Source of the DNA: Plasmodiophora brassicae
Taxonomy: Eukaryota
NCBI GenBank assembly: GCA_036867785.1
Contig: CP145417.1
Location: 1,054,001-1,118,000, forward strand
Direction of reading: 5' to 3'
DNA length: 64,000 nucleotides
A model generated the notes under the pieces. That model saw only the letters and a program-made list of their open reading frames with translations, had not been told where the DNA came from and made no database searches. Position numbers and translations under genes: made by a program. The first letter of the stretch is position 1. Every line of letters begins with the position of its first letter. Below, in pieces: positions 1-64,000 of the stretch.

Positions 1-1191
1 GACGTCGACCTCGCGGGCCTCTGCCTGAAGGTCCTGGCCGGGAACATGACCCGCATGGACAGCAGGGACATCGCCAGCATGCTCGCGTCCGTCAGCGCCG
101 TCAGCGCCATCAAATACGACCCCGCCTGTACGCTGCGCGCTCAGCGCCATGTCCTGGTCCGTTAGCTGACGCGTCGTCGTCGTCGTCGTCGTGGCTGTGC
201 AGATCAGGAGCTGGTCATAGCGGCGCGGTCGCGCGTCCACGAGATGACGTTCGTGAACCTGTCCAAGATGCTGCTGGGGGCGCAGCGCGAACCGACCGAC
301 GTCGAGCTGATGACGCTGATCGGCGACAAGGTCGCCGCCCTGTCCGACGACATTGTCGTCCCCGACAAGTTCTGCGGGTCGTTCGCCGCCACGTTCGGCC
401 TGGCGCGCCTCTGGCACGAACCCGTCCTGAAGCGCCTCGTCGGCGACATGCACAAGCAGTTGCCGTCGGGCGTCGACGACGAAGCCATGGCCAGGCTGCT
501 GCTGGCGCTGGCGACGTTCGCCCGGCCCGTGCCGGCCGCGTTCCTCGACGCCGTCGTCAAGACGCTGCCGACGTTCTTCGCCAAGTCCATGGTCGCCGTC
601 CACGTCATCCGCGTCGCCTGGGCCATGGCCGTGTTTGACGTCCGGCTGGACGGGCGCTGCCTGGACGCGGTCACGCTCGGCCTGGCCCGCGTCGGCGCGT
701 TCCTGGCCGAACCGCACTACCAGCTCCTGTACGACGTGTTCCTGCACGTGTACGGCGACCTGGGGCGCGTGCCCACGCCGCTCCTGTCCATCGCCGCCCA
801 CTGCTTCGCGCTGCGCTCCAAGCGCTCGAACCGGCGGCCCGTGCCGATCGCGTTCGCCGCCGTCGTCGCCGTCCTGCACGAGATGTCGCTGCCGTTCACG
901 AGCGCCGCCCGCGTCGGCAGCACCGCGTATCGCGCCGATTTCGTCCTGGAGCGCCACCGGGTCGCCATCTTCACCGACGACCCGTGCCGGTGCGCCGTCG
1001 GCACCCGGCACCTGCTCGGCCACGACGTCGTCTGCGAGCGGCACCTGCGCCGCCTGGGCTGGCACGTCGTCCGGTACCCGTACTGGGACTTTGCCGTCGG
1101 CGCCGACCTGCTCAAGGCCGACCTCGCCAGGGCGATCGCCGCCGCCCGAGACGACGACGAACAACAACAGGAAGACGACGACGATGCGTGA
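1..1191 (+). CDS. RAP-domain (FASTK/OPR-like) RNA-binding protein, 5' end outside window
   Basis: Helical-repeat body followed by a C-terminal RAP-like motif YRADFVL..VAIFTDDP..LLGHDVVCERHLRRLGWHVVRYPYWDF. Probable GT-AG intron at ~128-203. Confidence 0.75.
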
Positions 1192-1200
1192 CGCGTTCCT

Positions 1201-1983
1201 TCATTTCTGTGTGCCCGGCGCCGTGCTGGATCGGCGTCGTTCCGCGTCGGCGATGCACTTGAGGATGCCCTGGCACCAGGCGTCGCGGTCGACGGCGCTG
1301 GTGGCGACCAGCAGGTACTGGCGGGCGCGGGTCATGACGGCGAACGCGAACGGGCGGTCGACGGCCGCCGTCGTGTTCGGCAGGAGGTAGGCGCCGAGCA
1401 GCGGGATCGACCCGAGGCAGTTGATGGCGTGGCCCTCGGGCACGTCGCGGAAGTAGAACAGGTGGGGGTCGGCGCCGCCGACCAGCGCGCCGAACCGCTC
1501 GTGCCAGGTCGGGCGCGCGCCGCCCTGCTTCCAGATCGTGCCCCGGTGCGTCGCTCGGGCCAGGTGGTGCCAGGCCGGCGTCCTCGACGTCGGGAGCGGG
1601 TCCGGCGACCGCCCCCGATGCGCGCCGATCGCCCCGGTCAGCCAGGCGACCCACTGGGCGGCGCTGTCGCGCCCGTTCGCCACCAGATGGTACGTCTTCG
1701 CCTTCGTCCCCAGGCGGATCTCGTACGGGCGACGGTCGTTGCCGTCGGGCACCTCGATGGCCGCCTCGCCGAGGTCGATGCAGCCGGCGGGCAGCGAGTC
1801 GGACGCGTCCTTGAAGTACGACAGGTAGCGGCCGTGCAGGACGAAGAACCGCTTCTGGTACTTGTCGCCGCGCGTCCCGCTGCGCTTCTCCAGGAACCCG
1901 CTCCGGGCGATGCCCGGCGGCGACCCGGCCGGCGGCCCAGGCGCCACGCTACGTCGCGCGTTGTCGTCGTCGTCGTCGCTCAT
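1201..1983 (-). CDS. Tandem pleckstrin-homology (PH-PH) domain protein
   Basis: RSGFLEKR..YQKRFFVLHGRYLSYFKD...AAQWVAWL, then a second PH HRGTIWKQGG..WHERF..LFYF...DRDAWCQGI. Intronless, ATG at 1983. Confidence 0.85.
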   Translation of the reverse strand: MSDDDDDNARRSVAPGPPAGSPPGIARSGFLEKRSGTRGDKYQKRFFVLHGRYLSYFKDASDSLPAGCIDLGEAAIEVPDGNDRRPYEIRLGTKAKTYHLVANGRDSAAQWVAWLTGAIGAHRGRSPDPLPTSRTPAWHHLARATHRGTIWKQGGARPTWHERFGALVGGADPHLFYFRDVPEGHAINCLGSIPLLGAYLLPNTTAAVDRPFAFAVMTRARQYLLVATSAVDRDAWCQGILKCIADAERRRSSTAPGTQK

Positions 1984-2166
1984 TCGTCTACCGGTACTGG
2001 TCAAGCGCGCCTAAATCGGGGCAGGACCTCGGCGGCGCCCAACAACGGAAATAGACGTGGGGCGGCCCTGTTTGGACGACGACTCGGTTCACCCCATGAA
2101 CGTTCCCCTTCGTCGCGTGTGAATGTGTTTCAGGTTCGTCGGAGGTCGGGTCGGTCGGCATTTCGG

Positions 2167-3400
2167 ATGCGAAGCGCCGCGCTGGTGCTGGTGGTGGTGG
2201 TGGTTGTCGTCATCGCCGCTGGCCACAACGACGTCGTGGACGCCCGGGCGGCGTATGCGACGCGATCGGTGGCCGACCTCGCCGACCTGCGCGCGCTGCC
2301 GGGCACCACGATCCGGTTCCTGCTGAACGTCGCCGGCGATGGCCTCGGGAGGGACGTGCAGGTCCCCGTGATCGTCGTCCGGGTGAGCGCCCATGGACGC
2401 TGTTGGCCGCGCGTCTGACGCCGCTTGTCGTCAGGGTGCCCAGCAAGGCCCGCGCGTGTGCCTGTCGGCCGCGATGCACGGGTGCGTCGTCGTGCCGTCC
2501 TCCCACTCCCTCCGGGAGACCAGCAGCAGCGGCGCTGACCTCCCACTGGACGCAGAGACGAGGTGACGGGCGTCGGCGTCCTGTTCCGCCTGGTGGAGCG
2601 CGTCGAACCGGGCCACCTGCACGGCACGCTGATCATCATGCCAGGTAGGTCGGCGGCGAGTCGCGCGCCCCCGTCCAAATCGCACCGACACCCGGCCGGT
2701 TCCAGTGTTGAACCCGGATGGGTTCCGGCTGCGCCGACGAGGCAACGCGTACGGCAAGGACCTGAACCGGGCGTTCGCGTCGCCGCCCGTCCAGGCGTCG
2801 CTGTACGCGCAGCGCTTGCTGGAGGCGCTGTCCCGCCTGGGCGTCACCCATCACGTCGACCTGCACACGGCCAGCAAGGGGTACACGAACGCGTTCTACG
2901 CCCGGGTCGACATGCGGTCGCCGGCGAGCACGCGGGTCGCGTTCGACCTCGCGCCCGACATCGTTGTCAACAACACGGGGCCGGCGAACTCGTTCCGGCG
3001 GGCGGCGACCGCGATGGGCATCGCGGCCGTCACTGTGGAGATGGGCGGCCCAGACCGCGTCCATGCGCGTCTGGTCCCGGTGGCCGGCCGTGCCGTCGAC
3101 CGCCTGCTTACGTCCATGGGCATGCTGAGCCCGGGGAACGCGCCGAACGGGACGGCGGCGCAGACGTACACGTGCGGGTCGTCCGCCTGGGTGTACAGCC
3201 GGCACGGCGGCCTCGTCAGGGTGTTCCCGGGCGTGAACACGCGCGTCCGCCAGGGCCAGATCCTGGCCGAGGTCCGCGACCTGTTCGGCGCCGTCGTCGA
3301 CAGGCACCACGCCGAGCACGACGCCGTCGTCATTGGCAAGGTCACGGAGCTGCCGTGCCCCGAGGCGTGCCGCATGATCCACCTGGGCCGGCTTCTGTAA
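2167..3400 (+). CDS. Secreted succinylglutamate desuccinylase/aspartoacylase-family (M14) zinc hydrolase, 4 exons
   Basis: Hydrophobic N-terminus. Spliced HG|DE zinc motif, NPDG, DLNRAF, DLHT, TVEMG, and a C-terminal barrel GLVRVFPGVNTRVRQGQILAEV. Introns at ~2383-2435, ~2482-2555 and ~2645-2705. Confidence 0.85.
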
Positions 3401-4020
3401 CAAACGATACGCAGCGTCGGTCCGGCAGGCGGCTGAACACACACACACACCCTCAGGCAGAACGATACTCGGCGCACCGAGCCACTGCGTTCCGGCGACG
3501 CACCGGGGCAGACGTCTGCGGCGCCGATGAGGCGCCCCCTTTTTGTGTCGAGTGCCGATCATTCGCGGCGGCGTACGGACTGCGGAGCGGTCTGCGCAGT
3601 CCGTGGGACTGCCGCAGCGCACCAAGTTGGTCGACGACCTCGCTCAACGTCAATGCACGGTGCCACCGCGTCCGTCCTCAACCGCTAGTCGCGTCCGTGC
3701 AGAGCGTGCGCTGTCCTGGGCGGATTTACCGGACGCATTTGGCCGTTCGGATCACGGGTGCACTAGTGCCCCTATCGGTGCGGATGCCGGCATGTCCATC
3801 GATCCCGGGTGCGTTCAGCGGCGGCGTTCGCTGCGCGCTGCTGGGTGCCCCCGGCGTCGATGGGCATTTGGGCTTGCGCACGCCAACCCCCGTGATCATC
3901 ACCATCGACGCAGACGACGTAATGGCAATATGGCTACTGGCACGATAGTGCGCAGGCTCACGTTGAGATTTCGCGCAGACGCCGGCAGCCGATGACAAAG
4001 AATGGGCAATGTCAGCTCGC

Positions 4021-5380
4021 TCAGGCCGCTGTCCGATAGAGCGCATCGTGCGGCCCGAGGCCGTGCTCGACGGTTGGTTGACATATCCTACCAAATCCAC
4101 GGTTCGCGCACTCCACTGACCCACTGCATAGTCGAACATACTCGGCCTCGGTCGTTGACAGCGCCACGATCTTCTGCAGTACTGACTTCCAGGCAATCAT
4201 ACAGTTGACGAACTTCATCGTGTATCCGGTCGTGGTTCATCCTGTATCGGGGCAGCCTGCATGATCAGAATCCACGACCAATTTCAGTATCTCGTCTTGC
4301 TCAGATCCAGCGTACTTCAGCGCCATAGTCTTCGTGAGCTTCAGGTACCTCAACACTCTCTTTGCGGCCTCGTAGTTGCTCATGAATCTGCACAGCTTTC
4401 CCACCACAAATGCGATGTCGGGCCTCGTACCAGTGAGGTACAGTAGAGATCCAGCCACTCCCGGTACGGCAGCTCCTTCCACCTTGTCCGCTCTTCTTCA
4501 GTTTTCGGACTCCCCCGTGCTGATATTGCCTCGCCCTTCTGGACCGGTGTGATTACGCCCTTTGCGTCTGTCAGGTGGAATTTGTTCAAGAGCATGTCGA
4601 CGGACGACGCTTGACTCAGGTACACGCCTCCATGTTGGTCCCCAGCATCCACTCGAACTTGCTCTCCTCAACCGTGACCTTGTCTTTAAGCACGCCATCA
4701 GCCTCGAGCATCATGCGAATTGAACTTCCCACGATTGGGATGTCGTCAACATGAAACGCCACGAACACAACGTCATCGCCATCTCCTTTCTTCAGTAGGC
4801 ACGGATCACTCTTTGCCTAGGTGTCAGGAGGAAAGAAGATCAAGAGGTATGTGAACGACAAAGGGGGCGAATTCGTGTCTAAGGAGCTGCGGGACTATCT
4901 GGAGCCGAAGGCATTGAGATCTGGGGTAGCTTCAAGGTTGCCACCCGCGCCGAGCGTACTTTTACCTGCACCGGTTTCCGACTTGGTCAGAGACTGGCCT
5001 GCCTCGCACATCCCGCAGCTCCTTACATAGATACGAACTCGCCCCCTTTGTCGTTCGCATACCTCTTGATCTTCTTTCCTCCTGACTCCTAGACGGTCGC
5101 AGTACATGTTCTCCAGGAGTCCTTCAGGAGCTCCAGCCACCCGTCTTTCATCCGCAGGGTCAGCATCATGACAGCGACTACATCGATGTCGTCGTCGTCA
5201 TCCACCTGTAACGCCTTCATCGCCCTTGTCCAATTCTGCTTGCAGACGGCCCTGCGGTTGATGCTGTCGACGACCACCTCTCTCGCGAGCTCGTGCTCGG
5301 GCCTCAATGATTCTGTCGCCAGCGTGTCGGTGACGAACGCCTCCTTGATTGGAGGGTGGTCGCGCAACGTAGTAGCCTGT
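4021..5380 (-). mobile_element. Fragmented Ty1/Copia retrotransposon (RT-RNase H, integrase and probable gag remnants)
   Basis: GSLLYLTGTRPDIAFVVGKLCRFMSN, DSDHAGCPDT, IAWKSVLQKIVALSTTEAEY (copia RT/RH). KRYVNDKGGEF (integrase core). Frameshifts present. Confidence 0.9.
4817..5092. repeat. Inverted repeat of a copia integrase fragment (arms ~4817-4894 and ~5011-5092)
   Basis: gtcaggaggaaagaagatcaagaggtatg..aaggagctgcggga versus tcccgcagctcctt..catacctcttgatcttctttcctcctgac. Confidence 0.9.
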
Positions 5381-5645
5381 TAATCACCGTCAGTAGTTCG
5401 GATACTGCGGTGGATGCTTACTTAGGTGTTGTGGTGTCCGTTATTGCCTTTCTGCAGCTTCACAGGCTGTTCGTCAGCAGCACTGCGCGCCGGTTCAGCG
5501 AGATGCCGCAGTGCTGCTGACGAACAGCCTGTGAAGCTGCAGAAAGGCAATAACGGACACCACAACACCTACGTAAGCATCCACCGCAGTATCCGAACTA
5601 CTGACGGTGATTAACAGGCTCCTACGTTGCGCGACCACCCTCCAA
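5349..5645. repeat. Near-perfect long hairpin (139-bp arms, 19-nt loop)
   Basis: 5349-5487 is the reverse complement of 5507-5645 with two mismatches by eye. Confidence 0.95.
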
Positions 5646-6020
5646 ACGCATCCCTGATTCTGGCGAGCGACCCCATGCCCTTCTTGCCCACCTGATCGAT
5701 CGTCCCGTCCGTCATCGCAGCGTCTGAACTACGACTGTTAATCTGTCAGAAATTGGCGGGCCGTGCCAACGCAAATGCAGCAACAGAATGAATTATAGAT
5801 TGCGCAGTCCGCAGATCAGTCTACGGCGTCCGTGGATCCGTGGGCAGCAACCATCCGTCAGGAGGCGGACCACGAACGACGGGATGTGTCAAGCGTACGG
5901 TTGGGAGGTTCGTCAATGCGTCGTAATCACATAGCCAATTGTCGTCTTGCAATGAGCTTGATGTGTAGCCATTCAAGATTCAGTAGTACTGCAACATGCG
6001 TGAGATTTCTCGTTTGCTGT

Positions 6021-6513
6021 TTGTGCAAAGCTGGATGCATAGCCATCCCCGGTGCAGGGCTACAGAAACTGGCGCCAGATTTCTCGTCTGCTGTCAACGT
6101 TGGAGGACAACCCGAACATCGCCTTGGACAGTGTTCTGCATGGGTGTTCTAGGCTGACGAATCAACCTGGGGTAAACAGCTGTAGTAACACTCAGCACTA
6201 CAAGTTCCATTTCAGGAGAGGAAGTTTGCTCAAGTGGGCCCGGCCCTGCGGCGCAAGGCCGGCAACACGACAGACCCACGCGCGCTTAGGAGCTCCTCCT
6301 GAGTGAGCTCTGGGCAGACCTTCCTGATAGTTGGCCGGAAATATTCAAACAGCTGATTTCCCCAATTGATATTCGTCCAGCCTCGAAGGCCCCAGCAGAA
6401 CACAGTCCAAGGCGATGTTCGGATTGTCCTCCAACATCGACAACAGACGAGAAATCTCGCGCCAGTTTCTGTAGCCCTGGACCGGGGATGGCTGTGCATC
6501 CAGCTTTGAACAA
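6021..6513. repeat. Diverged inverted repeat of a coding-like fragment (arms ~6021-6183 and ~6348-6513)
   Basis: Both strands translate to QGYRNWR[Q/E]ISRLLS[T/M]LEDNPNIALD. Confidence 0.9.
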
Positions 6514-7050
6514 GCTTCTTTGGACTTTAAGCGCAATTTGATGGACGTGCCATGCTCGCATGACGTCTGCAACTGTGCGACCGTTCGGGCGACCACCCGC
6601 GTCGCGGTCTGGATCAACGTCCTGCCGACCCAAGTCGACCGTGCAGATCGACGACGGCGCGCCGCCCTTCGGACCATGACGATTCCGGTACCTGGTGCGG
6701 GTTCATGTCATTGCATAGGTTTGCCCACGCCAAACGGAAACTGACGCACCGATTGAAGTCCCCTTCCAGGCAGGTCACGGGCGGCCTTGGTAACTAACTG
6801 CTGGTTCGCCTATGGGTTCATGTGGCCGGGCCTGAGGAGACCAGTCGCAGTCAATCGAACGGGACATGCGACTGAGAGCGCGGAAGGACGCTGGGTACCC
6901 GTGGAATAATCGACTGAGCTGTCCCGCCTTTCGCACACGTACTACTGTGCCGACACCCGGGCGCCTGCATATCCCTCAGTACCGTGTATCGCAGGGGCTG
7001 GCGTGGTCGGCACTGTATAAATTAGCTTGATGTATTATTGGGTGTGGATG

Positions 7051-10000
7051 TCATGACTCGGGGCCATTGTTGAAGTCGAACCCGGGGCGCGATATTCGAA
7101 TACGTGGTTGTTTCAGGGACGCGTACGGTGCCATGGACGGGGCCGCCTCTGCCAGCGCCTCCGAATGCATGTCCGACGCGATACCGTCGTCCGGTATGGT
7201 GCCCATGGACATATCGCTGAAGTTGCTGTCCAGGGATTGCATGCGCGCGCTCTGGACCGCTGCAGGTTCGACAGGACGGGGTTCGGGCGCGTCCAGGTCC
7301 AGGTCATCCATGTCGCCCTCCTCGTCTTTCTCGGCAATGTCGCCGATGCTGACGCGAGCGTGCGGAGCGAACGAGTCGTTCAGGCCGTCATCCGACATGG
7401 AGACACCCAGTCTGTCCGCATCATCGTCCACACCAGACGCCGGCCGTAATAACGACGCAGCATCAGTGCTGCCCAGCACAATGGACAGGCGCAGGGGCGG
7501 CGTCTGAGCGGGCTCGTCGTCGCCGGATGACACTTCAACATCCTCGCTCTCAGCGATGTCGCCCAGTGGGGACATGGGCGCCAACTCGTGCGTCTCGGGA
7601 GCGTCGGCATTCTCAGGCGTCGACACGTACAGCGTCGACAAATCGCGTATCAACGACACGACGGGCCCGTCGAAGAACTTGACGCAATCGATGGCTGTCT
7701 TCGGGTCCACTGGTCCCGACGAGCAGTCGATGCGAATCGTCGGCGTGGCGCGCATTGGCTGGGTGGACGATCGGACGAACTGGAGAGCCCCCTTGTGGTA
7801 CGATGACGGCGCCTTCTCGAAGAGGCGATCGCACACGACTTCGGACGCAGACACGGTCTCGACATCGGGCGAACACGAGCAACGCATGAGGATGTCGCCC
7901 AGCTAGCGGCGCGGTGTTAGATAGGTTCGAGGAGCACGGATGACACGCAGCAAACCTTGGAGAAATGATGTGGAGTGACGTCGAATTCGAGCCCGACAAA
8001 CAGCGAATCCAGTAGCCATAGGCACGGCTTGGCCCAGGACGACAGATCCGGGGAGCACAGCATGTCCTCGAGGAAGTCAACCACGAAGGTCGGGTTCGTC
8101 ATGGCGGCAGACACGAACAGCTCACGTGTGACTTCGGGTATGGCACGCAGGAGATCATCCGCGGATAGAATACCATCTGGCATCCTGCACATGTTGTCAA
8201 CGAGGGGACGCACACAGTGAGGGATGACGGCAATACCCTGAATGGCCTGGTAAACTTTGCAGATCGCGGTTCACGATCACCGAGAGCCGAGACACGCGAC
8301 GGCTAATAGAATGGCGTTTGGGTCCCGCAGCGGCTCTGATGACTGATGACCGACGGCGCTTGTCTTCGGGGACCGGTTCCGATGCGCCGGTCGATCGCCG
8401 GTGTCGAAGATAGGGCGAGTCATCAGTGCCGGAACAGATCGCGATTACGACCCGATGTAAGATGACAAGGTATGGAGAAGCCTTGGGTCGGACACTGTCC
8501 AACAGAGCAATCGTGTCGTGAATCAAACTGTCCGCCAGGAGCCCTTTACGCGTTTCCAGTTCGATCATCAGCGCAAGAACGGCAGCAACGATGACAAGGT
8601 CAACCACTGTAGCCTCGGTCGGCAGAGCACGTCCCAGAACCAACTATAATGAAACAGCACAGTCACTGGACAACGAAAGTGCAGTGAGCATTGCAACAGA
8701 CCAGCAGTTTGAAGGTACCGGGATACGTCGACTCAGCCTGTAAGCCTTTCGCCACGACGGACGACACACCATCGTTACCGCAGAATGACCAAATGGGGCG
8801 AAGATCTGAAAGAATATGATCCTTGTTGTCAGGCACGTTCGTCACCGAAGAGCAGTGATCCAAGAGGCGCAGTCCAAGGCTGAACACTGGCAGTGAATTG
8901 TGTGTCAGCAGCCCTAGACCGCAAACAAAGTGGAGAGTCCATTCTGTCGACAAGGATAAGTGAACTAGATGAAACGATAGAAATGTTAACAATATGCGGG
9001 AAATCGTACCTGGCCCGGTCCATTGACGTTGTTGGGGAACCCCGCAAAGCAGGTCGACTGTATCCGCCAGGGTCGCCACATCTCGATCGAACAGGGCGCG
9101 CCGCAATCGCATCGCCATGTGCATTCCAACACGAAGGTCGAACCATACATTTAGAGAGCGGTAAATGACGAGCGATCGTTCGGATACTTGGCGATCCGGG
9201 CATTGCATGGCCCACGCTAGCGCGATCTGGCACCACTGCCGAGCGAGTCGCGGTTGACGCTTCGCCAGTACCCCGGCTAGTCGATCCGAGGTCACAGGTT
9301 TATCTGGCGTCAACGGGATGCCAAAGTCCAGCGCCACAAACGATAGGATCTGCGACAGGGACGGGTGCTTGAGAGCAGACGCACTGTGGGCACACGCAAG
9401 CATCAGCAGAAGCAGCGGATACGTAAAAGGAAGCTGACCTTTGAAGCAGCAGAGCAAAACTGTCTCGAAGGTGCGCTGGACTCTCGAATATGATGTCTGT
9501 GAGCAAGTGGAGAGCAATCGTTGACATCTCCCAGCCCTGATCTTGGTGCATACAGTTATTCGAAGGAGACGAATGGGCGACGGCGTTAGCGATTTCTTGC
9601 AAAGGGCAGTCATCCACGAAACTCTTGATGCAATGAAGTTGATAGGCGACTGTGTGCAGAGCAACTCAGAAGTTAGCGGACGAAAGTGCCAATGTGCAGA
9701 CCTAGAGAATCGCCGATCGGGCTACGGAAGAGGAAAATATGGACCTTCTTGCAGAGATCTGGCTCTCTGGGAAATTGCAAATGAAGGAACCTTGTCACGA
9801 CCGTCAGCACAAGAGAGTGGTTTGCGCCTCCAACCGCCTTCCAGATGCGCGACAACTGCTCATCCATAGACGGCATGGACTCGACCTGCTTGGTCAGACG
9901 AAGCAGCGATGTCAAGACAGGAAGGACAAGCGGTCCAGAGCCAGTTTCTTTCTCGAATAACCGGTGATCCTCGCTGATCGGGACCCGACTCAAGTTTCGA

Positions 10001-13000
10001 GACGACAGCGAAAGCAACGAGCCGAACTGCTCAACCCAGGGCAGAATGAGCTGTAGAAGAGCACGAACATAATTCTCTGGCACGTTCGCAGCGAAATAAC
10101 AGACACCATCGACGAGCGCGGACAGACATAATGGGAATCGTTCGGCAACGTTGCGGGATATCTGAACGGCGCGATACAGGCAAATATCCAGAGAATCATG
10201 AGCGACGTTACCCGAGCCAGCGACGATGTCGCCGAATTCCGGCTGCAGTAACCCCAGCAGCTCGAGCGCATGTCTCCGAATGCTAGTAGCGGGGCACGCC
10301 TTCATCACATTGCTGTCAGTTCGATTCCCAAAACGATAAGTTTCGGCAGATGTTTTACCTGAAGAAGAAGAGCGTCGACAAGCAGGGTGCAAGGATGCCT
10401 TGCTAACTCTTGACCGTCGCCCGGCAGATCACCAGCGACAAGGAGTTCCAAAGTCGGCAGCTCACCAACGAATTCCGACCGCTGAAGGCAGCCTTGGCTG
10501 ACGTTGTGGACCACAGCCATCAGGTAGCAGTCGGCAAGCGCGGGTGATGTGTTCGCGTCGCAGGCGCGCACCAGAAACTTTAGCAATTGTGCCGGATGAA
10601 ATTTCAGGACAGCAGAGAACGCCTTCGACATTTGCAGGTTCCTCTCGACCATCGTCTCTAATCATTGATCCATTATCAAAGCAATTCCAATTTTCCACAG
10701 CGACGAAATTACCAAGCCATCGCAAGACTGATATTAGAAGAGCAGAGTCTGAAATCGTCCCCATATTTGCGAGTTCTGTTACCGCTTCGCAAGCAGCGGT
10801 TTCGACCTAGGATATCTTCAGATGTACCCAAAGATTGGCAGCAGGGAAATGCACACACCTTCCGCTTCAATTCATCGTTCCGATCAGTCCGCTCCAGCGC
10901 TTTCGCCAACACCTGTTCCGTTATGAACAGGAACAGGGTTCGGCGCTGTTGCAGCTGGTGGTCGGCGGCCGACGGCCGTCTGGACACTATGTTAGAACAA
11001 CGTGCGGCCAACAATGACATTTCAACTTACGACGACCGGGAATGAGTCGGCGATGAAATGTCGTGACGCAAGCTCCTACAAGTGCATAGAGTCAACAATT
11101 CCAGTGACAGCAGATGGCATGCATGTGAGACTTTGGAGAGGTAGCAGTAGCGAGCGACGTAGAAACGCTCGCGGCAGGGACCAGTAATGAGGTCTGGATT
11201 TGATCTGTCGCCTCAAGAGCAGAGCCTTGAGAGATGATATAGTTGAAAAACTTGAAGTACTTGGAGAGGATCGAAAGCATGGATTTGTATACGGAAACAT
11301 CAGCATCATTTAACCTGGCAGCGAAAGTCAGGCACACTAAAACGGACGCTCGGGAAATACTGACAGCGCAGCGTTGTTCGCCGAAGTCCAGTGTGAGACA
11401 AAGTCCATTATATGCGAGGGAACCGTTTTGAACGTTGCAAAGACTGCGTCGTCGACGTTGTAAAGGAACCGGTCATAAAGAGCAAGTGTTCGGGGATGGA
11501 AGAAAAATTCGCTTTCAGGATCCAGATTCTTGGCTCGCGAATTCTTTTTCCTTCTGCAAAATCCCATTAACCCTCGCATGAACGTGTACCGACGAAAGGC
11601 ATTCCCACATCGTATTCGGGCCATACGACGGCGATAAGACGGACAGCTTCAAATTGTGAGCAATCGAGTCGAAAACAGACGAATGCGTCATTGCTAGGGC
11701 CCGCTTCAGGTCGTACCAGACCTAGCGGCCGTCAGGGTGTCACTAGACGTCGACAGCGAAACAGTCGTACCTGATCGGACGAGAAACGGGAGAGAGTGAA
11801 AACGTGCTGCGAAAATGTCGTAATATCGGAAAGAGACAACTCGAGTGTGATGAAGGACTGGCGAACACCTAGACATGCAATAATACATAAGCAACAGTAC
11901 ATGAGCGGTACAGTTGGAGAACTGACTCTGAAGAGATTCCCGCTTCGTATTGTAGTCGACCTTGATTTTCGCAGTGGTGCATTCGACGAACGATGCAGAC
12001 TGGGCTCGAACTCCCAAACACACGAACTGTAGATGGTTTCTCCATAAAGCATACTGCTCGGATTTGCAATGGACCGGGTCGTTTTCGATCACGAAGGTCA
12101 TGCGTTCCACCGCAAACGACCACGCCCAGGCAATCACGCCCTTGAACAGCTGGTAGTGTTTCTTCAGAAAGGAATACAATTCTGGGCAATGATCCAAGTT
12201 CGCCTCAGTTGAGGGATCCGGCTTCAGATAATCCGCCAGAAGCTCCAGACGGCGTTCCCGTTGTAATTCTGTCACTGAGTGCTGGCCGATTGCAGTGGGG
12301 GATTGTTCGAGTTGCCGTAATCCATCTGACTCCCAAATCTTCAGAAGTGACCAAGCTTCACGGCGAACGAACGATTCCGGGTGGCACAACCACAGAAGGC
12401 AAACACTCTCCAGGTGGTGCCGCATGGCAATCCAGCATTCAAACGGAACTCGCGATGCACCGCCCCTGCCACGGTTGTTCGTGACGAGAAACTCGTCATA
12501 TGTGACAAGGATGACCTTCGCATTGTTCATCGTCCGAATCTGCAACTGGATATCCATTTCATGGAGTCGAACGAGGACGTCGACTAGAGCATAGAGCGAC
12601 AGAATGAGGCTGCTCTCTGGATCTCGGATCGCATAACGATGCAGGGCGCCCGAAGCCGAAACCGAAATGGTGTGGTTCGAGTCAAGCGTCAAGGCCGCCA
12701 CTCGGATACCAGTTGTTTTGACACGTTCAGGTTTCGAGTGGCAAATGATTGGGAAGCAGGACAGTGCTGAACACAGCACTTGTGCATCCTGGGTGTCGCC
12801 TTCGATTAAACTGCAGCAGTGGACGGGTCAGATGGGCAACCGGCCAGCTGCTGAGACATACGCTGATATAAGGGGCCCGAGCGTGTAATTGTAGTTCTCG
12901 ATTTCGCTGGGCCTGTCCTCGGCAATGAGTGCCAATGCCGACAGCACGACACGTTTCGTTGAATCCAGGTGCCCCGATTTGACTTTGAGGACGGAGGCGG

Positions 13001-14690
13001 CAACTTCGTTGACGAAGAAGTGCATGTGCTTATGCCCAATGGCCACAAGAATCTGAGTGATAATCTCCGTTTCGTTCTGCAGACACGGCCCCCGTTAGAA
13101 CATGAAATCACAGCGGCACTCTCGAATCGTGCCTCGGCGAGAGCTTTCTTCTTGGGAAGCAGGACCGTGACAATAGCCTGGACCTGGCCGGTGAACAGAT
13201 CCATGTTTTCGCGAAAGAACATCGTATTGATATCACGTATGTACTCGTTCGCGATGGCAAGACATCCAGCGCGTGTCTCGTAGTTTTTGAGACCATTAAC
13301 AACGAGCTTGAAAACGTCCTAGCAAACGTTCCTATCCACTGAGTATTGCGTCGATGCCTTCAACATGCATACGCGACATACGTCACGGTTGCTTGACAGG
13401 AAGAACGAAACTTGTCCAAGGCACACACAGGTAACCTATTCCGAGCACCTTTACGAAACAGCACATGGAACCCAACGGTGGCCGAACCATGAAGGAATAG
13501 CAGAAAAGCGAGTGCTTCGCCTTCTTTGACCATTTCCCAGCAAGCCGGTAGAGTCGGGCGAATACATTCCAAAATGGCAAGGCATGATCACTGGCTTCGA
13601 CGAGGTCCAATGCCCCGGGGCCTACATGCGTAATAGTGAGATGTCATGCCAGGTACAGGATGGCTGCTGCGTTAACCTGCAAGCATCTTTTGAAAGACCT
13701 TCTTGAGTGACAGGCAGATTTCAGCTCGCAGCACGCCGCGATCAATTTTGGCACTGATGAGAACAAGCTCTTCGAGGTAGCGATTCGTGCAGGCAATGTT
13801 ATCAAGGCAGAAGTGGAGCTCACCCACGGCACGTTGTACAATAACTGATATTGCCAGTTAGTGGGCGCCAGCAAGACAAGAGAACCGTCATACCGAACTC
13901 TCTTGCTTGCAGATCAGATTTGCAGCGTTTCATTCTGGAGAGGATTCCGTCAATAACATCGTCGAAGAACATCCTCGACAGCGCCCCCAAAGCACGGCAC
14001 GATGCGAACTGGACGGATGGACTCGAGGACTACTAGACCTTTCAAACATTGAAGTTTACATCCATTGCGCAATCCTGCTGACCAGTGATAGCCTCGAGAA
14101 GCAATACTCGATGAGCTTCGACGGAATCGACGGGTCGCAGTCCTCCTGTACGTATCGTATGGGCAAGCCGACGAAGCAAGATGGCCAGTGGCACGTACCT
14201 GCAGGGTGTCTCTGGCATCTATTGAGCTGAGAACCTCGGCCATACAGTCGAGGACCCAGAACTGAACAGAGTGCTCCCGCTGCTCCAGGGCTGACAGAGC
14301 GCGATCCTTCGTGCTGAAGCAGGGCGGATCAGCGGGGTCGGTATCGTTACGATTATCAGGACCCGATACCTGGGCATGAGTTTCTGCTCGTTGCTGGCGG
14401 TCGACTCGACGAATGACCGCGATATCGTAACGATCTCGTGCGACGCGTATAACGCCCGCGAGGCATTGGACATACATAGGCGTTTCAGCCACGATATGAT
14501 GTTCGCAGCGGATCGAACAACGTCATCCTATCACAGGGGGCAGGTCAGCGACGCAATGGTCAGGCGGGGAGCGAAACGCGTCTCCGACCTGCGTCATCTG
14601 GACCCGCCCAGGATCGCTCCAGGCGGCCAGCAGTTCACCGGCCTCGCCGAGCGTATGCTCAACGGCCTGGTCGCCGGCGACCTCATCCAT
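7051..14690 (-). CDS. Furry/Tao3 (MOR2-PAG1) cell-morphogenesis scaffold protein, many exons
   Basis: Run of minus-strand helical ORFs separated by short introns. WCQIALAWAMQCPDRQVSERSLVIYRSL resembles the MOR2-PAG1 C-terminal WA..C..R....RS..I.R motif. LESVCLLWLCHPESFVRREAWSLL resembles the N-terminal region. Acidic tail. Confidence 0.75.
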
Positions 14691-15134
14691 CAGATACGCG
14701 CCTGCCTCCTGTCCCCGCCCTGAACCATTCGTCTGCCTGCCGCTTCAGCAATGGGGAACGCGACCGATGCACCCTGCTCGTCAAAATCGCCAACGACGAT
14801 GCCTCTGGCGTCGAGTCGCGGCGCTGCCTTCAGACCCGCACCCGGCCAACCCCGATTTAGACCAAAAACGGGCCCTGGCTTTTGCACCCGGAATTTGAAC
14901 AACGTTGACGGCGTTCCCAACGGTTCCGGTCCTGGACGCCGCTGTCGACAACGGCTGCACACCTGACTACCCAAATACGATAGCATGATCATGGCGCATG
15001 GCCAACGACACGGGTATGGAATCCGGTTTCAACAAGATGACAAAGGTTTGCGGGTTACAGGTCGCAACGTCGACCGTCTAGGTGTACGGGCTGTCGCGGT
15101 GCGCCCGCAGTGCCAACCGAATCTTCAAATGCCT

Positions 15135-17299
15135 TTACTGCTGGTGCTTATGGAAGCAGTTGTTGCACCCGCCGGGCTTGAACGGGTTGACGACGAAGTC
15201 GTTGCAGTCGCATTCGCTGCACTGGTTGGGGATGTCGGCAGGAGGGGTCTGCGGCACCGATTTCGGGATGGGCAGCGCGATGCCTCGCGATACCGCCGGT
15301 GCCCCCGCACTGGTCTGCGCGTCCTGGGCGCTGGCCGATAGGAACTCCTTCGGTTTGCCCAGGCGTGGACCGACCGGCGAAACGCCCATGTTCTGGACGA
15401 CGCGTTTCGGGGCCGGCTGTGTCGCGTCCATCTTGCTCTCGTCGTCACGCACCGCTTCCGCTAGCTTCTCTTTGGGGTGGCGGCTGGCACCCGGTTTGCT
15501 GGCCGGCGGCGGCGGGCGACTCGCACGCAGGTCCTGCACATCGTCCTCGTTGGCGCTCACGCTGGCGCCGCCCGCCGCCTGCTCCATCTCGAAGTTCTCC
15601 TTGCTGTTCGCCTTGGGCGGTTTCCCACTGGGCGGCCTTGGCGGCGGTGGCGTCTTCGCTCTCACGGTCGGGTCGCCATCTGGCGGAGGCGGTTTCGCCG
15701 CTGCATCCGACGACGCCTGGTTCAGCTTCGCCTTCGGCGGTGCGTCTCCAAACGGCGACGGCGGCGATGGCTTATGGGCAGCGTTCGACGTCGTTGGCGC
15801 CGGCGGTTTCGGCTTGTCATTCGAAGTCGCCGGAGGCCCGCTGCTCTTGGGGTCGGCCGGTGGCGGCGCAGGCTTAGCGGGTTCGGACGTCTTTGGAGGA
15901 GGTGGCTTGGGACCCGCGGGACTGGCTTTCGACGGGCCCGGGCTGGGCTTGGCGGCGGCCGCGTCGGACCCCGATGACGTCCTCGTGCTGCGCTTCTGCG
16001 GCGCCGCCTCGTCGTCCGATTCGTTGTCCGGCTCCGGTGAAGGTGCCCGTTGTTCCGGTGCTGCCGGGACCGCGTCGTCGTCATCGTCGGGATCCGATTC
16101 CGGCGGCGATGTCACCCGCTTCGTTGACGGGCGGCTGCTCAGCTGGCTGGAGCTGCCACCATCGTTATCGTATCCGATGTGGCGTTCGGGTTTCGGCGGT
16201 GGCGACGCTTTCCGCATCGGGGTATCCGCCTCCACCACCACCACCACCTCTGCATCGTCGTCGCTGTCCAGCTTGGCGGCCACCTCGTCCTCATCGTCGC
16301 TGGGCGGGGGCGGCGGCGTCGATGGCCCCTTGGGGAACACCTTTGGCGGCACAGGTTGATTCGCGGTTGACGTCGTGTTCGACGGCAGCCGCTTAGTGGC
16401 TTGCGTCGCCTGCTGCTCGTCATCATCGACGTCGCTGTCCAGGTTTCCAGCGCTTCTGGCCTCCATCGACTGCGTCGATCGGATCTTGGGCCGCACGGCC
16501 GTTGCTGTCCCGGCGTTGGGCAGGCGCTCCTCGTGATCCTCCGTCTCCGACGCGCTGCTCAGATCGTCCTGGTGGCCGTCGTCGGCGGCGGTTGCGGCGT
16601 CCTGGACCTCGCGGGCGGCGGTTTCCCGCGCCTCGCGAACCGCGTTGCGAACGGCGGCGGCCTCGGCGGCCATCGCGGTCATGGCCGCCTTCGCCGGGTT
16701 CTCTTTACGAGGCTTTTCAACGGCCGGTTCCTGCCGGGCGGGTTCCGTCGGCCCCCCGAATTGGGTAGGAGACGTCAGCGACTTTCGCGGGCTGTTCGCC
16801 TGCCGACGAGGCCCGCGAGGGCGCTCCAGCTGCGCGCTGTGCAGGTCGCTGTCCCTGGTCGAATCGTTGACAGCGGGGGCTGGCGCCGGCACGTCTTTCT
16901 CGTGCGACTCCTTCTTGCCGCCGCCAAAGATTTTCCCGATCAGCCCTTTCCTGCCATCTGTAGGTTTCGCGGGTGGCACCGGTTGCGGCTGTGGGTTCGC
17001 CCTCGGCGGCGCCTGCTTCTGTACGGGTGCTTGCTGCTGCTGCTGCTGCTGCTGTTGTTCTTGGGCGATAGCGTTCGAGGCCTTGGCTGCGGCGCGGTAT
17101 CGATCAATGTGCACGGCGACATCCTTCCAGTAGGTCAGCTGGTTGTCATGAAGCATGACGAGGCCGGCGACGCTCTGGTGGAACCATGCCCGGCCGGCAG
17201 GCGGCAGGCTCTCCAGCTGCGGCACACACTCACTTCAACGGTCTCGTGGATGCTGGCTCGCAGGTCACGTACCCAGCGGACGTCGAAGCCGCTTGCCAT
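15135..17299 (-). CDS. Pro/acidic-rich cytoskeletal adaptor-like protein with a CPI-like motif and C-terminal Cys/His motif
   Basis: 696-aa ORF with a plausible first exon MASGFDVRW| (intron gtacgt..cgcag). Contains polyQ, DLHSAQLERPRGPRRQ and terminal CSECDCNDFVVNPFKPGGCNNCFHKH. Confidence 0.65.
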
Positions 17300-18079
17300 T
17301 GATGGCTCCGTCCTCTACAAGATCCACCGATATCGAGCAGCAGGGCGCGCGAGATATTCCCGGATCCATTCCTCGGTTGGTAGTGCGAATCTGGCCGGTA
17401 TCATTGTACTCGGGCACCTGCCATGTGCGGCTTCGTGGATGTCGACTGGAGCCGGAACGCTGATATCGGAGGCTCGCCGGTTAGGTTCCGGCGCTCGCCT
17501 GTTGGATCCTATATGCTCGGTCCGGTTTGGGTCCTATTTCCTGCCTGTTTCTGTAATGATACGAGAATAACGTTTGCATCTGGAATAGTGTGCACAGTCC
17601 AGGAGGATATAGGCCCTGGTGATCAGGTCGAATCAGTGGACGAGAGACGGCTGCGCTCACCTCCGTAGATGCTGACGTCATCGCCTCAGCGGGTCACTTC
17701 CGCCAATGCACTGCCTGCGTCCGCTCATTCGGTACTGGCCGCGAGACCTCAGGTCATTGACGTTCAACGTCGACAATCTGGTCGGGATGGAGCTACGGCT
17801 GGGAGATGTCATCCGGCAAGAAATCGCCGAGGGCCTTTGGTATGCAGGCCATTGTCGCCAGGTGATCGTGGAATGATGGGCGCCCGTGATCGGCTTCCCG
17901 GCACTTTGGTCGAGTTGCAGAAGAACGGCGGTTGATGCCCTCGACAATTACTTGCCGGATGACAACTCCCAGCCGTAACTGCTGGTGGAGGACGACCCAG
18001 ACGCAGCGAAGAATCCGATGACGCTGCCAGTGGTACGCTGGTCATTTGTGATATCGACCTCGTGCAGGGTGGCGTCATG

Positions 18080-19170
18080 GAACAGCATGTGCCGATCTTG
18101 GACATCGAGCCCAGTTGCCCATATAACAATCGGATGCTGCATGATCGGATCCTACGGGAATGCCCAAGAAAGTTCGGTCTACCTGCTCACCTGTGGACAG
18201 AGAGGATACCCATCAACGTATAACGTGGTGCGCCGATTGGATGATCTGTAATTTCAGTGCTGATTGAGAATTATTATTCTACGTTAGTCATAAAGCAGGC
18301 TAGGAGCACCCACCACTACGACTGGTCGGCGTTACGCGTTCGAAACGGGCACTTTCCTGATACGGAACACGTCATCAGCATGAGAGACTCAATGAGGACG
18401 TGTGAAAATACCGATACGCAGTCGACGGCAAGGTTGCAGACTAGAAGGAAGACATACAGACCCGAACTCGCCCCCGAACGCGAACACGGTTGAGAAGGTT
18501 TGTAACCCGTTCCTTTTCGGGTGCCCGACTCCAGTGATGGTGGAATCGTTGTCAATTAGATTCCAGGGCCAATTGGCGCAACACGTAAGTTGATGGGCAT
18601 CCTCTACCGTCCACAGGTGAGCAGGTAGACCGAACTTCCTTGGGCATTCCCGTAGGATCCGATCATGCAGCATCCGATTGTTATATGGGCAACTGGGCTC
18701 TCGTTCGCCACTGTTGTACGAAGCTGGGCCATACGTAAGATAGGTCTCTCGAAACAACATACAGAGCGCACGGCGCTCTTTGGTCAGCGGGATATGCGGC
18801 TGATTGGCCACAAACTTACCGATGTCCAAGATGGACATGACACCACCTGCATCAGCCGCGGTGCGCGTGACTGCCCAGGACAGCCCAGCCACAGTCGCAC
18901 AGCCACAGATGTATGTCCTGGTCGGGAAGGGCCTCGGGTCCACGCACCTGCATTGCTGTGCACCTTCTCCAGCTCGTTTAAGTCTACAATACGATATACC
19001 AAGATCATCAACCGATTAAAGATGTACCGTATGAGAAACGCGAGGTTCCCCAAGTGTACGCGCGCACTATCGGTATTCAAAAGTAGTATTGTTGTAATAT
19101 GGCTTATCCATATTAGAAGCGCACTGCAAGCGGTTCGATACGTTACCCGGGTGAAGCATTGCCGATACAT
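18080..19170 (-). pseudogene. Spliced gene or TE fragment of unknown identity with an inverted partial duplicate
   Basis: ORF 18389-18943 (SCPYNNRMLHDRILRECPRKFGLPAHLWT). ~18570-18700 is repeated in reverse orientation at ~18107-18240. Confidence 0.4.
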
Positions 19171-19321
19171 CATTCAGCCGGTTTCCAACGCCGAAGTTGG
19201 GAATCACGGGGTGCAGGGATGTAACGCCTGAACGGGCGCGTTGGCAAATGGCGCCTCAAATGGCGCCGACGGCAATAAAGTCCGAGACGACCGCGGACCG
19301 ACGGCAGTCGGTCAACGCGTG

Positions 19322-19547
19322 AGTCAGTTGAACCTGACAGTTTGACTGACTACCATGCCGCAGACGCGAGCAGCAACCCGGAAGACGAACGACGACAAGC
19401 CCGCCGAGACGGTGACGACTGACGTGATCGAGACGACTGACGAGGAGGCATGGAGAAGAGGATCGCGAAGGGCTTGTCGTCGTTCGTCTTCCGGGTTGCT
19501 CGCGTCTCCGGCATGGTAGTCGGTCAAACTGTCAGGTTCAACTGACT
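19322..19547. repeat. Inverted repeat (arms ~19322-19403 and ~19470-19547)
   Basis: agtcagttgaacctgacagtttgac..gacgacaagccc versus gggcttgtcgtc..gtcaaactgtcaggttcaactgact. Confidence 0.9.
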
Positions 19548-19605
19548 AGGGACAGTCCGTAAATGGTAGCTTCCTGCGAGGAGGATCGAACTCCCGTCGG
19601 TGGGA

Positions 19606-19927
19606 TGTTTTGTAGACCGGACCGCCCAACTACCTACCTAGGCCACGGGAGCGGCTGCTCTCGTGGGTGGCCTAGTTGGGCGTTCCGGTCTACACACAGC
19701 CTCTCCTGTCTCGCCCAAGAGGCCTTGATGAGTATTAACCGGCCGACTCGCGATACGGTCCCTCAGACAACAATGCGAGTTTCGTTTCCGGCACCGGTGG
19801 TTCGAGACCAGACGACATAAGCGAAGACGTTTCACCAATTCTCAGACTCGGTTCCGGTGCTGTGTGGGAAGAGGGTTCCAGTACCACTTCTGGCTCCGAC
19901 GACCAGGAGGTGACTGAGTTCCTAACA
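19606..19927 (+). mobile_element. Putative copia-type LTR remnant (TGTT...AACA) starting with a palindrome
   Basis: Purine-rich ggtggga precedes tgttttgtagacc and the stretch ends gttcctaaca. The first ~85 bp match 52174-52249. Confidence 0.4.
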
Positions 19928-20245
19928 ACAACTACTGCATTACTGAAAACAGTGGCGTGTAAATTTTCATGTAGTAAAGCGCACCATCTTTGTATTGGTA
20001 TTGAAGTTTCGACGTGCCCTTAAAGTTCCAGTTAACGTAAGCTGTAGGAGCAGGTGCATGCTTATTTTAATCAAGTGCACTGCAATCTAGCTAGACATGT
20101 ATAAAAGTACGAAAGTCGGCGTTCCCGCATCCTCCAGACGGACACCTCGATGGTGTGGCGACGGGAGAGCAATGTGTACAATCATACTACAGCGCTTGCC
20201 TGTGCCAGCACGTGCCAAGCCCTCTGCTGCGTCACGGAGGCCGCA

Positions 20246-20273
20246 GTGATGACGTCATCACGTACGCGCCAAT
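20246..20273 (+). promoter_or_regulatory. Palindromic CRE/UPRE-like bZIP site plus CCAAT box upstream of GRP94
   Basis: 16-bp perfect palindrome GTGATGACGTCATCAC followed by CCAAT, about 180 bp before the ATG. Confidence 0.45.
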
Positions 20274-20440
20274 AGGTTGACCTATATTTAGCTTCCGCCG
20301 CGGCGTGCCGCCCTTGTGTCTCTCCAGGCGCGCCCGTCCACGCGCTTCTCGAGAACGTTCCGACGGCCAGCCATTCCGCAATTGGTCGGCATTGTCGAAC
20401 AGCATCGCAGCCCGCCCCCGGTATCGTCGTCGTCGTCGCC

Positions 20441-22795
20441 ATGCGGTTCCTGTCGCCTGTCTGGGCCATCGGCGCCCTCCTGCTGCTGGCATTCGCTGCC
20501 GCGGGGACGCGCGCCGACGAGGCCGCTGCCGCGCCCGCTGGCGAGAAGTTCGAGTTCCAGGCCGAGGTCAACCGACTGATGAACATCATTATTAATTCGC
20601 TGTACACGAACCGTGACATTTTCGTCCGTGAGCTGGTGTCCAACGCGGCCGATGCCCTGGAGAAGATCCGGTTCCTGCGCGTGGCCTCGGAGCCCCTGAA
20701 GACCGAGGACGTCGAGCTCGACATTCGCATCATTCCGGATGCGAACGCGCAGACGCTGACGATCGTTGATCACGGTGTCGGTATGTCCAAGGAGGACCTC
20801 ATCGCCAACCTCGGTACGATTGCGCGATCCGGTACGACCAAGTTCGTCGAGGCGGCGTCCAAGGGCGGCGACAACGCCATGGGCCTCATCGGGCAGTTCG
20901 GTGTCGGTTTCTACTCGGCGTTCCTGGTCGCTGACAAGGTCACGTTCACGACGAAGCACGTGAACGACACGCAGTGGGTCTGGGTGTCCGACGCGTCGAC
21001 CGGTTTCGAGGTGTACAAGGACCCGGCCGGCGAGACGCTCGGCCCGCACGGTTCCTCCATCACGCTGCACCTGAAGGACGACGCCAAGGAGTTCGCCCAG
21101 GAGTCCAAGCTGCGCGACCTGGTACACAAGCACTCCGATTTCGTCCAGTACCCGATCTACCTGCAGGTGACGAAGGAGGTCGAGACCGAGGTCCCGGTTG
21201 AGGAGGCCCAGCCCGTCGAGAAGGACGAGGAGGGCACCGAGAAGAAGGAGTCCGAGGACCTGGACATCACCGAGGAGGACACCGAGGCCGAGAAGAAGCC
21301 GACGACGAAGAAGGTGAAGGAGTCCGTCAAGGAGTGGGAGCAGGTCAACTCCGGCAAGCCGCTCTGGGCGCGCCCCATCGACCAGATCACCAAGGAGGAG
21401 TACGTCAACTTCTACAAGGCGTTCGCCAAGGACGACAAGGAGCCGCTGATCCACTCGCACTTCAAGGCCGAGGGGAGCGTCGAGTTCACCGGTCTTCTGT
21501 ACATCCCCTCGGTCGCCCCGTACGACCTGTACGACAAGTACTACACGGACGCGAACCGCGCCATCAAGGTCTACGTCCGCCGCGTCCTGTTGACGGAATC
21601 AATCGATAAGGAGGCGCTCCCGCAGTACCTGAACTTTGTGAAGGGCGTCGTTGATTCGGAGGATCTCCCGATCAACGTCAACCGTGAGAGCCTGCAGAAG
21701 GACAACGGCGTCCTGAAGACGATCGGCAAGCGCGTCACGAAGAAGGTCCTGTCGATGCTCGAAGAGCTGGCCGAGATGCCGGCTGAGGAGGAGAAGAAGG
21801 ACGACGACGAGAAGAAGGATGACGACGAGAAGAAGGATGGCGACGCCGAGAAGAAGATGGCGCAGACGCCCTACGAGAAGTTCTGGTCGCAGTTCTCGCG
21901 CAGCATCAAGCTGGGCGTTCTCGAGGACAAGAAGAACAAGGGCAAGCTGGAGAAGCTGCTGCGGTTCAAGAGTCTGAACCACCCGGACAAGGTGATCTCG
22001 CTGGACGACTACGTCAGCGCCATGCCCGAGGGCCAGAAGGACATCTACTACATCTCCGGCCCGGACCAGGCCACCGTCGAGAAGTCGCCCATGCTCGAGC
22101 AGCTGAAGGCGCGCAAGTTCGACTGCCTGTTCTTCGTCGACAACATCGACGAGTACCTGGCCGGGGCGCTGACCGAGTTCGACGGCAAGAAGTTGCAGTC
22201 GGTGACGAAGGAGGGCCTCGACCTCGGCGAGATGACCCAGGAGGAGAAGGAGCTCCACGAGGACGTCGAGGAGGCGTTCAAGGAGACGCTCAAGTTCATG
22301 AAGGACACGCTGAAGGACCGCAAGGTCTCCAAGGTCGAGATCTCGAAGCGCCTGTCGGGCACGCCCGCCGTCCTCGTGTCGACCCGATGGGGATGGACGG
22401 CCAACATGGAGCGTATCATGCGCGGCCAGGCCATGGGCGACTTTGAGAAGCAGCGCTTCATGATCGGCGGGCGCACGCTGGAAGTGAACCCGGCGCACCC
22501 GATCATCAAGGAGATCAAGCGCCGCGTCGACCGGGACGAGACCGACGACCTGGAGTACATCTGCCACCTCGTCCTGGACGCCGCCCTGATCAACAGCGGG
22601 TTCACCCACGAGGACGTCCAGGACTTTGTCGGCCGCCTGAACCGGGTGCTCGAGACCAACCTGGGCGTCGTCGGCCAGCCCGTCGAGATGCCCGTCGTCC
22701 CCAAGAAGGAGCGGAAGGCGCCGGAGGACGCCGCGGCCGACAAGGAGGCCTTCGCCGACGACGACGACGATGACGACGACAAGGAGGAACTGTAG
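20441..22795 (+). CDS. HSP90B1: Endoplasmin / GRP94 (ER Hsp90)
   Basis: Signal peptide, FQAEVNRLMNIIINSLY, RELVSNAADAL, LGTIARSGT, IGQFGVGFYS, C-terminal KEEL. Intronless, 784 aa. Confidence 0.98.
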   Translation: MRFLSPVWAIGALLLLAFAAAGTRADEAAAAPAGEKFEFQAEVNRLMNIIINSLYTNRDIFVRELVSNAADALEKIRFLRVASEPLKTEDVELDIRIIPDANAQTLTIVDHGVGMSKEDLIANLGTIARSGTTKFVEAASKGGDNAMGLIGQFGVGFYSAFLVADKVTFTTKHVNDTQWVWVSDASTGFEVYKDPAGETLGPHGSSITLHLKDDAKEFAQESKLRDLVHKHSDFVQYPIYLQVTKEVETEVPVEEAQPVEKDEEGTEKKESEDLDITEEDTEAEKKPTTKKVKESVKEWEQVNSGKPLWARPIDQITKEEYVNFYKAFAKDDKEPLIHSHFKAEGSVEFTGLLYIPSVAPYDLYDKYYTDANRAIKVYVRRVLLTESIDKEALPQYLNFVKGVVDSEDLPINVNRESLQKDNGVLKTIGKRVTKKVLSMLEELAEMPAEEEKKDDDEKKDDDEKKDGDAEKKMAQTPYEKFWSQFSRSIKLGVLEDKKNKGKLEKLLRFKSLNHPDKVISLDDYVSAMPEGQKDIYYISGPDQATVEKSPMLEQLKARKFDCLFFVDNIDEYLAGALTEFDGKKLQSVTKEGLDLGEMTQEEKELHEDVEEAFKETLKFMKDTLKDRKVSKVEISKRLSGTPAVLVSTRWGWTANMERIMRGQAMGDFEKQRFMIGGRTLEVNPAHPIIKEIKRRVDRDETDDLEYICHLVLDAALINSGFTHEDVQDFVGRLNRVLETNLGVVGQPVEMPVVPKKERKAPEDAAADKEAFADDDDDDDDKEEL

Positions 22796-22915
22796 GCATA
22801 GGCCGCCGCTGACAATACACACGTTGGGGAGCGCGCGCATATGCACGAATCGGATGGTAGAGCTGGGCGGGGGCGTGACCTCGTGTATTACGCTACGCTC
22901 TACAGGGCCAGCGCG

Positions 22916-25600
22916 ATGTGCGACAACGGTGGCGGCACGATCGACGACGTCGTCGCCGACCACCTGGCGGTCGCGTACGACGCGGACCTGCGCGGCGTCC
23001 TGCCCGCGGACGAGGGCGTCCGGTTCACGGCGGCGGTCGTCAAGGTGAACCGGCGCGGTCGCCGGCAGCAACGGGCGCTGGTCGTCACGCAGCGGGCGCT
23101 GTACAACTTCCGCCCGGGCCGGTTCGCCCGGTACCGCCGGCGTATCGCCCTGGAGCGCATCACGGGTGTCGTCCTGGCGCGCGACTCCAACGAGGTCGTG
23201 TTCCAGGTCGTAGGTCGGTCCTGGACCGCCCCATCACCGCCACCGTCTGAACGCAATGGCCCCGCAGGCGAGTACGACTATCGGTACGACGTCGTCGACC
23301 GGATCGGGCTCCTGGAAGCCGTCGGCAGCAGCGCCGAGCGCCTGACGGGCCGAACGTTCCTCGTAATACGCGCCGGTTGAACCGTGCCGTGCTGGCACGG
23401 ACGCGCCTGACGAATTGGCACAGGCCTGCATCGCCGAGGACGCCCGCCTGGCGTCCTACGTCCTGACGAAACGCCAGTGGCGGCACGCCTCCGCCGACCT
23501 GCTTCGCAAGGTACGCGCCCGGCCGGCCTCGTTGCTGGCAGACGTGGCTGATGGGCGGCCAGCGAGCCTCGGACGACGTGTTCCGCGCCGCCGCCGCCGT
23601 CGCCCACCCGACCAGTGCCACCTGGTTCGAGCGCGCGCGCGCGTTCCTCGCTCGTCGTCTGTCGTCGGGGAACGACGCCGGCGGCGGGCCGCGGTCGCCG
23701 GGCCACGAGGGGTGGCTGACGTATCGGGACCCGCGGGACGACGCGTGGCGCCAGAAGTTCGCCGTCATGCGCGACATGACGCTGGCGTTGCACGAGCCGC
23801 ATCTCAAGGGTCCCCTGTCGCTGTGTGTCCCCCGCGTGCGTTCAGCGGCTGACGACGTCGTCGTCGTCGTCCGCGCAGGTTCGATCGACGTTGCCGGGTG
23901 CCGGGTCACGACGGTGCAGGGCGACGACCGCCCCCTGCTCCGGAGGGTGGCGTTGCTGGCCGCGTCTGGCGCCAGGGTCCCCACCCGGGTCCCGGCCGTC
24001 GTGTTCAGCGTCCGGGCGCGACGCTCGAACCGGACCATACGCCTGGGCGCGTCGGACGACGCCGAGGCCGACCGGTGGACGCGGGCCATCAGGGACGCCG
24101 GCGCCGACACCCGCCTCGACGGGTGGCTCCTGAAACAGGACCCAGTGTCGTACAGCTGGCGGCGCCGGTACGTTGTCCTCGTGGGCACACACTGCTGGTA
24201 CTTTGAGATGGGTACACGCGACGACGGCGATCGCTGCTCTCGCCCTGGGGGCTGACGTTGTGCGTTCCCGCCCGCGCCCAGGTGACACGCTGTCGATCAG
24301 CCTGCTGTCGTTCAACGCGGAAGCAGCTGTGGAGGCCCAGGGCGTCACGATGCCGGGCGACCCGGGCGCACCGAGCGGCGGCGGCGGCGCGTTCCACGGC
24401 TTCCGATACCGGTTCGTCGTCCACGACGGGCGCCGCGCCCACCATCTCGCCGCCGACTCGTTGCAATCGCGGAACCACTGGGTGACGTCCATCAGCAGCA
24501 TGATCGGGGCATGTGTACCTAGCGGCGGCGCGCGCGATCGGTGCCGCTGGCCTGACCGGGATGCGCCGTTGTGCAGGCGAATTCGGGGGCGGTGCGCCCC
24601 GATGTCAAGCGGCGTTCGCTCCCGATCGCGGTCGTCGAAAGCCTGAAGCAGGTTGCGCCACAGACCCGGGTCGTCCTCGTCGTCAGCGACGTTCAGGGTT
24701 CGACCCGGCTCTGGGACTGCGAGCCCGACGCCATGAACGCGTCGCTGGAGGATCACGTCAGTCGAATCGCAATGGGCGCCCGCCACCATCCGATCACTAA
24801 AGCCAGGCCAGGACCGCACCCTGCGTGCCCTGCTGAAGGCGCACAGCGGCTACGAGGTCAAGACCGAGGGCGACGCCTTCCTCGTCGCGTTCTTCAACGG
24901 TGCGACGTGGGCGCGCTTGGGGGAAGGCGCCGACGCTGACTGTCCCGCCTCTGTCAGAGCCGGACGCCATCCGGTGGTGCATCGACGTGCAGCAGCGTCT
25001 GCTCGCCTGCGACTGGCCCGAGGCCCTGCTCCGCCAGCCGGAGGCGTGCCCGGTGTACGACCAGGATACGCTCCTGTTCAGAGGTGGCCCACGCCCCGAT
25101 GCACGTGTGCGTGTGTGTGACCGTCGTGACGCGCAGGTCTGCGGGTGCGCATGGGGATCCATTCGGGGACGCCGTCCCATCGACGGTCGTCGGTGACGAC
25201 GCGAATCGAGTATTCCGGGCCCGACGTCCACCTGGCGTACGCCGTCAGCGGCGCGGCCAACGGCGGCCAGATCCTGCTCAGCGGCAGCAGCGCCGACAAG
25301 GCCCACGGCGACCTCCACGCCGTCCTGCATCCGATCCCGGGCCTGTTCACGTTGCACGACGTGCGCGCGCCGCAGGCCCTGTCCGAGTGCTGGATCCCAG
25401 GTCGATACGTACCGTCGTCGTCGTCGTCGTATACTGAGCGAGCGCGTCGTCCGTCAGGGCTGGAGAAGCGGGCCGCCGTGTTGCCTGCGTTACGGGCGCG
25501 CCCGTTCGATCCGCTGGCGTCGGCGTCGTCGCCGGGGTCCAGTACCGGCGGGCGTTCGTGGCCAGCGCTATCGAATGTACGAGCGGTGGCGCCGCCGTGA
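22916..25600 (+). CDS. Multi-PH (TH1-like + PH) protein fused to a class III adenylate/guanylate cyclase domain, multi-exon
   Basis: KVNRRGRRQQRALVVTQRALYNF (myosin-I TH1-like). HEGWLTY and DGWLLKQDP..WRRRYVVL (PH). SDVQGSTRLWD, YEVKTEGDAFLVAF, RVRMGIHSG, GGQILLS (cyclase). Confidence 0.85.
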
Positions 25601-25634
25601 CGATGCCCTGTTGATCAAATGGTGTACGCTGGCG

Positions 25635-26804
25635 TCAGTCGAGGCGGTCGAATTTCTTGCCCTGGATCTGCGGGTTCAGCAGGTGGAGCTCGACCTTGTG
25701 CGCCTGCTTGAAGTTGAACCTGCACTCGTGATCCAGCGTGGATCTGTGCGCCGGGCAGAACACGTAGCCGCAGCGACAGGCGACCGCCGTCAGCGGCGTC
25801 TTCCGGTTGCACACCCAGCACCTCCTCGGGTCGGTCTGCACGGGCCTCGGGGTGCTGCCCTGCCTGAAGATCCAGATGGCGCGCAGCCTGCGCTTCGCCC
25901 GCTGGAGCTTGGGCCACCACGACTTGCTGGACCACCCGCCTAGCACGAACAGGAGCGGTCAGTGGCCAACCAGGGCGACAGCCACGACGCGAAGCGCACG
26001 CCACGTACTGTTGCTCTTGTCCTCGCGCTCCTGCCAGCACTTGTTGCACAGGTTGTCCTTGGAGACGTGGCCGAAATTGCTACAGTTGGGCGTCGCGCAG
26101 GCAACCTTGCCGGCCGACGGGTCCTTGCCCGACAGGACCGCCCGGTAGCATATCGAGCAGTACCCGTCCGTGTCCGGGTTGCCATAGAACCCGCATCTGG
26201 CCACGCATTGCTTCTGCGGGCCCGGCACCGACGTTGCCGACGAGATGGCCGTGTCGACCTCCTGGAACGACCGTCAGGGCGGGGCGCGCACAGACCACAG
26301 GACATTGATTCGCGCGCGCAATTTACATTCGTCTTGGCGTCCAGTTTGGCCATCGCGCGCTCCAGGAAGCCGACGTCGACGGACTCGCTGGGCAGCTCGA
26401 TGACGTCATCGCCGGCGGCGACGAATCCGAGCGCGCTCATGACGTCCATCGCACCGGGCACGTCGCTGACGAACTTCTTGAACGAAAAGTTCTTCAACGG
26501 CACCTTCCTGTGCAAGGCGAACGCAGATCAGCCGGCGCCCGCCGCCGCACGCTCCGGCAGGCCTGTCCGACCTGGATTTCGCATCCGTCGGCGATTTGCA
26601 TATCTTTTCGATAATCTTCCGAATATGCCTCAGCGAGGAGCGCATGGCGTTCATCTTCTTCTTCGAGTCGTTCGACAGCAGGCAGATGGTCGCCAATCGC
26701 TGGTACCGACGTCAGCGCACACGACAGCACCAGCAACACCCGCGCCGACGTACGTCGTCGAGGATCGCATCGGTCCCTGAGCCTCCATCGATCTCCATCG
26801 CCAT
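25635..26804 (-). CDS. PUB domain + two A20 zinc fingers + AN1 zinc finger protein, multi-exon
   Basis: KIIEKICKSP..KVPLKNFSF..GAMDVMSALGF (PUB). CGFYGNPDTDGYCSIC and CSNFGHVSKDNLCNKC (A20). CWVCNRK..CRCGYVFCPAHRSTLDHEC (AN1). Confidence 0.88.
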
Positions 26805-27248
26805 TGGCCGCAGCCGCGCCGCCGTCGCCGCCAGATCGCCACACGCCGCGCGCGCCCGTTGGACACACACAACGCCGGTCACCACCCGACGCGCGGCGGA
26901 CGAACAAAAAAATCCGACTGCAAACGCTGACGAAAATCTGTCGGCCCACGCCGCGTTTTTTGCTGCTGCCACCGACCCGCACCGATCCGATCGATCCGCA
27001 CGACGCGAACGCGTCGGGGCACCACCCACTTCGCTATTTAGTGTGGTCACTGCGACATGCGGCGCGCGTCGGCGTCATGGTCGTCCGCGAAGCAGGCCGT
27101 CCCCGTGGCTGTCGGGCACGGCCGATGCGTCCAGTCATACCGGCACGGGGGCGTGGCGCCCGGGGTCCACACGAGACGTGACGAACGGCCATCGGCCACA
27201 CGAGGTCGTTGCGTTGATCCACGGGACCTGGGCGTCGCCCCGGTTTAT

Positions 27249-28900
27249 ATGACGGAAGGCAAGCAGACCATGTGGTTGCATGAAGAGGCGTGGCCCCCTG
27301 GGACTGTCCGAACGATGCCTGGCGCCGACGAGCCGATCGTGCAGCTGCTCGAGGTCTCGCTCGGGGCGTGCTCGGCGCCGGCCGACCTGGCCAGGTTCGT
27401 CGTGGTCGTCCCCGGCGCCGAACCCGTCGAGGTCGTCCTCGATGATGGCCGATGGTCGCTCGATGGCGGATCGCAATCGTCGCCGGTCTACATCCCGGTT
27501 GGCGCCGACGTCGCCCAGGTCGTCGTCCAGGTCTGGTCCACCAAATCGGGCAACGTTCCAGCGGCGTCTGTCGCCATACCACTCCAGTCGATTGCCATTG
27601 GGCAGTCCACGACGGTCCCAATGCAGTGGGCTGCTGAATCCGACGCGTCCCGATGCAGTGTCATCGCGTCCAAGGTCGGGACTGGTCGCGCCTTGTAGAT
27701 CGTGCTCGGCGGGCCAATGCGTTGCGGATAGGCGCGCGCCTTCCAACCGAACCGGTTCCCATCGGACCTGCAGTGGAACCCGGTCCCGGATCCAGTCTCC
27801 GAGGTCGACATTTTCGTTTACCGTGCCACGAACGTCGACGTCGATGCCAGGACCGAGGTGGCTGTCCTGGCCCGCGCGCCAGGGTTCACACAGGCCAGTA
27901 CGGGATCCATGAAGGTTAATCGTTACAGGTCTGGCCCCCTGGCGAACGCTGGTCTGCGCATGGTGTTCCTCATGTGTGCTTAGGGGTTTGGTGTCGAACA
28001 AATGGGTGAAGCTGCTGCCAGAGCAAGGCGCCGCAACGGCAACGACAGGCAACGGGTCGCTGCAGCTGTCGTTGGTCCCACCAATGGCGTCTGCTGCACC
28101 CGCCGTTGCGTTCGCACCCGTTCCATGGTCGATGGTGTCGCCCGCCGTTCAGTAGGGTCTGCCGGCGGCGCCCTGTCGACAGTCTGGCTCATCGAAGCCA
28201 TACAGGTGCAATTTGATTATCCCAAGTCAAGGATCGTCTGCCAGCCTTTTCGTATCCGTGACGGTTGGACCACTCGTGAAATGTCGTTCGTGATGTTCCT
28301 ATTGACATGTTCGTCCGATAGCCGACGCTGAAGCAATCCGGCGAATTGTCGTTATTGCAGCGGAACGCTCACCTTGCTAAAGTTGTTGTATGTGCTTCGC
28401 CCTATGTGGAACGTCGATGTCTCTTGTTGAGTGCTGACGTTCGTCGAATGCAGTACGACATACGGTCCATTTCGGGCCTGGCGACTGCTGAAACGGTTTT
28501 CATTACTATCTACCTTTGTACCAACATCGAGGACTATAGGCGGAAAGTACTTGAGTCCCGGGTACGTGTGTCCGTCGAACGTGGTCATGGTTTTGATTAG
28601 TCGAGGGCGCAGAACCTGTGGCCGCCATTTCCGTTCGCCAAGCTGGAGCCAACGTCGAGCACGCTATCGGGCGGCGATACCTTGTCTCCTCGCATTCGTA
28701 TGCCCACTAGGTGATTGCCCATACTATATGATTGGCTTACCGTGATGCCCAAGGTGTAACCGATGAGATCACGAAAGACCGGTTTTCTGCAATTGCACAG
28801 ACGGCGACCTTGTTCGATAGGGAGGTTGGTCTATTACATACTTCGCGATCTAGTGCGATCCTGAGTACGCTGGTCAGGACATAGTTTTCGGGCCGGCAAC
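27249..28900 (+). CDS. Hypothetical multi-exon protein with beta-rich, C2-like segments; 3' end uncertain
   Basis: Coding-like first exon (VVVQVWSTKSG..ASVAIPLQSIAIG) and following spliceable ORFs (EVDIFVYRATNV). Confidence 0.35.
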
Positions 28901-29186
28901 CGTTGCTCTTGCGGAACTGTATACGAATCCCACTCCACCAGACAACTCGTTCCGATTCATTGGTATGACCGCTTCCGCAGAGCACACAACGAATCCATGT
29001 AATTCTGTACGGTAGGATATGCATCGGTTCCTGTTGCCGACCTATCAAGTCCCCGCAAGACGGCAATTGTCGGGACCACAGCGTCACTCGAGTGGGCAGT
29101 CACAACCTACCGAAGCGCGTCGGCGCCGGTCCCTGCGTCTGAATCGACTCTTCCCGCCGCTCAGCCGCCTGCAGCGAACATCGGTA

Positions 29187-30372
29187 ATGCCCCAATCCAA
29201 GCTGGGGTGACACTGCCTCCTGTGAAACCGCCAGTGTCGACGCGCCGCCCGTTCAAGGTTATGCATATCATCAGGTCGCCCAAAGCGGTTGCTGTTGAGA
29301 GCACTCGCATTGCCGATCTTCAGAATCAACTAGCCGATGCGAAGCAGCAGCTGAAGGTTGAAATGGAGACACGCGCAAAGTACGCCTCAAGTCTCTGCGA
29401 GCGCCTATCGACCGCCTGTTCTTATTTCCACCGTCAGGGCAGCTCATGATCTGGAGGCCAAAGTCGACGCCCTCAGGACGTTGGGCCTGGAGATCATTGA
29501 CCTTCGGCGAGTGTGCGAACAAGTAAGCACGATCCGTCGACTCAATGACGTCCCGACTTGTCGAATGACATGGCCATTACAGTTGCGTAACGAGAACCGG
29601 TCACTGACATCACGGCTCAACGAGTACACATCGCTGGAGAAATCGAGCATCGCACATGCCCCGGAAGACACGCCATCAAACGTAGCCGCCCTCAGGACGC
29701 TTCTGCTGCGTGCTCGACACGAGATCGCTGTTGAGAAGCAGGGACGTTCTGAAGCCCTTCGCAAGGTGGAGCGAATGAGCAAGCAAGTTGAGGCCGCTCG
29801 ACAGACGCAGCGGAACTTCGCCAAGCTACGCGAGGCTCATGCTGCCCAGTCCGCTTGTTTGCGCAGCGTTCAGGTCGGCGGAATGATGAATCCCACATGC
29901 GTTTCTGACGGGCCATGCAGGACGATCGGAAACGAATCGACAAATTCCATAAGACGATCGAAACGCAGGAGTCGGTCATCGAGCAGCTGGAGGCGTTGCT
30001 GCGTGCAGCCGCTCCGTCCGACGATTCCCGGTACCTGCGACATTCATGCCCGCCCGTGTCCTCGTGTTGAACGTAATGGGAAGGGCGGAAGGCACGACGA
30101 AACATGCTGACCCGCAAGCGCAAGCGAGAGCGCTCGCAGCAGAGGTGCGTTCCCAAGCCGGCCACCTGGTCATGATTACTGAGTCGGCTATCTGCAGGCA
30201 AGATGCCAAGCGCTTGAGGCGGAACTGCAGAGCGCCGCCGACCTGTATGGACGGGACGTCAGCGCGCTGAAGGCGGAAATACTGATGCTCAAGGCGACGC
30301 TCCCGGACGTACGTATCCATGGTTTCCGTTTCACGTGTGCTGACTCCTGGATCAGCCGGATCTGCCCTCTGA
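29187..30372 (+). CDS. Coiled-coil protein, multi-exon
   Basis: Heptad-rich exons (IADLQNQLADAKQQLK, LRNENRSLTSRLNEY, IETQESVIEQLEALL) separated by ~55-bp GT-AG introns. Confidence 0.55.
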
Positions 30373-30601
30373 CGGCGACCCGAACGATGAATTCGTGTCG
30401 AGCCCACGAAGCACTGTACTAGACAATTATTAGCTCCCACAATATACAACGGTCCTACAGCGGCGGGTTGTGCACGTATGGCCCAGACAGCACGAGGAAT
30501 GCTGCCGGGTCATGAACGTACCTACGTAGGCAGGTCGGTATGATTGCGATCGATCATGATGGGACGGTGTGGCAACGTGTGCCTGCAGGTCGTCATTTTG
30601 G

Positions 30602-31540
30602 ATGTGGGTCAGCTGTGCCCGTGTCGCTATGCAGTGCAGCCAGGGTCGACTGGCGGGCGATCTCAATGCGGACGACCCGCCCGATCTGATCCTGCAGCTG
30701 CAGCACCTCGTCGACGTCGGCAAGCAAGCGGGGCTGCTGTTGCAGGCGCTGCAGAGTGTGCCCGTCATCGCGCCCGCATCGCCTGGACAGGCGCGGCCGT
30801 CGACGAGCTCCAGCGCGGAGCGCGAATCGGGGACCTGCAACCCAGTTGACGATGGTCTGCATGATGCCGAAGGCGACCCGGCGTCCCCTGAGATGGATAT
30901 CTTCGACGACGAGTGCATCTGGACGAAGAGCCAGCTGAAACGGGTATGTGGTGCTCGCAGCGCCCGCGCGTCCACGAATCTGATGCCGAGGCAGTCCATG
31001 TTCGGGGGCGAAGTCTCGGCGGCGGACGCGGACGCCATCCAAGCGCATCTGGACCGGGCCTCGCCGCTGTTCGAACCGTCCACTGACTGCGCTGTCTGCC
31101 TGGTAATACGGCGGCGCGCGCGCCTGCGTCCACCCGCGTCGCGTGACAAGTATACGTGGCACAGCTCGAGAAGGATGATGGGGCGCACCCGGCCCTGTTC
31201 AGGTATACGCGCAGGTCATGTATCTCCTCGCCACAGCATCACAATTGTGACCCCACGCTGCAGGCTTCCGTGCTGCTCGATAGAGGTCCACCTGGCCTGC
31301 ATCAACCGCTGCCTGGGTAGGCACGTTGGCACGACGCCGCCCGGGCGGCCTCCCAATGACGTTGCCGAACAGGTTCTCGAGGCATACAGAACGTTTGTCC
31401 GGCGTGCCGCGCCCAAGTGCCTGATGACGTTGCACGGGCGGTGCTGGCCGCGTTCAAGGCCAACAAGCGGGCGCGGGGAAAGCGCCGTCGTTGAGCCCCG
31501 TGACCCGGTAACCAACGATTTATGGGGATTAGACATTAAA
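30602..31540 (+). CDS. Hypothetical protein with a RING-like zinc finger, multi-exon; ends approximate
   Basis: DCAVCL|...|RLPCCSIEVHLACINRCL...PKCL across predicted introns. Confidence 0.45.
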
Positions 31541-31761
31541 GTACGTATAATAACCACTGCAAGATATACAAGGGCGACGTGTTCCGGCGGACGTCAGGGA
31601 CATCGGTGCTGTTGCGACGCGAGCGTGTACGGTTGTGTGTCGTACATCTGTGAACATGTTCGACGTTGTCGCGCGTGCTCGAACGTTCCGAGCGTCGTCC
31701 AATACTGCTCGTGCGCTTTGCCGAACAGCATCTTCCGGGCGTTCCTGCGCCGACACGACCG

Positions 31762-32319
31762 TCAGCAGACGCGCATGCGGGGAACGGGAATCGCAGGTCC
31801 GTACAAGGCGAGCTCGAGAAGGATGTCGGCGAACGTGGGCCAGGTTTTGTCGACCACCCGGGACCAGCGGTGCTCCTCGACCAGGATGACAACCATGACG
31901 ATGGGTATCAAGAGGAGGACGGATGGGATGGCGGCGAGTTTGCGCAGGTCGGATCCGCGGTGGATCCAGACGCACAGACCGTGCAGGCTCCACAGGCTGA
32001 GCGTCAGAATGAGGCACGTCTCGACAACCTGCCAGTTGACCACGGTGAACGTTTCGTTCATCTTGGTCCGGGACGGCGCCGAGCTCTGCCAGACGTAACC
32101 GGAGCATAGCAGCATGGCGTAGGTCAGCACGGCCAGCAAGGTGACCCGGGACGTCTGCGCCGACAGGATCGACAGCAGGCGCAAGGCGCGCAGGCCCCGG
32201 GCCGCCTGGCTGGCGACCACCTTCGGGAACGGGTGGTCGATCAGCTGGACGTCTCGCAGGATCCGGGTCGCCCGCCCCTGGTTGTACCTGCGCCGATGCT
32301 GGTCGGTCGGTGCCGTCAT
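31762..32319 (-). CDS. Small multi-pass membrane protein, function unknown
   Basis: ORF with three to four hydrophobic segments (TLLAVLTYAMLLC, ETCLILTLSLWSLHGLCVWI, IPSVLLLIPIVMVVIL). Confidence 0.55.
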   Translation of the reverse strand: MTAPTDQHRRRYNQGRATRILRDVQLIDHPFPKVVASQAARGLRALRLLSILSAQTSRVTLLAVLTYAMLLCSGYVWQSSAPSRTKMNETFTVVNWQVVETCLILTLSLWSLHGLCVWIHRGSDLRKLAAIPSVLLLIPIVMVVILVEEHRWSRVVDKTWPTFADILLELALYGPAIPVPRMRVC

Positions 32320-32585
32320 CAATGCAAGGCGAGATCGCTGCGACGCCTCCCCAGCCGCCCGTACGAGAGTGCACAGGTACGTATGACCAGCGGGACTGTA
32401 ACTATCATCCTGTGCGCACACCAGTAGGACCGGTCACATGACGGGTGCACAACGCGGATGGTTCCCGAGGGGGGCGGGGGACGAGCGCAGGGTACCTACA
32501 GTACCTAGACGACCCTGTATTGAGCAGCGGATTGCAGCACCGCGCAGTGGGCGCAGTCCGTGGCCATTGGCGACGGCGGGTCGCG

Positions 32586-34689
32586 ATGGACGACGATCTC
32601 GATATCGGGCCGGGGCCCGTTGCCGACCAGTCCGCGCAGGGCCTATCGCGTTCGTCGTACGGGTACCGTTGGCGCGTCGTACGGGCGGCTGACTCGTCGG
32701 GCGCAGGGCTACTGCGGAAGTACGCGCCGACGCCGTTCCTGATCTACAGGCAGCGGCAGCTGCCCGGGTTGCAGAAGCAGCAGCCGCAGGCCAAGGTCGC
32801 CGACCTCGTCAAGGTTCTGCAGGCGCAGTGGAAGGACGTCGACGCGGAATCGGCAGAGCACGAGGAATGCGTCGCCATCAGCGACCTGATTCGCAAACAG
32901 CTCCGCGACACGTTGGTCCATTTCCATGGTCGGGCCGCGCCTCGCCTCATGGCGGTCCCGCATCGCAGCGCTGAAGCAGACCCATGTCGACAGATATGCG
33001 CACGTGGCTGTCTGCCCGGCAGGACATGAAGCAGTCGATGGTGGCCGTGGGCGTGCGCCCGCCGAAATTCAGTCGGCACCTGTCGGCGTTCGGTGCGGGC
33101 GACGGCGCCCAGGCCAAGAACTTCCAGGCGGCCTGGTTGCATTACTCGTCGGACCATTGCAGCGACCTGGTGCCGTCGTTCGCCCGACAAACGATCGGTA
33201 CGCCTACGTTGGGCTTGCGCACCGGGCGCCGCATAATCCTCAATGGCGTTCGCACAGACCTGTTCGTCCTGTACCGGTCCGTGGTATCGCTGGGTGGGTT
33301 CGAGCACGTCTGCGAGCGCCAGCTCTGGGATACGGTCGTGGCGCGCCAGGCGCTGGAATGCGCGGCGACCCCGACGGACCGTGCCGCCTCCGTCATCCTG
33401 CAAGTCTGCTACTTCCGTCTGCTGCTCGAGTTCGAGCTGGACTATCAGGTGGCGCACCCGGAGCCGGCTGCCCCGCCCGGGGTGGTCCCGTCCCCGCCCT
33501 CGTCGGTGACGGATCTGCCCAGTGCCGCGTTCGGGCCGTCCGTCTTCACCAATAACTACTACAAGGCGACGGGCATGACCGCCATCTTGTTCTCGTTGCG
33601 GTCGAGGCGCTGCCCGGATGTGCTGTGGGCGCTCAACCACCTGCTGCTGATATCGTTCAACCAGAACCGCCTGGTCCAGTTCAACGAGACGCCGCAGCTG
33701 CTGGAGATTCTCGTGGCGCTGATCGAGCGGCAACTGCTGGTCGTCGACCTGTCCCGGCTGTACCCGCGCAACGTCCTGCCGAACCTGAGCCAGTTCGCCA
33801 AGCAGGCGCAGCACGTCGACCATGAGATCGAGTTCCCCGACGTCATCCCCGTGCTCCTGGCCGTGCTTCGCAACCTCTCGTTCGTTGCCAGCAATCAGCC
33901 GCGCATCGCCCTGCACCACTCGTGTGCGAATGACCTCCTGGAGCTCGCCTTTGAACGTTAGGTGGACCTCGCCCGTGCCCGGTTCGTTGTCTGACGTTGC
34001 CGCCTAGACGATCACGCGTGTGACATCCTGTTGCACGTCAGCCCGTATCTGGACCTGACAAAGGTAGGTCGGCCGCGAGATCGGGGCAACCGGCGTCTGC
34101 TGATGACCCGCTTCAGGTCAACTTCTCGACGCTGTCCAGGTGGCTGCACCGGACGCTGATCCAGGTCGACAATGAGGCCGGCGTCATCCGCGCCCTTCAC
34201 CTGTTGGGCATGCTGACCGTGCATCAGCCGAACGCGACGGTGCTGGCGTCACAGATGCACCACGAGGTGATCAACCTCGTCGTGTCGCTCCTGCAGTATC
34301 CCGGGCACGACGACGTTGTCCTCGCGGCACTGGAGACGATCTCGCGGCTGACTGCGACCTGTGGCCCCGCTTTCAATGTGCGCATCGTCCAGAACAACGA
34401 CATGGTCGAGCGTCTCATTGCGCTGCTGCTCGAACCCGCCCGAGGTACGCTTGGTGTCGGCGCTGCGCTGTTGTTGCTCATGGGGGTGGCATTGTCGTCA
34501 GAGTCGAAAGTGGTCGATGCCGTCATGCGGCGAACGGCGGCGTCGGTACTGGCGGACCTGTATGGCCCAGAAGACAACCGGGTTCGGTTCAGGCCGTTCC
34601 TCGGGTCCATCTTTGCTGCTGTTCGCGACAATTACGAATCGGCCTGCTTCCTCGCGCCGATTCTTCGTGCGAGCGCCGCCGCGCGCTGA
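32586..34689 (+). CDS. HMG-box + ARID + ARM-repeat SWI/SNF subunit-like protein, multi-exon
   Basis: APTPFLIYRQ..LVKVLQAQWKDV (HMG). DLFVLYRSVVSLGGFEHV..W..V..YFRLLLEFE (ARID). ILFSLRS..DVLWALNHL and VLRNLSF (ARID1/ARID2-type ARM region). Confidence 0.85.
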
Positions 34690-34991
34690 TATGTACATTG
34701 TATAAATATATACGAACGGCAGGGCGACGTGTCGACAGCCACCACGATGGAATCGTCTCGTCGTGCTTCCTTCCTTTAGTTAACCGGGACGTGCGCCTGT
34801 GTGGAATCGGACGGAGGCTGTGCTGGCTTATGCATCGCTGTCCTGATCATTCCCTAACCCGGTGTTTCAGCAGGGGGCGTACATGCTGCGCCCGGGCGCA
34901 CGTGAGAGCCTACCTTGATGGCAGGAGAAAACGCGATCAGGGCCCGCAGATGATGCTCGACGTCGATCTGACACGTGTGCGGTTCAGGTCA

Positions 34992-35942
34992 TCAGAAAAC
35001 GCATGCTCTGGTCGCGACGTCCACCTTGTTCAGCAGCAGCACATGCGTCAGATGCTGACTGGCTTGCATGCCGGATGAGAAGTCGTCAATCGTCGTCCAT
35101 TCGGTTGAGCGGTCGGGGGCAGGGTCGACCTCCTCGGAGAACCGGGGTGGCCTGGAAAACGAGAACACGATCCGGGCCTGGGTCTTCGTCCTACATGGGA
35201 CAGCACTGGCAGCAAAGACGTCCAGGGTGCGCCCTGCCATTACGAGCATCTTACGTCGCCGACAGTTCAATGGCTGTGATTGTATCGAACGGCATGCCGA
35301 TACGTTGGGCGACGCCGCCGCTCAGCACGATCCAGAATACGGTTTGCGTCTGGTGAAACACGGTTGGGCCGATACCGACGGGGACGCATTGCAGGGGGGT
35401 GGCATCATACGTCGAAATCGAACTGGCCGGTGACGTGGCCTTTGAACTGGGCCGTGCACTGCCACTCGCCGATCCTAGGCGGACACACACGTTCGCTCAG
35501 CGATGAACCAAGAAGAAGCACACGTGGGGCGTGCGCCGCGCGTACTGTATGCTCGTCAGCGTGAACGGCGATCGCCGATCCTGCGCGCGCGGGCACCGTA
35601 TATGTCAGATCGCAGAACCGCATACGAAGGCGCGCACGTGTGTTACGAATTCCTCAGCGGCGTGCCTGGCAGACTGCGCCTGCAGCATCCCTACGAGCAG
35701 GACGCGTCAGGGCGGATGGCGCGCAAGCGCACCCCCGGGTTCGGGTACGTACGTCGTTGGATGAACCAGTTGTGGACGGCGTCCCTGGACTCGCCGATCT
35801 GGCTGGCGATGGCCTGCACGGCGGCGGGCGCCGGGTTCGGGTCCCGGGCGAAGTTCATCTCCAGGTAGGCGCGGATCTTCTGCGCCCGTATCGCCGCCGC
35901 CTGCTGCTGCTGCTGCTCGGGCGTCATTGCCGTCGCCGACAT
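34992..35942 (-). CDS. Homeodomain protein with a HOY1/Pah1-type C-terminal PH-like domain, multi-exon; 3' end approximate
   Basis: LEMNFARDPNP..IASQIGES..VHNWFIQRR, then GEW..., RPPRF, WTTIDDFSSGMQASQHLTHVL. Confidence 0.7.
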
Positions 35943-36146
35943 GTTCCCTCCCCGGGCGGCGTCGTCTGGCGCGGCGCCTGTCGCAGAACTCCGCCGGAGG
36001 CGCCGCTCTCGTCGCTCGCTGTCGTCGGTCTGTCAGCGGCACGCGCCGCGCCCGACGACTCCGCAAAGGGTACCCGTGCACTGCCATTCGGGCAACTAAC
36101 AACTAAGTTGCAGGCAGGTCGGCGGGGCACGTCGGCCGGCCTGATC

Positions 36147-37367
36147 ATGGCGGTGCTGAGGGCGGTGGCCGCGGGGGCACCGCGCCGCTGGCTGCGTCTG
36201 CGGGCGCCCAGCCCGACCGGCGTCCGCATCCTGTCGTACAACGTGCTGTCGCCCTACATCATGGAGTGGCATCGGCGCCTGTATGTGGAGACGCCGACGA
36301 GGTACCGCCGATGGCAGACCAGGCTGCCCCTGGTCGTCCGCGACATTGTCGGTGCGTTGCAGCGGCCCGCCAACGTGTGTAAGGGGAACGTATGCTGACC
36401 TGTGCGCCCCGCCTGTAGACCAGTCTCCCGACGTCGTGTGCTTGCAGGAAGTCGACTACCGCTCCATGGAGAACGATCTGGGACCGGCGCTCGTTCGCCA
36501 GGGATACCAAGGTCGTCCTTCGTGTATACTGTTGATGTCGGTGGCAGGACGCTGACGGGGGCCCCGGGTACGTCCATAGGCCGCTATGCACGCAGGACGA
36601 GCCCGCACAGCTGCGACGGGGTCGCGATCTTCTTCCGGGCGCCCATGTTCCAGGAGGAAACCCGCACGCAGCGCATCGCGTTGGACGTCGCCGACGGCGT
36701 CGATAACGTTGCCCTTGCCGTTGAGCTTCGCCAGCAGAGGACGGGCACGCGGTTCACGGTCGCCACAACCCACCTGCTGTTCGACCCGGCGCGGTCGGAC
36801 GTGCGAATGGCCCAGCTGAGGGCCCTGCTCGATCGGTTGCCCGATGCGCACCCGATCGTCCTCACTGGCGACTTCAACAGCGACCCGTTGTCCCCCGCGA
36901 TCCGCTACCTGACCGAGGGTACGGTCAGACAAGCCCAGGGAGCAGCAGGATCCGCGCCCGTCATTGACTGACGTGCCCTGTGTGCTCTTGAATTGCAGGC
37001 GGTCATCGACTGCGGTTCCGGTCGCTGTACGACGACCATTGCAACCGGTACTCGTCGTATGTCGCCGGGTCCTGGCGTCTAGTTGATTACATTGTGTACG
37101 GCGGCGGCGGCGCAGGCCACGTATGTCTAGCGGCGTGCACGCATCGTCGAACGCATCCGACGTCGTCCCTGACCGGTGTCCCCGTACCCTGCGCAGGTGG
37201 ACGTACAACCATCGGCGCTGTTGCAATTGCCGATGGTGCTGGGGGACCCGCGCGACGCTCGGCCGTTGCATCCGGGCCCGATGCACGGCAGCGATCATTT
37301 CCCGCTGGCTGGCGATTTCCAGTTCCAGCCGGTTGCCGGCGGCGCACCGCTGCGATCATCTGCATAG
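36147..37367 (+). CDS. Endonuclease/exonuclease/phosphatase (CCR4/nocturnin/Angel-like), multi-exon
   Basis: RILSYNVL, PDVVCLQEVD, DGVAIFF, VATTHL, LTGDFNS, VDYI, GSDHFPL. Confidence 0.92.
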
Positions 37368-37460
37368 GAGGTACGCCACCCTGCCTGCAGCGTCATAAAA
37401 ACCCGGGTACATCCTCGCCAGACGTCGTCATTGCTGCAGTACATGCAGATTGGTTTGCTG

Positions 37461-38723
37461 CTAGGGGGTCGTCGCCGTCAGGCATGGCGCCCGTGCCAGG
37501 AACATGGCCAGCTCGCGCATGGACGGCTCCGTCGAGTTCGTCTGCAGGCACTGATCGACGGCCGTTCGCAAGGTGACCGGGAACGGTATGCCGTTGCCTT
37601 TATGCCGGTCCTGGACGGCGTACGCGTTGCGATGCCAGTCGACCGCCATGGCGCCCGATAGTTCGCTGAACGACGACGCTGGCGTCAGGACTCGTGCATC
37701 GGCGCGTTGCAGGAGCAGCAGCTCGGCTAGGGCGGCCTGGCACCCTTCGACATTGTCCGAGATCTGGAATTCGCCCAGCGTCGCGAACATGGCGCGGTCG
37801 ATGCGCCCCGATTGCAACCTGACAACGCGTTGTCGCGTCTCGGCCGTGTCAGCGGCGAGGAAGTATCGCCGGGGGCGCTGATCGTCGACCGGGGCCGCAA
37901 GCTGGCCGGCGCAGGTCAGGTACCGGCGCAGGTCGTCGTCGGTCATGCGCGACGTGAAGTCGCCGCCGCCTCGAACGTGCAGCGCCACGACAAAGTGCTG
38001 ATCGAAACGGTGCTGCGCCTCGAACTGCTGGACGCGTTCGAGGACGGCGTCGCTGGGCGGGAAGAAGTAGGAGAACAGGCGGCGGAACGACCCCTCGAAC
38101 GGGCCGATCCGATCCAGGAAGCGTTGCCTCAGGCGCGGATTGGCGCCGATCGACTGGACGATGTAGCACGCGCCGCTGACCGTCAGGATCGTCTCCGGGT
38201 AGTCGTTGATATCGTCGCAGATCAGCGACGGGCTGCCGCAGTCGCTGGCGATCTCCCGCGACGTCCCTGACAGGGATCGTCCCCGGGCCTCAAACTGGAT
38301 CGGCCCCTGAAACAGCGCCGACAGGGGCGCGTAGTACCCTTCCTGGAAGTGCACGAGCATCGCCCGATCGGTGAGGATGGCGACGACCAGGCCGGCGATC
38401 ATGGCCCGGATTCGATTGCACAGCTGGCCGGACGGGCGCACCTCCACGTACCGCCCGGGCAGGTCGCCCGCCCCGATCCGCTCATGCACGGCGACATATT
38501 CATCAAAGTACGCCGGGAACGCGGGCGACGCTTGCGCTGCGGTCGGCGACGGCGTTGCGGCGGACCGCTGCCCAGCAGGTGGACGCCCGTATAGCACGAC
38601 GTCGGCGGGCGTCGGTAGGCGCCTAGACAGGAGCGCGACGGTGAACACGACCAAGCAGATGCCCGTGCTGAGGACGGCGGCGGCGGCCGGCTGCACGTGG
38701 CGCAGGCGGCGAGCCGGCAACAT
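37461..38723 (-). CDS. Type II membrane alpha-fucosyltransferase-like glycosyltransferase
   Basis: N-terminal TM, GQLCNRI, motif I VALHVRG, motif II YFLAADT, motif III ELLLLQRAD..TPASSFS. Confidence 0.8.
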   Translation of the reverse strand: MLPARRLRHVQPAAAAVLSTGICLVVFTVALLSRRLPTPADVVLYGRPPAGQRSAATPSPTAAQASPAFPAYFDEYVAVHERIGAGDLPGRYVEVRPSGQLCNRIRAMIAGLVVAILTDRAMLVHFQEGYYAPLSALFQGPIQFEARGRSLSGTSREIASDCGSPSLICDDINDYPETILTVSGACYIVQSIGANPRLRQRFLDRIGPFEGSFRRLFSYFFPPSDAVLERVQQFEAQHRFDQHFVVALHVRGGGDFTSRMTDDDLRRYLTCAGQLAAPVDDQRPRRYFLAADTAETRQRVVRLQSGRIDRAMFATLGEFQISDNVEGCQAALAELLLLQRADARVLTPASSFSELSGAMAVDWHRNAYAVQDRHKGNGIPFPVTLRTAVDQCLQTNSTEPSMRELAMFLARAPCLTATTP

Positions 38724-38982
38724 TGTCGGGGTGAGGGCGTCGGGCCCAGCCAGTGCAGGTGGCGGCAACACGGAATGATGGCTTCGGGTCAGTCGCGGTC
38801 CGCCGCTTTTGGGGCCGGCTCAGGTCAGTCTCACGGCTGTCTTTTGGGCGGTCGCCGATCGGGGCTACCGGACGCCGGACGGGGTCGCCACTCGCGGACA
38901 GCAGCACCAGCAGCAGCAGCAGAAGTGCGGTGCGCGGCGACAGTGACACGCGCAGAACTGCCGGACGACAACCGTGGCGACG

Positions 38983-40337
38983 ATGGCGGGTGGTGGTGGT
39001 GGTGCCGGTTCCGGGATACATGCCGGGTACGCTGCCGGCCCCGTGTTCCGTGCCTGGCAGCAGCCGTTCGTCGATGTGCGCCCCGAGGACCTGGTCATGT
39101 AGGCGACGGGGACATGCGCGGCATGGGCGAAAACGCGCATGAAAGTCTGACACGTTGCGCCGCCCCAGGCCCGTCTTCGTGACGGATGCGGACCCGCGGG
39201 CGTGCCAGGCCGTCGAGTCGCTCCCGGGCGTCAACCGCTACGGGGTGGACGCCCTGATCGATGCGCTGCACCCGCTGGTTGACATTGGTGAGTCCGGCTG
39301 TGCATCGCCGGCAACGGGGGATCCCTTGTGTAGTTGTGTACCAACGCGACTGTGCCCTGGTCAGGCCTGCGCTCCGTCATCGTGTTCGGGGTCGTCTCGT
39401 CCAGCCAGCACAAGGATGCGTTCGCGTCGGCAGCGACCGACCCGAAAGGCCCGGCTGCTGTCGCGATTCGTCAGCTGAAACGTGCGTTCCCCGACCTGGT
39501 CGTCATCGCCGATGTCTGCATGTAACGTTGGGGGGCGTGCTGTATCGGGCGCGCGTGCACCCCCCGTCTGAGGCCCGTGCGCCACGTGCAGGTGCCCATA
39601 CGCCGACCACGGGCACTGCGGCGTCATCGACGCGGACGGGCGGGTCGACGTCGAATCCAGCGTGGCGCGCCTGGCCCAGATTGCCCTGTTCTACGCGCAA
39701 TGCGGCGCCGATGTCGTCGCCCCGTCCGACATGATGGACGGGCGCGTCCATGCCATCAAGGACGCCTTGCGACGGTACGAACGCGTGTTGCCTCTCAAGC
39801 GGGGGGGCCGCTGCTGACTGGTGTCGCGGTTCAGTGATGGGTTCGGGTCTCGCGTCCCGGTCCTGTCGTACAGCGCCAAGTTCGCGTCCTGCTTCTACGG
39901 GCCGTTCCGCGATGCGGCCAAGTCGGCGCCCAGCAAAGGTATATCTGTGTCGGCCGCGTGCCCTGCTGCATGTAAAAGGTCATCTTGGCGCAGGCGACCG
40001 ATCCGGATACCAATTGCCGCCTGGCAGCACTGGCCTGGCGCTTCGGGCCGTGGCGCGCGACATTGCCGAAGGCGCCGATTTCGTCATGGTCAAACCCGCT
40101 GGCCCGTACCTGGACGTGATCAGCGCTGTCCGACAGCGCTGCGAGGTGCCCGTCTTCGCCTACCAGGTGTCCGGCGAGTACGCCATGCTGCGCCACGCCG
40201 CCAGCGCCGGCGCCGTCGACCTGCGCCAGGCCGCTCTCGAATCGCTGATCGCCCTGAAACGGGCCGGCGCCACCGTCATCATCACGTACTTCACGCCGGA
40301 TATCCTGTCCTGGCTGCGCGATGCCCGGGCGGCGTAA
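38983..40337 (+). CDS. ALAD: Delta-aminolevulinate dehydratase (porphobilinogen synthase), Zn-binding type, multi-exon
   Basis: [78 protein letters not shown]. Confidence 0.97.
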
Positions 40338-40586
40338 CCACCGGAATACAGGTTCGACCCTACCTACATACCTTCGTAGTCGGGACTCGCACCTGCCCGT
40401 ACCCGCATGGACTGCAGGAGCGACCCGACGTGGTCGATCACCGGTGCCGGGGGCGGTACTTCGGAAGCGGTTGCCACCGTGACTGCTGCCGAATTCCGAA
40501 TTCGTCAACAAACGAGTCGGCAGCAGCAATGCAGGTCTGAGAGACCTCACGGGGGGCCCCCGTTGCGGCATTGACGGTCTGCGCCA

Positions 40587-41677
40587 ATGGACGAGGGCTC
40601 GTACTGGTCCCGTGTGTGTCGCCTGTTCCGCTTGCTGGATCCCAGGCTGTGCCTGCTGACCGACGCCGATATCAGGCGGGCGCAGGCGCGCAGGCGGCGA
40701 ACACAGGACGACCAGGTCGTTGTCGAGGCCGTCGTGCACCCGGATACGGGCCTGCCCATCCGACGGCCGTTCTCCATGCCCTTCATCGTGCCGTGCAATA
40801 TGACGATCGACGCGCTGATGCTGGTCGCCGCCCGACATGGCGTGTTTGCGAGCATGGCCGCCCAGCTGATCAATCAGACGTACGAGCGCATTGGCGACGG
40901 GCCGGGAGGCGAATCCCCCTGACGGCGTGCCAGGTATAACGCCGCTCATTACTACGAGAACAGGAACGCGACGAACGCCGGCGAGCGCACCCGGGAGACC
41001 GTGGAAGGGTTCCTGGGTGCCATTGCCGGGTCGTTCGCGTCCATCCTCGCTCTGCACCGCCTCCCGCCGCATCCGCTCTACTCGTCGTTCATCCCATTCG
41101 CGGCTGTCGCTGCAGGTGCGGCATCGATATGGGGAGCGTGCGCTCCTCCCGGGTCACGTCCTCCCCCCCTACAATCCCTGACGCAACGTGTCGTCTGTCT
41201 GTAGCCGATGTCATCAACCTGGGCACCGTCCGCCGCCGTGAGTACCTGTCTGGGATCCAGGTCCGCGATCGCGACGGCCATGTGCTGGGCCTGTCCCGAA
41301 TTGCGGGTGCGGCCGCTGTCGCGTCCTGTATTGCGGGCCGGGTCCTCGTCCTGGTACCCATTCTGGGTTTACCTCCCGTCGCCATGCACGCCCTGGACCG
41401 AACTGAGTGGTTCAAGCGGCACCCGCGCTGGCGCATTCCCGTGCTGGTTGGTCGGTGAACCCCCGTTCCTGGATGGGTGCGACCTGGCCGTCGCTGACCC
41501 CTGTACCGATCCACAGGCATGGTTGGCGTTGCCATTCAGGTATCGGTGCCGCTCGTGTTCGCCCTGTTCCAGCAGAAGGCCAGCATCGACGTCGGGTACC
41601 TGGAGGGCGAATTCTCGGGCAGATGCCACGCCGATGGCAGCCCTGTCGACAGGGTGCACTACAACAAGGGCATCTGA
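40587..41677 (+). CDS. SFXN: Sideroflexin (mitochondrial carrier), multi-exon
   Basis: SYWSRV..LLDPR, VHPDTG, QLINQT, PFAAVAA, terminal YNKGI*. Confidence 0.9.
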
Positions 41678-42567
41678 TTCCGGGCGCGGTGCGTCTATTC
41701 AGGACGGCGCTCAGTCGTCGCAGACGGTGACCGGGTCGTGCCTGCACCAACGTGGACGGCGTGTACGTCGTAGCGCGCAGGCGCATGACAAAGGCGGCAC
41801 CTGCGAGTACGTCGCCGGCCACGACGGCAGTGCTGGCCAGGAGCATGTAGACGAGCGTGTAGGACATGGGCGGCTGGCTGAGCTTCGGATTCGCCTTCTC
41901 CTCCAGCTCCCTCTTCCTAGCGGCGGCTGTGACGTCGCGAGTTGCCCTATTGGCGTCGTACGCCTACGTCGGAGCTGGATGTTATCCGATTGGTGAACGA
42001 GGACCTGTACGAACGGCCCATGGGCCTGAAGGTCATCAAGGAGGACACGGAGCGGTGCCTGTAAAGTGTACGCGGGCTGACGACGGGGCAGCTGCCAGAC
42101 ATGAAGACGTGGAACATTGGCGGCACGATGAAGCATGCAGTTGTCGACGGCAGCGTCATAGCCGGAGCTGCTGCGGTCCTACGTGACGGCGAACGCCGAC
42201 CCCAGCGTCACTGTCGTCAAGTGTGTGCGTGTGGGTGTGTGTCGGGTGTGAGTGTGGGTATCTGTAGTACCCACATAGTTCTACTGCCCACGTGCTGGGT
42301 ACGCGGGCGCGGGCTGTACCTGCGGTCAGCGCTGCGCGGCAAAACTGCGCCCCGGGGCGGCTCCTTTTGGGTGGACGACGACCGTCGGATCAGGTCGGGG
42401 TAGCCGGATCCCCAGGCAGGCAGGCAGGCTGGCTCCGTCGACGCAAATCCGGCCGCATCGATCAGGGGCCTGCGACCGCGTCACCCGCGCCGGCGTCGTT
42501 CAGCGTTCCGGGAGGCCTCGCACCTGTGCGACAACAGGCGTGGCTGACGACGCGGTCGTGTTCGGCC

Positions 42568-44229
42568 ATGGCGGGTGCCGATGATGACGCCATCGTCATG
42601 CCGGTCCTGCTGCGGTCCGAACCGGATCGTCGGCGTCAGACGTCGGTGATCTGCGACCAGGTCCGGTCGTGGGCGGCCGATCCGACGTCCGCCGACCTGG
42701 TCGCCCGGGTCCTACCCAGCATCGAACGCCTGGCATTCGATGCGCCGTTCGCCGACCTGCGACAGGCGTTCCGGGAGCTGTACGACGAGGTTGGACCATC
42801 GGGACGACGGCCTGCACCGTGCGTTTCGCGTATGCTGCCCAGGGAGGCGTTCTCGGAGGTGGGCGCCATCCCGGACGGCCCGCCGCTGTACGCTCTGCAG
42901 GACATGTTCCTGCTGACGGGTCGCATCGCATCCCTGGATCGCATCATTGCAATGCAACCGTCGTTCCTGGTCGCCTACGTATCCAGCTACGTGGCGATCA
43001 TGTACGATGATGGGCCGCTGTCTCTACCGTGCCGGTCGTACCTGGCGGCGTTGGCCAGCGCCCGCCTGCACTGCCAGTACCTGATCCGGCAGCAGGCACG
43101 GGAGTTCGTCAGGCTCCAGGGGCCCGTACAGTGGCTACACGATCGGGCCGCCGTCCCTGACAAGCTCAGGCTGTTCGACGAGGTCAACGCGCTGATGGCG
43201 CACCAGCCATGGAGGTTGACGCCGGCGCTCCTGCGATCTATGCTGTCCCATTCCGACCTGTCCGTCTCCGAGCTCGTCCATGGCATCGTCATACTGTCGA
43301 CGTTCCACGCGCTGTGTGGGCTGGCACAGGGTCTTGGCGCCGTCGACACTGACGACGACAGCGACGAGCGGTCAACGGCAACAGCAACGACCCCAAAGCC
43401 GGCACCGCCGGACAGTGATGAAGCGACGCAGCACCTCAAGGTCCTCCTTCAAACCTCGATGGACGTCCTACTTGCACAAGCGACGTCCCTCAAGGCTACT
43501 AACCATGCCCATTCTGGTGCGCATTCGGCCCCCGTTACTGCGACCCAACAACCACCGGCCTACCCGGCGCTCTGCGCTCCTGTCCTGGCCGACATGCAGT
43601 ACGAGGACTACAACGTGAAATCCAAGATCTACCGAGTGCTGCATATGGGCGAGTTCGACTGGAAGGGCCATGGATACTCGCTCATCAGCCGGTACTGGAA
43701 CGACCATACCGCGCAGCTGCTCGATGACGAGTTTGACCTGATTTACGCCCTCACCGACAACAATCTCTGCCAATCGGTGCGCGACATCGATACGGGGCCC
43801 TTCCGACGTGCCATTTGGCATTACACGTTCCGGTTGGTGCTTCGTTTGTGCACATGTCCGGTCTGGCCTACGTACTGACACATCCGGGGACGTAACAGGC
43901 TGTTCGGCGTGTCCGACGATGCATACAACTATCAGGTAGGGTACCTGTTCGTTCGGAACAGACGGGTTGCTAGATCTGAACGTGCGCGTGATCTGGAGCA
44001 GGAAGTCAACATCTTTCTGAACCGAGGTCTGAAGGCGTTTATCAAGAAATGCGCGTGCTTCCCGCACCTGGTGACGGGCGGCGACTTTGTGTCGCTGGGA
44101 TACAGCTTGCGGCCCGATGAGATTGTCCACGTCGCGTTACTGGCAATGGAGGCGAGGCGCCAGGCGACGCTACTGTATGCTCTGCGGGCACTCCAGCAGT
44201 CGACCCAGGTCCAAACAACAGCTGTATAG
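42568..44229 (+). CDS. SESN: Sestrin, with 2 short introns near the 3' end
   Basis: DGPLSLPCRSYLAALASARLHCQYL, NALMAHQPW, ELVHGIVILSTFHAL, FRRAIWHY, LKAFIKKCACFP, VHVALLAMEARRQATLLYALRA. Confidence 0.95.
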
Positions 44230-45901
44230 CATTCGTTGTAGCGTATAAATTTATGGTCAAGTCGATATATACGGGCCCCTAGTGGCATCGGCATCCACGC
44301 CAACGCCGCCACGCACTCCGACACTCCGTACGCGCCGTCGTTGGCAGTCGTTATTGACATCGTCGGCGACGTACTCGCCAATGAAACGTCCACCGTGCCG
44401 TTGCGCATGTAACGCCGTTCGTAATACACTTCACTTCGTTATTCTCTCCCTTAGATTAACAGTCGTATGCTCTCCAGCCGCGCTCCGCGTCATGGCCGAG
44501 GGCCAGCCGGCGCTGACACCCATTGGTGGCTACTCAACCATCACTGGCGTCAGATCGGCTGCAAGTCGGTGCATCCGCTTGCAGCCATTCCTGCATCCGC
44601 CTATAGCCAATTCCTGCATCCGCCTGCAACCGATCGATAGCGCTCGCGCGCAGCTGCAGCGCAAGTCCGGGGTGCGCGACTGCGCGTCCCTGCAGGGCAG
44701 GGTCTATCAGCCAGGTGCCAGTACGGCGTCGATGTGTTGAACACGTACAATGACATTAGATTACAAATTTGTTGATATCCTCCAGTACAACATTGCCCTG
44801 TATTGTCGAATACGTTGCTCACAGTATTTTGGGCACTATGTGAAGAATTGGACATAGGGCCCATTCTGGTACTACAATGATACTGCAGGAACCATAAGCG
44901 CCGTGTTCCATGCCAGTGGATATCGAAGACAGTGCCGCCGGCAACAGCAGCGCGCAAACACCACCTGGCAATGTCATGTTCCGATCCGCGTGCCTCCACA
45001 CACATCAGGAAAAATGGGCCTGGAGAGAGCCAAAATGGGCCCCCACCCACCGGTGGTCGTTGAAAAATGGTCCTGACCTTCGACTCGGCGCAGTCAGCCA
45101 CCCATTGTTGACGCCGACGGGGAGCCAACCACTGGCGAGCAGATGTTCATTTGCGATATCGATCGCCAATGGCGCGACGTCGGCGAATCGAGTCCGACCG
45201 AGACGACGAGGTAGAGGAGCGGCCCCAACGAGGACGGACACGCGTTGACACTGGCAAACAACCGACGCCTGATCGTGCCGACGAGGGGTCATGTATCACG
45301 ACCGAAGAACTAGGCAACCAGGCTAACTGTCCGGAAATGACAACGACGTCCGCCCCAGCGGCGGAACTCGGCCGGATGTCACACAGTAAGAACGACGCAT
45401 GCGAGTCGTTTCGAAGCACACTTAGCGGACGGTCCTTATACGCCTGCACGTCAAGCACACCCGAATCGTCTTGCGCACCGTAAGGACGAATCGACTTCTA
45501 TTCGATTCCAGCGCAAACAGGCGATCGACGTGCCACGGTGCCTATTGCCATTCTGCCCTGCATCAGGCCATCACCTCAAGGCCAGTGAAGAAGGAAAAGG
45601 TATCGTGGAAAGTGCCAAACAGCTGTTTTCGTAGTCAGTTGTGGATATTTGCGAGTCATTTCCTCACTGACCTACGTGTTATATTCGCAGAGAATACTGC
45701 AATAATGAAGACTTGCTTGAGGGCTCCAACAAGTCAAAAAATCAAACAATCCATCGCGGCATTATTGTATATCTTCGAAACGATATTGACGTTTCCTAAC
45801 AGGACGCAAAGGCGTGGCCTTACCTGCGTCCACTTGCAGCCAATTCCTGCATCCGCCTGCAGCCATTCCTGCATCCCTCTAGCTTGCCAATCATGGTCTG
45901 T

Positions 45902-46339
45902 TTATCGACCTAATTCATTGACGAACCTACGCACTATGCTGTCGATGATTCGATCACCGGACAAGTCAGCGTGGTCGTCCGGGACGGCCCACAACTTGTG
46001 CCACAGACGGCGCAGCCAGTCGAATTTCTGTCCTGGCTGGCCGGTGATGATGTGCGGTTTCGCACCCTTGAACCGAGGTCGGATCTCAGGACGACTGTCG
46101 ATGAGCCCGGCCGCGCCCTTTGCGTTCGACAGGAACGTTTTTATCACTAATGCTGTGAGTCAACGGTTACTAATGATCCGCGGTTGAAATATTGATTTAC
46201 TACGACGACTTTCATCAAACGGCCATCCCTCCGCGTCCTGTTCAGGAATGCCAACATCGTTTTGAAGATATAGAATAATGCCGCGATGGACCGCTTGATT
46301 TTTTGACTTGTTTGAGCCTTCGAGCAAATCTTCATTATC
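45902..46339 (-). CDS. Putative second spliced gene of the YR element, divergent from the recombinase
   Basis: Acceptor tgtcag|DNEDLLEGSNKSKNQAVHRGIILYLQNDVGIPEQDAEGWPFDE, GT-AG intron, then LVIKTFLSNAKG..FDWLRRLWHKLW..VRRFVNELGR*. Confidence 0.4.
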
Positions 46340-46380
46340 CTGACAAATAATCTATAGGAAAGACGTTATCCGGTAGCAAA

Positions 46381-49300
46381 ATGGCCACCTTCCCCGCACC
46401 TTCCCCTCTCCTTCCCCGTACCCTTCCCCCTACGGGGTCGGGGGCACTGCGACCCCGTCGGCGCAATCTTCGGCAAGAGAGGCGGTCTTTCGGGGCGTCT
46501 GCAGTTGACGAGTTGGTCGACAACGGTGTGCAACAGCGAATGCGTCCGCTCACAACGTCGCAAGAAGATGTGGTTCGGCAGAGAGTCGGCGAGGCATTGG
46601 CCCGCATGGGCCTGCGCTTCTCAGCTCACGGCGGGCAACTGACTGGCAATCGCGTCCTGAAGCAGAACTCGCACAAGCAGTACAAGCAGCTCTACCGTCA
46701 GCTGGCTCTGTTCTGCAAACGAATTGGTGATTTTGAGTCATTGATCATTCTCGACGAGCGAGCTCCCACCGAATTCTGTCCATCGATGAGTGCAGACACA
46801 CTCATGGCGTTCATCGATTTCAAGGTCCTGCCACCTGGCACTCCCGTTGTTGTGCATCGTGACGATGCCGTCAGTTCTCATCGCGTTGGTCCCGTTCTGG
46901 ATTACTTCTCGAGACAGCCTATCCTCGCAACGGGTGCCTGGAACGATCCGAACTCATGCAACCAGCTGTTGTCAGCTGTCAGTGATTTGCATGTTGCGAG
47001 GCACCAGAGCGGACAGTACTCAGACCCATGTCCTGCGTGTATTGTCGCGTACCGGGACAATAATGTCTCGTGTAATTTTCACGCTGGAGTCCCGCGCTTG
47101 TGGAGATCGGGCTGCCCGCGATCGCATCAGAACGTGAAGAACCGGTACCGTCGCGTGACGCAAATCGACCTCGTTGATTACACTGCGCAAGGTGATTCGC
47201 CTCTGATGCCACATGAACTGATCGCCATTCGCAAAGCGCTACTCAGCGCAGATCGATATGAGGGACTTCGTCTCTATACGATGATCCTTTTCCACTGCCA
47301 GCTCTTCCTCCGATCCGCCGAAGGGTGTCCATTCCGAATTGAAGACATTCTGACGAGTCTGGTATCTGTCAATCCCGATAATGGCGACGTTAACTGCATG
47401 GGCGTCAAGATCAAGGGCAAGGCTGATGGATCGTTTGTCCCGTTAATGATATGGCGCTGTACAGACGTTCCCGAACTATGCTTGGTTAGCCACCTGCTAC
47501 TGTGGCTCAGCGTATCAGGCATAACGTCGGGTTACCTATTTCCCAAGAAGAAGGGGTTCTAGTGACTGCTTCGATTTCACCACCTTTAACAACCAGTAGG
47601 TCTCGTATGGTGCACTTACGAATGTGTATTTGACGGCGAATCGTGTCCGTAGACTGAAGAAGCTGCTCTCGGACGTTGTTGGACGCGATGACGGGCGAGT
47701 TTGGGGAACGCATACCCTCCGAAAAACTGGCTATTTGTTAGCTATTTGGGGGAAAGGTGAACTGGGGCAGATCATGCTGTCAGCACGGCACAAAACCGTT
47801 GAAAGCGCTAAACGGTACTACGGATCGGCAGCAGCTTTCCTGAAGATGATATCGCTTCAGAAGTAATTCGCATTCATGTGAACCTAACGCAATTTCGGAA
47901 CTGACTCGTCAACAGGCGAAGCGCTTTGTTAACCGTCGATTACACATGGGAGGCGATCCACATGTCCGACCATAGAGAACTGGTGGCTCTGAACGAGAAT
48001 CCCATCGGCGGCCTGCCGGATTTGTTTAGGCATGTACGGATCTTCGTCGAGAATTTGGTTGCTCAAAGAGTGCTGGCTCCGAACAAGACCAGAAACATCA
48101 TAGCACTCTCACAAGCTATCCTGCAGGCGAGGGATCAGAGTATCGACGCGAAAATCGACAACATTCTTGCGCTGATGCAAGCGAAAGGGTTCGGCGACTT
48201 GACAGGACAACTTGTTGAGCTACTTGCAAGAAAGTATGCTCTACAAGGAGTTCAAGATCGTCATGCTCCTGATGCTGCCGATAACAATGCCGACCAGCGC
48301 CGCTCTGCTCGTGGGCGTTGTGACGACCGAACACGATGAGTCAACCACACGGATTGACCGACTGAGGTCGGTCCGCGCCGTGGACGTTTATTGTACCTAG
48401 TGCGCTACGACGAAGGAGCCCAATTTGGTGCCGGCTGAGTCGCCAACACGACTCAGTCGTGACATAATAGTCCCCTTCTAGCCGCACCGGGAACGGGCTG
48501 CGGGCTTGTCTGGGTTGAAGCATTTGGTGAGGCCTAGCAAGAACTGCTTCATCATTAGGCGACAGTGTGTACTCCAGTCGACGAGTCAGGGCGTCAGGTG
48601 TCCAATGAACGAAATCAACTTCGCTAAGGAATTGGGGTGAACGAATCTGTCGTCGATGTAGCTTGTGGGCAAACGCACGTGCGGCGGCGTCCAGGAACAT
48701 GAGATCGTGGTTGAGAAACGCGATCGAGGTTGATGAGGCCTGGTCATCCTCTAACGTAGCAAAAGGTGCAAAGAAGGACTCGGCGGGCGCATTCAAGGGC
48801 GGGGGCTCCGCAGAGGCGCTCGTACACAGCTGTGCTATTGGAAAATACGGCCACCCAACTAGGATCCAGGCCAGGGCGACAAAGGTTGCGAACATCAGAA
48901 GATTGAGGCTGTGGCCGTCTCGGAAGCCACCATTGGAGGGAGGCGGCGGGAGAGACCGTTTCACCCTTCGTCGAACGGGGCCCCAGTTCCGGAAGGAGGA
49001 CATAAGGGGCGTGGACTCGGAGCCTGAACGGGGCAATGATAAGAGATCGGTGCGGCTGGTGGCAACAGTGTCATTGAAGGCGGCGACCCCCGGGATACCA
49101 TAATCGAAAGCGGAAGGACTCGGCCTGTCGTCGACGGCAGCAGTGGCAATGTGGCACTCCGGGTGGTCGTCATTAGATACGGAAGCCAGCTTGCCGTCGA
49201 CAAACACGGATGTAAGCGGCAACGTTTCGAGTGATTCAGCTGAAGGGATGGCACACGCAGGCGCAGGAACGCTTCGTGCAGGAGGTGAGACCCCAGCTGA

Positions 49301-51495
49301 GAGACTATCCTCGCGGTTTACTGTTGCAAATGGTCCCGCCGAAGAGACGAAGGACCCAGACCCATGGACGTCTCCTGTTCCCGCCGAAGAGACGAAGGAC
49401 CCAGACTCATGGACGTCTCCTGTACGGATCCCCACGAGGGTATCTCCGCGGCGCTGTAGGCGGCGCTGACGCCAATCGATATCTGGAATACGGCCACCCA
49501 ACTAGGATCCAGGCCAGGGCGACAAAGGTTGCGAACATCAGAAGATTGAGGCTGTGGCCGTCTCGGAAGCCACCATTGGAGGGAGGCGGCGGGAGAGACC
49601 GTTTCACCCTTCGTCGAACGGGGCCCCAGTTCCGGAAGGAGGACATAAGGGGCGTGGACTCGGAGCCTGAACGGGGCAATGATAAGAGATCGGTGCGGCT
49701 GGTGGCAACAGTGTCATTGAAGGCGGCGACCCCCGGGATACCATAATCGAAAGCGGAAGGACTCGGCCTGTCGTCGACGGCAGCAGTGGCAATGTGGCAC
49801 TCCGGGTGGTCGTCATTAGATACGGAAGCCAGCTTGCCGTCGACAAACACGGATGTAAGCGGCAACGTTTCGAGTGATTCAGCTGAAGGGATGGCACACG
49901 CAGGCGCAGGAACGCTTCGTGCAGGAGGTGAGACCCCAGCTGAGAGACTATCCTCGCGGTTTACTGTTGCAAATGGTCCCGCCGAAGAGACGAAGGACCC
50001 AGACCCATGGACGTCTCCTGTTCCCGCCGAAGAGACGAAGGACCCAGACTCATGGACGTCTCCTGTACGGATCCCCACGAGGGTATCTCCGCGGCGCTGT
50101 AGGCGGCGCTGACGCCAATCGATATCTGGGTTTGTATCCGCCAACCGACAACAATAGACGTTAAGGGTAGGCCCGGAGACACCCGTGGCGCCGGCACCCG
50201 AGCCCCAACGGACGAAGCGCCAATATGCTGCGACGTCGAGGAGACAGGGTCATGCCGAGGCGCGCCGCCGGGGTCCTGCAGAGACGTCGAGGCGGCAGAA
50301 ACGTGTAGGGACGATAAGGCAGGCGGGGAGTGAGGGTCCGAACAGGACAGAGAGTCGTCGGGCCAATCGGCAGCGGTACTAGTGAGCGAAGGCGGGGTGA
50401 GCGGTCGTGCAGGGAGATGATTCGCCAGTGGCAGAACACCCCGCGCGAAGTGCAGATGCGACAGGGGACCGAGAGCAAAATCCGACGCACCCGCAACATC
50501 CGGATTCGCGGACGATGGGACGTCGTCCGCCAATGACGGAATCGACCCATCGCCTCCTGCCATGAATGCAATACAATACCAACGATAGAAACGGTACGGC
50601 ACGGTACGATACGGCACAATACGATACGATACGGCACAATACGATACGATACGGCACAATACGAAACGAGTCGAGACAATACGACGACAGAAGGTTAGTC
50701 GGTACGGCACGGTACGATACGGCACAATACGATACGATACGGCACAATACGATACGATACGGCACAATACGATACGAGTCGAGACAAGACGACGACAGAA
50801 GGTTAGTCGGTCAAAATGTGACGACCGAACACGATGAGTCAACCACACGGATTGACCGACTGAGGTCGGTCCGCGCCGTGGACGTTTATTGTACCTAGTG
50901 CGCTACGACGAAGGAGCCCAATTTGGTGCCGGCTGAGTCGCCAACACGACTCAGTCGTGACAGGCGTAACCGGGCACGACCTGCTGTGTCTAGCGACAAG
51001 GATTCCAGTGGAGATGCGCCCGCCAACAATAACGATGCCTTCAACGCAGACGCTGAACGAGGACTTCATCAATCACAACCGCGTGCCCACGTTCCCATTG
51101 CTGACAATGGGCGACAGGCAGGTGGAATTTCTGACGAGCAACCACGTAATGACCTTGAACCCGAACCTCGATCCGGGAAACGTCGTCGTCGTGAAGCAGG
51201 CGATTTTGACGTCGCTGATCGGGACATGTCGAACATTGATACGCGCGCGAAGTTGCGAACGATGCGGCGTATTGAGATCCAGTGTGCAGGGAGGGCCAAG
51301 AATTCGTTCACGCCGTCCATGAGAACGTTCTATTATAATGTCCTGACCCCCGTCCTGAACTGTTTGAGGCGACATTGTAACGATGATGACGACGAATTCG
51401 CTAGACGATGGGGGGACCAGTTCGCGCACACAGATTTTAAGAAACGTCGGTGCCCGGGCTCGCATCCTTCGAACGGGTGCGGATGGCAGGGTTGA
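46381..51495 (+). CDS. Tyrosine recombinase, spliced, disrupted by an LTR insertion at 48319-50962
   Basis: Catalytic set LFLRSAE (R), KIKGKAD (K), HTLRK (HxxR), ARH (H), KRYY (Y). Removing the insert and one TSD restores the frame ..SARGR|NRARP.. to a Cys/His C-terminal domain. Confidence 0.88.
48319..50962 (-). mobile_element. Non-autonomous LTR retroelement, copy 1 (internally deleted)
   Basis: Two apparently identical 146-bp TG..CA LTRs (48319-48464 and 50817-50962), TSD GGCGT, PPT at 48471-48479. About 1 kb of gag-PR is missing relative to copy 2. Confidence 0.97.
48844..50129. repeat. 643-bp tandem duplication inside LTR element copy 1
   Basis: 48844-49486 matches 49487-50129; identical ORFs are offset by 643. 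Confidence 0.95.
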
Positions 51496-51951
51496 ATAAA
51501 CAAATCCAATGCGCTGGATGCTGTTAAACCTTGTTGATAGGTAAGTAGGTATGTACAGGTATTCTGGCGGAGGTCACCGGCGCAGTTTTGTGACTGCGCA
51601 TTTTTGTGAAACCTTCCCTGCCCTTCTTCCGCCATAAAGGCACATTATTACAGTATTCTCTGCGTATACAGCACGTAGGTCAGTAAGGAAATGACTCGCA
51701 AATATTCACAACTGACTACGAAAACAGCTGTTTGGCACTTTCCACGATACCTTTTCCTTCACTGGCCTTGTAGACGGTGGAGCAGTGCAGCATGCCCTGT
51801 CGCAGCCAGAGATACCAAGAATAGCATCTAGGAGAGGCAGCCCTAAGACCAGGAGAGTCCGTACGGCATGCGGGAAGGCCGGACGGCATGGAGGAGAAGG
51901 ATCAGGAGATCTGGGAAGGAGGACGCTGAGGCAGTGCATGACATTGGGTTT

Positions 51952-52135
51952 TAGGCATGTACCCACACCCGTACCCGGCCGCCGCGAGGACAACTCTACC
52001 CGCACCCGTACCCGACCGGTCGAATATAAAAAATCATACCCATACCCGATCCGACCCGCGGCTGAGAATTACCAGCCCATACCCGATTCACACCCGACGA
52101 TCCAATTTCGTGGCCATACCCGGCCGATCCGGACA
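51952..52135. repeat. ACCCG/TACCC-rich tract resembling the subterminal region of a DNA transposon (hAT-like)
   Basis: Multiple tacccg, cacccg and gacccg motifs following taggcatg. Confidence 0.4.
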
Positions 52136-52177
52136 TCGCTCGATCATCGGGGGCTTGAGCTTCTCCGGTGAGATGTT

Positions 52178-52249
52178 TTGTAGACCGGACCGCCAACTAG
52201 GCCACGAGAGCAGCTGCTCTCGTGGCCTAGTTGGCGGTCCGGTCTACAA
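52178..52249. repeat. Perfect 72-bp palindrome
   Basis: ttgtagaccggaccgccaactaggccacgagagcag|ctgctctcgtggcctagttggcggtccggtctacaa. A degenerate copy lies at 19610-19694. Confidence 0.97.
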
Positions 52250-54640
52250 CCGGTTTTAGTGCGATCGACGAGATCCAAAGCACTATGGCGCGACGATTGA
52301 AGCCCGGGCAGCAGCCAATGGCGGAGGGGCTGGACCCGAGCTCACTGGAGAAGTTGGAGGAGCAGTACACGGACTACTGTCGCATCACGTCGGAGGCGGA
52401 GGCGTACCTGCCGGAGCGAGAACGACGCGGCCCAGTCTCAATCCGAAACTGCTTCAAGTTTCATGAACGACAGGCAATTGCGATGGACGAGCTGGAACTC
52501 CAGGACGAGCAGGAGATGACGGACGCTCACCTCGAGGCATGGATGGCCGAGGAGATTGCACAGCTGGGGAGCCGAATGGCGCACAATCTGAAGGCGGCGG
52601 AGAAGTTGCTGGCGAACGAACTGGCCATGAACACGAAGCTGCCATTCCTGATCGACAGGATCAAGTCGATACGATTCGAGTTGCGGCGTCTGGTGTCCCA
52701 AAACGGCCTGGAGTGGATGAACGACGACCAGGCGGGGAGGCGCGTCTTCGGCAAGCTAGTGGTGGATGCCATCAAGCCGATTCCGCTGCAGAAACACATG
52801 GTCGACTGGGTAGAACCGGATCCAGAAGCGCGCACTGGCGACATCGAGGGCCTGTTCCAGGAAGCCATCCGATACGCGAATTCGGTCGTCGACGTGCTGG
52901 GCAACCCGAGCACATCTGACAAGGAGACGGTCGCCCAACTGAGGGCAATCGCGAAGGGCAATGGCGGCAACTACCCTCGCGGTGTAAAGGTCAACAAGCG
53001 AGGCGGTCGACGGTCCCCGGAACCCACTCCCAAGCGTCAACGATTCGGTGGCGGATTCCAGCGCAACGGACGCGGTCATGAGCGCGAAGGCCCGAACGGA
53101 CGACGCGGAGAAGGTCATGGTCGACACAAGACTGAAGGACACGGTCGGGACACGCCGGGAGGACAGCAGGAAGGCGCACCTGAGGGAAACGGAAGCCAAC
53201 GGAACGGAGGGCCTGACCGAGGCGATAAGCAGGACGACAACCGTGACACGAAGAAAGCCCCCAAAGGCGGTTGTTTCCGATGCAAGGGCGAGCACTACGT
53301 GAGCGACTGCCCGCAACCGCCGACGGAGGAGGAGCGCCGTGGTCGTGGCAACCGCGGAATAAACGCGGCACGTGTTCGAACGTACGATGGTGATGCAAAG
53401 CGATGACTCTCTGAGGGCACATCGGGGAGACCACATTCGAGTGCGCTCTGGATTCCGAATGTCGTGGAGGCAACGTCATACCGGCGAACATTGCAGAACG
53501 GCTTGACGATGCAGCTGCGATACAGGAGATTGATCCGATCGAGATTGTCCTGGGTGATGACAAGACCACTGAGGTCTGCTCGAAGGTCCTTGCCGTTCCG
53601 ATCATGAAACTGCACGGCGAACACGGGACATTGACGCTGTACAACATGCGATTCTACATCTCGACGATGGTTGCGAAGACGCTGCTCGGAAACCCGATTC
53701 TCACGGCTATGGGAATTGATCCCAAACAGCAGTTGGAGTCGCTGATGTCAACGAACGATGGGGTCATGCAGTTCGATGCTGACTCGCTCGAGACGGTGGA
53801 GAGGGTGACGGCCAAGATGATCGAACTGAGTGCCAACCACGGATGCAACCCCTACACGAACAGCGAAGGCGAGCCGACGCGCAGTGAGATCGATCTCGGA
53901 AAGGTTGATCCGTCTGGAATCAGCGAGGCTGTCAACGATATGATCAAGCAGGCTAAGAAGAATGGCATTTCGAGGCAAGGCTTGAGGCGACTGCGGAAGA
54001 TCTTGAACAAGCACATGAATGAGTTCCGTACGACGCTGGGGTCTGACCCACCTGTGGACGTGGAACCATTGAGGACGGACCTGAAGGACGGTGCCACACC
54101 ATATCGGTGCAAGCCGCGCATGTACAATCCGAAGCAAAAGGAGTTCTTGACGGACATGATACGGATGCTGAAGGACAACGGCCTGATGTTTGCGAACATG
54201 AACTCGAAGTGGGCCAGTCCTGTCCTGATCGTCAAGAAGCCACACGGAGACGGCTACCGGCTATGCGTCGACCTTCGACAGGTGAACCTTCGATCTGAGC
54301 CAACTGTTTGTCCCATGCCGAACATCGAGGCGGGAGCCCGCAAGCTCGAAGGTATGTCGTGCTTCTTCAGCTTGGATGCCTTCAAAGGGCTTCTGGTTGA
54401 TGCCTCGGACAAATCTTGTCAAGAGATGTTTTCATTCATGACAGACGATTCGGTTTGTGTCACGACTGAGTCGTGTTGGCGACTCAGCCGGCACCAAATT
54501 GGGCTCTTCGTAGCGCACTAGGTACAATAAACGTCCACGGCGCGGACCGACCTCAGTCGGTCAATCCGTGTGGTTGACTCATCGTGTTCGGTCGTCACAT
54601 TTTGACCGACTAACCTTCTGTCGTCGTCTTGTCTCGACCC

Positions 54641-54820
54641 GTATCGTATTGTGCCGTATCGTATCGTATTGTGCCGTATCGTATCGTATTGTGCCGTATC
54701 GTATCGTATTGTGCCGTATCGTATCGTATTGTGCCGTATCGTATCGTATTGTGCCGTATCGTATCGTATTGTGCCGTATCGTATCGTATTGTGCCGTATC
54801 GTATCGTATTGTGCCGTATC
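54641..54820 (+). repeat. Minisatellite (GTATCGTATTGTGCCGTATC)x9 in the LTR-element leader
   Basis: Nine perfect 20-bp units. Shorter arrays occur in copy 1 at ~50592-50777 (reverse strand). Confidence 0.97.
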
Positions 54821-54864
54821 GTACCGTGCCGTACCGTTTCTATCGTTGGTATTGTATTGCATTC

Positions 54865-57122
54865 ATGGCAGGAGGCGATGGGTCGATTCCGTCATTGGCG
54901 GACGACGTCCCATCGTCCGCGAATCCGGATGTTGCGGGTGCGTCGGATTTTGCTCTCGGTCCCCTGTCGCAGCTGCACTTCGCGCGGGGTGTTCTGCCAC
55001 TGGCTAATCAGCTCCCTGCACGACCGCTCACCCCGCCCTCGCACAATAGTACCGCTGCCGATTGGCCCGACGACTATCGGTCCTCTTCGAACCGTCACTC
55101 CCCGCCTGCCTTATCGTCCCTACATGTTTCTGCCGCCTCGACGTCTCTGCAGGACCCCGGCGGCGCGCCTCGGCATGACCCTGTCTCCTCGACGTCGCAG
55201 CATATTGGCGCTTCGTCCGTTGGGGCTCGGGTGCCGGCGCCACGGGTGTCTCCGGGCCCACCCTTAACGTCTATTGTTGTTCAGTCACAAGACATTCCGC
55301 GTTTTTCGGGAAGCGATGGTCTGTCGACGACGCGTTGGTTGACTGCGTTCTCTCGGATCACCCAGACGTCGTTAACGTCTACAAGTCCTCTATCCGGCGA
55401 TGTGCAATGTGTCTTAACGACAGCCTTGCAAGGTCAGGCCCTTGAGACTTACCTCGACTTGCCTGCGGACGCGTCTATGGCGGACGTAGCGTCCGTCCTG
55501 CTCCGTGATTTCCCGGGACCTTCGTTCAAGCAGGTTGAAGCGAAGTTTGACAACCTGAAGCAGACTGCAGGTGTCGCTCACCACGCACTGGCATTCCAAC
55601 GCTTGTACAAGGACCTTCAAAGACTTGACCCATTGTACAGACTCAATCCGGCCCGCTTGGCGGAAAAGTTCCGCCTCTCGTTGAACCCTGCGCTCTCCGA
55701 AGCGCTGTTCTTCTACAACTTCAGAGACTACGACAAAGTTCTCGAGATGGCGGCCCATCTTGAGTCGAAATATCCAATCGCCGCCATCAACGCTGGCGGT
55801 GATGCAAGGCAACAACCCCTGGCTTGCCATTATTGTCGCGAGGTTGGGCATTTTATTGCGTCCTGCCCGAAGAGGCCAGCTTGCCCGCACTGTCATAAGG
55901 TTGGCCACTGCTCATCGCTGTGTCCCGAGCGGTCCGGCAACCCTCTCCACGTCACTGATCTGTTCCTTATGACGTCTCCCTCAATACCGCATCTGTTGGT
56001 ATCGGTACGCCTCGTTATCGGCTCACGCCGTGTCAACACTATCGCCCTGTTAGACTGTGGCGCGACTTCCAACTTCATCGACTGGTCGTTCTGTCGTCAC
56101 CATGAAATACCGGTTCGCTCTAAATCGCGTGCCATTCCTGTTCGCGTCATCGACGGGCGACACCTGTCTCCAGTAACTCAGGAAACCGTCCCGCTACGTG
56201 CTACCGTCGACGGATGTTTCGACAGCGACGTCGTCCTGAACATGATCCACTCGCCTCAACACCCTATCATTCTTGGGCTGCCTTGGTTGGCGGATACAAA
56301 CCCAGATATCGATTGGCGTCAGCGCCGCCTACAGCGCCGCGGAGGTACCCTTGTTGGGATGTCACGCCTTACAGGAGACGTCCACGAGTCTGGGTCCTTC
56401 GTCTCTTCGGCGGGACCGTTTGCAACAGTAAAGCGCGGGGATAGTCTCTCAGCTGGGGTCTCGCCTCCTGCACGAAGCGTTCCTGCGCCTGCGTGTGCCA
56501 TCCCTTCAGCTGAATCACTCGAAACGTTGCCGCTTACATCCGTGTTTGTCGACGGCAAGCTGGCTTCCGTAGCTAATGACGACCACCCGGAGTGCCACAT
56601 TGCCATTGCTGCCGTCGACGACCGGCCGAGTCCTCCCGCTTTCGATTATGGTAGCATCCCGGGGGTCGCCGCCTTCAATGCTACTGTTGCCCCCAGCCGC
56701 ACCGATCTCTTATCATTGCCCCGTTCAGGCTCCGAGTCCACGCCCCTTATGTCCTCCTTCCGGAACTTGGGCCCCGTTCGACGAGGGGTGAGACGGTCTC
56801 TCCCGCCGCCTCCGCCGCCTCCCTCCAATGATGGCTTCCGAGACGGCCACAGCCTCAATCTTCTGATGTTCGCAACCTTTGTCGCCCTGACCTGGATCCT
56901 AGTTGGGTGGCCGTATTTTCCAATATTACAGCTGTGTACGAGCGCCTCTGCGGAGCCCCCGCCCTTGAATGCGCCCGCCGAGTCCTTCTTTGCACATTTT
57001 GCTACGTTCGAGGATGACCAGGCCTCATCAACCTCGATCGCGTTTCTCAACCCCGATCTCATGTTCCTGGACGCCGCCGCACGTGTGTTTGCCCACAAGC
57101 TACATCGACGACAGAGTCGTTC
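54865..57122 (+). CDS. Gag (two CCHC knuckles) + aspartic protease + TM-containing extension, interrupted by the CACTA element
   Basis: CHYCREVGHFIASC, CPHCHKVGHCSSLC, ALLDCGATSNFID, IILGLPWL, LLMFATFVALTWILVGWPYF. The frame resumes after 62879. Confidence 0.9.
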
Positions 57123-57302
57123 CACAGGCAGCATATCGGCTACAGCGGGGATACAATTTTGCGAAGGAGCTACAAATCGTCTACATCAGTGGACACATTG
57201 GTGATACATTCTTCCGCCTGCCCACGGACTGCGCTGATGGGGATACAAATGTGCTACAAGCCTTCAGCACCGCGCTTGGACGTACAACCAAACATCGTTT
57301 AC

Positions 57303-60300
57303 TTATCCACTCGTAGACCATGCAACGGACGACGCCACAATCGCATTGGCCCTCGGCAGCACACAGACAAAGCTGGCGCGCATGTTCGACCCACTGTGCG
57401 AGATCATCTCTGGAATTTTCGTGGGCACCAAGACGACGTTCGCCGGAACCGACTGGTTGATCGGGAAGAACGGCGACAGTTCACGTCCGGACGTCAACCC
57501 ATCCCCGGTAATATATCGTGGCAGCTTTAACTCGACGCGCCGATTCCCAATTCGCAGTTTCTTGGGGACGTACATCCTCCACCAACTGTGCAAATGATCG
57601 GATTCAAATGCAGACACTTGGGTAACAGCAGTTTCTCCCAATTACCGTTGACAGATGAACACGTTGAACGGCGGGCCGCCAGGGAATTCGAACTGACCAA
57701 TCGCTTTGATCTGGCCGGTGTAATGTTCGTCTCCTGATATCGTGTAGACCAGGTCATTCTGGCTCCTTGGAAACGTGCGATCCAGCTGCGTCGTCCTCCA
57801 TAGCACATTGCCTAAAGCAAAGTAAGGACAACTTTGCGCAAGGCGCTGATGCAGCGGGTTCGTACCATAATACGCCCGGTGATACACTTTGACTTTCGTG
57901 GGAAGCAACCGCCGACCGAAGTTGGTTAAACACCACTCGTCAAACGCGTCGACGTCGCGGAACATGTCAACGTACTCGCGTACAGAGTGACCGACGTCGT
58001 GCGCAAACTGATGACATGCATCACGGTACTCGTCGAAGTATGGATGTGCATGGGCAGTGCACCATTCCTGACTGCCGTACATATGGCGGTGCAGCCAAGC
58101 CCGATCGTGTCTCGACAGTAGCAGGTCGCTGCCGGGTTGGCCCACAGTTAACGCCAACACGAGCCCGTTCTGATCCTGCTCGTCGACCTCTTCTGCATCT
58201 CCGAACGTAAACCGGTTTCCGGTATGCGTTGGGAAACAATCGGCATAGTCAGCCCTGACAAAGTGCTCGGTAAATAACTCAATGATGGCAATAACCTGGT
58301 GCTGTTCTCTTACCGGTTCCTCGCTGTCGCCGACATCACCTGGAACGCTTGTACGATGTTACGCGCGAACCCGATCGTCGCGGATAACTCGCGTTTCATG
58401 TAGAGCATCCATCGCTCCACGTAGTAATTCCAGACAAATCCCTTGATTGGGCCGAATTGTTTAACGATATCAGGGATGTGCATTATGGAATGGGCCTGCG
58501 ACCAGCCGTCAACACAATCAAAGCACTCGTGTGAAGCATTTCTTACTGGTATGGTCATCATGGTCGCTGGCCCTAAATACTCCATCTCAGCGAGAGCGGC
58601 GCGAAATTCCAAAGCAATATTGTCAAGGGCAGACTTGGGAATTGCCTTTGACAAAAGGAGGTTTGCGCAGTGAAGAAAAGTAAAGAATGCCGACCAGAAA
58701 CGCATCCGTGTCAGGCTATTCAAGAGAACGGAAGGATTGCAGAGAGAGAAGAAAACAGCGATACCAAAGTCGCCGATCCAGGGCATGGTATTGTGACCCT
58801 TCCAGCCAGACCTGTTGAAGCAATTCGAAGGCCGATCTCCGTTTCCTAAACTTTCCTTATCGAATACGGCGTCACTATACCATGACATTACAGTTACCAG
58901 TAGGCCACTTGATAGAGTCCAGGACCTCGTGCAGTCGCTTCGACAGAGAGGTTCCACTTGCAGTGGCAGGATACCGTGTAGGGTCAACTGGAATGTGCCA
59001 CGGCGGACAGTCGCTGCAAGTTCCATCGAGGCTTGAACAAGAATGGAAGACAGTCCGTCCGAAGTATTCCTCCAGCTAATTAAACATGTCAATTACCCCA
59101 CTGATTCTTCGCGCACACTGCATGCAACCTTACCGGGAGGATGTAGAAGTTTCGATGGCCTTTGAAGTTGATGATATCAAAAACGCGAGGCAGGAAGGTT
59201 AGCAGAAGACAGTGTAGCGTGCATAGTACGAACATGACCGTACTATTTATTAAATCCGGGTACCAGACCGGTACTATACGCATCCGTTCTAGATGCACTG
59301 GCAGGTTTCGATTTGAACCCTAACGTAGACGTTAATATCTATGGTTCAGCTAAGTCGGTAATACTCACGATTAGGTATGTCGCGAATTGCGTCCCTTATG
59401 GACGCCCACCTTGCTGCCAAGGGTGCCTTCTTGAAGGTTCTCTCACACCTTCGTCGAACGGGGTGCCCATTCGGTAGACAACCCCAGACGTGCGGAAACA
59501 GTTTGCGGTCACTGCAGTAGATGCCCGCGACATCACAGCGGTTGCACGCGTTGGACAGCCCTTGTGACGACAAGGATGCCACTTTTGCCAGTTCTACATA
59601 ATCATGACCCTGACATATGTCAGAACACTGGCAGACGCGCTCGACCAACGATGAGTACCTGGTGGACGTGGAAAAGACGCATCCACTTAAGGGACCCATC
59701 GGACGCGTCCCGGAAAGGTACCGCAAACTTGAAGCCAATGTTGTGCTCCACGACTTGTAACCTGAAGATTGAATTTAATTATATTACTGCAATCTGAACA
59801 GGGATAAAGCATATCAAACCGGCGAAAAAGATGCTGGACCGCTTTCGGGGAACTGGCCGGCATGAGGCCAATGAGCATGACGAAGCCGCGGTTGCACCGT
59901 AGTCCCTGTCTCAATGCGAGATTTACGAGCAGCATCGGGATCAAGGACTCGTTCGTCCACTTCGTAACGCGCGCGCCATCTATGCCAACAGATGTTGCAA
60001 TGGGAAAGACGTCTTCCCTATTGAAGAGTATCACACGGACGCGATAATAAGCAGGCGAAGTGGACTACCGATCGCATTCGCTCATAAAAGGAGCAAACGT
60101 TCGTTGTACGTGTGGGATGGGTGCACCTGAGTCCGTCTATACTGTTGTAGCTGCTCATTCATGTTTTCCGCCAGGAATCTGCAGCCCCACTGCAATATGA
60201 TCTGTCACAATGGAAATGTCAAAAGAGCAAAGGATCTCATCATTTGCGCGAACCTGCAACAACATTGGCAGATAATAACAGGAACTTGTACGATTTCGGC

Positions 60301-61185
60301 AGCACGGCGGCCGTACACGGTTCACGTTATGGGCAGGCCAAACATGGCCTTCATCACAATACCTATACTCGATAAACGGGCAAGTCAGGTCCAATGCATC
60401 GAAACGCGCTCGCAAATCACGCATGTCGGTGAATAGTGGCGGCTTACGCTCCAGAACGCGGGCCGAATTCCGGTATTCGTCCATCATGGAGTCGATGGTA
60501 CAGCGGGCTTGATCATCCGGTGAGTCTGGTATAACACTCTTCAACTTCTCAAGGTGGAACAAACAATTCCTCAGGGCCCCATAGAAAGCAATGCAACCGT
60601 GCGTGTTACCTCAGCGATAAATTCCCCAACGCACTGCAACTTTGCCTGCTTCGCCGTAGAATGAATAACTTGAGACATGCGAGTAAACGCGGCGTCGGAC
60701 AGGGAGGACTTGCACATCTCGTCGAGGACGAAGAAAGTCTGCTGCAGACCACTGCTAGGCTTAGCAGAGGGTCTGACAAACCCGGGAATGCGGGCTTTCA
60801 GCAGCGCCGCTAGTGCTTCAGAGCACTCGACTAGACATTCATCAGCATCGGGCGGAAGGGCTTTCCCGACATCAAAATCGACATTGGATATGTTCGATTC
60901 AGCATCATAGGTAGCATGCATCTTGGCGACGCCCGCTGATGCATGGTCGGAGTCATACGACGAATCGGAAACAGATGAATCGGAATCCTCGGGCGAATGA
61001 TCGACCGCAGGAGTGTCGACGATGGGCACTGGAGACGATGGACTAGTGCTGTCCGATGGTGGAATCGAACTGGCCGCATCCGTTCGTGCAGCCTTTCTGG
61101 CACGAAGAACACGTGGGGTCAGAAGCATGTCGGTGCAGCGAGGCGACACAGTTGCGGCAAGTGACAAGTCCGAGGAAGCCGACAA
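57303..61185 (-). CDS. EnSpm/Transposase_21-type DDE transposase, multi-exon, possibly frameshifted
   Basis: YRYCDEGH..PCC..CYYLPM, GIDG..SLIPMLLVNLAL..R...VMLIGLMP, GHD..ACNRC, TLHCLLL, HSIMHIPDIVKQFGP..WNYYVERW. Confidence 0.85.
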
Positions 61186-61600
61186 CTCTGGCGCGTACCC
61201 AGCGGCGGACCGCAGGCGTAAACGTCGAGACCGTTATGTACAAATGTAATACGAAATAGAATCTGACGTGGGTACGTTAGGGTTTATTGTTGTTCCTGCT
61301 CAAATCGTGGAATACGGAAGCCTTGTGACGAGAAGTCGTAGTGAGCGGCGTTTTGCAAGATTCAGTGCGACCGGCTCGGGAGAGGGGACCGGCTCGGGAG
61401 AGGGGTGCTGCATGATGAAGGCTGCGCAAACCCCCACGCAGTGAACTCGACCCAGTCACAGTCCGATCCGGGCTGCTCATTCGCGACGTGCGCCCACAAC
61501 AACTCGAAGTGATATTGGGCGGTGTAGGTCGAGATGGCGCGACGAAGACGAGCATCGTCGAGGTACAAGTACGTCGGCCCTCTTTTCAGGTATCTGACTG

Positions 61601-62353
61601 TTGCCATTCGAACACAGACCTTCACGGGAAGCCCGTTCAGAGACTGAACGGTCAACGTCGCCCAGTCCTGGCCCTACTCGTGATCCGTTTTCGGGCAGGA
61701 GGAAAGAACCCTTGCCACAGGGGCCGATTGCGGAATACCTGTCACAGGAGAATGTCAGGGCAGCAATGACGCCCCAGCGCAACGCGCTGCGGAGCGAGAT
61801 GAAAACTCTGTGTGCCGCGTAGGTCAGGCATGGTTTGATATGACCTTATACAATCTGACGAAACCGTGGTTGTATAGCTATTACAGTGACGAGTATTTGC
61901 TGTCGATGGGCGGACAGAAGAAGCCCATCACGATGAAAAATTCACAACGATTTGAAGGACTGGCTGAGGCATCGCGATGATCTCAATGAAGAGGATGTCG
62001 ACCAGTACTCCTATAATCATACGAATCTTAGTAAGTGTGTATTTCCATGTAAACACCACTGTTTCTGAATGTGTCAACTGCTCGTAGTGATCAAAACTGA
62101 GATTGCGAGGCGCCGAGATGATCCGGAGATACGCCATCACCAAGAGGGATCTCAGGTGCGTCGGAAGAATCGAAAAGGCCCAATTGTGGCGCAGAATCCA
62201 GATTCAAAGAAATTCACGTTCATCGCGAACCTTTGCGACGAGCTGTGCGATGATGATGATGATGATGAGGATTACACCTGGGTGCACCCCGACCTCGTTA
62301 AGATGACGGCTCGTCATATAAAGCGCGCCAAGCAAGAGCTGAGGAATCGGTAA
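61601..62353 (+). CDS. Possible second (accessory) gene of the CACTA element, spliced or degenerate
   Basis: Coding-like plus-strand segments separated by GT-AG introns (gtaggt..gtatag, gtaagt..cgtag). No recognisable motif. Confidence 0.35.
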
Positions 62354-62440
62354 TACAGTTTCACGCTCCGGCGGTGTGCGACGCGTCGCAATGGATACGG
62401 GTTTCGTGCTTCGAATGCGCTACAAATTCGGTAGTAGAAG

Positions 62441-62866
62441 GGCTACAGCTGGGCTACATTAATGTAGCCGGTCTGTTACCGAACGGCTACATTTACGCTA
62501 CATTAATGTAGCGTAACTGTAGCCTTCCGGCTACATCCAGACTACAAGTGTTGTAGCTAAAATGTGTCCAATCGGCTACATCTCAGATACATTGAATGTA
62601 GCGTGTATGCGTCCGAAAGGCTACATTTGAGCTACATTAATGTAGCATGCACGTGCCCGGGGTGCTACATTTGAGCTACATTAATGTAGCATGTTTGTGG
62701 CCGAAAGGCTACAAACACGCTACATCGAATGTAGCACAAATGTAGCCAACACGCTACAAACGTGACGCAGGCATGTAGCACCTCTGTTGTCGGGCGGCTA
62801 CATGAATGTAGCGCCGATGCACCATTGCAAAACACCAAAATAATGTAGCACGCATGTAGCGAATCT
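62441..62866. repeat. CACTA subterminal repeat array (GCTACA/TGTAGC in both orientations)
   Basis: Many copies, including four palindromic GCTACATTAATGTAGC. Confidence 0.92.
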
Positions 62867-64000
62867 GCTGCCTGTGTTCACCCCAATTCCTTCGCGAAGT
62901 TGATTTCGTTCATTGGACACCTGACGCCCTGACTCGTCGACTGGAGTACAGACTGTCGCCTAATGATGAAGCAGTTCTTGCTAGGCCTCACCAAATGCTT
63001 CCACCCAGGCAAGCCCGCAGCCCGTTCCCGGTGCGGCTAGAAGGGGACTATTATGTCACGACTGAGTCGTGTTGGCGACTTAGCCGGCACCAAATTGGGC
63101 TCCTTCGTAGCGCACTAGGTACAATAAACGTCCACGGCGCGGACCGACCTCAGTCGGTCAATCCGTGTGGTTGACTCATCGTGTTCGGTCGTCACAGTTT
63201 GGACACCTACACGAAGCATCCAGGGCGGACTGAACACGGCCCCGCAATTCCAAGCAAGGATGGTGAACATCTTCGACGACCTGATGGATCGAATGATGGT
63301 CTGGATTGATGATCTGCTGGGATTCGCGAAGACGGAGGCCGAGCTTCTGGAACTGCTGGCCAACGTATTCGAACGGGCACGCGAAGTCGGACTGAAGTTC
63401 AACCCTACGAAATGCACGATCTTCGCCAGGGAGCTGGTCTGGTGCGGGAAGATCTACTCTGGCAACGGCATTCGACATGACCCGGAACGGATAGCCGCTC
63501 TGACAAGCATGCCGGAGCCGAAGACGGTTAAAGACCTGCAGCAACTGATGTGGGCGGTGGGATGGATGCGCACGACCATCCCGGACTACCCCTACATCAT
63601 CGAACCACTACAGGAGGTCGTTGGCCGGGCGAATGAGGAGCTGAAACGAACGAAGTCCAGTTCTTATGCTCATTGACGGTGGACGCGATGGGCTGGTCTG
63701 AACGACAACGAGAAGCATTCGAGAAGCTGCGGGCGGTGCTGGTCGAACACGTGCAACTGGCCTACCCCAAGAAGGATTTCCAGACCTGCCTCTTCACGGA
63801 CGCAAGCGAATTCGCATGGTCGGCGGTCGTGACTCAGATTCCAATGGAGGACATCGAATTGCCGATCAGTGAGCAACGACATGAACCGCTGGCGTTCCAC
63901 GGGAAACGCTTCGACAACACGCAGCTACGGTGGCCTATCATCGAGAAAGAGGCAGCGGCGATCGTCCAGGCGACTACGCGAGGCGATTTCTTGCTGTAAA

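What the first reader, a model, noticed from the sequence alone, without database searches (positions are those of the whole stretch)
54521..54611. tRNA-independent, Tf1-like self-priming signature in the small-LTR family
Seen: no TGG-starting tRNA PBS follows the 5' LTR. Instead TTGACCGACT (54602-54611) is exactly complementary to AGTCGGTCAA inside the LTR (54555-54564), which lies about 25 nt downstream of an AT-rich TACAATAAA box. The same pairing is in copy 1 (50805-50814 and 50852-50861). Known: S. pombe Tf1 and Tf1/sushi chromoviruses prime reverse transcription using the first ~11 nt of their own mRNA. Inference: self-priming operates in this protist family, with the TSS near 54555.
Basis: partly seen in the sequence, partly recalled or inferred. 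Interest (0 to 1): 0.75.

Follow-up and report, generated by a model that had tools for sequence, protein, structure and literature searches.

The report
Likely self-priming small LTR retrotransposon
A small, recently mobile genetic element in an unplaced protist has ten bases just after its left repeat that pair with ten bases inside the repeat, the hallmark of elements that start copying themselves without a host tRNA, a kind already predicted in fungi, vertebrates and plants.

Summary
AGTCGGTCAA (54555-54564, inside the 142-bp 5' LTR) is the exact complement of TTGACCGACT (54602-54611, starting 2 nt after the LTR end). The same pair is in copy 1.

The pairing is unlikely to be chance: 8 of 20,000 LTR shuffles and 96 of 17,017 pseudo-ends in the window reach 10 nt.

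New evidence:
- A diverged relative at 19220-19351 keeps both 10-mers (10/10 and 9/10; 10/10 in an inverted duplicate). The U5 between them is only 51% alike and 11 nt shorter.
- Contigs from four public runs list eight variant sites in the LTR, none in either 10-mer.
- Two linked U5 changes turn a U.G pair of a predicted inner hairpin into A-U.
- A TCAGTC initiator-like motif puts its A exactly at 54555.

Not tested: the transcription start (no RNA data), the host tRNAs (no genome held) and the RT phylogeny (both copies encode only gag and protease).

Against: AATAAA followed by GT-rich sequence also reads as a poly(A) module, and an LTR hairpin would sequester the primer in any RNA that starts further upstream.

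Verdict: a probable (about 0.6) self-primed, non-autonomous Ty3/gypsy-like element, and a new member of a known kind. Membership of the Tf1/sushi clade is not shown.

The parts
54458..63196 (+). Copy 2 of the small-LTR element (8,739 bp), inserted in the RT gene of an unrelated gypsy-like element. It is flanked by the 5-bp target duplication GTTTG (54453-57 and 63197-201).
   Evidence: In 4 of 4 laid runs, contigs join 54457 directly to the sequence that follows 63201 in the window (table 7).
54458..54599 (+). 5' LTR of copy 2, 142 bp, TGTCAC...GTCACA.
   Evidence: It aligns with 63054-63196, 50962-50817 and 48464-48319.
54523..54531 (+). AT-rich box TACAATAAA. It is either a TATA-like element at -32 to -24 of the proposed start, or a poly(A) signal AATAAA.
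   Evidence: CAATAAA is kept in the relative. AATAAA occurs only 10 times on both strands of the window.
54545..54562 (+). LTR hairpin GACCGAC-CTCA-GTCGGTC. Its left arm equals the core of the site after the LTR.
   Evidence: Both arms are kept in the relative while the loop differs (GGCA).
54553..54558 (+). Initiator-like TCAGTC with its A at 54555.
   Evidence: it is the only TCAKTY match in the LTR. AATAAA-N18-28-TCAKTY occurs only at the 4 LTR copies in the window.
54555..54564 (+). Proposed self-primer AGTCGGTCAA.
   Evidence: No variant is listed here. It is 10/10 identical in the relative.
54568..54600 (+). Predicted U5 hairpin enclosed by the primer/PBS duplex. The stems are 54568-72 with 54596-600 and 54575-79 with 54590-94.
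   Evidence: Variants 54579 T>A and 54590 G>T change the U.G pair to A-U.
54602..54611 (+). Primer-binding site TTGACCGACT, 2 nt after the LTR end.
   Evidence: No variant is listed in the 3 of 4 runs that cover it.
54640..54843 (+). Array of 20-nt tandem repeats in the leader. The number of units differs from copy 1.
   Evidence: families D1 and D2.
54865..57204 (+). ORF for gag (two CCHC knuckles) and a retropepsin (LLDCGATSNF). There is no RT, RNase H or integrase.
   Evidence: RVP_2 at 20.0 bits against a cut-off of 20.3; zf-CCHC at 16.8 against 20.8. (36% identity to the gag-PR part of P0001).
63039..63053 (+). Polypurine tract AGAAGGGGA plus CTATTA, directly before the 3' LTR.
   Evidence: Variants are seen as loose ends.
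63054..63196 (+). 3' LTR of copy 2.
48319..50962 (-). Copy 1 (2,644 bp), with two identical 146-bp LTRs and TSD GGCGT. The self-primer is at 50852-50861 and the PBS at 50805-50814 (plus-strand coordinates).
19220..19351 (+). Diverged relative. LTR about 19220-19339 (TGTAAC...CTGACA), AATAAA 19274-79, hairpin 19296-19313, AGTCGGTCAA 19306-15, U5 hairpin 19323-27 with 19334-38, and site TTGACTGACT 19342-51.
19463..19547 (-). Inverted duplicate of the relative's LTR end, PBS and leader. It carries the unmutated TTGACCGACT at 19518-19527, read on the minus strand.

Best explanation
These are two recent insertions of a non-autonomous Ty3/gypsy-like LTR retrotransposon (gag and protease only). It most likely starts minus-strand DNA synthesis by self-priming rather than with a host tRNA.

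Inferred mechanism:
1. Transcription starts in the 5' LTR at or within a few nt of 54555, so the left arm of the LTR hairpin is not in the RNA.
2. The 5' AGUCGGUCAA folds back on UUGACCGACU, 2 nt past the LTR, helped by the U5 hairpin enclosed in the 37-nt loop.
3. The RNase H of an autonomous partner's RT cuts after the 10-mer.
4. The freed 3'-OH is extended through U5 (37 nt) and then transferred to the 3' R.

Shown here: the element's anatomy, the complement and its position, its conservation, and the predicted fold. Inferred: the start site, the cleavage, the strand transfer and the partner.
For: 1. The complement is exact over 10 nt and starts 2 nt after the 5' LTR in both copies. Chance rates are 8 of 20,000 shuffles and 0.56% of pseudo-ends. 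It meets the criterion used to predict self-primers in plants.
2. There is no TGG in the 50 nt after the LTR, in this family or in the relative. The window holds no tRNA gene and the region has no Rfam match.
3. The relative at 19220-19351 keeps the primer 10/10 and the site 9/10, or 10/10 in its inverted duplicate. The one change gives a G.U pair. By contrast U3 is 56% alike, U5 is 51% alike (24 nt against 35), and the leader is 50% alike.
4. laid four runs of four studies, all as contigs. Eight variant positions are listed in 54508-54590, and none in 54555-64 or 54602-11.
5. The RNA 54555-54615 folds as a 10-bp duplex plus an inner hairpin at -24.1 kcal/mol (z -3.7; 0 of 200 shuffles fold as well). 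The relative folds the same way at -17.9 kcal/mol (z -2.35; 7 of 200), with an inner hairpin of different sequence.
6. The linked variants 54579 T>A and 54590 G>T turn a U.G pair of that hairpin into A-U. Variants 54584 and 54587 lie in its loop.
7. TCAGTC, with its A at 54555, is the only initiator-like match in the LTR and lies 24 nt after the AT box.
8. Copy 1's LTRs are identical and the copies have intact TSDs, so the family moved recently with this arrangement.
Against: 1. No RNA evidence for the start site could be obtained.
2. AATAAA followed by GT-rich sequence (54568-76, 54584-88) is the classic LTR poly(A) module (PMC3601003). Read that way, RNA 3' ends would fall near 54545-54565. 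That would leave little or no R downstream of the primer for strand transfer. R plus U5 after the primer is at most 35 nt here and 24 nt in the relative.
3. The initiator match is not kept in the relative, which has GCAGTC.
4. If the RNA starts 10 nt or more upstream, the minimum-energy folds pair the primer with the LTR's left arm instead.
5. The two 10-mers are conserved but show no covariation. The only compensatory change is in the inner hairpin. In run X15, 54579 T>A is in 10 contigs and 54590 G>T in 8, so their linkage is not complete.
6. The LTR is rich in GAC/GTC words, so other pairings with the same site exist: 54588-93 with 54604-09, and 19322-33 with 19340-51, which has 12 bp.
7. 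I did not find the third duplex of the Tf1 'pretzel'.
8. Host tRNAs and small RNAs were not available.
Confidence: 0.6

Rival explanations
1. A host RNA primes reverse transcription: a tRNA fragment or another small RNA ending in ..AGUCGGUCAA. The LTR copy of that sequence has another role, for example a U5/R-leader stem that presents the site, as around retroviral primer-binding sites.
For: The site-side conservation between the family and the relative runs one base further on each side (TTTGACCGACTA) than the self-complement. Half-tRNA primers and elements with no identified primer are on record (PMC6317226; PMC5006619). The host tRNAs could not be checked.
Against: There is no TGG in the 50 nt after the LTR. 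The window has no tRNA gene and the region has no Rfam match. A host primer does not explain why the LTR 10-mer is kept 10/10 in a relative whose flanks have diverged to about 50%. The stem would cover the whole site and leave no room for another primer.
Confidence: 0.2
2. The three copies of GACCGAC/GTCGGTC (54545-51, 54556-62, 54604-10) are conserved for a reason other than priming. They could form a palindromic protein-binding site at the core promoter, or an R-region hairpin for 3'-end formation. The pairing with the site after the LTR would then be a by-product, and the true primer remains unknown.
For: Both hairpin arms are kept in the relative while the loop differs. Upstream-start RNAs prefer the hairpin. 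The LTR holds several TGA(C/G)TCA-like and GAC/GTC words.
Against: This reading does not explain why the third copy sits at offset 2 from the LTR end in both families, exactly where a primer must anneal. It also does not explain why the complement extends beyond the 7-nt arm to 10 nt (A at the 5' side, AA at the 3' side) on both partners.
Confidence: 0.15
3. The complement is a chance match.
For: Matches of 10 nt or more occur at 0.56% of pseudo-ends in this palindrome-rich window.
Against: Only 8 of 20,000 shuffles reach 10 nt. The pair is conserved in a diverged relative. No variant is listed in either 10-mer in four runs.
Confidence: 0.03

Closest known systems
Tf1/Tf2 of Schizosaccharomyces pombe and Tj1, Tosmo and Tcry1 of other fission yeasts (self-primed chromoviruses)
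   Same: No tRNA-type site is present. A short stretch of the 5' LTR (11 nt in Tf1, 10 nt here) is complementary to the site next to the LTR. A U5 hairpin lies between the two partners (passages read in PMC7175516, PMC10085805 and PMC4600332).
   Different: In Tf1 the primer is shown by experiment to be the first 11 nt of the mRNA and to be cut off by RNase H. Here the start and the cut are inferred. Only two of the three 'pretzel' duplexes are predicted. The elements here have no RT, RNase H, integrase or chromodomain. The LTR is 142 bp, with only 45 nt from the primer to the LTR end. An extra LTR arm can sequester the primer.
Tf1/sushi group and the Tcn1 clade (vertebrates, fungi, mosses), with self-priming predicted in silico
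   Same: The same kind of sequence-only prediction applies, and the same criterion is met (PMC6317226).
   Different: Membership of that clade is defined by RT/RH/INT phylogeny, which cannot be done here. The closest gag-PR homologue (P0001) is only 36% identical over 177 residues.
TAR lineage of plant Ty1/copia (Houba, Osr-1), with self-priming predicted
   Same: It shows that self-priming signatures occur outside Tf1/sushi (PMC6317226).
   Different: It belongs to a different superfamily. The protease and gag relatives here are Ty3/gypsy-like.
Skipper of dictyostelids (protist chromovirus with unconventional priming)
   Same: It is a protist LTR element without a TGG site (PMC5006619).
   Different: Skipper has a polypyrimidine stretch and no complement in the left LTR. 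This family has a perfect 10-nt complement.
Retroviral U5-IR and U5-leader stems
   Same: Stems are formed by LTR and LTR-adjacent sequence around the primer site (PMC3601003).
   Different: In retroviruses those stems flank a tRNA-binding site. Here the stem occupies the site itself.

Membership tests
LTR retrotransposon, Ty3/gypsy-like, non-autonomous | Two direct LTRs with TG..CA ends, a 4-6 bp target duplication, and a polypurine tract before the 3' LTR | tested here: met
   The LTRs are 142-146 bp (TGTCAC..GTCACA), the TSDs are GTTTG and GGCGT, and AGAAGGGGA lies at 63039-47. Empty-site contigs appear in 4 of 4 laid runs.
LTR retrotransposon, Ty3/gypsy-like, non-autonomous | gag with zinc knuckles and a retropepsin related to Ty3/gypsy; RT, RH and IN absent | tested here: met
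   RVP_2 scores 20.0 bits, just under the 20.3 cut-off, and zf-CCHC is also under its cut-off; 4 homologues, all carrying RVT_1 and RVP_2 in their precomputed Pfam lists, the best at E 1.1e-16. No RT, RH or IN ORF lies in 54458-63196 or 48319-50962.
Self-primed LTR retrotransposons (Tf1-type mechanism) | No site complementary to a tRNA 3' end next to the 5' LTR | tested here: inconclusive
   There is no TGG in the 50 nt after the LTR, but the host tRNA set was not available.
Self-primed LTR retrotransposons (Tf1-type mechanism) | A 5' LTR segment complementary to at least 10 bp starting 0-5 bp after the LTR (criterion of PMC6317226) | tested here: met
   10 bp at offset 2, in both copies and in the relative.
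Self-primed LTR retrotransposons (Tf1-type mechanism) | The complementary segment is the very 5' end of the mRNA | not testable with these tools
   No RNA data were usable. Motifs only: TCAGTC with its A at 54555, 24 nt after the AT box. This match is not kept in the relative.
Self-primed LTR retrotransposons (Tf1-type mechanism) | RNase H cut after the primer, and strong-stop DNA primed by it | not testable with these tools
   This needs an experiment.
Self-primed LTR retrotransposons (Tf1-type mechanism) | Three-duplex 'pretzel' RNA structure (PMC10085805) | tested here: inconclusive
   The central duplex and a U5-IR-like hairpin are predicted in both the family and the relative. For the third duplex I found only 4-bp candidates by eye.
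Tf1/sushi clade of chromoviruses | RT/RH/INT phylogenetic placement and an integrase chromodomain | not testable with these tools
   Neither copy has pol beyond the protease. No longer relative was found. The RT split by copy 2 belongs to an unrelated element.

The most novel reading that the evidence does not exclude
The conserved trio, U3 arm GACCGAC, R-start GTCGGTC(AA) and post-LTR GACCGAC, could act as a start-site-gated RNA switch.

Only transcripts that begin inside the hairpin loop (54552-55) would lack the left arm and so have a free self-primer. Read-through RNAs, and the 3' copy of the LTR, would lock the same 10-mer in a hairpin. That hairpin might also bring AAUAAA closer to a downstream cleavage site.

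If so, self-priming would have arisen, or been kept, in a deep-branching protist lineage in a gag-protease-only parasite of another element's RT and RNase H. Its R plus U5 would be far shorter than in Tf1.
Probability: 0.15. Interest if true: 0.55.

Novelty: new member of a known kind. Interest (0 to 1): 0.35.

Why it matters
Self-priming frees a retroelement from dependence on a host tRNA. By experiment it is known only from fission-yeast Tf1. Elsewhere it is predicted from the same sequence signature seen here: fungi, vertebrates, mosses and one plant copia lineage.

A clear case would extend the known range of the mechanism. This one is in a eukaryote with no close sequenced relative, since the best GRP94 match is 52% identical. 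It sits in a recently active, very compact, non-autonomous element.

It would also offer a minimal model, with only 47 nt from primer to site. In such a model the roles of the U5 hairpin, and of a competing LTR hairpin, could be tested.

It does not change the current picture of how retroelements prime.

Tried and rejected
- RNA evidence for the start site. One search listed no RNA holder: all 24 rows are Logan contigs and none is on record as RNA. The four runs laid behave like DNA, with many different flanks, so they give no start, end or strand. Run X3 has no cover past 54599. I did not use contig depths, because the tool says they cannot rank parts.
- Whole genome and host tRNAs. No genome is held, and ARAGORN finds 0 tRNA genes in the window.
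- Rfam. There are 0 matches in 54400-54900 at E up to 10. The only window hit at gathering score is a Guanidine-II riboswitch at 27401-27444, most likely spurious in a eukaryote.
- More family members. A metagenome scan with the 18-nt hairpin core gave 18 loci, and all 18 match over only 18-28 nt, so they are chance hits. The search for related loci with the NC-protease part found no relative in viral contigs (0 of 3 stretches confirmed) or in genome contigs (0 of 89).
- Autonomous partner. A search for longer proteins scored none of 3,453 candidates. The element interrupted by copy 2 is unrelated (best E 0.3-1.3).
- Lineage. The protein atlas was uninformative. GRP94 homologues reach 52% identity at most among the 120 listed.
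- PDB sequence search of gag-PR found only nucleocapsid zinc-knuckle matches.
- Earlier findings of this scan gave nothing in three look-ups.
- Literature. The original Tf1 papers and the Esnault and Levin review are not held. A search for self-priming in protists listed 15 of 1,778 papers, and none of the 15 holds the term. I therefore make no claim that such a case is absent from print. The supplementary files of PMC6317226 (Additional files 1 and 5, on PBS types) were not opened.
- A tRNA-like reading of the LTR core was considered and dropped. The flanks cannot form a D stem, and Rfam finds nothing.
Full report
OBSERVATION. AGTCGGTCAA occupies 54555-54564 and TTGACCGACT occupies 54602-54611. 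The two are perfect reverse complements over exactly 10 nt, with mismatches on both sides. TACAATAAA lies at 54523-54531. The same pair is present in copy 1, at 50852-50861 and 50805-50814 on the plus strand.

ANATOMY. The 'small-LTR family' consists of two complete insertions.
- Copy 2 is 54458-63196 on the plus strand. Its LTRs are 54458-54599 and 63054-63196 (TGTCAC...GTCACA). It is flanked by the 5-bp duplication GTTTG.
- Copy 2 splits the RT gene of an unrelated gypsy-like element, with gag at 52285-53403 and PR-RT at 53415-54457 continuing from 63202.
- In 4 of 4 public runs laid on the junction, contigs join 54457 directly to the sequence that follows 63201 (table 7). This confirms the insertion boundary.
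- Copy 1 is 48319-50962 on the minus strand. It has two identical 146-bp LTRs and the duplication GGCGT. It interrupts a 306-codon open frame.
- A polypurine tract, AGAAGGGGA, lies 6 nt before the 3' LTR.
- Copy 2 encodes gag with two CCHC knuckles and a retropepsin (54865-57204). Pfam RVP_2 scores 20.0 bits, just under its 20.3-bit cut-off.
- Database-wide, 4 homologues were found. All 4 carry RVT_1 and RVP_2 in their precomputed Pfam lists, and the best has E 1.1e-16 and 36% identity.
- Neither copy has RT, RNase H or integrase. Copy 1 is an internally deleted and partly duplicated version of copy 2. The 5.75 kb at 57123-62875 of copy 2 is absent from copy 1 and carries minus-strand ORFs.

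The family is therefore non-autonomous and needs a partner's enzymes. Because the 5' LTR ends at 54599, the 10-mer TTGACCGACT begins 2 nt after the LTR, exactly where a primer-binding site is expected. There is no TGG in the following 50 nt.

CHANCE. A perfect complement of 10 nt or more, between the LTR and a segment starting 0-5 nt after it, arose in 8 of 20,000 shuffles of the LTR. It arose at 96 of 17,017 pseudo-ends (0.56%) sampled over both strands of the rest of the window, which is itself rich in palindromes.

One caveat applies. The LTR 10-mer is the right arm of an LTR hairpin, GACCGAC-CTCA-GTCGGTC (54545-54562). The LTR is also rich in GAC/GTC words. Other, shorter pairings with the same site therefore exist, such as 54588-93 with 54604-09.

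VARIATION IN PUBLIC RUNS. One search listed runs holding part of the element, and I laid four of them, from four studies and four coded organisms. All are contigs and behave like DNA, showing the LTR with several different flanks.
- Eight variant positions and three small indels are listed within the LTR (54505-54590). None falls in 54555-64 or 54602-11.
- The site after the LTR is covered in 3 of the 4 runs. The tool warns that an absent row does not prove identity.
- Four changes travel together in the single variant contigs of X3 and X9: 54579 T>A, 54584 G>T, 54587 T>C and 54590 G>T. In X15, 54579 T>A is in 10 contigs and the other three changes are in 8.

A DIVERGED RELATIVE IN THE WINDOW. 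nhmmer with the LTR plus site found a weak match near 19.3 kb (E 2e-4). Reading it shows an LTR of about 120 bp, 19220-19339 (TGTAAC...CTGACA), with these features:
- CAATAAA at 19273-79.
- The same hairpin arms with a different loop (GACCGAC-GGCA-GTCGGTC, 19296-19313).
- AGTCGGTCAA at 19306-15.
- A U5 of 24 nt instead of 35.
- A 2-nt spacer, then TTGACTGACT at 19342-51.
- An inverted duplicate of the LTR end, site and leader at 19463-19547, which carries the unmutated TTGACCGACT (19518-27).

Segment identities to the small-LTR family are as follows:

| Segment | Identity |
|---|---|
| U3 | 56% |
| AT box to left arm | 70% |
| Primer | 10/10 |
| U5 | 51% |
| Site after the LTR | 9/10 (10/10 in the duplicate) |
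| Leader | 50% |

The single change in the site is a CpG-to-TpG transition that keeps a G.U pair. Both partners are thus conserved islands in otherwise diverged sequence, at the same offset from the LTR end. This is conservation, not covariation.

RNA FOLDS. The RNA 54555-54615 folds with the 10-bp primer/site duplex closing a loop that holds a two-part hairpin, 54568-72 with 54596-600 and 54575-79 with 54590-94. The energy is -24.1 kcal/mol, with z -3.7 and 0 of 200 shuffles folding as well. The relative folds the same way at -17.9 kcal/mol (z -2.35; 7 of 200), with an inner hairpin of unrelated sequence (19323-27 with 19334-38).

In the family's variant, 54579 and 54590 are the two sides of one predicted pair. 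The pair changes from U.G to A-U, while 54584 and 54587 lie in the loop. The same variant breaks the rival local pairing 54588-93 with 54604-09.

This arrangement matches two of the three duplexes of the Tf1 'pretzel': the central primer/PBS duplex and the U5-IR-like stem (PMC10085805, passages read). I did not find a convincing third duplex.

If the RNA starts at 54540 or earlier, or at 19290 in the relative, the minimum-energy fold pairs the primer with the LTR's left arm. In the relative, the site then pairs with 19322-33. The self-priming fold therefore depends on a start inside or just after the hairpin loop.

START SITE AND POLY(A). TCAGTC at 54553-58 is the only match in the LTR to the initiator motif TCAKTY (motif from PMC3601003). 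Its A is 54555, the first base of the complement, 24 nt after the AT box. In the whole window the combination AATAAA-N18-28-TCAKTY occurs only at the four LTR copies.

Against it, AATAAA followed by a GT-rich stretch is the conserved poly(A) module of gypsy-like and retroviral LTRs (same paper). Read that way, RNA 3' ends would fall near 54545-54565.

From the established scheme of retroviral strand transfer (my own knowledge, not a call), R must extend beyond the primer for the first jump. Any self-priming model therefore needs the poly(A) site some 10 nt or more past 54564, and only 35 nt are available. The paper notes AT-rich motifs with a dual promoter and poly(A) role, and very short R regions, in other groups, so the conflict is not fatal. 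It remains unresolved.

MECHANISM PROPOSED. Transcription starts at about 54555. The 5' 10-mer pairs with the site after the LTR. A partner-encoded RNase H cuts after it. The 3'-OH is then extended through 37 nt of U5 before transfer.

From the logic of plus-strand strong-stop synthesis (inference), the site in the progeny is copied from the primer itself. This would keep the two 10-mers identical in complement and would explain why no mismatched intermediates are seen. I put this explanation at about 0.6.

RIVALS.
- A host tRNA fragment or other small RNA as primer: 0.2. This cannot be excluded without the genome.
- The GACCGAC/GTCGGTC trio conserved for promoter or 3'-end functions, with priming unexplained: 0.15.
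- Chance: about 0.03.

COMPARISON WITH WHAT IS KNOWN. Self-priming was shown by experiment for Tf1: the first 11 nt pair with the site, and RNase H cuts between nt 11 and 12 (PMC7175516). It is predicted from sequence for these groups:
- Tf2, Tj1 and other fission-yeast elements.
- Tcn1 of Cryptococcus.
- The Tf1/sushi group.
- The Tcn1 clade of mosses and the TAR lineage of plant copia elements, which together make up 12% of the plant elements surveyed (PMC6317226).

The dictyostelid Skipper lacks both TGG and a complement (PMC5006619).

The present family works like the first group by every sequence test I could apply. It cannot be filed in the Tf1/sushi clade, because that clade is defined by RT/RH/INT phylogeny and a chromodomain, and these copies have neither.

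The host lineage is unresolved. The window's GRP94 gene has no hit above 52% identity among the 120 listed.

VERDICT. This is a new member of a known kind, with one feature of modest interest: a conserved LTR arm that can sequester the self-primer. Interest 0.35.

Noticed in passing
window 19603-19695 and 52170-52250: A palindromic unit of about 95 nt (..GGTGRGATGTTTTGTAGACCGGACCGCC..GGTCTACA) occurs twice. At 52181-52250 it is a perfect 35+35 nt hairpin just upstream of the gag ATG of the element that copy 2 interrupts. Homology between the two sites is confined to the unit, so it may be a small foldback or MITE-like repeat.
   Followed up: partly
window 19322-19409 and 19463-19547: There is an inverted duplication of the relative's LTR end, primer site and leader, with arms 92-96% complementary. 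It starts exactly at 19322, the 5' end of a U5 segment that can pair over 12 bp with the adjacent site. Its origin is unexplained.
   Followed up: partly
window 54640-54843 and 50572-50800: The leader of the small-LTR family holds an array of 20-nt tandem repeats whose unit number differs between the two copies. Another leader variant appears as a loose end after 54624 in runs X15 and X9.
   Followed up: no
window 57123-62875: A 5.75-kb segment is present in copy 2 and absent from copy 1. It carries minus-strand ORFs, one with a weak DUF4218 match (22 bits, below the 27-bit cut-off), a domain seen in transposase-associated proteins. It may be a nested DNA transposon.
   Followed up: partly
window 48844-49143 and 49487-49786: Copy 1 carries an internal 643-bp tandem duplication, with 300 nt at 100% identity.
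   Followed up: no
window 47926-48318 and 50968-51492: Copy 1 interrupts an open frame that is continuous over 306 codons once the element and one TSD copy are removed. Neither piece has a Pfam match.
   Followed up: partly
window 52285-54457 and 63202-64000: This is an unrelated gypsy-like element split by copy 2, with gag (one CCHC-like knuckle), then PR-RT in another reading frame. RVT_1 is matched after the insertion. Uninterrupted copies exist in all four laid runs.
   Followed up: partly
window 20441-22792; also 1204-2010, 39735-40537 and 42268-43875: Host genes lie here: an apparently intron-less GRP94/endoplasmin ending in KEEL, a PH-domain protein, ALAD (in two frames, probably because of an intron) and a sestrin (PA26). 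Window GC is 60%.
   Followed up: partly
window 27401-27444 (minus strand): There is an Rfam Guanidine-II riboswitch hit just above gathering score (32.9 against 32 bits, E 0.009). It is probably spurious in a GC-rich eukaryote.
   Followed up: no
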